NCBI GenBank assembly: GCA_001662655.1 | Contig: KV460222.1 | From: Pseudogymnoascus verrucosus | Taxonomy: Eukaryota | Length of the DNA stretch: 64,000 nucleotides | Direction: 5' to 3' (one strand) | In this document: positions 1 to 64,000 of the stretch, one piece after another | Numbering within the stretch: the first letter of the stretch is position 1 | Layout of the letters: every line of letters starts with the position of its first letter | Position numbers and translations under genes: made by a program | The notes under the pieces: model-generated | The model's input: the letters and a program-made list of their open reading frames with translations, nothing else | Databases searched by the model: none | What the model was told of the DNA's origin: nothing

Positions 1-130
1 GGGGGTTTAGATACTATATGTTGCGCTTGTATCGTATAGTAGGGAGAAAATATTATTTTGATACTTCTTGATATTACTATTATACGCAATCTAGGTAACT
101 ATTATATAAGCTATTATCCTAACAAACGGA
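1..130. repeat. AT-rich, TpA-rich tract, probable edge of a RIP-degraded repeat continuing left of the window
   Basis: Dense TA dinucleotides and no ORF; composition shifts abruptly to normal GC at about 130. Confidence 0.35.
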
Positions 131-318
131 CCCGATTTCCACTAGAGAAGATCATCTTAATGACTTGTCTAGAGCCAGCGGCGTGGCGCCTGTGAGCTGT
201 TTTCTATTTCGTCAGAATGCCCCTGAATTGAGGAGACTAACGAGGTGAGCGGTTCGCGGGAACAAGCGGAGCCTTTAGGAAACAGGAACATTTCCAACAT
301 TTTATTCCATCGTCTATC

Positions 319-1620
319 TCATGGAATAATCTTAGCCTTTCTAAACCTATCAAACGTCATCCACCAAGACCCCTCCTCATCCAGTTCCTCCTTCATGTCC
401 CCCCAAGCTTCATGCGCCCTTCTCATATCTAGCTGTCGATCAAAATCAAACATGCTCATGATGAAATGTTGAAAGCCCCCAGAGGATCTCTCATTCCCCA
501 CGCGGCCCGTTTGCAGTCCATACTTCATCTCCAGCTCTTTCCACCGCACCATATGCTGCTCGACGTATCGTCCTGGTTGTGGTCCCGAGCCTCCAGGTGG
601 CGGCGCGGTGCCTTTGAGACCAAAGTACTCGCATATCACGGGCCACTTGTGGGACCACGACGAAGGTGTGGCACTGTCAGCGATGTTGAAGCGCCCCCCC
701 GCACTAACTTCCGGGTGCAAGCTCGCGTGGACGGCAAACTTGGCGACACTGTCTTGATTGCATTCGTTGCTCAGAATGGCCCAGCTCTTCTCAGTGCCGG
801 GGAAGGCGCACTCGGCGCCCTTGCCTTCGACGGCGACGTACAGGGCGAGATAGGTGGCCAGGGTCTGCGCGAGACAGTAGATGTTGTTGTTGGGTACGAA
901 GCCGATGATGTTGTCGGGGATGACTTCGCACCAGTTCCAGGCTTTGCCCGCCGAGAGCTTCTTTAGCGTGTCGATCTGGGCATAGTAGAACATCTGCGAG
1001 ACGTAGGGCTCGGGAATTGGGGGGAGGTCTTCGTGGAGGGGTAGGGAGTCACCGAAGGGGAACTTGTCGAGAAGGTGGACGCCGTATGTCTTGGTGCCCG
1101 TGGCCATGACGACGAATTGGAGGTTCGGGGAGAGGTTCTGGACGGCGGTTATGGCGCGCGTGAGCAGTTGGATGTTGATTTCGACCTCTTTGGCTGGGTC
1201 TTGGTCCATGATGTATGCTGCAAGAGACGGTCAGCTTTTGTCGCAGAGGTTGGGAAAGGAAGCTCGCTTCGCACCGAAGAAGTACACGTGTGTCACCTTC
1301 TCAATCCCCTTAATTCCCCTCTTCATGTCTTGCTCCAACCCGTCCTGGCCCTTAGTGGTGAGCAGATCTAGTCCACTCACGACCTGCAGGATGTCGGAGT
1401 CGGGCCATTGAGCGACTTCGCGGCTCAGCGGCCTGTTGGTCAGCGCTGTGACGGACTGGAAAGGGCTTGTATCAGGATATCCGTTAATTATAGCATTTGT
1501 GATGGCCCATCCAGTAATTCCACTCGCACCTGGACGAGGAGAGTTAGTCACGTGGACAGAACTGGAGGCGAGCGAGTGACGGGTTCACGCACCAAAAACC
1601 AAGGCATGATTCTGTGCCAT
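319..1620 (-). CDS. SirQ-like / PRISE (progesterone 5-beta-reductase-like) NAD(P)-dependent reductase, 3 exons
   Basis: ATG at 1620. Exons 1620-1593, 1529-1275 and 1217-319 joined by GT-AG introns give MAQNHALVFGASGITGW (Rossmann motif), TGTKTYG, FYYAQ and a C-terminal FDRFRKAKIIP typical of the family. Confidence 0.85.
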
Positions 1621-2571
1621 GACCCCAGTCAGTCGATTCAGTCTGCAGTTGTAGAATATAAAACGGAGCAAAGAATAACGCAAATACGGATGGATGGGAA
1701 CAAGAAACACCAATTAACTGTTTTTCGTCTCTCTCTAGGGAATTGAGGGGGAGATGTGGGCTTCTCTGGACATACTGTACTGTGCAGTAACCCATTGTAT
1801 AAATGTATGAATGTATAGATTAGTACATGCTCTCTAGCGTCTTCCAGAGCTCGCATTCCTGGTACCTGGGTGGATCGTGGGGGTAGGTCCTCCCCTGCCG
1901 CTAGCGCTAGTTGCATTTGGAGACGCTAGTATTTGCAGGGGGGAGGGGGCCGGGGGCGGCACGCACAGTCTGGATAACGTTTTCCGGGAGGAGGGACAAT
2001 GGACGGGAGTAGGGACCGGCATCAGACAAGACAGTAAGGAGTACATAGTGGAGTGAATACTTGTCATGGATGGTATCGCGTCTACTACAGTACGTAGTAT
2101 GGCAGGTCTTCGTTCTAGGTATGGATTAGAGGCATGGGCTGTAAGGCATGCACTATGGTCGGATTCATGTGGCGAGGCTGCCGCTCTGCCCAGTCCCCAG
2201 CTTCCCCGGCTTCCTCAGCTTCCCCAGATTCCATTCGTCCTCCCTCGGAGAGACTGTCTCTTTGGCACTAACAGCCTGTCACCCCGCACATTAGCCTTGG
2301 TGCGCAATGGTGCTAGAGACATGGATTTAGAGACATATGGGAAAAGGGCGCCCGACCGGCTTTCGGCTCACGAAACCCATCGAGACCTCCCCTAACACTT
2401 TCTTGTCCACGCTCAAGAGACTGGCGATTCGTGTGAGTAGTGCCGACTTTTCTCAGATATATCCCCTTCTATTCCGTGCTTTCTAACCCCCAACTCCCTC
2501 CATCTCTCAATCCACAACTATCCCCCTTTAATTCTCCATCCCCTTCCTTGTCTTCCCCTTTCATCCTCGCA

Positions 2572-4429
2572 ATGTCTGCTCAATCGATTGCTGACCATCC
2601 AAGGCGGCGCATGGATGCTCCTATCAACGCCGAGAGACACGTCAATATTATCTGTGTGGGAGCTGGCGCATCGGGCCTCTTGCTCGCGTACAAGTTACAG
2701 AAACATTTCCAGAACTTCTCCTTGACTGTCTACGAGAAGAACACGGAGGTGTCAGGCACGTGGTGGGAGAACAAATACCCCGGGTAGGTCATTATCCGTC
2801 CCGCGACCTCTCCAGCTCCCCATTCTGACTGACGCGCCTCATAGCTGTGCGTGCGATGTGCCATCCCACAACTATACTTGGAGTTTTGAGCCAAAACTAG
2901 ACTGGTCCGGCGTCTACGCTGGTAGCCAGGAGATTTTTGCATATTTCAACGACTTCTCCCGCAAATACGGCCTAGGTAAATATATCAAGACCGAGCATCT
3001 CGTCTCCGGTGCCCACTGGAACCACCAGAAGGGCGGATATGATGTGACGGCCAAGGACCTGAAAACCGGCAAGGAGGTCCACGATCACTGCGACATCCTC
3101 ATTAATGCCAGCGGAATTTTGAACAACTGGAGGTGGCCAGCAATTCCAGGTCTTGACAAGTACAAGGGAAAGCTCCTGCACACAGCCAATTGGGACGATA
3201 CTGTCTCGCTCGACGGCAAGCACGTCGGTCTTATCGGTAATGGGTAGGTCGAATACTAATTCCAGACAAGAGAAATTACTGACAGAACTAGATCCTCCGG
3301 TATCCAGGTCCTTCCAGCCATCCGCGAGAAGGTTAGCCACGTGACCACGTTCATCCGTGAGCCAACATGGGTTTCACCAGTCCAAGGTCTAGAAGGTCAT
3401 GTTTACTCTCCGGAGGAGCTCCACGACTTTGCAACAAAGCCAGGAACCCTCACTGAATACCGCAAAAACATCGAGCGCGGTCTGAACGGCCAATTCGGCA
3501 TCTTCCTGAAGGGTGCGCAACCAAACGTTGACACCAGGAAATACATGCTTGAGCAAATGAAAGAGAAGATCAACAACAAATATCTTGAGGAGAAGCTCAT
3601 TCCAGACTGGTCCGTTGGATGCCGAAGACTTACACCTGGCATCAACTACCTCGAGTCGCTCACTAAGCCGAACGTCACTGTCGTCTATGGCGAAATCAAC
3701 GAGGTCACCGAGAAGGGCTGCCTCAGCGATGACGGCCAGGAATACCCTGTCGATGTCCTCATATGCGCCACCGGCTTTGACACCACCTTCAAACCACGCT
3801 TTCCTCTCATCGCTCCCAACGGCAAGAATCTGCAAGATGTCTGGTCGGGGGAGCCGCAATCATACCTCGGACTCGGTGCTGCCGGATTCCCCAACTACAT
3901 GATCTTCGTCGGCCCCAACTCACCAATCGGCAACGGGCCGGTGTTATCGGCGATCGAGGCCCAGGCAGATTACATGCTGAAGATGATCGACCGTTTCCAG
4001 TCCCAGAATATCACCACCTTCGCTCCCCGCCAAGAGGCCGTCGACGACTTCATCAACTTCAAGAACGAATTCATGACCAAGACCGTATGGTTCGATCCTT
4101 GCCGCTCGTGGTACAAAGCTGGACCAGACGCTCCCATCACGGCGCTTTGGCCTGGATCGACGCTCCACTACATCGAGGCGCTCATGGAGCCCCGCATCGA
4201 CGATTGGGAAATCAAGTATGCGGGTAACAGATTCACGTATCTGGGTAATGGATACAGCCAGACAGAATTGGACCCGACTGCCGACTGGGGGTACTATATC
4301 AGAGACCACGACGACGATGGGCCATTAAGCACAGGCGGAAAGAGGAAGCTGATTTCGAAGAGTGGGACGATGGCTGGTAATTCCGGTGTTGTTTTTTCGG
4401 GCTATAAGGAGGAGAAGGCGCAATTGTAA
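2572..4429 (+). CDS. Flavin-binding monooxygenase, Baeyer-Villiger/FMO type, 3 exons
   Basis: GAGASG FAD motif, WWENKYPG-CACDVP across an intron (about 2784-2843), BVMO-like fingerprint YKGKLLHTANWD, GNG-SSG NADP motif across the second intron, ATGF motif. Confidence 0.9.
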
Positions 4430-5822
4430 ACATGTTATATATCTATCGATTTGAAGAATTTGTATATAGGCAAGAGGTCAATGTTGAATAGATTTGGTTA
4501 TTGAGTAGGAAGATAATGAGAATGCACCTGTATGACTTGACCTGTTGGCCACAGCAACAGTTAAACCTTCTGTCCACATTGCAGCGCTCTCAGTTCTTGC
4601 CTTCTCCTGACAACGGGCAAACTTTCTCCCATCACCTCCCATGCCTTTTACCACCTAAGGGTAATATGATCTTGTAAATATGTCAAAGACTTAGGGTTTT
4701 CCGATTTTAGAGAAGCATGGGCAGGAACAGGATCCGCGGACTTAGTTACCCTACGCCGCTATTCGGGGATGGTGTCAGAGCATGTGTCTTTGTGCTTACT
4801 CAAACTACAATCTACACTCCTACAAACTCGTAAGCTAACTATAATACATTCGATTGCAATGCACACGTGCAGCTCTAGTAGCAGTTTTTAGGAAAACGCG
4901 GGTCCGAGTACAGCCCTCGTTACCTTCTTTTTGGACAACTGTTCAATAAATGGCAGGTATCTCATTCAGACGCTGAACATCTCCGTGGCGGTTGCAACGT
5001 ATATCAGCTCCTCCATTTAACTTTTCATGGCTCGCCTTTGTTTGACTACGAAGGTGATGGGCCTCGATGCGTAGTTCTTGATATGACGAGGCTCAAGAGG
5101 TGTGAGATTAACGCGTCTACTTTCTGTTTACTTTCAATAGACGCGTATATCCAGATGGAGTACCCACCATTCGCGACCAAGGCGCTCCGACCGAAACTCG
5201 CCGTCAGCGAAGCTACGACAGAGATCGCCTTAGCCGTCTCCTCTTGTAGTAACACGCGTCATGTCACAATGGCTGTGACTTCGTCCAATGAAACTCGGCA
5301 CAGGCCGGAGAAGTGTATCCGGCCAGGTGAAGGGCCTCGGTAGGGCGCGGGCGGGGATAACTTAGGCCCACGCCCCAGATTTCCCCGCAATCTAGGTCCA
5401 ACTAGCAGATTTTGGCAGGGACCGTTGGCACGGGCCAGGCAATTCGGGTGGGAAAAGGCAGACTATCGATAATAGATAGATCAAGTGCACATTATATTGT
5501 GGCTGCCGCATGGAACACGCAGGCTTCTCCGCACTCGCGTATGTCACACTGTGCAATTCCGCACAGCCCCGCCTGCACAATGCCCCATAACCCCGCACGA
5601 TACATGAGAAAAAGTACATGCGTCCATCCAGGAGCTTCGGGCTTCCATTACCCAACATCTACCGCTCAAATCGTCTCCTTTTATCATATTGAGCATAAGT
5701 CATAGACGGGCTTATTATCAGCAACATCCAACCCCATATTACGTTGCTCTTTTCCTTAGCTGTAACCGATCTTGTCATCTACAACGTCTGTGCTTTATCA
5801 GATCTTAATAACTTCTTCAGCT

Positions 5823-6624
5823 ATGTTTAATATATATGGTAATGTCCAGTTTGTACCTGGAAAGTATGACGCTGTGAGTTTTTCTCCTTAACATCAACCC
5901 GTTCGGCCCGTTACGTTCTATCGGAATCATTGCCTAACGTGAATATTCAGTGGCAAAATGCCTACGACAAGCTCGCCACGTACGTCGCCGACGCGGAGAG
6001 GAACTCGACCTTGACATATTACTTTGGCGTCCCCGTCGAGTTTGAAGGAAACCATTCTGCAACGCCCCACATGCTTGCATTTGAGGTTTACAATACCCGC
6101 GAGGTAATTTGGCATCCAATGAAACCCCCCTAGAGCCGCGGAAGTGACTTTGTGATACCGCACAGGATTTATACGATACACATCTCAAATCCCCAGCCAT
6201 GGGGGAATTCCTCGTCACCGTGCCTGATTCCATGTCCACCGGCCTGGACCTCACGCATTACACAGAGACGTCAGGTTTCCTAGATAAGTCGACGAATTGC
6301 CGTGAATGCAAAATTATCTACGACACGCAGATCGTGTGCAACAGCGCTCAGGACCGCGACACCATTTTGGCAAAGCTAGCCGCGGTGGCGAAACATGCAG
6401 AAGAGAAAGAGGAGGATACGTACACATTTTTAGTGCAGAAGAGTTTGGATAATGAGACGCACGTGAGGATTTTTGAGAGGTACGCGAGCTGGGCGGCTAT
6501 GGAGTCGCATCAGAAGTCGTCGGTGTTGGTTAATTTTTGGTTGGGCTCGAAGGGGGAGATTAAAAGTATGGAAGGCAGGCCATATGTGCCGAATAACAAG
6601 GGGTGGCTGCACCATAGGGTTTAG
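5823..6624 (+). CDS. Tandem ABM (antibiotic biosynthesis monooxygenase-like, dimeric alpha-beta barrel) protein, 3 exons
   Basis: Exons 5823-5873, 5951-6102 and 6166-6624 splice in frame via GT-AG introns. Two repeats of the E-x-x-T-x-x-Y ... FE-x-Y ... H pattern (ERNSTLTYY/FEVYNTRE and EEDTYTFL/FERYASW). Confidence 0.75.
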
Positions 6625-7108
6625 AGGTTGATATGGTATGTAGATTCTGAAACGGCAAGCACGTACGCTGTTCAGACTTTGTTTGTTCACCAGATCATGT
6701 TGTAGTGTGACCTTATGAGCCCACAATATTAAAAATTACCTGCACAGCAAAGTATTGCGTGTGTTGCGTATGGGGCTGGATCTGTGTGAACTATATATTT
6801 CTATCCAAGGAGAATTTCATGAATACTCTTTGTCTATTAGTGCAGTACTGGAAACCTCATGAGGAAACCAGCCCTTCAGTAGCGAACAGACTTGTGGACA
6901 GCTTCATTGAACAGGGTATGTCTGGATTGTTATTGGGCAATAAGAGGTGAAATAAATAATACTCTACGAGTGGCTATATCATGCTGTCGACTGCAACCGC
7001 ACAAGGTAGCGAAAAAGAAATCTCGATACGCCTACTTCCGTGTCTCAATCTTGGAGATATGCTTGTTATGTAGACCTTGGATAAAAGGACTCGCTATACT
7101 GCTTTAAA

Positions 7109-7982
7109 CTAACAGTTCCAGCCGCCATCAATAGAGTAGACAACACCGGTGATGAATGAGGACGCATCGCTCAACAAGAACGCAATCAAATTCGCCGCCT
7201 CCTCCGGTGTCCCATGCCTCGGTAATGGCGTGTCGAACTTAACACCAACGCCGCCATTGATATCCAACGATGTCTTCAACATAGGTGTTGCGATCGCGCC
7301 TCTGTCCTCACATCAGCAAGTATCTCCGTAATTAGAAGTGCATAGACGGAAACTTACGGCGCTATGCAGTTAACTCTGATTCCTTGATTGCCAACTTCCT
7401 TCGCCGCCGATCGCGAGAGTCCAATTACGCCATGTTTGCTCGCGGAGTAAGCGGCGTTCTTAGCAAAGCCCTCGATGCCGGCAATACTAGCTGCGTTGAC
7501 AATGGAGCCGTTGTTGGCCATGACTCTGAGCTCGCCGCGCATGCAATACATGAGACCTTTCAGGTTGACATCCATCACGAAATCCCACTCGTCGCTATCA
7601 AAGTCCTTAACCTATTTTGCAAACGGTGCTCAGCTACTCTCCTGGGTATGTTACACATTGGGGAGAGGCTCACGCTCATCAGACCGATCGACTTCCCAAT
7701 CACGCCTGCCAGGTTGGCAGCTGCATCGAGTTTCCCGCCCCACTTGACCGTCTCATCGATCCAGGCGTCAACCGTCTCGGCCTTGCGCACGTCAATGGTC
7801 TTGGTGAAGACGTCGCCGTGGCCGGCATCTTTAATCTCCTTTGCGACGGCGTCGAGGGCCTCTTGTTGGAGATCTCCGATAGAGACTTTGGCGCCGAGAG
7901 AGGCGAGGAGCTTCACTGTTGCGCGGCCGATGCCGGATGCGCCCCCGGTGACGGCGATGACTTTGCCTTCGAAATTCATCAT
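7109..7982 (-). CDS. Classical short-chain dehydrogenase/reductase, 3 exons
   Basis: [16 protein letters not shown], catalytic [14 protein letters not shown] and terminal IDGGWNC-stop; two GT-AG introns. Confidence 0.9.
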
Positions 7983-8888
7983 GTTGTGTTTGAGATATGG
8001 AGATTGGGGAGAATCTGAAATTATAGACGTCAGATGAAAGGATACCAAGTCACTTAGGGTATCACCGAGACCTTAAGGACGAAACAAATAAACAATTATG
8101 TTCAAGCGCCCCATCCCTATGCGTAGAGAGGAATGGATATACGGAACCGAACAGTATAATGCGCAGGGTAAACAGTAAGCTCTTGCCCGTGTTACCAAAT
8201 TAATGTGGTCTTCTCGTCACCTACCCCGCATCCCCACACCTTAGTAGAAGCCAATATTCGTCACTCAAAACTGTCAGCGACGGAAACAGAAACGGGAAAT
8301 CTTTTCCTGTGATTCAGAATTTCTAGTTGTTTTCCCCAACCAAGCCATCCGTACTCGTAGTTTTAGATTGGCCTGTGATTTAGTACATTTAACTAGATTT
8401 AGCTTATAAGCGCACCGAAATGCAAAGTTGAATAGGACATGCACTTGCAATCCTTCGGCTAGTATTTTCCAATACTCCGAGTTTATTGAATGACTTTACC
8501 CGGCTCCCTATATAGCATGTTTTCATTCGCTTTAGCAGGAGCGTCGAGAACGAGCATCTTTAGCATCTTTAGTTGGCTGTCGTAGTAATCAAACAGCACT
8601 GTGGCGAGTGAGACCATTGCAGTCCTGCAAACAATGAAATAATTATGAAACCGAAGAGCCAATGAACGTAGCAAGGACAAGGGTAGATTGTAGATGCGGC
8701 AGTGGCGTTCTATATATAATTCCTCCTAAAGAATGAGAGGCCATTATCACATCAAATCGTTTGAATTCGTACCCTATTCTTCGACCATGACATATATACA
8801 TGAACTGCATCTTCATCTGAGGGACCCTGTTACGTCATGGAAGACAGGAACGCAATCGACCCTCCTTCTGAGTTACTGGATAATCTCC

Positions 8889-9326
8889 TCACATCGCACT
8901 TTTGATATACATAGGATCGACTCTCGAAACCATAATTCTCACGCCCTTGCCCGGATGTATTATCAAGGCCCCATCCGGCCCCAAAATATCCCTTGCCTCA
9001 TCGCTCGTCGCAAACACTAGATAGTCCTCCCAAGACTTCACGTACATCTCTGAGCATGCATCCCATTCGAATTCCACGAGCGGGAGGCCCAGCTCAGCGG
9101 CCTTCTTGGTCAACGACTTGTCGTTGTGAATTTGTGTGTATTGCTGTATTTGAGCTTCGCGGAATGCCTTGGTGGCAATGGCAAGGCGACCATGCGTGTC
9201 GCGCCAGTGAGACTCAAATTGGGACTGCGACATTGAGGGAATCTTAGTGAAGAAGAAGCTGATGCGGATCAGACGGTTGGTGGGGCGAGGGAGGACATTC
9301 AGAGGCGCGTTTGCGGAGGCTACCAT
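8889..9326 (-). CDS. EthD-domain protein
   Basis: 145 aa intronless ORF with MSQSQFESHWRDTHG, YTQIH and WDACSEM motifs characteristic of fungal EthD proteins. Confidence 0.75.
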   Translation of the reverse strand: MVASANAPLNVLPRPTNRLIRISFFFTKIPSMSQSQFESHWRDTHGRLAIATKAFREAQIQQYTQIHNDKSLTKKAAELGLPLVEFEWDACSEMYVKSWEDYLVFATSDEARDILGPDGALIIHPGKGVRIMVSRVDPMYIKSAM

Positions 9327-10222
9327 TGCGGTGGAGAGATGACTTGCTCGGTGGGGCTTAATAAAATGGTGCAGGATAGGGAGCTGCCTTGCAGTGCAAT
9401 TGAAGCAGAACCTGTCTATTTACAGTTTATAGCAAGGTATTAGCTTGCAACATTGGAAGGCTATCGACCTCCTTTGCCCAGCTGTTATTCACGTGATCAA
9501 AAACTGATACCGGTAGACGTTTTCCGCTGTTAGAGAATGAGGAACTTATTATGGGGAAGGGGTGGGATTATTAAATAGTGTTGTGGTTGGAGAAACTCCG
9601 AAATTCCGGAATATGAGGAAAAGATGAAGATGGCCTATGTCGCATTGCGAGCTTGCTGAGGTATGGTGGCATTCCTATATTGTATCTGTTACAATACGTT
9701 TATTACAGCGTATAATCGAGTCTCAATGAATGGTGCTGCAATAAGATCAAACTGACGTTCGTTATACGTGTTGGAAGCAACAGTCTTGGGGCTTAAATTT
9801 CTTCAACGGGACTACGTCGGATTCATGTCTCACATACCCCAAGGCGCTAAAAACATTTCGCATCGCCGCCTACGGAAAAGCAATCCCATGCACAGACAGT
9901 ACAACATGAGGGGTATTATGCTAGAAGATATTTCCTTCTCCGCATCTTAGACAGCCCGCCACCTTGTAGGTTTATTCCTAATGGGGCTAAACTTGGTAAT
10001 ATCATACTGCGACCCAGTCATCTCTCAATAACATATGAAAATATGGGCCCTGATACTAGAGTTTGTCTACTGTGTCCAAATAATGTGGTGGGGTAGTCAT
10101 CGCGGAGCTGGGCGATATGTCTTTCTTGCCAGTCTCCATCAGTAGATTTCTCCAACAATTGCTCAATTTGTATCCTTCTCTTCCTAAACTACGAATCCTC
10201 TGCCATACTATAACCTGTCAAG

Positions 10223-11460
10223 ATGACAATGGACGACAGCCCTATCGGAGGCGTTGTGAATAAGCCCGGACAAGCAAATGGCAGCGAAAAGTGCCCAAAA
10301 GCGGAAACAGTTCGCACTCGGCCCTGGAAAAGGCGGTCTTCCAAAGCCTGTACGAGTTGTAGGGTGAGGAAAGTAAGATGCGACCTTCTGCTGTTAGGAA
10401 AGTCGCCCTGTTCAAATTGCAAGCACGACGAGATTGATTGCTGTTTGCCACCACCAAAGAGGAGAAGACGGTATGTGTCCAACACTCTAAGAAGCCGCTC
10501 TCAAGCAGTCGTGTGAATGTCAGCTGATACGGGATACAGACTCACCGAGATGATGCCGGAAGAAGTTGTTTCGCAAATCGATACTAAGTCGAGCCCCGAA
10601 GTCGACTGCGCTGCCGGTCTTGATGTCTTGGATGCCTTTAGTCCCGCCAATATCCAAGAGTGGCAGCGCCTTTCCTTGGAATTCCCGGATTTCGACGAGC
10701 AACCCTCCAAGATGGACGACTCCACTATGGAAATGCCAATTATGAGCTGGGACCATTTCGAGGAACAACTCCAACCATCACCGATTTCAGATCTTCCAGA
10801 GCAAATTGCGTCGTCTTGGGACGATTTCAGACCCGAGACTCAGCAAATATTAGCACACGCTAATCCACTTCCAACGCCAACATCTCCATCATCCCTCTAT
10901 TCAGACTCTACCGAACGCAGTCGGATATCTCGCCAACCAGTGTCTGAGTTTGCCAAGATCTTTCATGCCAAGATTGAGCGGGATGTACATGAATATCTTC
11001 AGCGGATGGAGTCAAAGATCAAGCACGATATACATGAATACATGCAGCGAATAGAGGTTCTCTCTGTGCCACAACAGCCACTTCAGGATGCTCTTTTAAA
11101 ATCATACATAGAGTTTGTTCATGGGCACTTCCCCCTGATTGATCCCCTGATTGATTAGTGGGAGTTGTTAGATTTGGCGGGGAATAGTTATCGACAGGAT
11201 AGGCAGATTAGCGTTATTACTCTTTCTAACTGTGACGTTTGCTGGCCCAAGTTAGGTGCACATGCGTAAGCTCAAGGACGCTATAGGCAAGTTGCATGAA
11301 TAGGCCTATAAAGTTTTAAATCAAGCGTATTGGGGTGAGTCTCATACATTCTGCTTACCTCCCTGGTCACTGTCGCCGATATAAATATAGTCATTGTACG
11401 ATTTGAATTACAATACTAATTAGATTTAGGTAATCTAAGCTCTGTTACTCGTGATATCTT
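10223..11460 (+). pseudogene. Zn2Cys6 transcription factor (CTF1/FarB-like), pseudogenised in the fungal TF middle domain
   Basis: Intact CTSCRVRKVRC...CSNC...C cluster and intron 10472-10538. A 12-bp tandem duplication (11132-11155) is followed by TAG at 11156-11158. Downstream relics: frameshifted IS/LLLFLTVTFAG and LYDLNYNTN*I*VI*ALLL (11391-11450). Confidence 0.8.
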
Positions 11461-11744
11461 CGAAAAATTAATGTCCAGAGGGAAGGTGTTTTTGCTAAGT
11501 TTTAATTGATATCTCTTAAATGTGATTGGATTATAATGATAATAATGCGTGGGCGTGTTCAAGTGAAGCTTTCGTTTGTCTAGGGACTATATATCTACAT
11601 TGTCGAATAAGTTTCTCTAGATGAAAATTTAAATTTAAATGTATGTTCAATTCTTATTAGTATACGTACGTAATAGTAAAAGGGGGCATCTGCTGCAGTC
11701 TAATGACTACATATAACATTGTGTCTGATCTAGGCATTTAGCCC

Positions 11745-13654
11745 CTACACATCCTCCACATGCGCATGCCTAGTTTTCTCCTCCCTTGCACCTTCAATCT
11801 CGCCATTCCCACCCTTATGCAGCACTGTCGCAACCATGCTCGTCATCTTATCATCTACATTTGGACAGAAGAAGCTCAGGACCAGCGCCACGCCACTGAA
11901 CGCGATTGTCGATAGGAAGACCGTCCGGTACGCCATTGCACTCGCATTCTTGTATGCTGCAACACCTATTTCAGTGATCTGAGGGGTAAGACCTTTAATA
12001 CCCTCGAATGAGCCTGTGGTCATAGCCTCGATGAAGGACGCGACTGAGGAGGCAGGGAGGCCGGCATTTATGAGCGCAGGAGGGACTTGTGCAGGGATGG
12101 TCGCGCCGAGACGGTTGGTTAGGATCGCCACGTATATAGTTGAGGCGACGGTCGAGATGGCTGATCTCACAGTCCCGGCGATGCCAACCGCGGTTCCGAT
12201 CTCAGATTGATCCTTGATAACGATGCCGGACATTGCTAGACCGATACTCTCAACCCAGCCTACGAAGAAGCAGCCTACAATGAGAAGACCGATCACAGTG
12301 TCCTTGTTGTCCGTTGTTGCACAGGCAACGCCACCGAGGAGGCCGGTGAAGGCCGTAGTCGAAACAACGAGCTGCCACTTCTGCTTCCCGATCCATTTTG
12401 ATAGGAGGCCGCCAACGATTTGGCCCATGACAATACAAGCACCAACGATGCAGGAAAGAGCCGAGCCGTAGGCCTTATCCTCGGTATAGAGACCAAAGAC
12501 CATCTGTGGGAAGATGATGGAGAAGGCATAGTAGACAGAAGCACCGAGGGAGATGAGGATAATGGTTGCGTCCCAGCCTGAATTTGGAGTCAGGTCAGTC
12601 TATTGTCATCGGAAGAGACGGGGATGGCTCGCGCAGAAAAGAGACCGTCTTACCGATGTCCTTGAACAAATGCATCGGCATCAAGGGTTCCTTCGGGTTT
12701 GCCATCGTTTCCCAGAGCACAAACGCAACGCATGCTACAAACCCAACGACCAGAGTACTGATAACATGAGCCGAATTCCAAGGGTGCACCCCACCACCCC
12801 ATGAAAGTCCCATGAGGAAGATAAGAAGTCCACCTGAGAAGAGGATAAATCCCACAAAGTCGAAATTCTTCACCATCTCCCATCTGGTTGTGGTGCGATT
12901 CTTCATATAGAAAGTCGGTGGATGATAGAAGAAATACCAGCAGAGGGCGCCGAGGCCGTTAACAATTATCATTAGATAATAACACCAACGCCAGCCTGCT
13001 TTCGTGTGAAGTACAAAGGCGTATGCCACAAGTGGTCCGAGACCAGAGAATGGAATAGACCATACGTATACAAACGCATTTGCCATGAAGCGGTATTCCA
13101 TTGGGACGAGTTCTCCGACAACAAAGGTAAATGATAATTGGGTTGATGCAGCAAGTCCGATGAGAGTAGTACCACCGATTACCATCGGGATGTTAGTCGC
13201 AACTGCGCAAATGATACAGCCGATGAGGGCGAGAATACTCCCCGAGATAAAAAACCAGCGTCGACCAAAGAGATCAGAAAGACGACCGACGAGAGTCTGG
13301 CCAATGGCAAGAGTAAGGGTGTAGACCAGGCCGATCCAGACGTAGTTGGGGTCGGGACCGATATCTGCATTGATGATGCCCAGAAGAGGGGCTGCCAGAG
13401 CAAAACCACCGACGCCCTGTAACATATTGTCAATAATCAATTCAGGCCTATTGAGTTGGTGATCAACGTACTCCAGCTATCGCAAGCCCAGATGCAACCA
13501 TTGTCCCAAGAAAGTAAGTGCTGGTAAAGTATCCTGGGGGCAGAGAACTTGTATCGTGGGACAGCACAATTTCCTCGTCAGACGAGAACTTATGGACGAC
13601 CGGGCTTTCGACGGCCGAGCCATGGCCGATGTGGCCTGGTTTTTCGGAAACCAT
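11745..13654 (-). CDS. MFS drug:H+ antiporter, fungal trichothecene efflux pump (Tri12)-like, 3 exons
   Basis: LPPGYFTSTYFLGT, INADIGPDPNYVW, GRLSDLFGRRWF, GWRWCYY and FFYHPP motifs; many TM segments; ATG at 13654. Confidence 0.9.
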
Positions 13655-14574
13655 ATTGATACTCTTGCGGTATACGCAGATGGAAGAATAATGAGTCTGA
13701 TGCAGATAAGGTGCAAAACAGAGGTGAACAAAGATTCTGGAAGACCTCGTTGTTCTGCGATCGAAAATAATGTTTATATAGTATATGTAGATTATGCATT
13801 TATGTATAAGTACATGAATGCGTACCCCACTTACATCCATGTAAATCTGGGGTAGCTTGAGATTTAGGGTACTAGAGTCTGGTACGTGGATCGGAAATCC
13901 TCATCCAGGCTCATGGGACATTATGGAGGCCCGAGTGTGCGGGAAGAGTGGCGAAAACAGCCCGAATCATTCTTCCCCGCATTACCTATCCAAAATAAAA
14001 ACATCGCTCTCTTGACATCGCCAAATTAAAGTCCCAATGAATGATAATGAAGGGTTTGCTCTATTTAGTACTCAAACAATCTAGCAATTCAATATTTAAT
14101 AGGGACTAGTTCTCTCATTATAAGCTGCAGCTTATTCGTATAAATTTTAGATCCCTTATGGTGTCATGGATATAGCTAAAAAGAACAGAAAGCAGCTCAG
14201 ACGTAATCTCACAATTGAATTTTCCAATTACTCCGACACTCCAAAAGTGTTGTCGATAAACTACCTTGGAGGGATTGATATTTGAAATTTAGAAGCAGAC
14301 TACCCGACAAAGGCGGCTGGGACTCGGTTGGCGGGTAACTTCTACCGAAAAACTCTCGCTGACCGCTGCCTCACAATCCCAATCTAGTGAAGGCTCTGCC
14401 GTGATCGAACCTCGGTCTTGACGCGCTGACCGGGCCTTAGGATGAGGCGTCATAATTTTTTCATTATATTTGTTTTATTTACCAAATAAGAAAAGCCTCA
14501 CTCTTGTAAATTATAGTCGAAATATATGACCAATTTACCTTTGTAACTAACGTATTAACATCTTTGTATATGCA

Positions 14575-15779
14575 ATGGCTGGCGCCATAAGACAACCCAT
14601 CGACATCCCCGCGCTCGAGCGCTACATCTCACAACATGTCCCCGAAATCACGATTCCAATCGACGTCAAACAGGTCCTTCCCCTAAACCCCTCTCTTGCT
14701 CCATTTCCACTGACATCCTCTGCAGTTTGGATTCGGCCAATCCAACCCAACCTACCAACTGACCTCCACCTCGGGCCGCAAATATGTGATGCGCAAAAAA
14801 CCACCAGGAAAGCTCATCTCCAAGACTGCACATAAGGTTGAGCGTGAATACCGCATTTTGCACGCTTTGCATGACACCGATGTCACAGTCCCGAAGGTCT
14901 ACTGCCTGTGTGAAGATGATAGCATCATCGGGACGCCGTTTTATATCATGGAGTTTCTTGACGGGCGGATCATCGAGGACCCCGCGATTCCGAATGTTAC
15001 GCCGGCAGAGAGGACGGAGATGTGGCACGACGCGATCCGCACCCTAGCGAAGTTGCACCGCGTAAACCCAAAGTCTGTGGGCCTGGAGACCTACGGCAAG
15101 CCAGCAGGGTTCTACAATCGACAGATCAAGACGTTCCAGATTCTCAGCGCGGCGCAGGCGCAGGCCGTCGATGCCGATACAAAGAAGGCCGTGGGCGACA
15201 TCCCGCATTTCCCAGATATGCTAGCATTCTTCTCCGACCTCGCGACGCAACCAAAAGATAGGGGTGTTCCCATCCATGGAGACTATAAGATCGATAATGT
15301 AGTTTTTCACAAGACGGAGCCGAGGGTCATTGGGATCTTAGAGTGAGTACCCCGAATGCGTAGCCCCTCTCTTCGTAAAATTCTAGGATGCAAATGTTGA
15401 CGAGCGTAGCTGGGAAATGTCCACCATTGGCCACCCCCTCTCCGACCTCGCCAATATTCTTAACCCCTATATCACTGCCCTTTCTGGTCCCAATCCGCAC
15501 CTAGGTTTTGCTCCTGGCGCCACGCCCGGTCTGCCCAGCCAAGAACAAGTCGTGTCGTGGTACCGCGAAGTCGCTGGGTGGAGCCCAGAGCCAGAGCTCG
15601 CGTGGGGCACCGCGTTCAGTATATTCCGCCAGTCGGTCATTATGCAGGGGATAGCAGCGAGGGTGGCGCAGAGGCAGGCGAGCAGTGCGCAGGCGAAGGC
15701 GTATGCGGATTTGTTTATAGAGTTTGGGGAGTTCTCATGGGGGCTAATATTAGAGGCGAAGGGGAGGGCGAGATTATAG
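14575..15779 (+). CDS. APH/phosphotransferase-family protein (ACAD10 N-terminal-like), probably peroxisomal, 3 exons
   Basis: [11 protein letters not shown] after splicing, [31 protein letters not shown]-terminal PTS1-type ARL; upstream CCTCGG at 14410-14415. Confidence 0.9.
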
Positions 15780-16012
15780 GTAGACAAAGAAGGTAGGCTA
15801 TAGTAGTTAGTATGAATACTTATTATAAAAAATTTAACTAAGAAATATTGTATTGCTCTTAACAAATTACTGGTGGCCTAAAGCATGTGTATCAAAATCT
15901 CGGATTACCCTCTAGATCATTCCTTAATACTTAACTTTATGACAGCTTAATTCTTATTAGCGGAGTAAAGTAATTTTATGCTATTGAAGGTACTGATAAC
16001 CCTGAATATGAA

Positions 16013-16138
16013 ATGGATATTCATAAAGAGTTCACTAAATGGGCTGCTGTTCTCAGAGTGAAACTTGACGGGATTGCAACACATAGATTTCCTAGTAGGG
16101 GATTGGGTATCATTGCAGAGAGGGAGCTTAAAGTAAGT
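16013..16138 (+). pseudogene. Isolated first exon of a SET-domain (Rkm-like lysine methyltransferase) gene
   Basis: MDIHKEFTKWA...GIATHRFPSRGLGIIAERELK followed by a gtaagt donor at 16133; no continuation found downstream. Confidence 0.5.
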
Positions 16139-16528
16139 AGGGCTAGGCAGGTGTTTTTTATATGTCTAATTAATCTACCCTTATCTTTTGCTCTTTCTAT
16201 ACTACTGTTTCTGTGAGGTTAGTGTCGGCCATATTGAACATTTAAGTCTGGGTGATTTTAGGGGGATCTTGGAATATATTCTCCGCTCTATATGTTTGAT
16301 AAACATTTCGTTCGCGTACATGAGTTTTCTACCATCGTGCTGAGGCATATCCTCACTGTCATTTATTCACGGATCTGCACGTCGCTTGCTATTCTTAACC
16401 TCCAACATATACCGGTCGTGTGAGATACTTATCCCCATGTTGATGCCTCAATTTGAAGACAAACAACCAAGCAGTCTCCCTCAAAACTAAGTAATCTAAT
16501 AGCCAAACTCAAGATAACAACCGCAATT

Positions 16529-16995
16529 ATGTCACGCGTTGATCACTGCCTCCAACTCGACGACCAGAGCTTTGCTCTACAGCTTCAGCTCGAAGAGATC
16601 AATTTTCAGCTCGCGCTTCAATCCGGCAAATAGACCGAAGATAGCCCTCCAGATTTCGCATTAGCATTCAATGGCTTCGAGGCCGAGCTAAAGAGGGCGA
16701 TTGTTCTGGTCGAGGATCTGAAGTTCGCTCACAGCATTGCTAAAGCTGTTGATTCTGATCTTGTGGCCATCAAAGAATCAAGGAGACACAGTCCATTTAC
16801 GATCGAAACTTCGCCCTAAGCTTGAATTAATATGATAATGTGCCATCCTAGGGTGTCACCGACCTACTAGATATGCCCCAACCCAGAGCGGAGCCAGCTG
16901 AATGGGACTATGTCTTACGAGCTACCGAAGCTTCGACTTTCAGCATCGAGCCCTGTGGCACTGTTGCTGGTCCTTCTGCCCATTACGCTCACCAT
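16529..16995 (+). pseudogene. N-terminal relic of a fungal RBR/IBR E3 ligase-like gene
   Basis: Manual translation: MSRVDHCLQLDDQSFALQLQLEEINFQLALQSGK*TEDSPPDFALAF...DLKFAHSIAKAVDSD. TAG at 16631 (TGG to TAG), later frameshifts, AGPS motif near 16966; no RING/IBR domains follow. Confidence 0.55.
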
Positions 16996-17562
16996 AACCC
17001 TAAACATTAATCTACTAAATTCTAAGCTTATGTATGGCAGAGTAGACAGGATGCCTAATTCTTTTAAGTCTATAGTCATATGTAATAGTTTCTCTCTTGT
17101 TAGGGTATAAGTACTATTAAACGCTAGTAATGTATAGACCTTCGCTACCCTTCCCCCTTCTAGCTTCTACCTTCTTCATAAAACCAGCCAAAAACAAAGA
17201 GACAAGCAAGAATATAGATTAGTGGGTATTCGCTAGTGGGGTAATTCGTTAGCTTTAGTGCTTTTACTTGCATTGCCTCTTCTAGCTCTGAAATCTACAT
17301 ATAGGCCTAGAGTGCACGTAACCCTCTAAGCTGATACTAGAGCCTCCTTGCAACTAAATAAACCCGAAAATCGCAAAAGCAATTCACTAGTTCCAACCTA
17401 GAATATCATGCATTCGCTGCTATCTTAACTCGATTTATACTTGCAAGCATCGCCTCCTTCGTGCCTATCTCTAGCTTATATAGCTTTGCTCGTCTCCCCT
17501 ACCTCTCAACGCAACCAATGCCTAAGTTCTCTAGAAACTCACCCTGGATAGACCGACCTCGA

Positions 17563-18957
17563 CTATGCTGACACCGTAGACGAGAGGGTCTTCGGACTAT
17601 GCACAATATTGCCATCGGCTTGGCCGGAGAGCAGAAGGACCTGCGCAAGAGCGATAAGGACAGGCTCAAGCTCAATACCAAGCGCGATTGGATTGAGGAG
17701 GCTGCTAAGCTCGGTATTCGTGGAGCAGCCGCTCGCTGCTGTGCCAGCAAAGGCTGACGAGACAAAGTTGAGCGACTCTACGATGGCGACTACCTCAGTG
17801 GTAATGTGTCCGCCGTTTGCATACGTGGTGAACTTGACGCTCGCTCCATAGCTACACCACGCCTTGGCGAGCACTGCGGCGTTGGCGTAGGGTACGATCT
17901 CATCCTGCGATGCGTGATACATGAATACAGGAACCGTGGGCGTTTCGTTCTTGTTCACACCCATGGTGTTTTGTTCTAAGATGGCAGCAACGGTAGGATC
18001 GTACCACAGACGGTCGCCCAAGGATTGGAAATCTGTTGACTTGATCGACTTGCCCGAGAAATTGATAATGTCTGCAACGGCGCAATTGGCACTTGCAAAG
18101 TTTAGGGCCGTCTGGCCAGCAGGCGTAATAATGCTGTCGATTACTGGCTTCAACGCAGCGCCGTATGCACTCGGCTTCGTAAGGCCGTCCACAACAGCTA
18201 GAACGAAACCGCTGAAGGTCGTGCCGTCGATAAAGTCGGCGACAGCAGTGAGGTTTGCAGGGGTACCACCAGAAACCCAGCCTTTGATGTCGATCTCAGG
18301 GGCATAGGTTGGCTGTAGCGACGCGGCCCAGCCTGTCGCAATTGCACCACCGGAGTAACCAACACCCACGACCATGGGGTTGGTAGTGGAAAAATGCAGG
18401 GTGCTTTTGAAGTTCGTGACGGCACGAATCCCATCGAGGACCCCCATGCCCGAAAGGTGACCGGGTCCGAACGCGGCATCTGGACCTTCGTAATCCGAAG
18501 ACGCGACGATATAGCCAGATATGAGGTAGGCCTCGATAATCAGCAGCTCAGCCGACGATATGAGGTCTGACTGGGGGGTGCCGATTTGATAGCTATAACT
18601 CGGGTCACACACCGTGGCCGAGCTATCATAGGCTGTCTGGAACGAGACGAAGCGGTCAGTCTTTGCGAAAAGAGGCCTGAAGACCGTGATTACGGTGGCG
18701 ATGGCGGACCCATTGGTGGCTGTGGTACGATAGAGAAGCTGATAAGCCTGGACTGGGTTTGGCAAAATCCCGAAGAACGAAGCCACGATAGTGCGGGTAC
18801 GCAGGATTGTCCCGGGCACCTGGGATTCGAAGCCTGCAGGGGGTTGGTAGAAGGGGTCGCTACTCGGGACCGTTGCTCGAGGCAGGGACCGACCCAGCAC
18901 GGTTGGCAGCCCAGCTCCAAGAAGCACGGAAGGGAGAACCCAGGAGAGGAGCTTCAT
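17563..18957 (-). CDS. Secretory lipase (LIP family), intronless
   Basis: Probable start MKLLSWVLPS (signal peptide) at 18957; PSSDPFY, AYQLLYRT, DYEGP, nucleophile GYSGG, YAPE, DEIVP. Confidence 0.9.
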   Translation of the reverse strand: MKLLSWVLPSVLLGAGLPTVLGRSLPRATVPSSDPFYQPPAGFESQVPGTILRTRTIVASFFGILPNPVQAYQLLYRTTATNGSAIATVITVFRPLFAKTDRFVSFQTAYDSSATVCDPSYSYQIGTPQSDLISSAELLIIEAYLISGYIVASSDYEGPDAAFGPGHLSGMGVLDGIRAVTNFKSTLHFSTTNPMVVGVGYSGGAIATGWAASLQPTYAPEIDIKGWVSGGTPANLTAVADFIDGTTFSGFVLAVVDGLTKPSAYGAALKPVIDSIITPAGQTALNFASANCAVADIINFSGKSIKSTDFQSLGDRLWYDPTVAAILEQNTMGVNKNETPTVPVFMYHASQDEIVPYANAAVLAKAWCSYGASVKFTTYANGGHITTEVVAIVESLNFVSSAFAGTAASGCSTNTELSSLLNPIALGIELEPVLIALAQVLLLSGQADGNIVHSPKTLSSTVSA

Positions 18958-20339
18958 CTTGGCGGCCGAGTGTAGTAATAGATGTTGAGTTCCTAGGGCA
19001 AGGAAAGCCTGTGTGCGAAGAACTTTTAACTGAGGGGGAAGAGATGAGTTCCCTTTTATAAGGCCTCCTTCAGGGCCTTTCACGAGAAAGGCATATTTCC
19101 CCCGCTTTCTCGTACTACACTACAAATTTCCCTACTGGGTCTATTATTTACGCACTGCGTAGACAGTTGACACTGTGCCATACTATGGGGAGCTATTCCA
19201 TCATGAACGCTAGCCACAGCATACCCACTGTTAAAGTGTTGAAGTGCCGCTAAGCCTCATAAAAGCTTGATTTGCAGCGCCGGGGCTTACGAGCTCCCAA
19301 ACCTGGTTAAAGCGAGACCCGGTGACGCTTGTGGTCAAGTAAAATTGCGGGGTCCCCACATGCTAAAATCCCCGACTACATTTGTGGGTTGCCCGCAGGA
19401 GGACTCTGCCGACAGATGCTGAAGTCAATACTCAGAAACAACAATTTACCTTATGATCGATGTATGCTTTCTCAGCTACGAGAGGTCTACTTCATACAGC
19501 GACTACAATATTACATATATTAGATCATCTACGGCTCATAAAGATCGCTACAAGGTATGATAGCAAGGTGTTCTAGGGCGTGTTATGTTGGGTGCCGTGG
19601 AGAGATCCCACCACGCTAACATAAACCCCCGTTTTCTCGTCACCTAGGTGTTCTAGTTAAGAACTAAGAAGTGGTAGCAATCGTTCCGTACCTCGGTACT
19701 ACCGCGCGTCAGCCTACCATGTGAACGTAGGAGCCAGTAGCACCGTCGCCCTTCACATGCAGATTCCCCATCCTCAGTTGTTGGTTTTCTTCGAAGGCAC
19801 CATCCCATGCTCTCTCGCTATTATAGTTAATATATATATCTTTATCTGTTCAAACTTCTATATAAGTTACAGGCTTAAAACACACTTTAACTACTCTAAG
19901 CTATACGAATCAAAATTGACACACGGGCGAAGGGCCGAGATAAAGGTTTCCGCGAGAAAGCCTAGGAAGATCAGATGCACATCCTACGTTGCAGGCCTCT
20001 TAATCTGCCCATCGTCTTCTCCGCCCTTTTTAGCTGCATGTGGAGTCGTGTTAGAAGGTGGTGATAAGTAGGCGTATTTCGTGTTGAGACGGATTTTCAC
20101 GTTGCTAACGAAATACTGTCAGAGTCTGACTCCAGAACACAAATTATTGATTCGTGGTTGTTGTAGGATGCTGACCCTTGCCGCCAAGACCTGTCAACCG
20201 AAATGCCTCATGGTGTTGCTGGGCCTCGCGCCAATCGGTTTGTTTATTCCCTCAATTGAGTCTCTCCAGCCTACTCACGGCCTTATCTTGTCTGTATCAA
20301 CTCTTTTTTGCTGTGATACGCGCCATTGTCAGAGCCAGG

Positions 20340-22277
20340 ATGTTGTCAAAATGGTCTACGAGTGTAGCCGCTGTTGGCGCTATTGTTGTCTTCGTTGTAC
20401 CCTCGATTGCGGGGGCAACCTTTTCTTCAAGAGCCCAGGATCAAAACGCCGGTCAGCTTGCTGCATCCGATCAGACGTTGGAGTCTCCGTTTCCATACTA
20501 CTTCCCTCAGCTAGGGTCTGGCGATGCCGCGAATAGCGGCCAGTTCCCAATGCCATTATGCCATGGCTTCAAGTTGGAGGAGGCGACAATTGACCAGCTG
20601 CAAAACGCAATGGATAAAGGCACTTTGAGTTCTGTTAAGATTGTAATGTGCTATCTGCAGAGGATTTACCAGACCGATGCCTACTTGAGGTATGACGCTT
20701 GGGAATTGCCGCAGCACTGTCTGACTCCATTCTAGGTCCATCATGGAAGTGAACCCGGACTTCCTTCAAATTGCCGAAGTTCTTGATCGCGAGCGTGCTC
20801 GAGGCCACGTCCGCGGCAAGCTGCATGGAATCCCATTCATTGTGAAGGACAACATCGCTTCGAAAGACAAGATGGAGACAACGGCAGGGAGCTGGGCGCT
20901 CTTGGGTTCTGTCGTCCCAAGAGATTCACACGTTGTATCGAGGCTCAGGAGACAGGGCGCGGTTCTGATGGGCCACGCGACTCTCAGTGAATGGGCAGAC
21001 ATGCGATCTAATTATTACTCTGAGGGCTATTCCGCTCGAGGTGGTCAGTGCAGAAGTCCATACAACTTGACTGTTAACCCTGGTGGCAGCAGCTCTGGGA
21101 GTGGTGCAGCAGTTGCTGCGAATTTGATAACCTTTGCGCTTGGTACTGAGACTGATGGAAGTAGTGAGTTGCATATGCCGATTTAAAAAACCCTGTAGTA
21201 CTAACAGTTTAGTTATCAATCCAGGCGAGAGAAATGCTCTTGTAGGAATAAAACCCACGGTCGGCCTGACGTCTCGAGCTGGGTGAGATTCTCAATTATT
21301 GATAATGTAATGTAGCTAATCCCATCAGGGTCATCCCGATAAGCCACAACCAGGACACTGTAGGCTGTCTCGCCCGCACTGTTCGCGATGCAACCTACTG
21401 TCTTGACGGCATCTATGGCCAAGATCCGCGTGACAATTATACCCTCATCCAAAAGGCTCCAGCCGACGGATTTGCTCAATATCTCGCGACGAAAAAGGCA
21501 CTCAAAGGTGCCGTGTTTGGCCTTCCATGGCTTAGCTTCTGGCAACATGCTAGTGCAAACCAGCAGCAGCAACTTTTAGAGGTCGTTAATCTCATCAAAT
21601 TCGCTGGGGCCACTATAATCAATGGGACCGAGCTTCCAAACTACGCAACCATTGTCAGCCCAGATGGCTGGGACTGGGACTATGGCACAACACGAGGATA
21701 CCCCAATGAGTCAGAATACACGTATGTAAAGGCGGATTTTTACAACGACATCAAGGCATATCTTGCCGATCTTGGAAACACCGACATGAAGAGCCTCGAA
21801 GACATTGTCAAGTTCAACAATGAGAGCGGGGAGGAAGGTGGACTTCCAAACCAGCATCCTGCATTCGAGTCCGGTCAGGATAGTTTCGATGCGTCTCTCG
21901 CATCGAAGGGCATAATGGACGAGACCTACTGGCAAGCTCTGAACTTTTGCCGTAAATCGACACGGGAGGACGGCATCGACGCAGCTCTCCACCATAATGG
22001 CAAGAATCTTACCGCGCTCCTCGTCCCACCATTTGCTGCGCAGTCGATTGCCGCTCAGGCCGGTTACCCTGTCATCACACTCCCCGCTGGCGTGAACCCT
22101 GATACCGGAATGCCTTTTGGGCTGGGGCTTATGGGGACGGCATGGAGCGAGAGCACTCTGATCCGCTATGCAAGTGCGATAGAGGATTTGCAGCTCACGA
22201 GTAAGACACAATATAAGAGGACCAGCCCAAGGTATTTTGGCTACCGCGAAAAGAACATCCCTGTAAATAACGTCTAA
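20340..22277 (+). CDS. Secreted amidase (amidase signature family), 4 exons
   Basis: Signal peptide MLSKWSTSVAAVGAIVVFV; LHGIPFIVKDN, PGGSSSGSG, LGTETDGS-VI, VGIKPTVGLTSRAGVIP after splicing. Confidence 0.9.
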
Positions 22278-22853
22278 TCGTCGCAACCAACTTTTCGCTG
22301 TGCTTAAAGGTTGGAGGAAGTGATGCGCGCGTTTGAGAAGCAAGAGGAAGCAAAGTGCGCGATTCCATTTATAGGTACCTTTACGTAGTAACTTATATGT
22401 AAAACTGTGCATTTGCTTCCTCTTGCTTCTACAACGCGTGTCGCTTCCTCCAACCTTGAGCGAAGCGAAAAGTTAGTTACAACGATTAGGCGCATACGCA
22501 GAGAGGCTTTCGTCGCTTAAGGAGGACCAACCAGCATCGATAGAATAGGGGCCGGGGTGAGCTATATTTAGCTTTCAGTTTGGGGAAGCGCCGAAGAGAG
22601 GCACAGCCTTGCGAAGGTAAATATTAGATCTAGTATTTTCACCTGCTTCAACTTTGCAGCTTCATTTACTTTCAGTGCAGGAAAACCCAAGAAAGGATCC
22701 CCACGTCCAACTTTCTTTCCAAGTCATCGTTTCAGTGGCTTTCTTGAGACGGATATTTCACCTGTCCGTTGCCAGTCAACTGCCTGCTTCATTGCCTTAC
22801 TTCCTTCTCATACCGTTCATCACATCAGGCCGATCTTCTATCTCCAGTCAGTC

Positions 22854-24322
22854 ATGGCCGACTCGAGGGAACGAGCTATTGAATCTGCATCTCCCCAGAT
22901 CATTAACTTGAAAGGGATAATGGCTAAATGGGAAAAGAAGATCCCGGAAATCCAAGCGCTATCGAATTCACTGAGAGAGGGATTAACAGCATCAGAAGCC
23001 GACATATCAGATGTAAAGGCGTCTAACCCGCGCCCCCCGCTCCCGAATATCGTTCAACCGGGCTACGAGGTTTACATAGGCAGGAAGGCCGACTACTCGC
23101 AATGTACCACATTGAAGCAAACGGCTGAAGTTGCATGGTTTATAGCCTTCAACCGCGGGCCATACACAAACTTCTACATGATCGATGAGCTTCTTAGAGA
23201 AGGCAGAATTTCTTATGAGCAATTTTTAAAGAATCCCAAGATCATGCGGCAAAGCGTTACTGAAGCCAACGTGCGCAAAGTTGCGAACTCCATGGATGAA
23301 AATTATGGAGATAGTGTAGTTGGCCGCTGTACCTCGTTTACTACTGAGATTGTCACTGCCCTCGTCATGGCAAATGAACTTTCGTCAGCTGGAGACTTTG
23401 AATTCCACGACATGGGCCGTCATCGTTTGGCGTTTTCGAAGAAAAGTGGACTGGTGATTGACTCGACCTTAAAACAAGGTCCTAAATTTTTACCACTAGA
23501 CGGACAGAAAGAGCCTAACGACCAAGAGGATCACCCGAAATCTTTCTCCGGCAACGACCAAGGGGGGCAGTCGAAATGGTTCTGGGGTCCTAGTGGATCT
23601 ATAACTAAGGGAGTCAATCGCAGGGGTGATGTTCTCAAGGTAACATCTGTAGCATTGTTTTAGGAGTATTGTAAACTAATCTCGTTATAGAAACACTCTA
23701 AAGAGTCAATCTCTTCAGATGAGGGCCTATATCAATGTTTCAATGAAATCAAAATTGATAAAGATTTGAAGCCACTGTGCTATTTTCGGTAATATACCTT
23801 TTTTATTCTATCTTTAGTCTAAGAGATCCTACAACTAACACAGTTATGTACGAGCACAGATCTTATAGGCGTCCTTGTTCTGAAGCGTATCAGGGCGACA
23901 CGAGATATCATGGGATGATACGATGGTTACTAAAGGATAGAAAGCTAGAATTGATCCAGGATATAAAGAATCAAAATGCGACGACTGTGACAACATTTAT
24001 ATGGGACAGAACTACTCCCACATTACCTACACTTAGCTCTTCCGAAATATCTAAGGTGGTAGACAACTTTGTTACACGCTATGGAGGGAGCTTTGGATCC
24101 AGACAATGGAAGCTTTGCTCAGGATACCACAACAGTATTATCGACGCAGCAAATTCGCTTTGGGGTTATCCGCACATAACGGGAGTTACGAACTTTCCAA
24201 TTGGGCCGGGCCGGGCCCTGAAGACCTACTATTTCTCCTTGCGGGCGATGAGATCGACGAAAAAGGGGTACAAGAATATGTGCCTTTTGATACTGAGTAC
24301 GTTACGTTCGCTGTATCCATGA
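22854..24322 (+). CDS. Hypothetical protein, about 3 exons, with a possible Cys-His-Asp triad
   Basis: 269-codon first exon ending at a GT donor near 23640, a short middle exon and a last exon in ORF 23777-24322; motifs GRCTSF, GRHRLAF, LVIDS. 3' end uncertain. Confidence 0.55.
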
Positions 24323-25547
24323 CATCACTAACTCCTATTTTCTCTATCTAGCGATGAACCTATTTGGCCACCTAACGAGTATAACTTTCTACCCTTCTAA
24401 AGCGCTCGCTAGTGAAACATGATAATGGGATTTATATTAGATATTCCACTGGTTTTACTTTGTTTCACCAAGCACTCTCGTGGTTACATGTAGTTGCTTG
24501 AATCTAGCTTTGGCACATTCTTTCTGCGGTGAAACAAAATCACGTTTGCTTCTTGTCGTGTTTGTAGTTGTGTTCGGTCTTAGCAGCCAGCCGCCACAGA
24601 AACCGTTCTCTACATTCGCAATCGTCAATCAACCCCGCTAAATCCCACTACCACCTGGCACGCTTTATTCCATCTTCAACCTCTCACTCTTTCTACTTAC
24701 CCCTTGCAACCTCTAGGCAGCAGCACTTGATACGACCTTGTCCTAGCTATCAATTATAACAATTTAACTACCAATTTCCCTTGGCACATCGTCTGCACCC
24801 AAGCTTCGAACAGGCACGATCCCCCAATCCTATACCTTAGCAGTTAAGCTCCTAGCCTCACTAAGATGACGTCATTGGCCTGGCTGCGGTATCTTATCGA
24901 TAATAGCAGCTGAAATAGGTAGCAGCACCTGCTTTCTTTGGAACGCCTACCTTCCTTCGTCAACTTATGAATCCTCTCTTCTACAGGAGTAATCATAATC
25001 ACATCGGGATTATGTAATTATTAATTATTAATTAGCCAGAAAGCAATCGACGGTAGGAACCTCGCCTTATATTCTAAAACCTTACCAAGATCTTCTATTT
25101 CTATGGTGCAATCCTGTCATTGGCAGGGGTCGCAATTAAGCGTTTCCTCTTTCCTGCCGCTATTCTACTTGCGGGTATTGTAAGTCTTGGCATTTAACCC
25201 CTGTCCATCGCCAGAAAGCCTAAAACTCCACTACGTCATTACAAATAATCGTGAAGCTATCGAAAAGTTACAAGATAGTATAGCCCGCGTCATGAAAAGT
25301 AAAGACAGCTTAGAAATACAACAGGTAGGCATGGGGAGATACGAGATGGTCCTACTGGTATATAAATGAGGTTTTGTCGCTGCTGTAACTCATTCCTCAA
25401 CATCTTCAATTCACCATCACCAACACTCAACTGCAAATCCTAGTCAGCTTTCCTCTCAACGGAGTAACTTTTGATTCCCTCTATTTGTCGCTTTACCCCT
25501 TGATAACACCATCACCCTTCATTAAACTCCAGGTTATCACATTAAAA

Positions 25548-26627
25548 ATGGCGCCTACCATCTTCATTATTGGTGTCACTGGATACATCGGTGGCGAGGT
25601 TGCTGTCGTGTTTGCAGAGAAGCACCCAGAGTACAACCTCGTCTTTCTCGTCCGCAACTCCGAGCAAGCCAAGATAGTCAAAGCCCGATTCCCATCATCC
25701 GAGACCGTCATCGGTGACCTCGACTCCCACGACGTACTCTTTGAGCAGGGCAAACGCGCCGATGTCGTTCTCCGTAAGTTTCACCGAGGTCACATAACCA
25801 CATATATCCGTGACTAACACAAAACCTCCGCAGAAACCGCTTCGGCAGACCACATTGCCGTTGGCGAGTCCATCATTGCGGGCATGGCCCAGGGCAAGAA
25901 GGGCCACTACATCCACGTCTCCGGGTCCGGAATCCTGCACGACGTGACGAACGGCTTCGGAAACCCGAGCTCCAAGATCTACCACGACACCAGCGACCTC
26001 GCTGCGATCACCTCCTTCGACTCGTCGCACGTGCACGCCGACACCGACGCCTCCGTCACCGCCGCGGGCCTCAAGCACGGCATCCCCACCGCCATCGTCT
26101 CGCCTGTTACCATCTACGGTGTCGGCCGTGGGCCTATCAAGACTCGCAGCCTGCAGATTCCCTTCCTGACTGAGGCCATCATCAAGCGCGGTAAGGCCTT
26201 CACTGTGCTTGAGGGTAACAACATCTGGGATAACGTCCATATCACCGACCTCGCCGAGGCGTATAACGTGCTCACCGAGGAGGCTCTCAAATTGAACGGC
26301 GGCAAGTCGTCCTGGGGCAAGGAGGGCTACTACTTCGTCGAGTCCGCCGAGCACAGGTGGAAAGATATCGTGACTGAGCTTGCTAAGATCGCGCACCAGA
26401 AGGGCGCGATCAAGTCCGTGGAAGTGGAGAAGCTGAGCGTTGAAGACGCCAGTGCCGCGCATCCATGGGCTCCGCTGCTCTGGGGGGGGAACTGCCGCAG
26501 CAGAGGTGACCGTATCAGGGCTCTAGGGTGGAAGCCTAGCGCTCGCAAGATTGAGGAGTACCTCCCGGAAATGGTGGATTTTGAGATCAAGTCCCTGGGA
26601 ACGCAGTCTTCCGCTACTACGTTCTAA
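25548..26627 (+). CDS. NAD(P)-binding epimerase/dehydratase-like (NmrA/atypical SDR) protein, 2 exons
   Basis: IFIIGVTGYIGG Rossmann motif, IHVSGSG, IYGVGRGP, VHITDLA; intron about 25774-25833; strong codon bias. Confidence 0.88.
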
Positions 26628-28219
26628 GACTGTGTGAGGAGCTTCGGAAATTTGGCTGGTGTAACTGAGTCTTTATTTTAGCAGGCAGCGTATATAGCAA
26701 CAACATAAAAGAGCTTTTACTCAACTTACTTTGTAGTAGTCCGTCCCCGTAATCCGATCCCCCTCTAGAAAACAGCACACACCACTTCCTAAAGGCCATC
26801 TCATTCTCCCACCCTTCAAACAAGCTTACCCGCGCTAGGTACATCATAAAGAACCCTCTCTCTGTCCTCGCAACACTAGCCGTGGCGCCCACCAGCAGCA
26901 CCCACAGCCTCACACCTGGGTTTTCACGCCAGAACGGCGCGCAGATCGTGCGGTCCATGTTAGCGCTAAGGATCTGCAGCCAAGGTAGGGAGAAAGGGGA
27001 AGTGAAAAACGACGGCGAGGACAAGGCAGCGGCGTAGATCTGCCCTGCAGCGTGAAGAGCCTTGTAGATTGAGTCCGTAGTGCACGAGACCTCGACGTTG
27101 ATGTGGAGCTCGTAGAACTGGATATCGCTGATGGTGGTATTGGTAAGGTCACGGAGGGCCTCAAGAAGCATGCAGATCTCATTGTCGGCGCCGGTGTTTT
27201 TGATAAAGGAGGAGAAGGGAAGGGAACCGGAAATGGGGGAATTATAGAGGCGTGCCTTGTAAGGTGAGGCTGGGCCGGCCTGACAGCGGAGGGGAAAGCG
27301 CGGCGGCTGGAGGGTTATGGCTGCAATGATATGGTCGAATCTGGTATTTTGTTAGGTTTAGGGACACGTATATTGCTATTAGAGGAGTGAGGTTACAGCG
27401 CAATTTTTTCAGCCTGGACTGGAGGCATTGAGTCTAGTCCCCCGCGCAGGTCAACCACTCGCTCCAGGCCATTCATATGAGCTACAACATCCGAGGGTTT
27501 AAGTTGGGCCCTATACGACTGTGTAATTATCAGTACCAAATAAATTGCATAGGTTAAGTTAAAAAACTGACTTCCCACATAGTAAGCGTTATAATCGCAC
27601 CAAGGGTCTCATCTTTGGTAGCCAGCTCGGAGTCCGCCAGGCGGCCCTGGATCCATTTGATGGTCTCGAGACGAAACTGGAAACAGCTGGGCGTGTTGCT
27701 GATCCAGTCAACGAGCTCCACGCCGAGGACTGTGCTCTCGATCTTTGATGGCTCGGGGAGGGCGGCTTTGGGCATCCAGATTGACTGGCGGGGGAACAGA
27801 ACAGGGCTGTTCGGATCTCGCGATGCCAGCCGAGAAAATAATGCAGAGGTGCGGGGGAGCATCAATACAGGTCCTGTGGCAGAGAGGAACGTGTAAGGGA
27901 TCACTGTGGGGTATTAATAGGTTCCTCCGGAATTGGTCACGAACATAATGTAAAAAAAATACCACCCACAGTTGTCTTGGTACGGGAGAGATGGCTGTAT
28001 AGAAGCCTTTACTGGCTTATCCCTTGCTAATGTAGTTTTTTCCTGCGTTATAACATCCTCGACCTCTTCCTTGGTCTTCTTGAACGCTCGCACATCAGCA
28101 TCTCGCCGGCGCCGGTAGCGGAAACGAGCAACGTGGCTACGGACCACATTCTCGGTCCCTCTCTCTCTTGCCCTCCCAGGAGCCTCTTGTACAAAGCAGA
28201 TCTCTGTAACAGGAGGCAT
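26617..28219 (-). CDS. Fungal transcription-factor-like protein without a Zn cluster (basic N-terminal VRSH motif), multi-exon; 3' end uncertain
   Basis: MPPVTEICFVQE...VVRSHVARFRYRRRR; later ETIKWIQGRL...DETLGAI, HMNGLERVVDLRGGL and RLWVLLVGA motifs; three GT-AG introns. Confidence 0.65.
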
Positions 28220-28466
28220 GTAGTAGTTGTGATATGCTATCTTATCTGGGGCGCTGCGAGGTTGCAGTCCGATGCCTCCGTGAAGGAAGGTGGCCGTTTG
28301 ACCTAGAACGCCTACACTTGAAGCGTGATTTGCTACCATACATACACTAGCTTGGATCACGGGGGACCGATTCGTATTAGCCTCGAAAATGGCTCGACTA
28401 CAGGGATCTACTTATATCTTTCGAAATCAGCCCTGTCTCGAAGCCATATTTACTTCGAGTCGAATA

Positions 28467-30446
28467 TTAGTCGCTTAACCATGGATGGTTTGGTAGATTG
28501 ATCTGGTCGCCACAGGCATCTCTTGATGCCCATGCTAACACTCGAGATGTAGCTTCTCTAGAAGGGCAAGATTTGATCGGCGGGAGCTTAGTCATTATTC
28601 CATAAGTGTGTTTTATATCCGGCATCTCTTGTGCTTGAGTGTTGTCAATCACATACGAATGAAAACATCGCTTCTCATCTCCTAGAATCCAAACCCAACC
28701 GTGGTACTCTCGGGCATGCCAGAGATCCAAGTACTGATGTAGCTCCGGTTCAATCTCCTTGGCTAATGTACTCCCGAAAGGCTGCCAACCATATGGCAAC
28801 TCCTCTGCATTCGCAAGGTAACGATAGTTGAAACGAAGGCGGGCAAGATCACTATTAGATAGCATCCTCGTGCCGTTCTCCTCATAGCAGCCTAGTCCAA
28901 CTTCATCTAAAAACGACTGCTTACAGCCAAGCCACGCGGCAGTAACAAGATCAGGTTGTGACGCACGAGTAAATTGCGGTTGTTCTTCCAAAGTTGTAAG
29001 ATAGGATTCAACCATGCCAGCCCAGTCTGAAGATCCCAGCCAAAGAACGCCCATCCAGAGCGGCGCTTGCTGGGGGCGATATAACATAAACATTTTGATA
29101 AGTAATTCTGTGTCTTGAGATTCAAGCACAGGCTTAATCACCTCATGAATTGAGGACAGCCAAGCACTAACAACGTTGCAATCAATGCCTGATTCCCAGA
29201 AGACACTCCAAAGACTCGATCCTATTAGCCTAGGGCCAATACTGATAGTCATGAGTTGAGATATCTGCTCTGAATATTGGCGGAATGGGTAGTGAGCATG
29301 TTTCGGATGACTGCGCTGCAGAAGTATTGGAACAGGTAGTGTAGCTGCTAATTTTCTAAAATTGTAGAAAGGCAGCATGATTGTTGCAGAAACTGCAGCG
29401 TCGAGTTGGTCATCAAGTCCAAATAACGCGCAAAGTTCAGAAATAAAGCTTGCCGCTTTTTCCGAAGACGATGATGTACCCCATTCTGGGGAAGAATATG
29501 TTGGACTAGTAAGAATGTCGAAACGGTTTACTCCTTCATATACCAATGCCCATGGTGGAATAGGCTTCATCATCCAACGCGAATTGGGTGCGAGAAGGAT
29601 AGATAGCCAACACACAAGGTCTGGGGATGCGTAACGTAAGTCGAGGAGTATTTTGTCATTCTCTGAGCAGCCTAGATGGCTTGTTGAAGGTTCCTGAGAA
29701 GTAAACTTGACTTTCCGCCCCTGCATCTCGAGGAGTTTTGCACAGAAATAATAAGAGATGCATTGTATGAGTATAGAAATGCCGTTAGAAGGAGGGGCAG
29801 GTGACACTTTAGCGTTGGGATTGCATTCTTTTATGAACTGGTATCTCGTCGGCTCCGGAATAGAGAACCTGAATGTTTTCTCGTTGCCACGCCTTTCATC
29901 GACTTTGGGAGGTGAGGTTGGCTGCCACGTCACATCAGAGTCATCTAGGGTTGCTAGAGTGCCAGGCTTAGAAACATCATCCATAGAGCTCTGCATATCA
30001 TCTGACTCGAGGTGTGGAAATTTCCACATCGGGTAGCCCCTAATTGCCTTCAAGCCACGAAGTCCAGAAGGTAGAGGTGGGACCCCCTTTATTAACCCCA
30101 AAACACCCAGGCTTCCGGGTATGCTAAGAGTTTGTTGCTGTTCTGCAAGACCAAGGCACTCTCGCCATTGGGATTCACCTCTCCAAAAGGTCCTCTCAAT
30201 ATCCTCAGCGCTTGGAATCACTTTATCATCCTGACATCCGTGTAGTAAATCATCAGCAGCTTGGTCCTCCTCAGCGAAGCCACTGCTAATACTGCTGTTT
30301 GGTGGGGTGCTTGTGCCTCCGTTGCTTTCGTTCTTATAATATGAGGAATGGTTATCGGAAGGAATAAAGCTTGCCTCAAACCTGTTCGTTCCAGTCTCTA
30401 TCCAGTGGGCAACGCGATCATTACCCATGTTAGAGTTGGCTGGCAT
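28467..30446 (-). CDS. Hypothetical 659 aa intronless protein
   Basis: Long uninterrupted ORF with an apparently structured core (LWSVFWESGIDCNVVSAWL, AAWLGCKQSFLD, WQPFG); no domain recognised. Confidence 0.7.
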   Translation of the reverse strand: MPANSNMGNDRVAHWIETGTNRFEASFIPSDNHSSYYKNESNGGTSTPPNSSISSGFAEEDQAADDLLHGCQDDKVIPSAEDIERTFWRGESQWRECLGLAEQQQTLSIPGSLGVLGLIKGVPPLPSGLRGLKAIRGYPMWKFPHLESDDMQSSMDDVSKPGTLATLDDSDVTWQPTSPPKVDERRGNEKTFRFSIPEPTRYQFIKECNPNAKVSPAPPSNGISILIQCISYYFCAKLLEMQGRKVKFTSQEPSTSHLGCSENDKILLDLRYASPDLVCWLSILLAPNSRWMMKPIPPWALVYEGVNRFDILTSPTYSSPEWGTSSSSEKAASFISELCALFGLDDQLDAAVSATIMLPFYNFRKLAATLPVPILLQRSHPKHAHYPFRQYSEQISQLMTISIGPRLIGSSLWSVFWESGIDCNVVSAWLSSIHEVIKPVLESQDTELLIKMFMLYRPQQAPLWMGVLWLGSSDWAGMVESYLTTLEEQPQFTRASQPDLVTAAWLGCKQSFLDEVGLGCYEENGTRMLSNSDLARLRFNYRYLANAEELPYGWQPFGSTLAKEIEPELHQYLDLWHAREYHGWVWILGDEKRCFHSYVIDNTQAQEMPDIKHTYGIMTKLPPIKSCPSREATSRVLAWASRDACGDQINLPNHPWLSD

Positions 30447-31383
30447 CTCGAGCTATTTATGACGGATTGCTTTGCGAAGTACTCCACATTTGTTGCAACT
30501 TTTATGGAAATAAATGTGTAATGCCGAGAGAGAGTGATTTTATAACAGGCAACCTTCATAGACCGCCTCAGCTCATCGAGTGATCTACAACGTCACGTGG
30601 GCCACACAGTCTGAAACACATGAGTCAAATCTTCAATGCATCGTGAACTCATTTACGAACATGATCTTTAAAGACATCAGGGTGAGATATTACTTATTGC
30701 CAATTCACGAAACCTAGCGCACAATGTGCAGTTAGTGTAGACTACATATAATCGCAGCGTTTACGAGCACAAGCTGAAGAAACAATAACCCACACAACAA
30801 CAACCTTCTATGATTTGATATACACATACATAATCGTACACTCTACACATCTCCAACCTCCTGAGCTGAAGCAGAAGCTAACATTACTAAAAATTCCAAA
30901 TATCCCCCCCCCAACCAAATATCCACCACCACATATTTTATCTATGCCAAGACCCCCCCTCCCCCCATCCGTCCCCCATCCCCCATCGTATTAAAAAATC
31001 TAATTATCACGGAACCATTATATATCTCCGTGTCACCGCTCGCTCACCCGCATACATAACATGCATGCAATGCGCGGTGCAGCAGCAGCTGTTTAACGTA
31101 GCCATGCGTGCTACGACACCGGCCAACCCCCGGCTCTGACGCGGTGTACCCAAATATATATGGTCTGGTCTCACATCCCGTATTGTGCTGTACTCCAATA
31201 CGCGCCTCCCCCTCCCCCTCGACCAGTTTCTCTACACCTGGCTGTAGTCCCCTCTCCTCGAAATGAGCGCTCGAACCTCGCAGTGACAATACGAACGCGC
31301 TGAAAAAATGGTGATGAGATGAGATGAGATATCAGCGCACGCTCGCTCGCACAGCAACCGCCAAGGTCAACCCACCACCCAGC

Positions 31384-33253
31384 TCAACTCCTCCACCCCG
31401 AGGAGGAAGAGCAATCCCTACTAACCCTCCACGTCGCCAAGCCCCTCCTCCCCACCACCCTCTTGAGCGTCGGCCAGACCCCATCATCCCCGAAATCCAA
31501 ATCATCAAGGTTAAGATGCATCCTATACCTCCAGACCTCCTCGAACCTCAGGGCCCCCTTCGTCCCATTATTCTCAGCAATATACTCTGATAAGTAACTC
31601 GCCGACAACGGCGCAACGAGGTACGTCCCCGTCGCATTGTTATTATTATTCCCCGACGATTTAGAGTTCGCAGATGATGAGGGGGAGCTACACGTCGCCA
31701 GCGCGCGCAGCTCCTCGATCATCTTGGCACCAGGCATGCCCATCAGGTCGTGTGTGGTGAGGACTTCGTTTTTCCCGTTTAGTAGCCAGACGGGGGGGGA
31801 GTAAGTTTTCCACCACAGAGCGTGTGTGGCGTCTTCCATGTTGGCGAGGTGGAATTGTGTTGGGACTACGCCGCCTTGGTGGTAGGAGCCCATTAGCACG
31901 CCGAAGATGATGTTGAATACCAGCCAGGCGGCGGCGAAGATCTTGAGGTGGGATTTCTTCGCTGGCAGGCGGATGGAGGAGAGGATTAGGGGGATGGTGG
32001 GGATGAGGAAGCGCGCTTCCTGGTGCTGCAATATCGACAGGACGAGGATTCCTGAGATGGCGGAGTATAAGCGTAACGACGCGTGGGGGCGGAAGAAGAG
32101 CAGCAGGAATGCCGGGCCGAGGAGCTGCGGGAGGTTGAAGAGGAGGTGAGTGTAGCGCGGGTGTAGGCCGTGCAGGGCGAGGTTGGAGGTGGCCAGGTTG
32201 TAGCGGAGATTGTTGAGGGGGGTGATGATGGGGTGGGTGAAGAGGGTGGACCAGGTGACGGGGTGGGTGCGGGCGTAGAATTCGGTGTCGATGGCGATGG
32301 CGAAGAAGAGGGTCCAGAGGCCGGAGATGACCATGAAAAGGAGGGAGAGGGGTCTGTTGGGGGGGAGGAGGGTTAGCGGATGAAGGGGATGGTGGGAGGG
32401 GGGAAGGGGAGGGAGGGAGGGGGACTCACTTCCGCGCGAAATGGGGTATCAAACGAAACGCGGGGATGAACAGAAATGCGGGAAATGTGATCCGATTGAA
32501 GAATCCAAAGACGACCAAGAAAGCCAACAACGCAGATGCGAAAGGAGATGTCCGCTGCTGTAAGACCCGTTAGCTTGTGTACTTCCCATCCTCCCATGCG
32601 TATTCCACATGTGCCCCAGGAAGTCCATACCTTATCATCCACAATCCTCTGTATCAGCACCAGACTCCACGCCACCAAAATCGTCTCCAACGAATTCGAG
32701 AACGTATGCGCCTGGAACGTCCACGTCACATACGACGATGCGACCAGTAGTATCACTAAACTCCTATGCCTTGGCTTCCCAACCAGCTCATGGATAGCCC
32801 AGTCCTCCAGCACGAAACTCAGCAGGAACATGAGCACGCGCAGCGTCCAGAAGACCACCGCGGGCGTCACCTCCCCACCCTGTCCATTACCAATCCATAT
32901 CCACTTCAGCAGCAGCATAGGCAGGCCATAGACAGGCCAGAGGGGGAAGACGCTTCGAATCGGGTTTTCGGATGTGAATTCCCAGGTCAGTTTGACGGGG
33001 TAGCTGAATATCTGGCCTGTGAGACGGGGTGCGTTAGCGGATAGAACGGAGGCACGCCGACGATGACAGATGGGAAAAGGGGGCGCTTTCTTTCCGGGAT
33101 ATCCGGATGGCCGCGGACTTGAACTGCGAAAATTGAAGACATACCAGCGATGACTTCGGGCCCCTGAAAGTTCTCATCGGGATGCAGATAGCTGGGCGAC
33201 AGCGCAAAGTATAGGCGCACCAGCGCCAGCAGCAGGTATGCGCGACGCCACAT
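31384..33253 (-). CDS. SMP3: GPI mannosyltransferase 4 (Alg9-like, GT22), 4 exons
   Basis: [78 protein letters not shown]. Confidence 0.93.
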
Positions 33254-35116
33254 CGTTGCGCGGTTTGTGTGTGTGATTGTGGTGGTCGGGGTAGATATTT
33301 CGGTCTACTACGCGGCGGCGCAGTGACGGTGGGTGGTTCGAGATCGCAACTGCGATGTGCTGGCGGTGGCCAACATTGGTGATGGGTGCGACCTGGGGAT
33401 TTGCGAGCGGGAGCAGCAAGCAGCAGCGAGGGCGAAAAGGGATGGTCGTGAAGCTGTTGATGATTCGTGTGTGTTTGGTGTGAGTGTCGGTTTGGGTTGG
33501 GATAGAGATGGAGATGGGGGGGGATGATGATGATAATAATAAAGGCGCGGGCGCGCTTTCGCTTTTCTGGGGTTGGCTCGGTCTCGTCTGGGTGTGGGCT
33601 ACTATCTATTCCCCCCCTTCTTTTTTTTTGGTGAATTTGGCAGGGGATGGGATAGGATGGGGGGGAAGAAGCTTTGGGAACGTGCCTGGGATGACGGGCT
33701 GACGGGGGTTTGCTTACTGGGAACGGCCGCTACTCTAGTTTTGGGGGGGGGGTGATGGGGGTGATGGGGGTGATGGGGGGGGATGGGGATGGTAGTGGGA
33801 ATGGTGGAAGTGGGAACGGAAAGGAGAGGAGGAGAGGTTGTTTCGGTCGCGTCGCGTCGATCGTGGGGAGATGGAGAGTAAACAGAGATGGTGAGGATGT
33901 GTATGTAGGCTGGGGTAATTTATCATTTATTGTTTATTTGTACAGTGTTATTGCATTAATTATATGCCATGATGCTCTCTTTTGATGGTGTTTAATATCT
34001 CTTTTTGTAGTGATTTGTTATCGAGGAATGAATTCCAATAGAGTATATGCAACTGTACGTGGCCATATCTCTTATCTCTGTTGGTTCGATATGCAAGGCT
34101 ACGCTTTGTCCGGAGTAGCGGTTGCTTACTGTGCGGTCCAGTCCGGACTTTCCATTAATTGCCACTATTATTGCACCATCTCGCTTTCTTTCCCGTCTGA
34201 TCAGTAAGGCGATGTACGATGGGGATGGGATAGTGGAGAACAAGACGCTGATAAATATCAGACTGTTTGTTTGCGACCAATATAAACCCCATAATACGAT
34301 TTATCGCTTTGACGGGGTCGCTGCTTTCGGCGAAATTTGCAATTTTGCACTCCGCAAACGAAAGGCTGAGAGACAGCGGGGAGCAGGGAAGCAGGGTCCG
34401 TGTGGGAATTTGTTGAGGACTGTCTCATTTATCTCATTTCCTGTGAGACATGACTTATGGACTTTAATATCCGAGATAAAATCTGGGGGAGTGAGAGTGA
34501 GGTTATCATAAATTCTAGAAGATCAGACGATTTATTTGCATTTTACCCTTTTGATTTTTTTTATTATTTGTCGAAATATAAAAATACGAAATTCAAAATT
34601 CATGAGTCTTTGTGACAAATAAACAGCTGACATTAACATGACACCATCGCCTAAAAATATCAGACAACAAACTTCCCCTTCATTCTACCTAGAAATCAAA
34701 GGAACCAGAAAGAATTACAAACTATAACCTATCATTCCATATGAATTCATGATCATTAAAGAAGCCCCTCCCTTTATTCACTCCCTCCACACAAAGAACT
34801 TAGCCTTGGCGCTTGCCTACCCGTGCCTTACCACCCAATCCACCCTCCCACCGCGTCAAAGAAAAATAGCCGAGCCCCTCCAAACGCGGCTTAGCCCAGG
34901 CTGCGCTGCGGCTTTTGTGAGGCAACCACGAACGACCCCACACCGATCACTACCCGTCATACCTCTCGTCCTTTCACCACCTCCAGGCAACTTATCATAC
35001 AAATACCCCAACCAACGCCGAAGCCAACTACAACACCAACAACAGCTTCAATCCTCACCTACCATCGCTCACCCACTACAACTACACCAAGAAACTCACA
35101 ACTGAACTCCATCGCT

Positions 35117-35824
35117 ATGGCTGATCAAGGCCCAAACACCATCACCCTCATCTCCAACGATGGCGTCCCCATCGTTGTCAGTGAGTCTAGCCCACAGCCT
35201 TCCGTGGTCCAAGTGAAACACAGCTAACCCACCCGCCTTAGAGCGCCAGGTCGCCGAGCGCTCTATGCTCATCGTCAACATGATGGAGGATCTTGGAGAG
35301 ACTGCTGGTGCTGAAGTGCCTATTCCCAACGTACGTTTTATCTCTCCGGCCTCACTCACGCCACAATTTCCACTTCACCCCCACCAGCACTCTCGAACTC
35401 CCCCGCCCCCAAACCACTACAGAGCTCTCTTCCCACCGCAAGAAAGTGAAACCCTCCCCACTAACACACCAACCAGGTCAACGAATCCGTCCTCAAAAAG
35501 GTCATCGAATGGTGCGAGCACCACAAAGACGACCCCCCCGCCTCCGCCGACGACGACTCCGACTCCCGCAAGAAGACGACCGACATCGAAGAGTGGGACC
35601 AGAAGTTCATGCAAGTCGACCAAGAGATGCTCTTCGAGATCATCCTCGCCTCCAACTACCTGGACATCAAGCCCCTCCTCGACGTCGGCTGCAAGACCGT
35701 GGCGAATATGATTAAGGGGAAGAGTCCCGAGGAGATTAGGAAGACGTTTAATATTACGAATGATTTCACGCCTGAGGAGGAGGATCAGATTAGGAGGGAG
35801 AATGAGTGGGCTGAGGATCGTTAA
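35117..35824 (+). CDS. SKP1: SCF ubiquitin ligase subunit Skp1 (SconC), 3 exons
   Basis: Exons 35117-35180, 35242-35330 and 35477-35824; [60 protein letters not shown]. Confidence 0.97.
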
Positions 35825-37242
35825 ATGGAGTGGTTGGACAAGGATGGTGGTGGGGGAGGGGGAAGTGTGGCTTGCGGCTTGGGCTACTTGATCTCTCGCC
35901 CTGTACACCGGATATCCTGGCAATGATGATACGAACCTTACCTTACTTATCTACCTTCATTCACCCTCGACATCAGCGGTCGAACTCACCTACCTACCTC
36001 TCGCTTCACCACACCTCGCTCTCACGCAACACTTCTGCTCCGCCTACTCACGCACTCCTCCGTTTCTTCGCCCTTTTCCCTTTCTCTCTCGCCCTGCTTT
36101 TTGCTGAAGGTACGGGATGCATGCTGGGTTTGGAAAAGATGGATTCGCTTTTTTTTTGCTTGTGTGATGCGATGCTCTTGTCTCTCGTTACTTTCGGCTT
36201 TGCGGGGATGCGTAGAAGATTAGGTGAAATATGAAGGTGGGGGTGGGGTAGATTTGAGAGCAGCGGTGGGGTGATGGCGGGGTGGGAGAATTGAATGAAG
36301 ATGTTTTTTTAATGCTCTGTATGTGCTGATGTGATTTCTGTCGGTGAAGTTGATACTGTTGAGGGGAAGTGGGCTGTAACTCGTGCCATCCATATGACCC
36401 CTTCCAAGCCTGAGCTTCTGGTAAATATATATCCCAAGCTGTTGGTGAAGAGAGGAATTCTTGAGAAGGCGTGTTACTTATCCACAGTTACCTACACCAC
36501 ACAGCCTCAATTCTTGATATCGAAGCAGCGCTGGATTTGGCTGGAGTGGGGTGTCTGTCTCTCTCTCAACCTCTATTTCCCAGAAGGGCTGCGAGATAGG
36601 CAGTGGGGTAAGAGGGGTTGGCGGAGGTTGAGGAAGGGAGGTCGAAGTAAGGTTCGATGGATACGGGGTAGATGCGCGTCACGCATTGTGAAGAACCCGG
36701 AGTAATGTACGGCGGGGTGATGGGTGGGAAGGACGTTCCGGAATGTGTTTGTACACAGGCTTCCGGAACAGCGCTTCCATTGGGGAGGGAGGGCTGGGTG
36801 GGGGTGAGATCGAGAGCAGAAAGGAAATGTTAGAAAGTCCGATAGTACTCGATTGGGGATAAAGGGAGTATATCTTGTTCGTGGGTAGAGATTCATGAGG
36901 GCTTGCATGGCATACTTCATCATACCCATCACGCTTGATACCAATATCGAGGACGGCAACTCTCGTTCCTGGGTTAACACATCCATCCCCAACATACACA
37001 TCACACATCACACCCTCTCACTCTCAAAAAAACTCATACAGTTTGGCAGAAAATTCGTGCATCAGCAATCCATTGATCTCATGCTATCCACCTTATCCCC
37101 TCCCCCAACCAATCCGACCGAACCATCCCGCCTGCAAAGATCCTTTCTCAATCAATAGCAACCCATTTTCGTAGTCGTCGTGTGTTCGTGACCAGGATGT
37201 TCGTCGGTGGTGGGGTGTATCAGAAACCAGAGAGCGAGTCGT

Positions 37243-37926
37243 CTAGATTCCAATACGGGTCTTTCTCCAATGCCTCCTCTTGGCGTTGTACCTGTGAGGT
37301 AATCAGCAGTTGTTCGGGCGCCTGCGGACGCAGGCTGTAATGGCTTTTATCATCACCTCTACTCCCTCTTCCAATCTCCTCTCCTCCCTCCACCGCCCGT
37401 CCCATCTAGGGGATCTAGGCGATAGGAGGAAGGAGGGGAAATGAGGAGGAGGGGAGAGGGAGACAACGGGGAGAAGGTTGATTTACCTGATCGTGTTTCC
37501 GGTACGGAGACGGATCCATTGGGGAATGGGGCGGTTGGACTTCTGGGCCTTGGCCAGCTTGACCTTGGTGCGGAAAGACTTGTGGCTCTGGGGGGGAATG
37601 TGTTAGCTGTTGTTCTGTTTCTCGTGTTTTCCTTCCTTCGTTCTGTCTCGGTTTGGTGGTGCGATGGATGCGATGCGGTGCGTGCGAGAAGACGGGTGTG
37701 ATAGTCGCTGTATTAGGTGTGATGGTCGCTGCAGTGGGTGTTGTTGGAGTCGTTTGCTGGAGCCTCAAAGTTCGATCGCAGGTCGCTCGTCATCAATATC
37801 GCTGTCTCTCGGTCGCTGTCGTAGTATTCGCAACCCATCGCACTCATCACACCCATCGCATCGCATCCCATCACACACGCCCATCCATCCTCCAGGAGAG
37901 GAAAAGTAAACATCACATACCGGCAT
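37243..37926 (-). CDS. RPL39: 60S ribosomal protein L39 (eL39), 3 exons; absent from the ORF track
   Basis: Exons 37926-37921 (ATG CCG), 37587-37487 and 37291-37243 total 156 nt and give [51 protein letters not shown] (51 aa). Confidence 0.97.
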
Positions 37927-40612
37927 CTTGAATGATTGTCGAGTCGTTGGTGGTTGTCGATAATCCTCAAAAAGAATCTCTTCAAATTCGTCGTTAACCC
38001 ACAAGCGGTACACACCTCCAATTTTTGGCGCGCAGGGCATGGTGCCCTAATCTGTTTTCTAACGTATCTTACCTAAGCCGTTTTCGCTTGGCTTGGAGGG
38101 TGGATGTCACGTGGTTTACCCACCCTAAAACTTCTTGGGTTCGGTGTTAGTGCCAAGTAGCATTACATAAGCGAAACCCTCGCTGAATTCCAACGGAGCT
38201 ATCATCACTTTAATACGTAATCACATGATCTACGGAGGTGGTAGCAACACTTCGGACCCGAACAACACCCCTACAAACCCGGGCCTTGGCACCCCTCCTC
38301 GGCCGACGCCACCACACCCCTATCGCAATGTCCGCGTGGATCCCTCTGTGAGATGACAGCGTTGGCGCGTGGTGATGTCGCTGGTACTTGCTGGGATTGT
38401 TTGGTCATCCCTGGGAGGTCGGTGAGAGAGGGAAGGTCAAGGAAGGAAGACTCATACGGCGGACTCACTCAGTCATAGTGATAGAGATAGAGCTTACTCT
38501 CGGTGGTCTGGGGGGCCTTGCCGGGTCCGAGAGGTGATGGGGGCCGGCGTGGTGAGGAGGGGTGGTGAGTGGTTGGATAGATGGATGGGGAGCTTGGGTA
38601 TGGATAGGGATAGGGATGTGAATGGATATAGAGGCTGACGGTGCTGACAGGAATACGGATGAATGTGGAAGTGCTGTGGTCAGCGTGGATATACATGCAT
38701 ATATGCATATATACATCTGATAACGGCGGCGGGAGTACTCTCGGGTGAGGCTGGATAGGGAACGAGGATGGATGGTACGGCGGACAGCACGGTGACTATG
38801 TTACTACAACCCATGTGGTAGGGCGTTGTGCGCTGTGGGATTTGGGGAGGAAGGCGAGGGACGGGAGGGCAGGTGCTGTAGGTGATGCGGTCAAGCTGTG
38901 ACTGGAACTGTAAGTTGTGTCGCATCGGTATGCACGCCCCGACAGCCGTCACAGCAGTAATTACTACTGTATAGTACATACATACTGTGGTACTGTCTGT
39001 ACTACTATCTGGATATCACCGTTACAACCAGCGACGACGACGATGATCCAGCCAGCCAGCAGCTACACCACCACCGATCCGACCCCCCTATGAGATTCGA
39101 AAGGCTTGGTTTAGTCGACGGTGGTGATTACGTACGTACGGACGTACCAGTCGCGGGTGCGGAGTGCGAGACGATCCGAGAGAGTACGATGGGCGCTACG
39201 ACGAGGAGGGCTGGAATTGGTAAGCTTGGGTCGCGGCGTGGTCCCGCTTTTTGGTGGCTTTGATAGAGGAGAGTGGGTAGTGGAGGAGGGACTGGGAATG
39301 GGACTGGGGAATCTCCCGTCGTCGCTGGCTGGGTGGGTGTCGCTTAGAGGGGTGGAGGAGAGGAGGAAGGCAGCAGTAAAGGGAAGTAAGGAAGGAGAGG
39401 GTGCAGGATGGTGAAGAGGTAAGAGAGTGGTGACAGAGTGGTGGGGGATTTGTGTGGTTGATAGCAGGTGTATGCCACTCGTCGTCTCGGTGTCGTCTTC
39501 AAGAGACTGTTGAAGCAATTGATATTCATATCCCCTACCACCACAACACAATCAACAACTCCCAATCCAATCCAATCCAATCCCATCCAATCCCAAAATA
39601 AACGCTGTGTCAAAGTTCCAGACTGGACTCCTCCTTCTAGAGTTCTAGAGTAAAGTAGTGTGGGGCAAAAGGAAATGATACAGTACTCATACCCATCCCA
39701 TCCCTCCCAACTCCGTACCATACCTACCCTTTTTGCATGGTATCCCACGTCTGCCTAACTTTTTATGCACGGTCGGTGGTAAGAGTTATGAATAAATCCC
39801 GTTTTTATTTGCGACTAGGTTTAGTATAGTGACTGACGACGGCTTGGATGCGTCGCAATGGGAAAAGTACATGGTATATCACCCTAAAGTAAGCATTTTT
39901 CTCGGGGGATATCCAACACCCGAGAGATGCTCAGTGGTTGTTTAGCTGGTTGGCGTGGCTGTAGTGGCTGTAGTCGCAACAAGCGCCACGCGTGGTTGGC
40001 CTGTTAATGTATGGAAACAGCTATAGCAGCCATACCAAACCCACCCTTTGTATCTTCTACCGCCTCTTCTCTCCCTTCCCTCGTACTTCGGACCCGGCGT
40101 CACCCTCGTACCTCGCATCCCTCGCATACTTCGCATGTATAACCCCACCGAGCGGACGCATCAAGCTCCGGCGAAGAAAGTTATGGACAGTCTCTCAACA
40201 GAGGCAAAAAACAACTGTCATACATAATAACAACCACTCAAAACAACCACACCCCTCCCAAACTCCGTAGCATATCTAATTAAATCTTGGGTTACCTCCG
40301 TACCCTATCTCCATATTCTACTTTGCTTGTCACATATATACCTATCGTGCCCTCTCCCTCTTCTTGCTCTTTGTCCCTTTCTCTTCTTCTACTATACGCT
40401 TTTGCATAAATAATTTACCCCACACGAACGACGACACGGTTGAATACCGAACCGCGTGTGCAAACCGGCTATAACATAATACGGCGCTCCTTGCTTCTAC
40501 TTCTAATCTCCATGTCTGTCTGAGACTTTTTCATTCTTCATTCAGAGCGTAACACACACTGCAAAAGCACAGCACAGGAGCTGGTGCCACCGCTCCCCAC
40601 GCTGCTGCAGCC

Positions 40613-43600
40613 ATGGGGTCTCACCCCTCCGAAAAAGACCTCGAGGTCCCGACAGCCACCCCCTCCACAAACGGCGACTCGTCTACCGACGACGTCGAGA
40701 GCGCCAACTACCGCAAGGCCGTCGACAACAAGGAGACCGGGTCGCCTGCCCACAAGGACGAGGCCGACCTCAAGAAACTCGACTCCAATGTCATTAAAGT
40801 CAAGGACGAGGACGACGATCCCTTCCGCCACTTGCCAGCCGACGAGGCTGAGATCCTGAAGCGACAGGTCGATATTCCCGTCGTCACCTCCACATACTGG
40901 ACCCTGTACCGCTATGCCACCTTCAACGACAAGCTTATCATCGCGCTGAGCTGCGTCTGCGCCATCGCGGCCGGCGCGGCGCTGCCTCTCATGACCATTG
41001 TCTTTGGTAACCTGGCGGGCCAGTTCCAGGGCCTCTTCCTCGGGTCGATCCCCAAGGAGGAATTCAAGGGGATTCTCTCACACAATGTTTTGTATTTTAT
41101 CTATATCGCCGTCGCCGAGTTCGTTACGGTCTACATCTTCACGGTCGGGTTTATCTATACGGGAGAGCATATGAGCGGGAAGATCAGAGAGCGCTATTTG
41201 GAGGCGTGTATGAGGCAGAATGTTGGGTTCTTCGATAAGCTTGGTGCCGGTGAGATTACCACGCGCATCACGGCGGATACGAATCTGGTGCAGGACGGTA
41301 TGTCTGAGAAGGTCGGCCTCACCCTTGCGGCAGTGGCGACTTTCGTCACGGCCTTCGTCATTGGTTTCATCAAGTACTGGAAACTCACTCTCATCCTGTC
41401 TTCCACGGTCTTTGCGATCGTCTTCCTCATGGGCGGCCTGTCGCGCTTCATCGTCAAGTATAACAAGAAATCCCTCGAGTCGTACGCCCTGGGCGGCACC
41501 ATCGCCGAGGAGGTCATCAGCTCCATCCGCAATGCGACCGCCTTCGGCACACAAGACAAGCTGGCCAGGCAGTACGATCTGCATCTCGCCGAGGCCGAGA
41601 AGTGGGGTTACAAGGTCAAGGTCATTCTCGGGTTCATGATCGGAGGCATGATGGGTATCGTGTATCTCAACTACGGTCTTGCTTTCTGGCAGGGCGCCAA
41701 GATGATCGTTAACGGCGAGACGGCGCTCAGCAACATTTTGACGACCCTGCTGGCTATCATGATTGGTGCTTTCTCGTTCGGAAACGTCGCGCCTAACATC
41801 CAGGCTTTCACCACTGCTACGTCTGCTGCTGCAAAGATCTTCAACACTATCGATCGCGTGTCTCCGCTGGACTCCTCGGACGATAAGGGAATCAAGCTCG
41901 AGCACGTTGAGGGAACCGTCGAGCTCCGCAATATCAAGCACATCTACCCCTCGCGCCCTGAAGTCACCGTTATGGAGGACGTCAGCCTTTTGATCCCAGC
42001 TGGTAAGAAGACCGCTCTCGTTGGCGCATCTGGTTCCGGAAAGAGTACCATTGTTGGTCTCGTCGAGCGCTTCTACGATCCCGTCAAGGGTAACGTGTAC
42101 CTTGATGGCCACGATGTCAGCACGCTCAACCTCAAGTGGCTGCGCAGCAACATCTCCCTTGTCGCCCAGGAGCCCGTCCTCTTCGGCACTACTATCCTGG
42201 AGAACATCCTCCACGGTCTCATCGGCACCAAGTACGAGCACGAGAGTCTCGAGAAGAAGACCGAGCTCGCTGTGGAGGCATCCAAGATGGCCAATGCCCA
42301 CGAGTTCGTTACAGGTCTTCCCGAGGGATACCAGACTCATGTTGGTGAGCGTGGATTCCTGCTCAGTGGAGGCCAGAAACAGCGTATTGCCATTGCTCGC
42401 GCGATGATCTCGGATCCTAAGATTCTGCTCCTCGATGAGGCTACATCTGCTCTTGATACCAAGTCTGAGGGTGTTGTCCAGGCTGCACTCGAAGTCGCGG
42501 CTGCTGGGAGAACTACTATTACTATCGCTCATCGTCTGTCTACTATTAAGGATGCCGACAATATCGTCGTTATGCAGGAAGGTCGCATCATCGAACAGGG
42601 TACCCACGATCAACTTTTGGAAGCTCAAGGCGCGTACTTCAGACTCGTCGAGGCGCAGAAGATTGCCGCTGTCAACGCCGTCACCGCCGAGGAACAGGCA
42701 GCTATTGACGCCGATGATGAGAAACTCGCTCGCCACATCTCCGAAACCGCAGGACAGGATTACATCGAAGACCCAGATGACAAGAACATCGCCAACAAGC
42801 TGAACCGCACCGCGACCGAGAAATCCCAATCCAGCGTAGCCCTCCAGAAGCGCGTTACCGAAGGGGAGCAGACCTACTCCCTCTGGACCCTCATCAAGCT
42901 CGTCGCCTCCTTCAACAAGAAAGAAACGCACCTCATGCTCGTTGGTCTCTTCTGGGCCATCATCTGCGGTGGCGGCAACCCCACCCAAGCCGTCTTCTTC
43001 GCCAAGCAAATCCTAACCCTCTCCTTCGCGCCCACCGCCTCCTCCCCCGCCCAGGTCATCAGCGACTCCAACTTCTGGAGTCTAATGTACCTCATGCTGG
43101 CCATCGTGCAATTTATCGCCTTCGCCATCCAAGGGTGGGCCTTCGCATTCTGCTCCGAGCGTCTCGTCCACCGCGTGCGCGACCAGGCTTTCCGCTCCAT
43201 GCTGCGCCAGGACATCGCCTTTTTTGACCGCGACGAGAATTCCGCAGGCGCACTGACATCTTTCCTCTCGACCGAGACGACGCACATCGCCGGTCTCTCC
43301 GGCGCCACCCTGGGCACGATTCTCACCGTCGTCGTGACCCTCATCGCCGCCCTCGCCGTCTCCATCGCAATCGGCTGGAAGCTCTCCCTCGTCGTCGCCT
43401 CTACAATCCCCATCCTCCTCGGCTGCGGCTTCCTCCGCTTCTGGGTCCTGGCGCAATTCCAGAGCCGTTCGAAGAAGGCATACGAGTCCTCCGCTAGTTA
43501 CGCGTGTGAAGCCACATCAGCTATCCGCACCGTCGCTTCGCTCACCCGCGAGAACGACGTGCTGGACAAATACAAGGAGCAGCTCGCCTCGCAGGCAAGC

Positions 43601-44656
43601 GTCTCCCTCAGATCCACACTCCACTCCTCCACCCTCTACGCCGCCTCGCAATCGATGACCCTCCTCGTCATGGCCCTCGGGTTCTGGTACGGAGGCACTT
43701 TGCTCATCAACAAGGAATACACAATCTTCCAATTCTTCCTCTGCTTCGCCTCCATTATCTTCGGTGCCCAGTCCGCCGGAACCGTTTTCTCCTTCGCCCC
43801 CGACATGGGCAAGGCCAAGGAATCCGCCCGCGCCCTCAAGGTCCTCTTTGATCGCGTCCCGGCTATCGATTCCTGGTCCACTGAGGGAGAACACCTCGAG
43901 TCTATGGATGGGACGATTGAATTCCGCGATGTCCATTTCCGCTACCCCACTCGCCCAGAACAGCCCGTCCTCCGCGGCCTAAACCTCACCGTCAAGCCAG
44001 GCCAATACGTCGCCCTAGTCGGTGCCTCCGGGTGCGGGAAATCCACGACCATCGCGCTTTTGGAGCGTTTCTACGACCCCCTCGTCGGCGGTGTCTTCGT
44101 GGATGGGAAGGAGATTTCCACGCTCAATATCGCGAATTACCGCTCCTACCTCGCCCTCGTCAGCCAGGAACCTACGCTCTACCAGGGCTCGATCAGGGAT
44201 AACATCTTGTTGGGAGCAGACCGCGATGACGTCCCTGATTCCGAAATCGAGCATGCGTGTCGCGAGGCCAATATCTACGATTTCATCATGTCCCTCCCCG
44301 ACGGCTTCGGTACCGTCGTCGGTAGCAAAGGCTCTATGTTGTCTGGTGGGCAGAAACAGCGTATCGCCATCGCGCGCGCCTTACTTCGCGACCCCAAGAT
44401 TTTACTGCTGGATGAGGCCACGTCAGCGCTGGATTCGGAGTCTGAGCATGTGGTGCAGGCGGCGCTGGATGCGGCTGCGAAGGGGAGGACGACGGTTGCG
44501 GTGGCGCATAGGCTGTCGACGATTCAGAAGGCGGATGTGATTTATGTGTTTGATCAGGGGAGGGTGGTGGAGCAGGGGACGCATGGGGAGTTGATGAAAC
44601 GGGCGGGACGGTATGCGGAGTTGGTTAATTTGCAGCAGTTGGGGAGGAATAATTAG
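40613..44656 (+). CDS. Full-size ABCB (MDR/P-glycoprotein) multidrug transporter, intronless
   Basis: 1347 aa, TMD-NBD-TMD-NBD; Walker A GASGSGKS and GASGCGKS; two LSGGQKQRIAIARA signatures; LLLDEATSALD twice. Confidence 0.97.
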   Translation: MGSHPSEKDLEVPTATPSTNGDSSTDDVESANYRKAVDNKETGSPAHKDEADLKKLDSNVIKVKDEDDDPFRHLPADEAEILKRQVDIPVVTSTYWTLYRYATFNDKLIIALSCVCAIAAGAALPLMTIVFGNLAGQFQGLFLGSIPKEEFKGILSHNVLYFIYIAVAEFVTVYIFTVGFIYTGEHMSGKIRERYLEACMRQNVGFFDKLGAGEITTRITADTNLVQDGMSEKVGLTLAAVATFVTAFVIGFIKYWKLTLILSSTVFAIVFLMGGLSRFIVKYNKKSLESYALGGTIAEEVISSIRNATAFGTQDKLARQYDLHLAEAEKWGYKVKVILGFMIGGMMGIVYLNYGLAFWQGAKMIVNGETALSNILTTLLAIMIGAFSFGNVAPNIQAFTTATSAAAKIFNTIDRVSPLDSSDDKGIKLEHVEGTVELRNIKHIYPSRPEVTVMEDVSLLIPAGKKTALVGASGSGKSTIVGLVERFYDPVKGNVYLDGHDVSTLNLKWLRSNISLVAQEPVLFGTTILENILHGLIGTKYEHESLEKKTELAVEASKMANAHEFVTGLPEGYQTHVGERGFLLSGGQKQRIAIARAMISDPKILLLDEATSALDTKSEGVVQAALEVAAAGRTTITIAHRLSTIKDADNIVVMQEGRIIEQGTHDQLLEAQGAYFRLVEAQKIAAVNAVTAEEQAAIDADDEKLARHISETAGQDYIEDPDDKNIANKLNRTATEKSQSSVALQKRVTEGEQTYSLWTLIKLVASFNKKETHLMLVGLFWAIICGGGNPTQAVFFAKQILTLSFAPTASSPAQVISDSNFWSLMYLMLAIVQFIAFAIQGWAFAFCSERLVHRVRDQAFRSMLRQDIAFFDRDENSAGALTSFLSTETTHIAGLSGATLGTILTVVVTLIAALAVSIAIGWKLSLVVASTIPILLGCGFLRFWVLAQFQSRSKKAYESSASYACEATSAIRTVASLTRENDVLDKYKEQLASQASVSLRSTLHSSTLYAASQSMTLLVMALGFWYGGTLLINKEYTIFQFFLCFASIIFGAQSAGTVFSFAPDMGKAKESARALKVLFDRVPAIDSWSTEGEHLESMDGTIEFRDVHFRYPTRPEQPVLRGLNLTVKPGQYVALVGASGCGKSTTIALLERFYDPLVGGVFVDGKEISTLNIANYRSYLALVSQEPTLYQGSIRDNILLGADRDDVPDSEIEHACREANIYDFIMSLPDGFGTVVGSKGSMLSGGQKQRIAIARALLRDPKILLLDEATSALDSESEHVVQAALDAAAKGRTTVAVAHRLSTIQKADVIYVFDQGRVVEQGTHGELMKRAGRYAELVNLQQLGRNN

Positions 44657-45258
44657 GTGTCTGCCTGATGTGTGTTGTGTAATTATAATTTCGATTTGGA
44701 AGTGGGAGATGTGGGAGATGTAGGGAGGATGGATGGGGAGATTTTTACATGGCCGTCTTGGGGGATAGAGAGATGGTTTGGCGTTCACACATATTTTTTT
44801 TTGTATAAGGGAGGAGAGAGAGAGAGAGTTGGATGAATGTCGAGATACCACGGCCATCGAAGCCAGGGGAAGAAGGGAAGGGGAAGCTCAACTCAGTTAC
44901 GCACACCATCATCTGCACAACGTCTGCGATGGGGACGGATTTTTTTAATTGTCATCATGTTAGCATATCATCATATCGTATATATATATTTATAGGAACA
45001 TAAACATCATATAAGAAGAAGTATCTACGACAGCGATCTATGTACAGCGCGCATTAGTACGGTGTGATGTGAGGGAAAATAGCACCACTCCTCCTTCGGG
45101 GCCGGCTTTAGACATGAGATATTCCAATCCCGCCAGTTATCCAATACCTACATCCCTCCGTAACAACAACGCACCCATCCACCAGCGCCCCTTCCATCTC
45201 TCCTCTCAATGAAGTTGTCGTGATAACCTCCGCCTCCTCGCCACCCAATCCAAACCAA

Positions 45259-45374
45259 GCTTTCGTGGCTCAGTTGGCTAGAGCGTTGGTCTCATATGTT
45301 GAATATGACGTTACTGAAATAAATAAACAGTCACGGTGATCCAAAGGTCGCAAGTTCGAGCCTTGCCGAGAGCA
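45259..45374 (+). tRNA. tRNA-Met(CAT), elongator type, with a 42-nt intron
   Basis: Acceptor GCTTTCG/CGAGAGC-A, D arm GCTC..GAGC, anticodon CAT at 45293-45295, intron 45297-45338 at the canonical 37/38 position, T arm GCAAG-TTCGAGC-CTTGC, T31:T39 mismatch typical of elongator Met, downstream T-run. Confidence 0.93.
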
Positions 45375-45463
45375 ATCTTTTTTTTGTTAACTTTCCTTTT
45401 GCCCTCCTCCCCTTTTAGATTTAAGATTAATATATCAAAAAAAAAAAAAAAAAATAGCAAAAA

Positions 45464-45528
45464 ACATACAACAGTGGGTATTCGCTGGTGGTCACCCACC
45501 CAACTACTAATCCACTGATCTCAAGCTT
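45464..45528 (-). rRNA. 5S rRNA gene, 3' half only (interrupted)
   Basis: Reverse complement reads AAGCTTGAGATCAGTGGATTAGTAGTTGGGTGGGTGACCACCAGCGAATACCCACTGTTGTATGT plus a T-run, the conserved 3' about 65 nt of Pezizomycotina 5S; homology stops abruptly at 45528. Confidence 0.9.
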
Positions 45529-45555
45529 TCAGTGGATTAATACTCAGGACGGTGC

Positions 45556-45849
45556 TGTAAGGCGGCCTCCTTACTCGGGTCAGTTACGGTCGTCACGTGG
45601 CGCCCTAGAGACTCGGGGCCGTTACGGTTCAATCGCGACTACGAGCCTTAGGCACATAGCGTAAGGAAGCCTTAGGCACACAGAGGGTTGAGTCGGAGGG
45701 GTTTCGGGTATTTAAAGAAAGGGGAACAGAGGGTTTCCCCTTCATCTTTTTTGTATCCTTCGTAGTAGACCTATAGGATTGTACCTACTCCTATCCGACT
45801 CGCACTCCCATATGCAACTTATCGTGATACGGTGCCCTGTGTCCTTACA
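45556..45849. mobile_element. Solo LTR (294 bp)
   Basis: Termini TGTAAGG...CCTTACA (7-bp inverted, TG..CA), internal direct repeat AGCCTTAGGCACA twice, TATA-like GTATTTAAAG; flanks GGTGC/TATAG do not form a TSD. Confidence 0.75.
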
Positions 45850-46960
45850 TATAGGGATAATGTAAAGATCTACGTAATCTACACTAGGGTTGTAAATAAG
45901 ATTAAAGGTAAGTTTAATCTATATTATACTTATTATCTTCTAATTGTACTAAGATCCTTAGATATACAAATAAGTTATAGGTTAGAAAAGCAATGCTATA
46001 TATAAGGAATACTATAGGTTAGGGCTTATTAAAGAAAATAGGAGAGGATAATAAAACTTTACTAAAACTAACTAGCAAGTTTCCTTTAATCTACTACCTT
46101 ATACTAGAACACAATTATATTACAAATGTATTATTAGTTACTAAAGATCTATAGAGTAAAGAAGGGTAGGCTGTTTTATAAGATCTATATAGTTTATATA
46201 TTAATAATAATTAAGTAGTATATTAACTAGATAAATAGCCTGTTAATAGAGTATGCCCTTATAATAATTATCTAACTATTATAGTAGAGTAAGCATAAGA
46301 TGTAATTCTAAGGTAATTAAAGCTAACTAATTTAGGCTAAGTCTTCTAATGTACTTAAAGCATATATATAATTATTACTAACATAAGCTATAAGATACCT
46401 AAAGTTAACAACCTAGCTTATACTCCTACTAGCTTTCGAACTAAAAGCTTCTATTTACTAAGTACTATTATACATATTATAAATGGAGTTATAGTAAAGA
46501 TAACTAGAATAACTATTATAAATAGTATCTTAAAAATCTAATAATAAGATATAGGCTTCTTACTTTTTGCTATATGCTTACTATTATAGGTTACTATCTA
46601 TACTATATAGGTAATAAGAGCCTTTCTCTATTATAAAGGATATAGTAATAGATAATAAAATCTATACTCCTTAATTATATTAATAAACACCTTAAGACTA
46701 GTATAAAAAAGAAATGTTTATATCCCTTATGTTACATACTACTTATAAACGCTTTAGACTCCTAAGCCTATTTTTAGAATGCTTATTATATTAAAGAACT
46801 ACGTTTAAACTATATAAGTAGGAAACGGAAGTGTAAAGATAATAAGGAAAATGAATAAGACATAAAGGGCAAGGCTTTAAACTATATAAGCAAAAAGGCA
46901 AAGAATGAGGACAAGAAGGTAGAGGGGGAAAATGTAGGACCTACAACAGTTATAAGATAA
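45850..46960 (+). pseudogene. RIP-degraded 3' half of a Starship captain (DUF3435 tyrosine recombinase)
   Basis: Very TpA-rich with no ORF. Reverting only T>C/A>G transitions gives, in order: YRDNVKIHAIRAGVANKI (45850-45903), intron donor at 45908, QVMGQKSDAVYEEYY (45971-46015), MPERDRIA...DLRSKEGQAVLQDLYSLC...VAYRP...GVCP (from 46101), FAEYCYTC..W...W.DHC.QHL, GYCPYCMGD (46589-46615), LLNHIDEHL and CPHPLC (46715-46732). Confidence 0.85.
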
Positions 46961-47880
46961 ATAATACTATTGTTGTTTTCAAATTGCGATTTAAACTGTG
47001 GCTTAAATTGCGGTTGCAGTTGCGGTTGCTAATTGTAGCTGACTTCTTGGACGAGAGTGGCTCTAAGAGCATTTCCGGTATTAGTCATAAGCACACAATT
47101 CCAGATTCGGCACTAAATACATTCCGCAGGTGTACCAAAAACTGTTAAGATCACGTGGCGAAGGGCGACAAATTGCGGTTGCCAATTGTGGCTGACGATG
47201 TTGTGAGGAGAGCCATTAACGATGTTGGCGTGGTGCAAACCGTCGTCGCTCTGAAACTAAGATTACGTCTCAGATGCGGATTCAACTGTGGCTCTAATCC
47301 CACGTCCGGTTGCCATCTATGCTGTGAGTGAGAGTGGTAATAAGTTGACGGAAATAATGGCTCACAATTTGAAAGAGCAGCAATCTGCTGGCCATCATCC
47401 GGTGATACCAGCTGTGGACCACACACCTCAACTTTATGCTGCAAAGTGCGACTCACACGTAAGTAAACCACTACGACCGCGTAAATGCTCTGTGGCACCG
47501 TTATCGTCCCTCGTCTTGAAAACCTAGATACACCTGACGTATCGCACCCAAGGCGGGGATACCAGTCGCTTTAATGCAGGCTTGGGGAGATGTTGCCGTT
47601 GGTCCGTCATAGAGCTCATTATTTCTTCAGCGGTTGATATTCTTCGATTCTTATTGTAAATGAAGTTCATATTGATGGTATTTGGGTACTTGAAACCCAA
47701 CGACCTCCAGCCATTATCCTCCACCAATTATCCTCCACCCAATTACCCTCCACCCAATTACCCTCCACCCAATTACCCTCCACCTACGCCTCACAACATA
47801 ATCAGCCACAGTTGGCAACCACAACTACAACTCAAGCCTCAGTTTGAATTGCAATTTGAGAACGACAATAGTTTATATTA
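46960..47880. repeat. Imperfect ~90-bp inverted repeats with further partial internal copies
   Basis: 46965-47043 (ACTATTGTTGTTTTCAAATTGCGATTTAAACTGTGGCTT...) matches the reverse complement of 47790-47875; a partial copy at 47170-47208 and a more diverged one near 47240-47325. Confidence 0.6.
47711..47784 (+). repeat. 15-bp tandem repeat (AATTACCCTCCACCC), about 5 copies
   Basis: Directly visible; would encode (NYPPP)n in ORF 47660-47899. Confidence 0.9.
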
Positions 47881-48447
47881 TTTATATTATGACATATGAT
47901 TCTAGTTGCAGGCAAACGTAGAACTGTCACCACTTCCTGTTTTACGATAGCCCCGGTGACTCCTTGGCTGGCTCGTCTTTTCACTTCCGTGTGATATTTC
48001 GATTGTATGAAATGCTATTTACATGGTAGTGATGTTACACTAATTTTGACACTAATTTGGTGCCTGAGACTTGCCCGCGCCGCAGCATCTCAAGCCCTGT
48101 AGCTAGGTTATGCAACCGCCATTAATCATTTTACTCGGGGGTGGTTTCAGCTTCTCTTCCGAGTGTCACGAGACCATTGCTATAGCAAGGCTTTATAGGC
48201 CAATACTTAAGCCGTTATGCCATATCAGTGATGATGGCTCTATCATATCATATATCTCTTCGAACAGTGGTCTAAAACCTTGCCTCATTTCTTAACACGT
48301 CTCTAGTTTAAGAGCTTCATTCTGAGACAGATCCACATAGATCAAAAGACATCTTGATATCATTGTGAGCATCACTCTACCGAGTTTAGTATCCGCAGCA
48401 TTAATGAGTATAATTCAAAAATTTGTCGGCTATATGAAAATTGGCGA

Positions 48448-50004
48448 TCATGGTAAGATGCATATCTCTGGACCCTTAGGAACCAAGTCAAACCACAGTC
48501 CTCTAAAGCCATTCTCCCGAGCTGATCTAATGAAATTCACAAAGGTGACAAATTTTGTCAAGTAGGCCACAGATATTCCAGGTCCAGGTATCATTTCAAG
48601 AATTTCGTCCCCGCATTCCCGGGTAACCTCTAGAATGGCTACAAGGAGGGGAAAACTGGTGTTTTGCATCGTAGTTTTGCCTTGCAGCTGTGTAGAGCAT
48701 TGCTTAAAGTCACTGACAATGGCATTTGCATATACCTCAGCAATCTCATCATTGACGCCAAAGGGGTTTTTTAGACGATGAATAACCAGTAGTGCTGCGA
48801 GGCGATACACCCGGGCCTGGGTGAGCATGATCAAAACCTCCGACGCGAAATAATTCTCTGCGAAGCCTGACGGGATGGTTGGTTCCCATGACCGGACTTT
48901 CTCCTCGATCCCTAAAAATATAGCCGGGTCCCCATATGCACTTGCCTCCCCATATGCACTTGCCGAGCCTGCCATACTAGCTGCGTTGCTTAAATCGCAA
49001 AGTTCGTAAAGAATAGGTAGAAAGGAAGAGCAAATCCCGACAAATCGATCAACCCGGTGCAGATCCGGGGCGAACCTGATTACTGGAATCTGTCTTTTGA
49101 CAAGACACTCAACCGTATCCATCAACACCGGCGTTGCTGTAATGGAATGAAGCCACTCCTCCCTGCAAAGCGCCGGGTACCATGGCTTCACACCAGTGAG
49201 GGAGTGTCGCAATATCATATGTGACCCCATACATGTTGTGAATATGTCAAAGGTTGCTAAGGATTGTCCCAAAAGAAGTATTCCAGCAGCAACATGAATA
49301 CTATTGATGTGTGTGGTACGGAGCTGTTCTAGCCCTGTGGCACCCCTCTTTACATAAACTTGGTCTACCATCGATTTGCGGTGGTGGGGTTCGCTCAACG
49401 CCCCCAAGATAGCTAAAAAGGTGTGCTCCAGGAGTAATGGCGAGGAGAGGTAGATGCTTGTCAAAGTTGAATGAAACTCGCGAACAAATGTAGGCCCGAT
49501 AACGAATTGCTTATTGGCCATATAGAACTCTTGGAGGTCTAACGCGCAACCCTGGAGTGACACGACTGAGGAATCGGCAAGACCCGCATATCGGCACAAC
49601 AAATTTGACACAGCGGAGTTGATAGTAGCTGGATCTTGCAGCCGTACATGACGACTGATGAAACTGGAGGCTGCTGCGCTGCCAGTGATTTGGGGCGCCT
49701 GTGGGGAATAATCCCACTTCAGCTCCTCAGACGCTGAATAGTTGTTGCGCCAAACCTGCTCCGTACAGCCATTTCCAAAGACTCGAAGAACTGGGCGACG
49801 ACCTGGGGCCAATTGGTGCCGTCTGGTTTCGCACTTCTCTTGTGCATGGCGGCATCGAAGACATGCTCGCGAGTTATCCTCGAAAACGCACTTCCCCTTG
49901 ACCACCCGGCAACGATCGCACGCTCGACTAGATGGCATCCGGCAATATCGGGTAAAAGTAGAAGAATAATACTTCGTCAACCCGGTCGCTGAGAGGAAGG
50001 CCAT
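48448..50004 (-). CDS. Zn2Cys6 transcription factor with a Fungal_trans_2-like C-terminal domain, intronless
   Basis: CDRCRVVKGKC...CLRC...C cluster; VDRFVGIC, LPILYELC and YRLAALLVIHRL motifs. Confidence 0.88.
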   Translation of the reverse strand: MAFLSATGLTKYYSSTFTRYCRMPSSRACDRCRVVKGKCVFEDNSRACLRCRHAQEKCETRRHQLAPGRRPVLRVFGNGCTEQVWRNNYSASEELKWDYSPQAPQITGSAAASSFISRHVRLQDPATINSAVSNLLCRYAGLADSSVVSLQGCALDLQEFYMANKQFVIGPTFVREFHSTLTSIYLSSPLLLEHTFLAILGALSEPHHRKSMVDQVYVKRGATGLEQLRTTHINSIHVAAGILLLGQSLATFDIFTTCMGSHMILRHSLTGVKPWYPALCREEWLHSITATPVLMDTVECLVKRQIPVIRFAPDLHRVDRFVGICSSFLPILYELCDLSNAASMAGSASAYGEASAYGDPAIFLGIEEKVRSWEPTIPSGFAENYFASEVLIMLTQARVYRLAALLVIHRLKNPFGVNDEIAEVYANAIVSDFKQCSTQLQGKTTMQNTSFPLLVAILEVTRECGDEILEMIPGPGISVAYLTKFVTFVNFIRSARENGFRGLWFDLVPKGPEICILP

Positions 50005-51136
50005 TCACTTTCTGCGTAGTGAGACCTCCATGGTAAGTCGAGTAGTTCGCGAAGCGACTTTCACCCAGAATCTAGATTGTGAAAGGCCTCACGTGCGCTA
50101 ATTCAGTGGCGGTATTCCATGCTCGAGATCAATCAACCAACCCCCCTAGCATTTTAGCGTAGTCCGAGGGTACTAGATACAATAGATGTTCCAAGTCGAT
50201 CAGATTACATTTACTGTTTATACAGCTTATGCATGTCCGTTAAATGTTCTGAAACTCCACTGTCTTACCAGACGGTAACAGATGACATGGTATAAGGTAA
50301 TCACAAACTTGCCTCAAGACACTTCCCCTCGTCGTAGCTTTCTGGTCCAGCCAGGATACCCTCAAGAATACATGGATATGGCGAGGAACAGAAGGATTAC
50401 GCGGCGTACGGGATGTGTCGCTTGATGTACATACGTACATCGCGAGCATGTGCACACCTGCCAAACAGACTTGGCAGGGTACAAGATGGGGAAATATACA
50501 CTAGCCATTTCGATATGAGGAACAGTTGCGCCAGGCCCCGGTTGCGGTCTGGGTGTTTAAACCATTCGGAGCCTAAGGTGTGCGCTATCGTCATAGGGTT
50601 TCCGGAGGTTTGTTTCCAAAAGAGTCCTAGCTTCCAATAGATCATTTTCAAGAGTTAAGTTCACAGCGTAGTTGCCACCCGCTGCCGTCCATCCTGACTC
50701 GATATATGCTCAATAATCTCAATTTGTCCGACTTCCAAGTCGGTAAGAATATTCTCCGAAAGACCCCCGGCCTTAGACTTCGGATGTTTGAGACAATATC
50801 TCATATCTTACCCCTATTGTTAGGAGTTACCTGGGGGGAGCAGCCCAAAACATCTTAAAACATTTTCATGCGTGTAGACATGGCTATGGCCCTTATTTTC
50901 AAATGTTGGATTATAATAGCTAGCCCCAGAGCCGTAGAGAACAGGACCGGCCATCATAAACCCCAAACGTCACCTAACTGATTAATAGCTTATCAAAAGC
51001 TTATTGATTGTAACACTTTGGCTTACCCTCGACGTAGGGCTCTTTAGCCGACTTATTTACTGCCTAGAATGTTTTCTATGTTTTCTAATGAATGTCTAAT
51101 AAACAGGTATACCTACAGAATGGCATAACTGCGTCA

Positions 51137-52211
51137 CTACTCAGTTTGAAGCACCTCCGACTGGCTATTCCGTATGCTTTCTTGGAGCCAACTTGGGCAG
51201 CTTTTGACCAAGGACGCGAGAGCATAGCCTGCCGGTAGGAAAACTTGCCCGCTCTGCCCTTTTACAATATGTGAAACAACTGCTTCCGCAACGGCGTCAG
51301 CCTCTATAGTCCGTGAATTCCACAAACTACTTTCAACCTGTTTTTGGATGAGTGGTGTGCGTACAAATGTTGGATGAATTATCCTAGAATATTATGAGCT
51401 TTGGGGAATTTCTCAATCAGCAGCCCAGTGTAACTTACGATGTACGAACTTTCCTTGCATCATACCTATGCCGAAGCTCCTGTGCCAGGCCTTCATGAAA
51501 ACTCAGAGCCGCGGCCTTTGTACAAGAGTATGAAACATTCGATGCAAGCGTCACAAAGCTCGCCATGCTTGCAACAGTGACTACATGGCCATGGTTTTGT
51601 TTGATCATGTGCGGAAGGAATTCACGCACTACCCAAAAATGAGCAATATTGTTGACATCAAAAGTGCGCCGAATTTCTTCATCTGTTTCGTCGAGTAGAG
51701 GTTTTGCGCTGCCAATACCTGCATTATTGATCAAAATGCTCGGGCAGCCCACATCCTCACTAATACGTCGTGCTGTACTGCGAATTGTCTCTGGGGATGT
51801 AATGTCGCACTTGTAGAAATGAACAAGAGTGGGCATGGCGACCTTTGGGGGCGTAATATCGAGTACGACCACTTTGATATTGCGTTCAGCAAATTTCCGT
51901 GCGATCTGTTCACCAATCCCACTGCAGCCGCCGGTAATTAAAACAACTTCTCTCCTCCAGTCCCACTTGTCCGAAGTCCAGTTGTTCAGAATCAACCTAG
52001 ACAGAGCTTTGCCGCAAATATATATGATTCCAGCGGTGCAGAGTGCTTGCAATCCCAGGCGGCTGTAGCGATTGGTTGATATGTGTCTGAGAAAGGGGTT
52101 CAGTACAAGCTTCTCATGTACTTTTGAACTAAGGATGTCGACTGACTGAAATATACGGGCCCTAATACAGAGTATGAGCCCCGGGCACGTAACCGACCAG
52201 AATTCTGCCAT
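51137..52211 (-). CDS. Membrane-anchored SDR (retinol dehydrogenase/17beta-HSD-like), 2 exons
   Basis: First ATG at 52211; TM segment, ITGGCSGIG, LINNAG, VASMAS, YSCTK; intron about 51438-51384. Confidence 0.87.
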
Positions 52212-52991
52212 ATCTGACGCTCTGTATGGTGGCAACTTGAAAAAAAATGATAAAGAGATTGTTTCAAACACCAAGTGAGCACATCTATTATATAGACAGA
52301 TCGCAGTTATTCTAACCTCGGTATTTGTTATTTTGCCTCGGTATCAAGAAACAATTTATTGATTCGAGTTATTCCACCTCAATGCTCCGATACCCCAGGA
52401 GGTGCAAAACTCCTAGGACACGCTAGGGTAATGGGGCGCCTGAGTTTTGCGCTGGCAACCTCTTAATTAATAATACATATCAATAATACATATGATCTTT
52501 AAGCCAACTTCTCAAAGTGGGAGTGGGTCACTTCTTACATGTCACGGAGCGCCGGACTTGACTGTATTGTAGTAATGCTATGCGGCCCAACGACCGCCGC
52601 GCTTGCATTTGGGGAGGTGCAACATGGTGCCGTCAGGGCTGAGCCGGCTAGGACTCTTTGGGTAAAAATCCTCCGGCAGTCTAACTTGTTGTGATACGAT
52701 GCACTCCAGGCTTCAGATAGTTTAGCAGATATACCTACCATGCCCTGGCTTAAATCGCCACTAGCGCCCTGCCTTGCCGCCCGGCTCCACGCACAACCGT
52801 GGGCCCACAAGACATTGTCATAGATGCGGCTTAAAGACAAAAGATATTTTGTGCGTACCAGGAGCCGAGGTAATAAGTGAATAGTTGACCGCGCGCTCCA
52901 AACTCATGTGCTCTGGAAAGGAAACGTACAAATTGCCGGCCTTTCCCAAAAACAGTATGGGGTGAAAGACCACAATATTTCAATACTGGAG

Positions 52992-53982
52992 ATGGCCGCC
53001 GCAGGGATTGAACGTCGTGTGGATATCACAATTGCTTCGTGCTCAGGGGTCTTTATGTGTGGATGGCTTTACTCGTCTCAACGGTTTACTGCATCGAACC
53101 CGGGACCAGCCATCGTCTTGGCCCACGGCCTGGGTGGAACGAAAGAGCTAAAGCTTGATGTGTATGCCGACAGTTTCAATCGGATGGGATACACATGTGT
53201 TGTCTTCGATTACCGTTGCAGTGGTGGATCTGATGGTCTGCCACGAGGTCTAATTGACTGGCATCAGCAGCAAGAGGACTGGAAATCTGCTATCGAGTAT
53301 ACCCGTCAGTTGGAGAACGTTGATTTGGAAAATGTCGGCCTTTTTGGAACATCTTTCAGTGGGGGCCATGTCATACAACTGGCCGCTATTGATAAGAAAC
53401 TGAAAGCAGCCATCTCTCAATGTCCCTTCACTTCTGGCTGGCAGAGTGCTCTTTGTACAGGAATTGCAGCCGCCACGAGGATTGCAGGGCTTGGTCTGCT
53501 AGATATTCTCTTTGGCTCAGACGAAAGGCCAATAACCATACCGCTGACCGGAAAGCCAGGTGAGAGTAAGTAAACCCTATTATACTTAGGAGAATAATAC
53601 TAAGGAGCTAAAATCTACGATAGCGGCTTTGATGAATGCTCCAGACGTACTCAGCACGTTTCCACCACTTATCCCTGAAGGTCATCCGTTTCAAGAAAGA
53701 GTCCCTGCTCGCCTAGCTTTAAAGCTTCCTTTCCTGAGACCAGGATCTTTTGCATCAGAGACTGAATGTCCAATCCTTTTTGCTATATGTGGCAAAGACT
53801 CAGTGGCACCCGCAGGCGCAACCTTGGCATACGCGAAAACAGCCTCCAAGGGAGTGATCAAGTGGTATGAAGACGTAGGCCATTTTGAAATTTACTATGG
53901 TCAGGCATTCCAACAAGCTATACAAGACTATAAGCAGTTCCTCCAAGAATATTTGCCAATCAAGCGCCAGGGAGAGGAATAA
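52992..53982 (+). CDS. Alpha/beta-hydrolase (acyltransferase/esterase type), 2 exons
   Basis: AHGLGG oxyanion motif, FDYR, nucleophile GTSFSGG, acid KDSVAP, GHFEIY; intron about 53562-53622. Confidence 0.88.
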
Positions 53983-54180
53983 TTGAACAGAGCATAACAT
54001 ACATGCATAGCGAATGCTACAACATAGCGAATGACACAAAATAGCGAATGAGACAAAATATCGCGACCACGCCACAAGAATTGCGATAAATCCACCACCA
54101 CAATAGAAATCAATTCAAACTACTTACTTACCAACGTGTCTATTACAATCTGACAGTGTCGACTCTCTGTCTTTGATACT

Positions 54181-54220
54181 GGTGGGTGACCACCAACGAA
54201 TACCTTCCGTTGTATGTTTT
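54181..54220 (+). rRNA. Second 5S rRNA relic (last ~36 nt plus T-run), non-functional
   Basis: GGTGGGTGACCACCAACGAATACCTTCCGTTGTATGTTTT matches the reverse complement of 45461-45500 at 36 of 40 positions. Confidence 0.8.
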
Positions 54221-54869
54221 GACTTTTATTATTATTTGTAGAAACAAAATTAGAGTTTTATGAGTGTGCTGTTATGTTAATGTGAGACGAAGAGCATAGA
54301 GCAGTGACGCCATGTACTATGTATTCAAACGGTATAACCTAATCTATTATCATAAGCTGCTCTCCCTTTTACTCGTGATATAGTGAATATCAGGGCCGTC
54401 GAAGCATGGAACGACTATTGGCAGACACCTCCGTTCTAGTTTTGGTATTTGCCAGGCTTCAACTCGCTTTAGCCGACCACCTGTAAGGTTATCGGTGCGG
54501 ACACGAAGATTAATAGTCTTTTTTGCTAGTGGTGCTAGGTCCTGTGAAACTGTAGAATCAGGCTCTTATAGAGGGACGAATCAATGTATGAGGGCATGCA
54601 CGCAGGTCATCGGTTAGAGCGACGAAGATTGGAATGGGAGGTCGAAAAACGAGGATATCAGAAGGCAAGACTGGTATACACTTACATCAACAAGGCATGC
54701 GTCTCCTTGAAGTGTGTACAGTCTTGGATTCTGAAGATAGGCATAGAACCGCATACTTTTGTAGTAGGATGATTGTCTATGCATCACTGGTCGTCACCAA
54801 GGTAGTCACAAACAGTGAGAAATTGGCAGTATCATGGAGTTACACCACGCAAACAAGTATCATGATGGG

Positions 54870-55499
54870 TCATAGTTTCTCTTTTGGTACTGATATCCAC
54901 ATCCCATCACATGTAGCAAACCTTACACCGTTCTCGTTCTTCACAGTGACATCTATAAAGACCTTTCTCCCCTCAATCCTATTCAACGTCGCCGTCACTA
55001 ACACAATGTGGGGAGTAGCCAAAGGCTTCTGAAAACGAACATTCATGCTCGCAGTGAACATCGCAATGCCGTGCAAGTTCATGACATTTGGCGGTGTTGT
55101 TACTTTTCGTGCCTCGACGTCTTTGTAAACTTCGTGGTTGACAAAAATCATACTACCCATGGCCTCGTCCATCAAAGCAGAAATGAGACCACCGTGAGCA
55201 GAACCATTAAAGCCATTGATTCCTGGGCGTAGGTCGAAGATTAGGGTTGAAGAATTGACCAAAAGCCGTAACGCTGACCCTGAGGGAGGAGATGATGTAG
55301 TCTTAGAGAAAGGATCCTGGTAAAATCCGACACAATTTGGTATTGCATCATCGTTTCTGAGGCTTTTCCGGAAGAATTGATCTTGTGTTGGGCAATACCC
55401 ATTCGCATCTTCTTGTAGTCGACATGTGGGTGTGAATGTAACAATGCCAGTTTTCTCTAAGATAGCGGCACACCACGGGATCGACTTGAAGTAATCCAT
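54870..55499 (-). CDS. Hotdog-fold (PaaI-like) thioesterase, intronless
   Basis: NGFNGSAHGGLISALMDEAMG and TASMNVRFQKP motifs. Confidence 0.88.
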   Translation of the reverse strand: MDYFKSIPWCAAILEKTGIVTFTPTCRLQEDANGYCPTQDQFFRKSLRNDDAIPNCVGFYQDPFSKTTSSPPSGSALRLLVNSSTLIFDLRPGINGFNGSAHGGLISALMDEAMGSMIFVNHEVYKDVEARKVTTPPNVMNLHGIAMFTASMNVRFQKPLATPHIVLVTATLNRIEGRKVFIDVTVKNENGVRFATCDGMWISVPKEKL

Positions 55500-55937
55500 T
55501 CGGCTGAATATTTGTGGCCCTGAAAGAATGCGCGATTATCGAGGTGTTTTGTTGATACCAAAATGAGATACTTTTGAACGATGGTGAACAATATATATTC
55601 TAAGATGACCTAGCACCTTGGCTAGGTGTGCCGCGGTACGCGGTTTCCCGATAGACATATGCATGTCGCGGACCATCTTTTTTTTGGGCCAACTGAGGCA
55701 GAGATCTGCGGCTCAATAAAATCTTCTCAGCCCACTCCGACAGGCCAAGTATGCGATGTAATTGTCTTCGATAGAGATCTGCGGCTCCATAAATCTGCTC
55801 TGGCGCACTGTGGTGGAAGCGCGCCCACTCCGACGGACGAAGTAGTCCCAACGCCAGCCTGCTTCTACCTTCTCAAGTGTCACGATCGAGCACGAGAGAC
55901 TTCAAAATTTCTCTATTGTCTATCAAGATTTCTTATC

Positions 55938-56634
55938 ATGGACAAGACCAATCTTCGTGAGGCGCGTCTGAGAGCTCGAAAATCTCTAGATAGAGCCGGT
56001 AAACTCGATTTCAAGCCTGTTTCTTCTGCAAAATGGGTAGATGTTGAGCGTAGCTGGACGGGGAAAATTTACGTCCGCATCAAACGACACTGTGCGCGAC
56101 TGCACCCCAGAGATGATCCGTTGGTGGTTTGAAAACCTTGTACGACAGACTACCTGGGATGGCATTGGGTTTAACGGTCCTGAGATCTCCTATCACCTGT
56201 GGCATCACCGCGATCATGTCTCAGTGGCTCCTCTTACCGGCAGTCACAACAAAGGTTTCGCGACCCACGAGAAGTCTCGAATTACAGAACAGTTCAACGA
56301 TCACCATAACAAAATCGAAGTGGATGTCTACACAGAACGCCTCGATGACGAAGAGTTTAATTTCTCAATCAAGAAATTCGGGTTTACCGCCGTCCATCTC
56401 AATCACTTTTACTCTGCTGAGGGTGATGGCTCTCGATGCTACGCTGAGAATGTAGTTGGTTTGGATGTCCCTCTCCTTGGGTGGCTTTTTAACTGGGTTA
56501 TTCTTCCCTTTATATATTCGAAAAGGACCGCAGAGCATTGGATTCGTCACAATGTGGAGGAGACAGGAAGGTCAGAATAAATTATTCCGGTGTTGTACAA
56601 TTACGACAAGAAACTTGCGCAGCGTGCGAAATAG
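55938..56634 (+). pseudogene. PhlG-like (2,4-diacetylphloroglucinol hydrolase-like) gene with a frameshift and a premature stop
   Basis: ATG at 55938; frame change at about 56082-56087 joins VRIK to DTVRDCTPEMIRWWFENL; YHLWHHRDH; HWIRHNVEETGRSE, then TAA at 56578-56580 reading through to IIPVLYNY...K-TAG at 56634. Confidence 0.65.
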
Positions 56635-57287
56635 GACTGGATTTTTATTATACTAGTTAACCCAATCTTTGGTGACGCTTCGTGCAGCAGGCCAGGATAA
56701 CCAGAAACGCGAAAAGAGGATATAGCCTCATGAATGTGCTCGGCAACGCCTAGCTCATAAGCTCGTGCGCAGCAGTTGAAGTGAAACAAAAAAAAAAAGA
56801 AGGCAACCTTTCAACATGTGAGAACAGGTCAACTGACGGGTCAGGACAATTATAATTTTCGAAGTTAACAGGTGCGGCGAGAGCGACCTTGGGATGCTTA
56901 GCACCCAATTCAGGACACGTCACGTTTACGGCTACACAGATTCTTCAAAAATGACGGCTCAAACTATTACCTTAGCTAAAGAAGCAAAGGCTCCTATTTC
57001 CCTATGCCTTAATGGTAAGAGGTGGAGTAACTGCTAGGCTCTGAAAGGGACGGATTTGACAATTATCAATTCCTGATGCTGATTTGCGTGGTAAACGGAT
57101 AATCCTAACTGAGCTAAGGGTGGAGTTGGTAGAGAAGCAGCGCTCCAATTTGCCAAATGGAGGGCTAAGATAGTTCTTGGGAGCCGCGATCCACCACCAC
57201 ATGAGCTGCATCCAGATGATGCAGTGCGAGAAATGAAGTCTGCAGCATTAGCTGCTGCTCATTAAAACACGACAGTTCAATGGTGGG

Positions 57288-59878
57288 CAGTGTTCGGCGG
57301 GTACCACTTGGGGTATATACCCGGAGCTTCGCGGGTAGAGTAGGTAGGTAGGTAGGATATCACGGGTAGGTATGGGTATATACCCGGGTATATGAGGCTC
57401 TGCTATAAAATTGCTATGCAGAAAAGTAGAATTGAGGTTAATAATAACTATGATAATAACGTTAGGTCGTGATATAATAATGTAATATACTGTTGCAACC
57501 CCTATTCCTCCCACTCATCGTCTCCATCGCCTTCGCTGTCGTCACCTTCTGGAAGTACACCCCAATCCCGTAGGCAGAGTAAATATCTTACAGTTGAAGG
57601 CGACAGCCGGTTCCGCTTCTTAGTAATTATATCGCTGCCATTACTAAATACCCGCTCTGATGCAGCAGATGTAGCTGGAATTGCAAGATAGTCTCTTGCA
57701 ATTTGCGCAACAATTGGATACATATACTGCTTTGATAACCAGTACTTTAGAATATCTGTCTGTTGGCCAGGCCGTAGCTCAAGTATCCACCGCTTCCACT
57801 CAGGTTCTTGAAATGAGATTCCTTCTGTAGCGTATAGATCATCGTCAGAATCAGTCTCATGGACTGCTGCATTAGCTAATTCTGTCTGCTGCTCGATTCT
57901 CTCAGTGTCAAGATGATATTGACGGGTCTTATACTGTGTAAAGACATCTTGAAAGTGAGCTCTTACTCGATTCCTTTTACTTGCCTCTCTACTACTTGGC
58001 CATAAGCTTGTAAAGACTTTAAGATTCATTCTTAGATCACAAATTGTAGCTACACTTAAGTGGCTATACTGCTGGTTTGCTAAAAGAGTATAATACTCAT
58101 TTAGCTTGTAAAGCGCTGCGTTGCATGCAATTCCAATTGTAGACTGCTCACCCACTTCCTTTAGCATATAATTAAGCTTATTAATCATTTTTAAATACTG
58201 TGGAATAGCGTAGTTAAGAGTAGGGTATGTGCTAGCTTGTAGCTTCTACAAAGGGCGTAAGAAGATAACGAAAAATAGCTCAAGCTCTTTAATCATTGAC
58301 CAGTCATTAGCATTAAGAGCAATATCTCTCATGCTAATATCCCACTGCTGCGACGCACAGATAGCTGTAATTGGCACTTGAAGCTTTATTACGGATTTAA
58401 GCATCTTATGTGTTGAATTCCAGCGGACTGGCATATCAAGTGATAATTGCTGTACTTTAAGGCCAGCTACCATTGTTTGCTTCTGTAGAGCGTCCTTCCA
58501 TAACCGGCGATTCCGAAACACATAGATATGTCTCCGAAGTTTAGCAAGTGTATTCATAACTTCTGTATGAGAATCAACAGTGCGTGGGATTCGTGCAGCA
58601 CCTAGCTCACACCTATATGTCTCCGACTCTGCTGAAGGGTCCGCTTTGATTGTCTTTAAAGCGTGTTGAACAGCAATATTAATAATATGTGCAATACAAC
58701 GTACATCGCCTTCTTTAACAGTAAAAGTCCACGGCTGTTGTATAGAAGTTGAATGATTGCGAGCTAAGAGCTCGTACTCAGCAAGCATAACAGTGTTAGC
58801 TGATGCATTATCTCGTGTACATGTAAAGATAGCATCAGTAATCCCCATATCATCTGTAACGGCATATAATTGGCTTGCAAGATATTCACCGCTGTGAATT
58901 GGCTCTTTCAGATGAATCACATCTAACAGATTTGACTTCTGCTGCCACTTGCTATTTATCTAATGTGCTGTTACTGCAGAGTATTCGGTGTAGTTGCGTG
59001 CAGACCATGAGTCGGTAGTCAAGCATATCCAGCCTCCATTTGCAATATGAGAATGGAGTTCTGCTTGTAACTGAGCACGGCATAGTGAGAACCGCCTTTA
59101 AAGGTCGCGATGTAGTGTTCTAGCAGATACTGACAAAGTAATAGGGCTTAAGAATTGAATAATTTGACGAAAAGATAGACTATCAACAAGGCGTAATGAC
59201 AGATTGTTTGATACTATAAATTGTAGCAGTAAATCTCTATACTTTGATGCATTGACTGGCTGCTTAGCCGTTGTCTTCTTTAGCTCAAAGAACGATGAGC
59301 TACTTGACGGACTTGATGCTGCTTGTGCCTAGTCGTTCTTTCTCATGCTAAATGAGATTTGCGGGTGCTTTTGGGTGTAGTGCTTCCATAAGTTACCAGT
59401 TGATTTATCTGAGAATACTAATGGCTGCGGTGAATAACCGCAGTCTGGCTGGCTACAGGTAACCCGAATAGTTGGTGGTGTAGTGTCCAATAGCGTACGC
59501 ATATATAGATTCTTAGCAAACAGCGGTGAAGAGCTTGGAGGAAGCATTGTACGAGGTGGCTGGAGATAGAGCGATGGAAGAAGAGTAGGTAAGGTTGGCT
59601 CATTAACCTCATCGAGGCCAATGTCGTCGAGGCCAATAGGCACATCTGATAATGAGGAGTCGCTCATTATATGTTATGGCATCTACATCACAAGCATATT
59701 ACGAGCACAATATGGTTATATTCATAAATTCTAATTACTTGGCAAAGCTTGGCAAATACCCGGGGTATATACCTACCTACTCGAAATACCCGGGTAGTTT
59801 TCTCATATAAAAGGGTAGGTATATACCCGGGTATATACCCGGATACACTGGGTATATACCTACCTGTGCCGAACACTG
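57288..59878 (-). mobile_element. Complete hAT-superfamily DNA transposon (2591 bp)
   Basis: 11-bp perfect TIRs CAGTGTTCGGC (57288-57298; reverse complement at 59868-59878); 8-bp TSD ATGGTGGG (57280-57287 and 59879-59886); subterminal GGGTATATACC and GGTAGGTA arrays at both ends. Confidence 0.96.
57502..59667 (-). pseudogene. hAT transposase, a single 721-codon frame with four nonsense codons
   Basis: BED-like finger (C..C...LWKHY..KH), TTDSW, TRDNASAN, RCIAHIINI, VRWNST and dimerisation motif PATSAASERVFS. The three track ORFs share one frame, separated by TAG/TAA stops. Confidence 0.93.
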
Positions 59879-59963
59879 ATGGTGGGAGTATGATATGAGC
59901 AGTCTGAAAAGTGTCGAGGGACCCATAATATGTAAGGCGGGAGTCCCGAATCCTGGGAGAGTT

Positions 59964-60480
59964 TCAAAGATGGGTTGGTTCTTGAATGTGAGCCAACAGA
60001 CCTCCGAGGATTATCTGTGATGGATGAAGAGTACGGAGAATGTGATCGAGCGCATTTACAAGCTGGCCAGGATATTTCAATTCCGGGGCAAGCGTGTATT
60101 CTAGGCAGGAGAAGTCAGATGCACCAACGGCGTGTGCACAGTCGAGAGCGAACGGCAATTGGCATTGGTGCTGATTGGATGGACATAGGCGCCTCCATAA
60201 AAGTAGAGAAGAAGTCTCGCCCTCGGACGTTCTGTAATACGGATATAGTGTAACGTCGCTCGGAGTCCATGGTTGCCATTGGTGATATCGACGGACCTGC
60301 AGGCAATACCTGCATGCTTGTAGAAAGCCGTAATGTTTTGTCTTGTGGGGAGAGCTATGGCGCAGCTTTGCTTGAAAGAAATCCAGGTAGCAGATCGCAT
60401 ATAGGCCAATGCAAGAATACTTGTAGTTGACCGACCAACAGATAGTCGTGGAATCATCTGGATCAAAAACGTAATTAAGC
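59964..60480 (-). pseudogene. Relic of an HSL-family (Say1-like) alpha/beta esterase
   Basis: LLYFYGGAYVHP in one frame and LEYTLAPELKYPGQL...IILGG in another; the expected DSAGG nucleophile is missing. Confidence 0.6.
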
Positions 60481-60779
60481 ATTGCAGGACTGTGTAATGT
60501 TATTTATATCATTAGACAGCCCTCTACGTGATAGTACAAATTCACTTTCTTCCCTTTGGAAAGCTGAAGCCTCTGATGGCTAGGCATCTTGCTCTAATTG
60601 AAGTTTAAGTTGATTTCAGGATTGGTATTGAAATTGAAATATCTGACAGTTGACGGAAACTTAGTGCTACTCGTACACGTACTTGCTTATTGTCGGCCAC
60701 AACTTATTCTTGGGCGAAACTTCCATTATTGGGGCTCGCTTGGCGCAGATATCTACCAAGTAGTACGTTCCACGCTCCA

Positions 60780-60862
60780 TCCGACTCGTCAACTCTTCGA
60801 CTCTCCGACTCTCCGACTCTCCAACTCTCCGACCTCCGACCTCCGACCTCCGACCTCCGACC
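60780..60862 (+). repeat. Short-period tandem repeat (CTCCGACT / CTCCGAC units, about 11 copies)
   Basis: Directly visible; 8-bp units grade into 7-bp units. Confidence 0.9.
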
Positions 60863-61567
60863 GCCTCGTCAAATTCCCCTAGCTTTCCGATGTTACTTTT
60901 TGGGTTATGAGGAGCTTGGCTTGGAGCTGTAGACAAATTGGCCTCGGCTTCGTTGCTCCATTGTAGTGCTTCAGAAGAGGAACATGTCCTTTTCGAGTAA
61001 CACATCAGGTTTGTGATCCTTTCCCTTCCCCTCAACCCCTCCGTACCCCTCCCCGGTCCCCCACAAGAACACATCTTACAGGTCTGGCAGCCGCAATGGG
61101 TATCTGTTGGCGTATTGCCCATAGATTTGTTTTGGTTATTATGGAATACCCACTCCATGCACCCCGCATCACAGTACAATTTCTTATTAAGGCAACAGTA
61201 GCCTCCCCAGGTTTTCTGTCACCTTACTTCTCCATCCTTCGTACAAACGACCACGTGCTCGCTCATTATACGCCCTGTCGACAAGAAGGCCCATAGATTC
61301 GTCGTATTCAAGCGGCGCTGTTGCATCTCCGGTCGCCACTGTCGCGTTCTATGTTCGCGAAGCTCAAAGGCTTAGGGATGCTGAGATAACACTCCTTTGC
61401 GATCGAATCTATAGCTTGAGGATCGCCTCTGTTGCGGTCGCGCATTCACCAATTTGACAGAGGCGCATCGCGAAGCACCGACCAGAGGGGACTGGCTTCA
61501 ACCTCTTTGCGGCGACAGGTGCGGAATCCTCTTTGTCTGTCTGCACCTCGCAGTCCGGATCGCCGAA

Positions 61568-63404
61568 ATGGTTTACGACGCAGCGGTAGATGCAGCCTTT
61601 CGGGGTAGCTGTTATATTCCCTTCCTCCAAGAGGAGCTATACGTCAATATTACAAATGGCTGTGAGTTTTGTCTGCTGCCAGCACTCGCTGGGTACTGCT
61701 AATAAGCCTTTCTAGATCTCCCTGGCCGAATATGTACAGAGGTCGCGCCAAACATTACATGTTGCTTGCCATGCCCCTTGACGGACTGGTTATACTCCGA
61801 TTCCTTCTATACAGTAACAAATGCGAGTAGTTGGCTAAATGTGGTGGGACTAGTGTGCACAGTGTTCCTGCTCGTTTCGTTTGCGATTCTGCCTGTTGAG
61901 AAGACGCATCGGCACTATCTGAGTATATGTCTTGTCATTGCTATTCTGATCATGCAGGTATGCAGTCTAGAGCCCCCAAATCTTCTGGTTGACAATGGAC
62001 TAATCGTCTGTTGTAGTTGGGATTTGTTATTCCCCTAGGAGCGAAACCTGCGCAATGCGCCAACAGCATTACGCCCCATGGTATGGAGAGTAGCATAACA
62101 TGCGCACTATCTGGTGCATTTCTTTTGGCCGGTGGTTGGTGCGGCATCATGTGGGTGTTTATGCGTGCCCTTGCGCTGCACTTGCAAATATGTTGGCAAG
62201 TTGTTATTGGAAGAGCCTGTAAGTTGAACCTCTGACTAGAACAAGGGTATAAATAGCTGACGTAGATGGCTCTTAGTTATGTGGGGTGCTTTAGCTGGAG
62301 GCTGGGGTGTTCCTGCTATTGCTCTTACTATTGCTATGGTATTCAGCGGAGTTTCTTTTCGCTTTGGAGGTATGCCTGACAAACTATGGTCCTCATCTGC
62401 CTATGCTAACCAAGTTTAGAAACATGCTATATTAACTATAGGAACAGCCTTGCGGATTTTTGGATTCCGCTTCTGACATTTAGTGGCTTAACTGTCATCA
62501 TCCAGTTTACTACGTTTGGATACTGCATAAAGGTCTATTGGGTCTCTCTTTCTGATAGCTGCAATACCACCAACAGCTCTGCGCTTCCGTCGTATTTGAA
62601 TGATGTCGTTTCCCTCACTCCACGACAAGCCTACCGCCGAATTCAACGAATTGTGGAACTTCAATGGAGGGGCATCGCAGTTGTCATCATCATCATAGTT
62701 GATGTCATGTTCTTTGCGGTTGTCTCGACAATGCACAATAACCAAATTAAGGCAGCAGATGTCTCGATGGTCACTGGTGAACCTGCTAAACTAGGAGAGC
62801 CACTAGACCCATCCGTGGATTGGCTTTTGTGCTTGGTGACTAACAAGGGCGACAAAGACCCTTGCTTAGATAAATCCGCCAAGCTGATTATGAATCAGGC
62901 CATAATTACCGCTGTACTTGTTCTTCTCTCTGTAAGTCTCCTTCTGTTGTTAGTAGGTGTGAGGTGTAGTGCTGACAATCCTAGTGCAACGGCATTTGGT
63001 TATTGCTTCTCATGTCTCGCGTCTCCATGTTCACGGGCTGGTACTACTTGGCTAAGCCAGAAGCCAAACCTAGTGTCGAGTTTATAAGTGCAGATTCTGC
63101 CAGAGCTTACAGTAAGGATCCTAGAACTTACGAGATGCTTGCCTCAAATGGCCGAGATGTGGACAACCCGTTGAGACCCGATCTTTCTGTAACAACCTTA
63201 ACTCCAGCCGTCATTTCTCTAACAGGGAGATCCGGGAGGCAAATGCCTGATTATTTCAGCTGCGAAGCCAAATATCAAAGTCCCACGCATTCATTTTCGT
63301 CACTGAGACCACCACCGGGCGGCAGAGATTGGAATGCTGCTGCAACACACGCACCGTCAGCGCACCGGGGCCACGTCGATCGGTTGAGCATTAACAAATG
63401 TTAG
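61568..63404 (+). CDS. G-protein-coupled receptor, GprM/MG00532-like (fungal class VII), 6 exons
   Basis: CYIPFLQEELY, GRIC...CCLPCPLTDW, LPVEKTHRHYLSICL, LHLQICWQV, SLADFWIP, LQWRGI; seven hydrophobic segments; GT-AG introns keep the frame. Confidence 0.85.
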
Positions 63405-64000
63405 GGTTCCAATAACAACACTGCCTTGTCTATAATTCACAAATGATCATAATGCTGGGATAGCACAACAGGTAGCCTTGTCCAATTGATTCCAGCCTCA
63501 CCACATGTTTCTCACATAGAGTATTTCCAGCTATCGACTTGCGCAATACCATCACTCGCTCAGCACATCTTCTTCTCTAAGTCTTCCACAATATCACAGG
63601 ACCATTTCAACTCCCTCATCAGACCTCACCGACTTCCTCAACAAGCTGTAGCAGATAACGGATCATCCTTCGCCATGTTATATTTCTGTGGTAGTAGTGG
63701 TTTACTTACGCGTGGTGGTGGCACTTTGCGGAAGAAAATTGAGGTGTATGGTCAACAGCTGGTATCACCGGGATGGTGACCAGCAAATTGCTGCTCTTTC
63801 CAAAATCGTAAGCCATTTATCTCTGCCGGCTTATTACCACTGTGAACACTCGCGATCAGGATTCGCGGCCCGCCAACTCAGTGACTGGCCGCGAATTCTG
63901 ATTAACACAGGCCCCTCAGTTCAAGGAGGGGCCGCGAATCCATGGATCCACCCAATATATGTAGTTCTGGCAGCGGATTGCGTACAACTGGGTGAACTCA

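What the first reader, a model, noticed from the sequence alone, without database searches (positions are those of the whole stretch)
45464..46960. Hidden Starship: a captain invisible to ORF callers beside a 5S rRNA gene cut in half
Seen: the 5S gene stops mid-sequence at 45528. About 320 bp inward, an ORF-less TpA-rich kilobase yields the motifs HAIRAGVAN, MGQ..YY, MPERDR, GYCPYC and CPHPLC in the correct order once transitions are reverted. Established: Starships are giant Pezizomycotina transposons whose first gene is a DUF3435 tyrosine recombinase, and Galactica-type elements target 5S rDNA. Inference: DNA right of 45529 is cargo of a derelict 5S-targeting Starship that standard annotation would miss, because no captain protein can be predicted.
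Basis: partly seen in the sequence, partly recalled or inferred. Interest (0 to 1): 0.92.

Follow-up and report, generated by a model that had tools for sequence, protein, structure and literature searches.

The report
Dead Starship captain beside cut 5S gene
A mutated, partly deleted copy of the recombinase gene that drives giant fungal "Starship" transposons lies against a 5S rRNA gene cut in half, the scar of a known kind of insertion that gene finders would miss.

Summary
A 5S rRNA 3' half (45464-45528, minus strand) ends abruptly beside an intron-bearing tRNA-Met. The AT-rich, ORF-less block 45850-46960 is a RIP-mutated, internally deleted DUF3435 tyrosine recombinase ("captain") gene.

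Pfam on the window with stops masked finds nothing. A phmmer search led to L001, a less degraded 10-kb metagenome contig. L001 has the same 5S break and the same element end. Its captain looks intact, starts 387 bp inside, and scores 62.7 and 52.7 bits on PF11917.

In the two long aligned blocks the window differs from L001 by 240 C>T/G>A changes against 15 in reverse. Named captains hit the window by tblastn at E 1e-30.

The window copy is dead. It lacks the N-terminal ~340 codons and an internal 338 bp, carries 24 premature stops, and HAIRAG has become YVIYTR.

- **Not shown:** that DNA beyond 47486 is cargo. No 3' end, 5S 5' half or empty site was found.
- **Wrong:** the "Galactica" attribution. 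[quoted passage not shown]

This is a new member of a known kind.

The parts
45259..45374 (+). tRNA gene with a 44-nt intron and a CAU (Met) anticodon loop. Left neighbour of the 5S fragment, outside the element.
   Evidence: Rfam RF00005, 52 bits, full model 1-71. ARAGORN in bacterial mode missed it.
45464..45528 (-). 3' part of a 5S rRNA gene (model positions ~57-120), cut at its inner end. The T-rich terminator flank lies at 45438-45463.
   Evidence: cmscan RF00001, 23.3 bits, below the gathering score of 38. 95% identical over window 45448-45555 to L001 9-116, which has the same break.
45508..45539 (.). Junction site. Perfect 11-nt inverted arms: 45508-45518 in the 5S and 45529-45539 as the first 11 nt of the element. 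They flank a 10-nt spacer that contains the break.
   Evidence: Sequence. Only 2 such repeats occur in the 64-kb window, against 0-2 (17 of 20 gave none) in 20 shuffles. L001 keeps 10 of 11 in the 5S arm.
45529..45555 (+). Conserved captain-side terminus of the Starship-type element.
   Evidence: Lies within the block of 95% identity to L001 (L001 9-116). Similarity ends at 45555/45556.
45556..45849 (.). Filler of unknown origin. It stands where the relative has 1.58 kb (the upstream region plus about the first 340 codons of the captain). GC ~50% but with RIP-like dinucleotide bias.
   Evidence: No similarity to L001 above shuffles in a RIP-tolerant Smith-Waterman: scores 28-34 against 25-33. 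RIP indices for 45529-45850 are 1.73 and 0.62.
45850..45907 (+). Captain remnant, piece A: end of the exon holding the HxxR box. YRDNVKIHAIRAGVANKIK in L001 reads YRDNVKIYVIYTRVVNKIK here.
   Evidence: DNA homology starts sharply at 45850 = L001 1695. Codon comparison. The matching L001 ORF scores 62.7 bits on PF11917.
45908..45953 (+). 46-nt intron (GT..AG) of the captain gene, kept in the remnant.
   Evidence: Alignment to L001 1753-1798 and the exon join implied by P0004.
45954..46039 (+). Captain remnant, piece B: the VMGQKSDAVYEEYY region, where I place the catalytic tyrosine. Three premature stops.
   Evidence: tblastn P0004 343-371, 66% identity. Codon comparison.
46040..46289 (+). Captain remnant, piece C. 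It is joined to piece B across a 338-bp deletion (L001 1885-2223 is absent). Contains the MPERNR motif. Six premature stops.
   Evidence: blastn blocks. tblastn P0004 452-525, E 8e-16. Codon comparison.
46290..46336 (+). Second retained intron of the captain gene.
   Evidence: Frame change between L001 exons 1795-2472 and 2520-3140, mapped by a constant offset.
46337..46960 (+). Captain remnant, piece D: Cys-rich C-terminal region (GYCPYC, CPHPSC in L001). Fifteen premature stops, then the shared natural stop at 46958-46960.
   Evidence: tblastn P0006 592-778, E 1e-30. Codon comparison. 21-26 RIP-type changes per 100 bp in 46200-46899.
46961..47486 (+). Element DNA downstream of the captain. 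Homologous to L001 and not RIP-mutated. Homology to L001 ends here.
   Evidence: blastn L001 2223-3659 = window 46040-47477. About 2 RIP-type changes per 100 bp from 47100 on. Three-way alignment.
47789..47893 (-). Short inverted scrap of the captain 3' end and its downstream DNA (a second, truncated copy, tail to tail).
   Evidence: Window 46949-47023 against 47893-47815 (78%), 47173-47208 against 47824-47789 (89%), L001 3132-3206 against 47893-47815 (76%).
54181..54218 (+). Second, shorter 5S 3'-end scrap in the opposite orientation, cut at a different position (I estimate model position ~83).
   Evidence: Inverted repeat I2 with 45444-45500. Sequence. 90% identical to L001 22-61. No Rfam hit.
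54510..54590 (+). Probable second captain scrap: 27 residues matching the catalytic-arginine box (LIVFFASGARSCETVESGSYRGTNQ).
   Evidence: tblastn with 4 of 4 captains at the same homologous residues. Best is P0007 185-211, 63% identity, E 2e-4 in the window and 7e-6 in 3 kb. L001 1144-1200 is 72% identical at DNA level.

Best explanation
Window 45529-47486 is the captain-side (5') end of a Starship-type giant transposon. It integrated site-specifically into a 5S rRNA gene, between model positions ~56 and 57, next to a tRNA-Met gene.

**Inferred mechanism.** The element's DUF3435 tyrosine recombinase recognised a site inside the 5S gene. That site is now visible as an 11-nt arm in the 5S and an identical inverted arm at the element tip, around a 10-nt spacer. 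This layout resembles the core sites of other tyrosine recombinases. Strand exchange in the spacer split the 5S gene.

**Later history of this copy.**
- It lost about 1.6 kb, comprising the upstream region and the first ~340 codons with the catalytic-arginine box. A 294-bp filler now stands there.
- It lost a further 338 bp inside the gene.
- Repeat-induced point mutation hit it, but only over the captain coding region (45850-46960). This implies that only the captain sequence was repeated in the genome at that time.

The result is an untranslatable relic: 24 premature stops, and the His and Arg of the HxxR box both changed to Tyr.

**Shown and inferred.** Homology, the RIP direction, the deletions and the shared 5S junction are shown. 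The integration mechanism, the role of the inverted arms and the order of events are inferred. How far the element runs to the right is open.
For: 1. phmmer with frame +0 of 45529-46962, X at stops, against 1.84 billion proteins gave 2 hits, at E 3e-41 and 1.7e-10. Both are unnamed metagenome ORFs. Using P0002, the search for related loci returned L001.
2. L001 aligns to the window as follows:
   - L001 9-116 = window 45448-45555 (95%), the same 5S half and the same junction
   - L001 1695-1885 = window 45850-46040 (84%)
   - L001 2223-3659 = window 46040-47477 (82%)
3. Two L001 ORFs pass Pfam's PF11917 cut-off of 25.8 bits: 62.7 bits (E 3.9e-17, profile 106-208) and 52.7 bits (E 4.3e-14, profile 219-400).
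4. The L001 captain starts at 477, which is 387 bp from the boundary, and reads inward. Its exons are open and colinear with P0004 and P0006 (E 7.7e-179).
5. Changes from L001 to the window: 213 C>T/G>A against 13 T>C/A>G and 16 transversions in the long block, and 27 against 2 and 1 in the short block.
6. RIP-type changes run at 16-26 per 100 bp within 46100-46899 and fall to about 2 per 100 bp beyond 47100. They hit 53% of CpA sites and 51% of CpG sites, but only 4% of CpT and 10% of CpC.
7. Five proteins matched the L001 exon at E<=1e-5. Four carry PF11917, and three of those four are from Pseudogymnoascus. tblastn of these against the window gives E 1e-30 and 8e-16 inside the block.
8. Of 338 retained codons, 191 are unchanged and 24 are premature stops.
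9. Passages of PMC11162782 report 23% of curated Starship insertion sites inside 5S rDNA and at least 5 target positions.
Against: - No DUF3435 signal comes from the window itself with Pfam. The assignment rests on one less degraded relative plus tblastn.
- The other end of the element, a direct repeat and the 5S 5' half were not found in the window.
- No empty site was seen.
- L001 and the window share the 5S half and 16 nt of its outer flank. They might therefore be one inherited insertion, or the 5S half might travel with the repeat, rather than two independent hits on 5S.
- L001 and the window differ completely beyond 47486.
- No usual Starship accessory gene family turned up among the ORFs scanned in 45-64 kb. 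That scan covered 17 ORFs of 120 aa or more and 107 of 109 ORFs of 55-119 aa.
Confidence: 0.82

Rival explanations
1. Everything right of 45529, to beyond the window end (at least 18 kb), is cargo of this derelict Starship. That includes the Zn2Cys6 factor, short-chain dehydrogenase, hydrolase, thioesterase and hAT transposon.
For: - The first gene to the right (P0001, 48448-50004) has one cluster at 90% identity or more. The next hits are 55% and 53%, and all others are 39% or less (21 hits at E<=1e-20).
- By contrast, the ABC transporter to the left has at least 9 clusters at 90-100% identity in Pseudogymnoascus and 69-77% identity across other ascomycetes.
- The right side also holds a second 5S scrap, a second captain scrap and a hAT transposase.
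- Starships often carry metabolic clusters (passages of PMC12153272).
Against: - Homology with L001 stops at 47477-47486, and L001 carries quite different genes after that point: an alkyl sulfatase and an FAD monooxygenase.
- An inverted scrap at 47789-47893 suggests a rearrangement or deletion just there.
- No 5S 5' half or direct repeat was found.
- A patchy distribution fits any accessory region.
Confidence: 0.3
2. Only a stump is left. The element's body and its far end were deleted, with the break near 47486-47893. The genes further right are resident accessory genes of the host, not cargo.
For: - Homology to L001 ends sharply at 47477-47486.
- Captain 3'-end scraps lie tail to tail at 47789-47893.
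- The copy already shows two other deletions.
Against: - The same patchy distribution of the neighbouring factor.
- A second 5S scrap and a second captain scrap lie 7 kb further right. These are easier to explain if the whole stretch is Starship-derived or a hotspot.
Confidence: 0.4
3. The 5S half is not a target scar but part of the repeated unit. In this reading the element, or a segmental duplication, carries a captured 5S 3' fragment at its end.
For: - The window and L001 share the identical break plus 16 nt of flank beyond the 5S 3' end.
- 5S 3' scraps with different break points exist in the window.
Against: - Further out the flanks differ: 8 nt of L001 against the window's A-run.
- RIP did not touch the 5S half.
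- Insertion inside 5S with the gene split is the documented habit of three Starship families.
Confidence: 0.1
4. A solo, cargo-less DUF3435 or Crypton-like recombinase insertion, not a Starship.
For: Solo captain-like genes exist. The starfish survey counts 5-33 such genes per Pseudogymnoascus genome, yet found an element in only 1 of 21 genomes (Table S8 of PMC11162782).
Against: - In L001 the captain sits 387 bp from a sharp boundary in a 5S gene.
- It is followed, in the same contig, by unrelated metabolic genes.
- Its closest long relative probably falls in the paper's family 6, Enterprise.
Confidence: 0.08

Closest known systems
5S rDNA-targeting Starships of the Enterprise family (e.g. 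the Osiris elements of Aspergillus fumigatus; passages of PMC12153272 and PMC11162782)
   Same: - A DUF3435 captain is the first gene, reading inward.
- The insertion lies inside a 5S coding sequence and fragments it.
- The papers report that the Enterprise type element's true target is a 10-12 bp palindrome. Here 11-nt inverted arms flank the break.
- The closest long relative, P0006, probably equals a gene that the paper places in family 6, Enterprise. That equation is inferred from gene span and contig length, not verified.
   Different: - The host is a Leotiomycete, with closest proteins from Pseudogymnoascus.
- The copy is dead: RIP-mutated, with two deletions.
- The far end, direct repeat and cargo are unknown.
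- No phylogeny was run to place it in a family.
Voyager of Macrophomina phaseolina (PMC9156397)
   Same: A giant element led by a DUF3435 captain, always found in a 5S rDNA copy and predicted to inactivate that copy.
   Different: Voyager inserts 20 bp from the 5S 5' start. Here the break is at about model position 56/57, a different target site.
RIP-degraded Starships and captains (e.g. the Letharia lupina element marked 'Ripped' in Table S1 of PMC11162782; the 'degraded Starship' in A. fumigatus)
   Same: Directional C>T/G>A hypermutation of element DNA, leaving no callable captain ORF.
   Different: - Here RIP is confined to the captain coding region, with sharp edges. The adjoining element DNA is spared.
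- CpG sites were hit as often as CpA sites.
Galactica-family Starships
   Same: Captain-led Starships of the same broad clade as Enterprise (Table 1 of PMC11162782).
   Different: They are described as inserting at dispersed sites with short or no conserved repeats, for example A(N)TAGT for the Lamia elements. They are not described as targeting 5S rDNA.

Membership tests
Starship (captain-led cargo transposon of Pezizomycotina) | A DUF3435 (PF11917) tyrosine recombinase is the first gene at one end, reading inward. | tested here: met
   - Met through the relative L001: PF11917 at 62.7 and 52.7 bits against a cut-off of 25.8.
- The L001 captain starts 387 bp from the boundary.
- The window remnant is 82-84% identical in DNA and is hit by named captains at E 1e-30.
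- Pfam on the window itself found no hit.
Starship (captain-led cargo transposon of Pezizomycotina) | An intact, catalytically competent captain (Arg box, HxxR, Tyr). | tested here: not met
   In the window the Arg-box region is deleted, HAIRAG reads YVIYTR, and there are 24 premature stops in 338 codons. The copy is a relic. The L001 exons are open.
Starship (captain-led cargo transposon of Pezizomycotina) | A large cargo-bearing body bounded by direct repeats, with or without terminal inverted repeats. | tested here: inconclusive
   Only the captain-side boundary is seen. No 5S 5' half or second boundary lies in the window. Homology to L001 ends at 47486. L001 carries unrelated genes after the captain.
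Starship (captain-led cargo transposon of Pezizomycotina) | Presence/absence polymorphism, with an empty site in a related genome. | not testable with these tools
   No genome is held.
Starship (captain-led cargo transposon of Pezizomycotina) | Host in the Pezizomycotina. | tested here: met
   Proteins of the window are 100% identical to proteins named from Pseudogymnoascus. Three of the four PF11917-bearing relatives of the captain are from Pseudogymnoascus and the fourth is from Venustampulla.
5S rDNA-targeting Starships (Enterprise, Arwing, Voyager families) | Insertion inside the 5S coding sequence. | tested here: met
   The 5S match stops at about model position 57 at 45528, and the element terminus starts at 45529. 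L001 shows the same break.
5S rDNA-targeting Starships (Enterprise, Arwing, Voyager families) | A direct repeat of 6-16 bp matching a 5S motif at both ends. | not testable with these tools
   The second end was not found. Tables S12 and S13 of PMC11162782, which list such repeats, lie beyond the part of the supplement that is held.
5S rDNA-targeting Starships (Enterprise, Arwing, Voyager families) | The captain falls in one of those families by phylogeny. | tested here: inconclusive
   No tree was built. P0006 (47-69% identity to the L001 exons) probably equals a gene listed as fam06, which is Enterprise. That link is inferred from gene span and contig length only.
   Passages of PMC11162782 and PMC12153272 describe Galactica as inserting at dispersed sites. 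They name other families for 5S.
Repeat-induced point mutation (RIP) | A directional C>T/G>A excess relative to an unmutated copy, high TpA/ApT, low (CpA+TpG)/(ApC+GpT), and a CpA preference. | tested here: met
   - 240 forward transitions against 15 reverse.
- Indices of 1.59 and 0.40.
- 53% of CpA sites were hit, against 4% of CpT and 10% of CpC. CpG sites were hit at 51%, more than the classic Neurospora pattern as I recall it.
5S rRNA gene (Rfam RF00001) | A full-length match at or above the gathering score. | tested here: not met
   23.3 bits against 38. Only the 3' half aligns. It is absent from the gathering-threshold scan.

The most novel reading that the evidence does not exclude
The locus is a 5S-seeded Starship landing pad and graveyard.

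- At least two separate captain-led insertions hit 5S copies beside the tRNA-Met gene. The evidence is two 5S scraps with different break points, two captain scraps and an inverted third scrap.
- The 16 kb or more of accessory genes to the right were delivered as Starship cargo. These genes include the Zn2Cys6 factor, dehydrogenase, hydrolase and thioesterase.
- The 11-10-11 inverted-arm site across the junction would be the captain's core recombination site. That would give a sequence-level model of how an Enterprise-type captain reads 5S rDNA.
- RIP confined to the captain gene would show that the host genome disarms Starships through their one repeated part, leaving the cargo intact.
Probability: 0.25. 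Interest if true: 0.6.

Novelty: new member of a known kind. Interest (0 to 1): 0.42.

Why it matters
- **Detection.** Starship insertions can persist as scars that profile-based pipelines do not see, yet they can be recovered from a cut 5S gene plus a less degraded relative. Such scars mark where accessory DNA may have entered a genome.
- **The genus.** The starfish survey listed 5-33 captain-like genes per genome in 21 Pseudogymnoascus genomes, but only one delimited element (Table S8 of PMC11162782). My one literature search for the genus together with 'Starship' returned a single review (search listing only).
- **Two testable points.** One is whether the 11-10-11 inverted-arm site is the recombinase's core site. 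The other is whether RIP disarms the element through its only repeated gene while sparing the cargo.
- **Context.** None of this overturns current understanding. 5S targeting and degraded Starships are both already described.

Tried and rejected
- **Pfam on the window.** The six stop-masked frames of 45700-47100 gave no DUF3435 hit and only one chance hit, Csm1_B at E 1.2. Scans of 17 larger ORFs in 45-64 kb (within one search's 50 ORFs) and of 107 of 109 smaller ORFs in 45-64 kb found no DUF3435, DUF3723 or other Starship-linked family.
- **Motif reversion alone and stop or period-3 statistics.** These are too permissive to decide anything. Every frame can be 'de-RIPed'.
- **RY-alphabet self-comparison of the block with the window.** It found only the inverted scrap near 47.85 kb and no parent copy.
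- **Ordinary RIPped retrotransposon or DNA-transposon remnant.** This was my leading guess. The L001 homology rejects it.
- **'MITE at 46960-47880'.** An early reading, now rejected. The left part is element DNA shared with L001, and the right 'arm' is an inverted scrap of a second copy.
- **Homology of 45802-45849 to the captain.** tblastn extended into this stretch, but DNA homology starts sharply at 45850, so I reject it.
- **Whole-genome tools.** Unavailable for this window.
- **Earlier-findings look-ups.** They held nothing on this genome or this sequence.
- **Supplement search for 'rDNA', '5S_rRNA' and 'direct repeat'.** It found nothing in the held part. Tables S11-S15 of PMC11162782 are not held and may list the 5S target positions that bear on the junction.
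Full report
**What is at the coordinates**

A tRNA gene with a 44-nt intron and a CAU anticodon loop lies at 45259-45374 (Rfam, 52 bits). Ninety bases to its right, on the minus strand, is the 3' part of a 5S rRNA gene. cmscan gives 23.3 bits, below the gathering score of 38. Only model positions ~57-120 align well, and these correspond to 45464-45528.

From 45850 to 46960 the sequence drops to about 25% GC. Its RIP indices are classic: TpA/ApT is 1.59 and (CpA+TpG)/(ApC+GpT) is 0.40, against 0.64 and 1.19 in the left flank. Each of the six frames over 45529-46962 has 35-51 stops.

**First tests were negative or uninformative**

Pfam on the six frames of 45700-47100 with stops masked found no DUF3435 at E<=10. 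Under that freedom nearly every stop in every frame can be removed. The motif argument alone therefore proves nothing. At that stage I rated an ordinary RIPped transposon as more likely.

**The decisive lead**

- A phmmer search with frame +0 of 45529-46962, X at the stops, against 1.84 billion proteins gave two hits. P0002 scored E 3e-41 and P0003 scored E 1.7e-10.
- Both are unnamed metagenome ORFs without Pfam domains.
- They are out-of-frame readings of less mutated copies of the same DNA. They show tryptophan, glutamine or arginine where the window has stops.
- A scan of metagenome contigs with P0002 returned one locus, L001, of 10,022 bp.

**L001 against the window**

| L001 | Window | Identity | Content |
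|---|---|---|---|
| 9-116 | 45448-45555 | 95% | Same 5S half, same break, first 27 nt of the element |
| 1695-1885 | 45850-46040 | 84% | Captain |
| 2223-3659 | 46040-47477 | 82% | Captain and downstream DNA |

L001 is not RIP-mutated by the same indices.

The differences run one way. From L001 to the window, the long block has 213 C>T/G>A changes against 13 T>C/A>G and 16 transversions. The short block has 27 against 2 and 1.

RIP-type changes run at 16-26 per 100 bp within 46100-46899 and fall to about 2 per 100 bp beyond 47100. They hit 53% of CpA sites and 51% of CpG sites, but only 4% of CpT and 10% of CpC.

**L001 encodes a captain**

- Two of its ORFs pass Pfam's cut-off for DUF3435 (PF11917): 62.7 bits (profile 106-208) and 52.7 bits (profile 219-400).
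- Its translation literally contains HAIRAGVAN, VMGQKSDAVYEEYY, MPERNR, GYCPYC and CPHPSC, in that order.
- A search with one L001 exon found 5 proteins at E<=1e-5. Four carry PF11917: three from Pseudogymnoascus, and a 1047-residue protein from Venustampulla.
- tblastn of these four against L001 shows six colinear open exons starting at 477 (MGRKTLSKEE...). That start is 387 bp inside the 5S junction, and the gene reads inward.
- Against the window, the same four hit the AT-rich block at E 1e-30 (P0006 residues 509-778) and 8e-16 (P0004 residues 452-525).

**State of the window copy**

- DNA homology begins sharply at 45850.
- The 294 bp between the conserved terminus (45529-45555) and 45850 match nothing in L001 above shuffled controls. 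They stand where L001 has 1.58 kb, so the upstream region and about the first 340 codons are gone. That loss includes the catalytic-arginine box.
- A further 338 bp (L001 1885-2223) are missing at 46040.
- Four pieces remain, separated by two retained introns and the 338-bp deletion. They hold 338 codons: 191 unchanged, 24 premature stops, and the shared natural stop at 46958-46960.
- HAIRAG now reads YVIYTR.

**The junction**

The first 11 nt of the element (45529-45539) are a perfect inverted copy of 5S nucleotides 45508-45518. A 10-nt spacer containing the break lies between them. Only two such repeats exist in the 64-kb window, and 20 shuffles gave 0 to 2, with 17 giving none. L001 keeps the arrangement with one mismatch.

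Inverted arms around a short crossover spacer are the usual layout of tyrosine-recombinase core sites. That statement is established knowledge that I recall, not something tested here. The NAR 2024 paper notes that the true target of the Enterprise type element is a 10-12 bp palindrome (passage). That this site is the captain's binding site is my inference.

**How far the element extends**

- Homology to L001 ends at 47477-47486.
- After that point L001 carries an alkyl sulfatase and an FAD monooxygenase. The window carries a Zn2Cys6 factor, a dehydrogenase, a hydrolase, a thioesterase and a hAT transposase.
- A short inverted scrap of the captain's 3' end lies at 47789-47893, which suggests a rearrangement there.
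- No 5S 5' half is in the window.
- As a proxy for core versus accessory status I compared the two flanking genes:
  - The ABC transporter on the left has at least 9 clusters at 90-100% identity in Pseudogymnoascus, and 69-77% identity across other ascomycetes.
  - The Zn2Cys6 factor on the right has one cluster at 100%, then 55% and 53%, then 39% or less.
- That contrast fits cargo, but it also fits any accessory region.
- An empty-site test could not be made.

**More debris**

- A second 5S 3' scrap (54181-54218, plus strand) is cut at a different position.
- A 27-residue match to the captain's arginine box at 54510-54590 was hit by all four captains at the same residues. The best E-value is 2e-4 in the window.
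- Their geometry does not fit a simple insertion into that 5S scrap.
- Together with the inverted scrap, this suggests repeated Starship activity around 5S copies. A similar 5S-rich hotspot is described in Aspergillus fumigatus (passage of PMC12153272).

**Comparison with what is known**

- Passages of PMC11162782 state that 23% of curated Starship insertion sites lie in 5S rDNA. [quoted passage not shown] Galactica is described as inserting at dispersed sites.
- Voyager inserts 20 bp from the 5S start (PMC9156397). That is not the position seen here.
- The family of this captain was not determined by a tree. P0006 probably equals a gene that the paper's Table S4 assigns to family 6, Enterprise. 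That link rests only on gene span and contig length.
- Table S8 lists 21 Pseudogymnoascus genomes with 5-33 captain-like genes, but an element in only one.
- One search for the genus name together with 'Starship' returned a single review, seen as a listing only.

**Verdict**

The captain and 5S-target reading is supported. The Galactica label is wrong, and the cargo claim is open. This is a new member of a known kind: a RIP-killed, truncated, 5S-targeting Starship end. It has two modestly interesting features, namely the inverted-arm junction and RIP confined to the captain gene.

Noticed in passing
window 54181-54218 and 54510-54590: A second 5S 3'-end scrap (plus strand, different break point) lies 290 bp to the left of a 27-residue scrap of a captain's catalytic-arginine box. 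The geometry does not fit a simple insertion into that 5S scrap.
   Followed up: partly
window 47789-47893: An inverted scrap of the captain 3' end and its downstream DNA lies tail to tail with the main remnant. 15-nt tandem repeats (47710-47783) lie just before it.
   Followed up: partly
window 47333-47486, 63671-63841 (inverted) and L001 3519-3678: A ~170-bp conserved segment occurs in three places. In all three, similarity decays just after a shared GTAAGT. It may be a conserved exon or leader of a gene that follows captains, or a small repeat.
   Followed up: partly
window 45850-47477: RIP-type mutation stops close to the captain's stop codon and spares the adjoining element DNA. CpG sites were mutated as often as CpA sites (51% against 53%).
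   Followed up: yes
window 48448-50004: A Zn2Cys6-type factor (518-aa ORF) has one cluster at 100% identity, after which hits drop to 55%. It looks like an accessory gene of patchy distribution. The neighbouring ABC transporter (40553-44656) is conserved across the class.
   Followed up: partly
window 57311-59840: A hAT-family transposase (57502-58959, minus strand; dimerisation domain E 4e-21) is flanked by perfect 20-nt inverted repeats (57374-57393 and 59821-59840). A C2H2 finger ORF lies at 59332-59673.
   Followed up: no
window 37353-37462: Weak hits to several microRNA-precursor models on both strands at one spot. This suggests a ~100-nt hairpin-forming inverted repeat. All hits are far below the gathering scores.
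   Followed up: no
L001 281-388: About ten tandem copies of a 10-nt unit (GGTGAGCGAA-like) lie between the element terminus and the captain start in the intact relative. They are absent from the window copy.
   Followed up: no
P0002, P0003 (metagenome proteins): Gene callers translated wrong-frame ORFs across other copies of this captain. At least two further copies therefore exist in environmental data, one of them with a deletion relative to window 47030-47180.
   Followed up: partly

Follow-up and report, generated by a model that had tools for sequence, protein, structure and literature searches.

Tyrosine recombinases recombine DNA at att sites (loxP, phage and ICE attP/attB), in which inverted arms surround a core that holds the crossover, and the spacer of such core sites is usually 6-8 bp.

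Starships are giant transposons of fungi. Asymmetric terminal inverted repeats (TIRs) are known from them, according to the available text of PMC12257634, and the role of Starship direct repeats (DRs) and TIRs is described as not demonstrated in the accessible part of PMC11162782. In the tables available from PMC12153272, Osiris (Enterprise family, Aspergillus fumigatus) occupies the same place in the 5S rRNA gene as the elements reported here, with DRs from aagcc to aagccacacg and the TIR gaacgcggtcaataccc (Table S3). The A. nidulans element SP-2605-48 likewise lies in 5S at this place, as given in the same part of PMC11162782. Voyager of Macrophomina phaseolina is also a 5S-specific Starship with DR and TIR, but the accessible text of PMC9156397 places it at another 5S site, 20 bp from the 5' start, with another DR. 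For Hephaestus of Paecilomyces variotii, the available portion of 10.64898/2026.09.21.753150 shows a circular intermediate with crossover inside the DR. Here we describe a 5S junction from Pseudogymnoascus verrucosus that, judged from sequence, is probably an attL-type junction in which the 5S half would be a degenerate half-site for the captain.

The junction palindrome and its exact match

The window is a stretch of 64,000 nucleotides (G000:C17:248001-312000) that contains a palindrome where a 5S gene gives way to element DNA (Table 1). Its left arm, TAATCCACTGA (45508-45518), and its right arm, TCAGTGGATTA (45529-45539), lie on either side of a 10-bp spacer and pair at 11 of 11 positions, or at 14 of 16 when extended over 45503-45544, exactly as the earlier note had reported. 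That note had also taken the left arm to be 5S sequence; the arm is indeed 5S-derived, but it is not native, since it carries a copy-specific C>T at 45516. The equivalent base is C in 30 of 30 intact 5S genes read and in 40 of 42 genome-wide pattern matches, and native 5S matches the element arm at 10 of 11 and 13 of 16 positions. The exact 11/11 pairing, which occurs at 1 of 30 junctions, is therefore due to this single change, and no other junction has an exact run longer than 2 bp beside the spacer. T occupies this position in 5 of 30 junctions irrespective of the arm, as expected of a RIP-like change. Fold-back conversion finds no support as the origin of the T, because four other junctions carry it without a matching arm.

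Taken alone, the palindrome is weak evidence. In 60 Markov simulations, exact pairs of at least 11 bp with a spacer of at most 30 are expected 0.15 times per window; the window holds five, four of which lie at the end of a hAT transposon. The weight of the observation thus rests on position and family.

Table 1. Features at and around the 5S junction, in window positions.
Feature	Position	Strand	Basis
Intron-containing tRNA gene, anticodon reads CAT, host side	45259..45374	+	Rfam RF00005, 52 bits
3' half of 5S rRNA gene (nt 55-119)	45464..45528	-	98.5% to intact 5S
5S-derived arm-like 16-mer, 5S nt 80-65, C>T at 45516	45503..45518	+	Best of 208 5S 16-mers against 86 element arms
10-bp spacer with core/direct repeat C/AAGC(TT) at 45522-45528, crossover site	45519..45528	+	Junction tallies
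Captain-side 16-bp TIR, arm type A (TCA variant)	45529..45544	+	15/16 to type A far end
Start of conserved subterminal sequence, interrupted by LTR	45545..45555	+	Sister loci run on without LTR
Solo LTR-like repeat, TG...CA, no target duplication	45556..45850	+	About 40 genome copies; ends
DUF3435 captain, 3' part with internal deletion and RIP decay, and the sequence behind it	45850..47168	+	Alignments, RIP indices
Probable cargo: Fungal_trans_2 factor, SDR, alpha/beta hydrolase, thioesterase, hAT transposon	47169..64000		Pfam

We considered whether the arm is a one-off fold-back repair scar at a deletion breakpoint, which the singular exactness of this junction and the deletion with an LTR 11 bp beyond the arm would fit. 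The identical arm recurs, however, at L062 and, in another assembly, at L201, both with the native C in 5S, and contigs of four other public runs follow the window to 45555 and then continue as LTR-free element. The earlier note had named homologous elements lacking the arm as the finding that would point to a scar, and sister elements carry it. A scar origin of the arm is refuted, and we give it practically no weight; only the single C>T is private to the window copy.

The window holds a dead Starship copy

The target was defined by intact 5S paralogs, and Rfam matches 5S 43 times in this genome. On the host side, the tRNA gene lies about 90 bp from the 5S 3' end (ARAGORN found no tRNA at 45259..45374), and an A-rich tract ahead of the 5S half on the plus strand reads as a T-rich terminator. 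Flank contigs listed from the four other public runs, which were inspected for an empty site, end at the tRNA, with none bridging.

On the element side, the junction is followed by 27 bp of element sequence and then by a 295-bp LTR-like repeat. By comparison with the sister loci L061 and L062, this solo LTR replaces about 1.5 kb of element, including the 5' part of the captain. The LTR was rejected as the element that disrupted the 5S gene because sisters without it break at the same base. At L017/L038 (C19:149122-149680), an intact 5S gene has a copy of the same LTR some 140 bp upstream, in the relative orientation seen in the window.

Behind the LTR, the DNA is AT-rich and RIP-marked, and 45850..47168 is 73-91% identical at the nucleotide level to the captain regions of L061 and L062, with a tblastn match to the DUF3435 protein P0003 at 45953-46253. 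The window lacks a whole captain ORF, and none of the 30 ORFs scanned contains DUF3435; what it retains is a RIP-degraded remnant. The sequence from 47169 onward, with a GC content mostly of 0.40-0.51, is probably Starship cargo. The far end of this element was not found in the window or in C17 312,001-488,938, which runs to the contig end. The window's Starship copy is dead.

Further 5S and transposon sequences lie elsewhere in the window. At 17024-17083, a 5S 5' half that bears RIP marks and a far-end arm resembling type A forms the right junction of another element; lying upstream, it was rejected as the partner of the junction described here. Within the presumed cargo, a 37-bp scrap of 5S 3' sequence (54181-54217, plus strand) is 89% identical to the resident type and may be a foreign 5S or another family's junction. 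The hAT transposon at 57280-59880 has a broken transposase and palindrome-rich ends.

Element ends share a breakpoint in the 5S gene

Using a subterminal motif and a search blind to the target, we retrieved 45 left (captain-side) ends and read them by eye. The 5S 3' half adjoins 35 of them and a partial one adjoins another; 7 adjoin the far end of another element through the core C/AAGC, one meets an assembly gap and one meets unrelated DNA. Among the matches listed (100 of 141 pattern matches), 38 left and 48 right ends are in strict register, 7 being the same head-to-tail joins. These counts leave out ends with indels or with more than one mismatch in the core (left ends such as L147, L168, L171, L178, L180, L183, L184, L188 and L189; right ends such as L082, L087, L102, L105, L122, L124, L126, L128, L133 and L134), and ends fetched later were read but kept out of the statistics.

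One breakpoint is common to 30 5S-flanked left and 41 5S-flanked right ends among the matches listed. With the first A of AAGC numbered +1, left junctions consist of 5S up to +4, and their +5/+6 are element-derived (AA in most of types B-F). Right junctions have element-derived -5..-2 and take +5/+6 from 5S; only -1..+4 are common to all arm types. This composition places the crossover within C/AAGC, inside the spacer, as had been predicted. Part of the spacer was also expected as a direct repeat at the far end, and the far ends of the family indeed carry CAAGC, or CAAGCTT in the window's arm type (5-7 bp family-wide).

A target-blind search for right ends gave 66 matches. By eye, 9 of 16 newly fetched right ends adjoin the 5S 5' half, 2 are head-to-tail joins, 1 stands at a contig end and 4 run into other DNA. 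Far-end motif matches in the genome thus stand at 66 and captain-end matches at 45, and many paired elements span just 3-15 kb, which indicates that short derivatives are abundant.

Head-to-tail joins of a far end and a captain end through the core were found at L141, L145, L169, L172 (two), L175, L187, L216 and L222. These nine are circle-type junctions kept in the chromosome, and different arm types are united in 4 of the 7 in strict register. Each circle-type join reads as a 16-bp TIR, 5 bp, AAGC, 2 bp and a second 16-bp TIR, which makes an 11-bp spacer.

Related ends occur beyond this assembly. A metagenome scan gave 7 loci, and the 2 with left ends, L201 and L202, have them at the same 5S site and with the same 5S arm sequence; the four other public runs contain element ends of the same kinds, and pattern scans of viral contigs gave no matches. 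At some junctions (L201:1-120, L202:1-120, L145, L169 and L171), the core differs from 5S at -1/+1, frequently through a G at +1; L182 (left) and L131 (right), which lie in the second 5S type, carry the G that this type has at +4. Such deviations may mark a heteroduplex overlap.

The elements carry a DUF3435 captain as the first gene near the 5' end, facing inward, as seen in the window's remnant and at sister loci. PF11917 matches lie inside the left ends L061, L062 and L078, captains begin about 0.36-0.4 kb inside sister left ends, and L201 and L202, contigs of another assembly, hold near-whole captains. A sister captain exon finds its best protein match, at 59% identity, in a hypothetical protein of Pseudogymnoascus, and DUF3435 is carried by 9 of 11 matches of the next protein search. 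R, HxxR and Y motifs are visible in the captain alignment, and we take these to be of the tyrosine-recombinase type. Captains behind type A and types B-F arms are roughly 45-60% identical per exon.

The arm is a terminal inverted repeat

Left-end positions +7..+22 are the reverse complement of right-end positions -21..-6, which makes the arms 16 bp long. They fall into six types, B and C include exact 16/16 left-right matches, and the arms of these asymmetric TIRs covary. In 13 pairs formed by proximity, the left arm matches its own far arm at a mean of 12.0 of 16 positions, against 9.46 when permuted (p=0.00065); all 13 pairs were kept, although proximity may join the wrong ends (L118, for one, probably runs to L029). 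To 5S, these left arms match at about 9.2 of 16 (9.15). The arm is thus first of all the element's own 16-bp TIR. The earlier note had described it as an arm present in both the 5S gene and the element end; the likeness to 5S extends across the family, but the arm is foremost a TIR.

When the sequence that follows the arm was placed in a tree of 36 rows, to which the window did not contribute, roughly three lineages emerged: A (90/87), C (80/71) and B/D/E/F (99/96 when one long row is dropped). The 86 arms are not independent because they fall into these lineages.

The 5S segment resembles the element arms

Against the 86 arms, the 5S 16-mer at -20..-5 ranks first of 208 5S windows, with a score of 8.77 compared with 3.95+-1.24. 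By arm type, its match is 10.7 for A (rank 1), 8.5 for B (rank 3), 7.4 for C (rank 6), 8.6 for D (rank 2), 6.4 for E (rank 12) and 6.5 for F (rank 13), each of 208; type A was chosen as the 5S-like type, which makes its statistics partly circular. When type A is withheld from the matrix, the 16-mer still ranks 4 of 208, and 7 of the 9 columns with a consensus frequency of at least 0.68 equal 5S. The proposed resemblance between the 5S segment and the element arms therefore holds family-wide, although the columns conserved across arm types are mostly outer ones and not the 11 bp that had been named.

We weighed chance as the source of this likeness, with the palindrome arising from a TIR beside unrelated target DNA. 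There are few independent lineages, AT-rich periodic sequence yields a second peak at offset +4 (6.8-7.0/16), and types E and F reach only the 12th and 13th ranks, all of which would suit such a coincidence. Against it, the best of the 208 windows is the very one that adjoins the core, all six arm types place that window in their top 13, and type A reaches 13/16. We regard a chance likeness as improbable.

Far ends in which 5S sequence replaces the arm (L134; L007, L015 and L020) speak for a captain half-site in 5S. Register speaks against it: compared with the far arm of the element, the 5S arm is shifted one base toward the core, and offset 0 scores 3.1-3.2/16. The other 5S half has no likeness to the arms, scoring below zero at 7 of 7 offsets with a best of -13 (all-type matrix).

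A different account treats the arm as a plain TIR whose sole partner is the far end. In that case the resemblance to 5S would be historical, and 5S would be chosen by the core and something else, such as Pol III tethering. Target DNA could have been copied into the far end, by imprecise excision or gene conversion, and spread from there to the other TIR. Such capture would fit the far end of L134, which is joined straight to 5S from -20, the insertion of types B-F at the same base despite poorly matching arms, the mixed arm types in 4 of 7 head-to-tail joins, and the location of the segment within the 5S internal control region. A copied arm should, however, retain the 5S spacing, whereas type A far arms lie one base further out; the likeness that persists without type A and the agreement of the best-conserved columns with 5S also weigh against it, as do the outer columns that Osiris arms share in the tables available. 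We consider this account rather unlikely, and it and a half-site role for 5S are not mutually exclusive.

How far the likeness explains 5S specificity depends on the lineage. Rough estimates from a 234-kb background put chance sites for arm matrix and core in the genome at about 13 for type A, 294 for all types and about 4,400 for types B-F. The proposed sequence-level explanation is plausible for the window's type A lineage but insufficient for the other types: arms of types B-F match 5S at 6.4-8.6 of 16 and insert at the same base, so arm and core offer no general explanation of specificity.

The earlier note had also expected arms to covary with 5S type. The second 5S type in the genome has the same arm segment, so covariation within the genome is not possible, and the comparison was made between hosts. 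The resident 5S differs from that of A. fumigatus at 4 mirror columns. Most type A arms agree with their own 5S at 3-4 of these and with A. fumigatus 5S at 0, and three Osiris arms in the available tables agree with A. fumigatus at 1-2 and with this genome's 5S at 0. Type A and Osiris thus behave as expected, but most arms of types B-F fit the A. fumigatus pattern as well or better, or tie, and the two hosts together give weak support for covariation.

Possible 5S-restoring derivatives

Three intact 5S genes (L007, C6:549833; L015, C17:224807; L020, C22:445197) have differing 5' flanks. At each, the terminator flank is joined, 65-80 bp from the gene, to a far-end motif and a degenerate arm that all three have in common. 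These may be derivatives that bring along the 5S 3' half and so restore the gene when they insert; gene conversion is an alternative. L003, and L029 with the flank of L062, look like two further 5S-restoring units. Shared downstream flanks also accompany dispersed 5S genes or halves (L005, L006, L010, L028, L067 and L171; L016, L163 and L170; L118 and L143), hinting that 5S 3' halves travel with their flank, perhaps on these elements.

Discussion

We favor the following course of events for the window's junction. After excision to a circle, a step modeled on Hephaestus and applied here to the 5S-inserting family, the two TIRs would synapse with the 5S half-site. The Starship would have integrated into the 5S gene by a tyrosine-recombinase crossover at C/AAGC, with a staggered cut expected around +1. 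For this, the 5S gene would offer the same core and, on its 3'-half side, an imperfect copy of the TIR that is shifted one base toward the core. Probably the captain binds the 5S 16-mer and treats it as a weak half-site, recognizing above all the outer A-x-T-A-x-T-A columns together with the C and G common to most arm types. Integration would leave the 5S half-site facing the element TIR, which would create the palindrome, and a later RIP-like C>T would have made it exact. In lineages other than type A, half-site and core probably need help from the rest of the 5S gene or from bound factors. Tethering by Pol III factors cannot be told apart from sequence reading here; our literature search found no paper that links a Starship with TFIIIA.

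More tentatively, the family may follow a phage- or ICE-like attP x attB scheme, a picture we think possible but doubtful as a whole. In it, the captain would use the TIR as its half-site and find the matching one in the 5S internal control region, arms would drift toward the host 5S, lineages could differ in which way the element body is turned with respect to its ends, and certain derivatives would carry the 5S 3' half, so that insertion would rebuild the gene as prophages do with tRNA genes.

An element end that imperfectly mirrors its target suggests a testable way of target recognition by these elements. The genome provides a natural mutant series of 38 left and 48 right ends (among the matches listed), 7 circle-type joins and several arm lineages, all at one base of 5S, and this series shows which bases to mutate and which register to test. 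A rule relating arm and target would aid the prediction of insertion sites and the design of site-specific starmid vectors.

In the literature searched, we met no description of a target-TIR mirror; tables S11-S15 of PMC11162782 and subscription reviews may bear on it, and the visible part of the PMC11162782 supplement lacks four arm motifs. The available text of PMC10104507 and 10.64898/2026.09.21.753150 likewise holds no such mirror for Hephaestus. As described there, Hephaestus has a DUF3435 captain and a DR carried by the element end, like the present family, and a low-specificity TTAC(N7)A target, unlike it.

Conventional att sites resemble this system in that the target is an imperfect copy and integration occurs in a conserved RNA gene. 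Inverted arms with the crossover inside the spacer are present here too. The loxP-like geometry that had been suggested does not apply, however: the spacer is 10 bp in attL and 11 bp in the circle-type join, instead of 6-8 bp identical between partners, and only 5-7 bp, off-centre, are shared. The target also has a single arm-like half instead of two, one base out of register.

Osiris, among the closest known systems, has its 5S site in common with this family and a related TIR. Judged by the empty site in Table S4 of PMC12153272, the 10-bp DR of Osiris h3 (aagccacacg) maps to -4..+6, the same 5S positions as the window's 10-bp spacer; its TIR, as tabulated, starts at +7 beside the 5S 3' half and has the outer AATAC in common with this family. 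Relative to these published rows, the present family differs in its DR of 5-7 bp and in presenting dozens of ends, many in 3-15 kb derivatives, and at least three arm lineages in one genome. It also appears reversed: the DR/down and TIR/down rows, on which this comparison is based, place the non-captain end of Osiris and SP-2605-48 beside the 5S 3' half, whereas here the captain end adjoins it. The kind of element and the 5S site are thus known, and the att-like symmetry is real but was overstated. New relative to these systems are the family-level anatomy, the one-sided mirror of the target, the apparent reversed orientation and the possible 5S-restoring derivatives.
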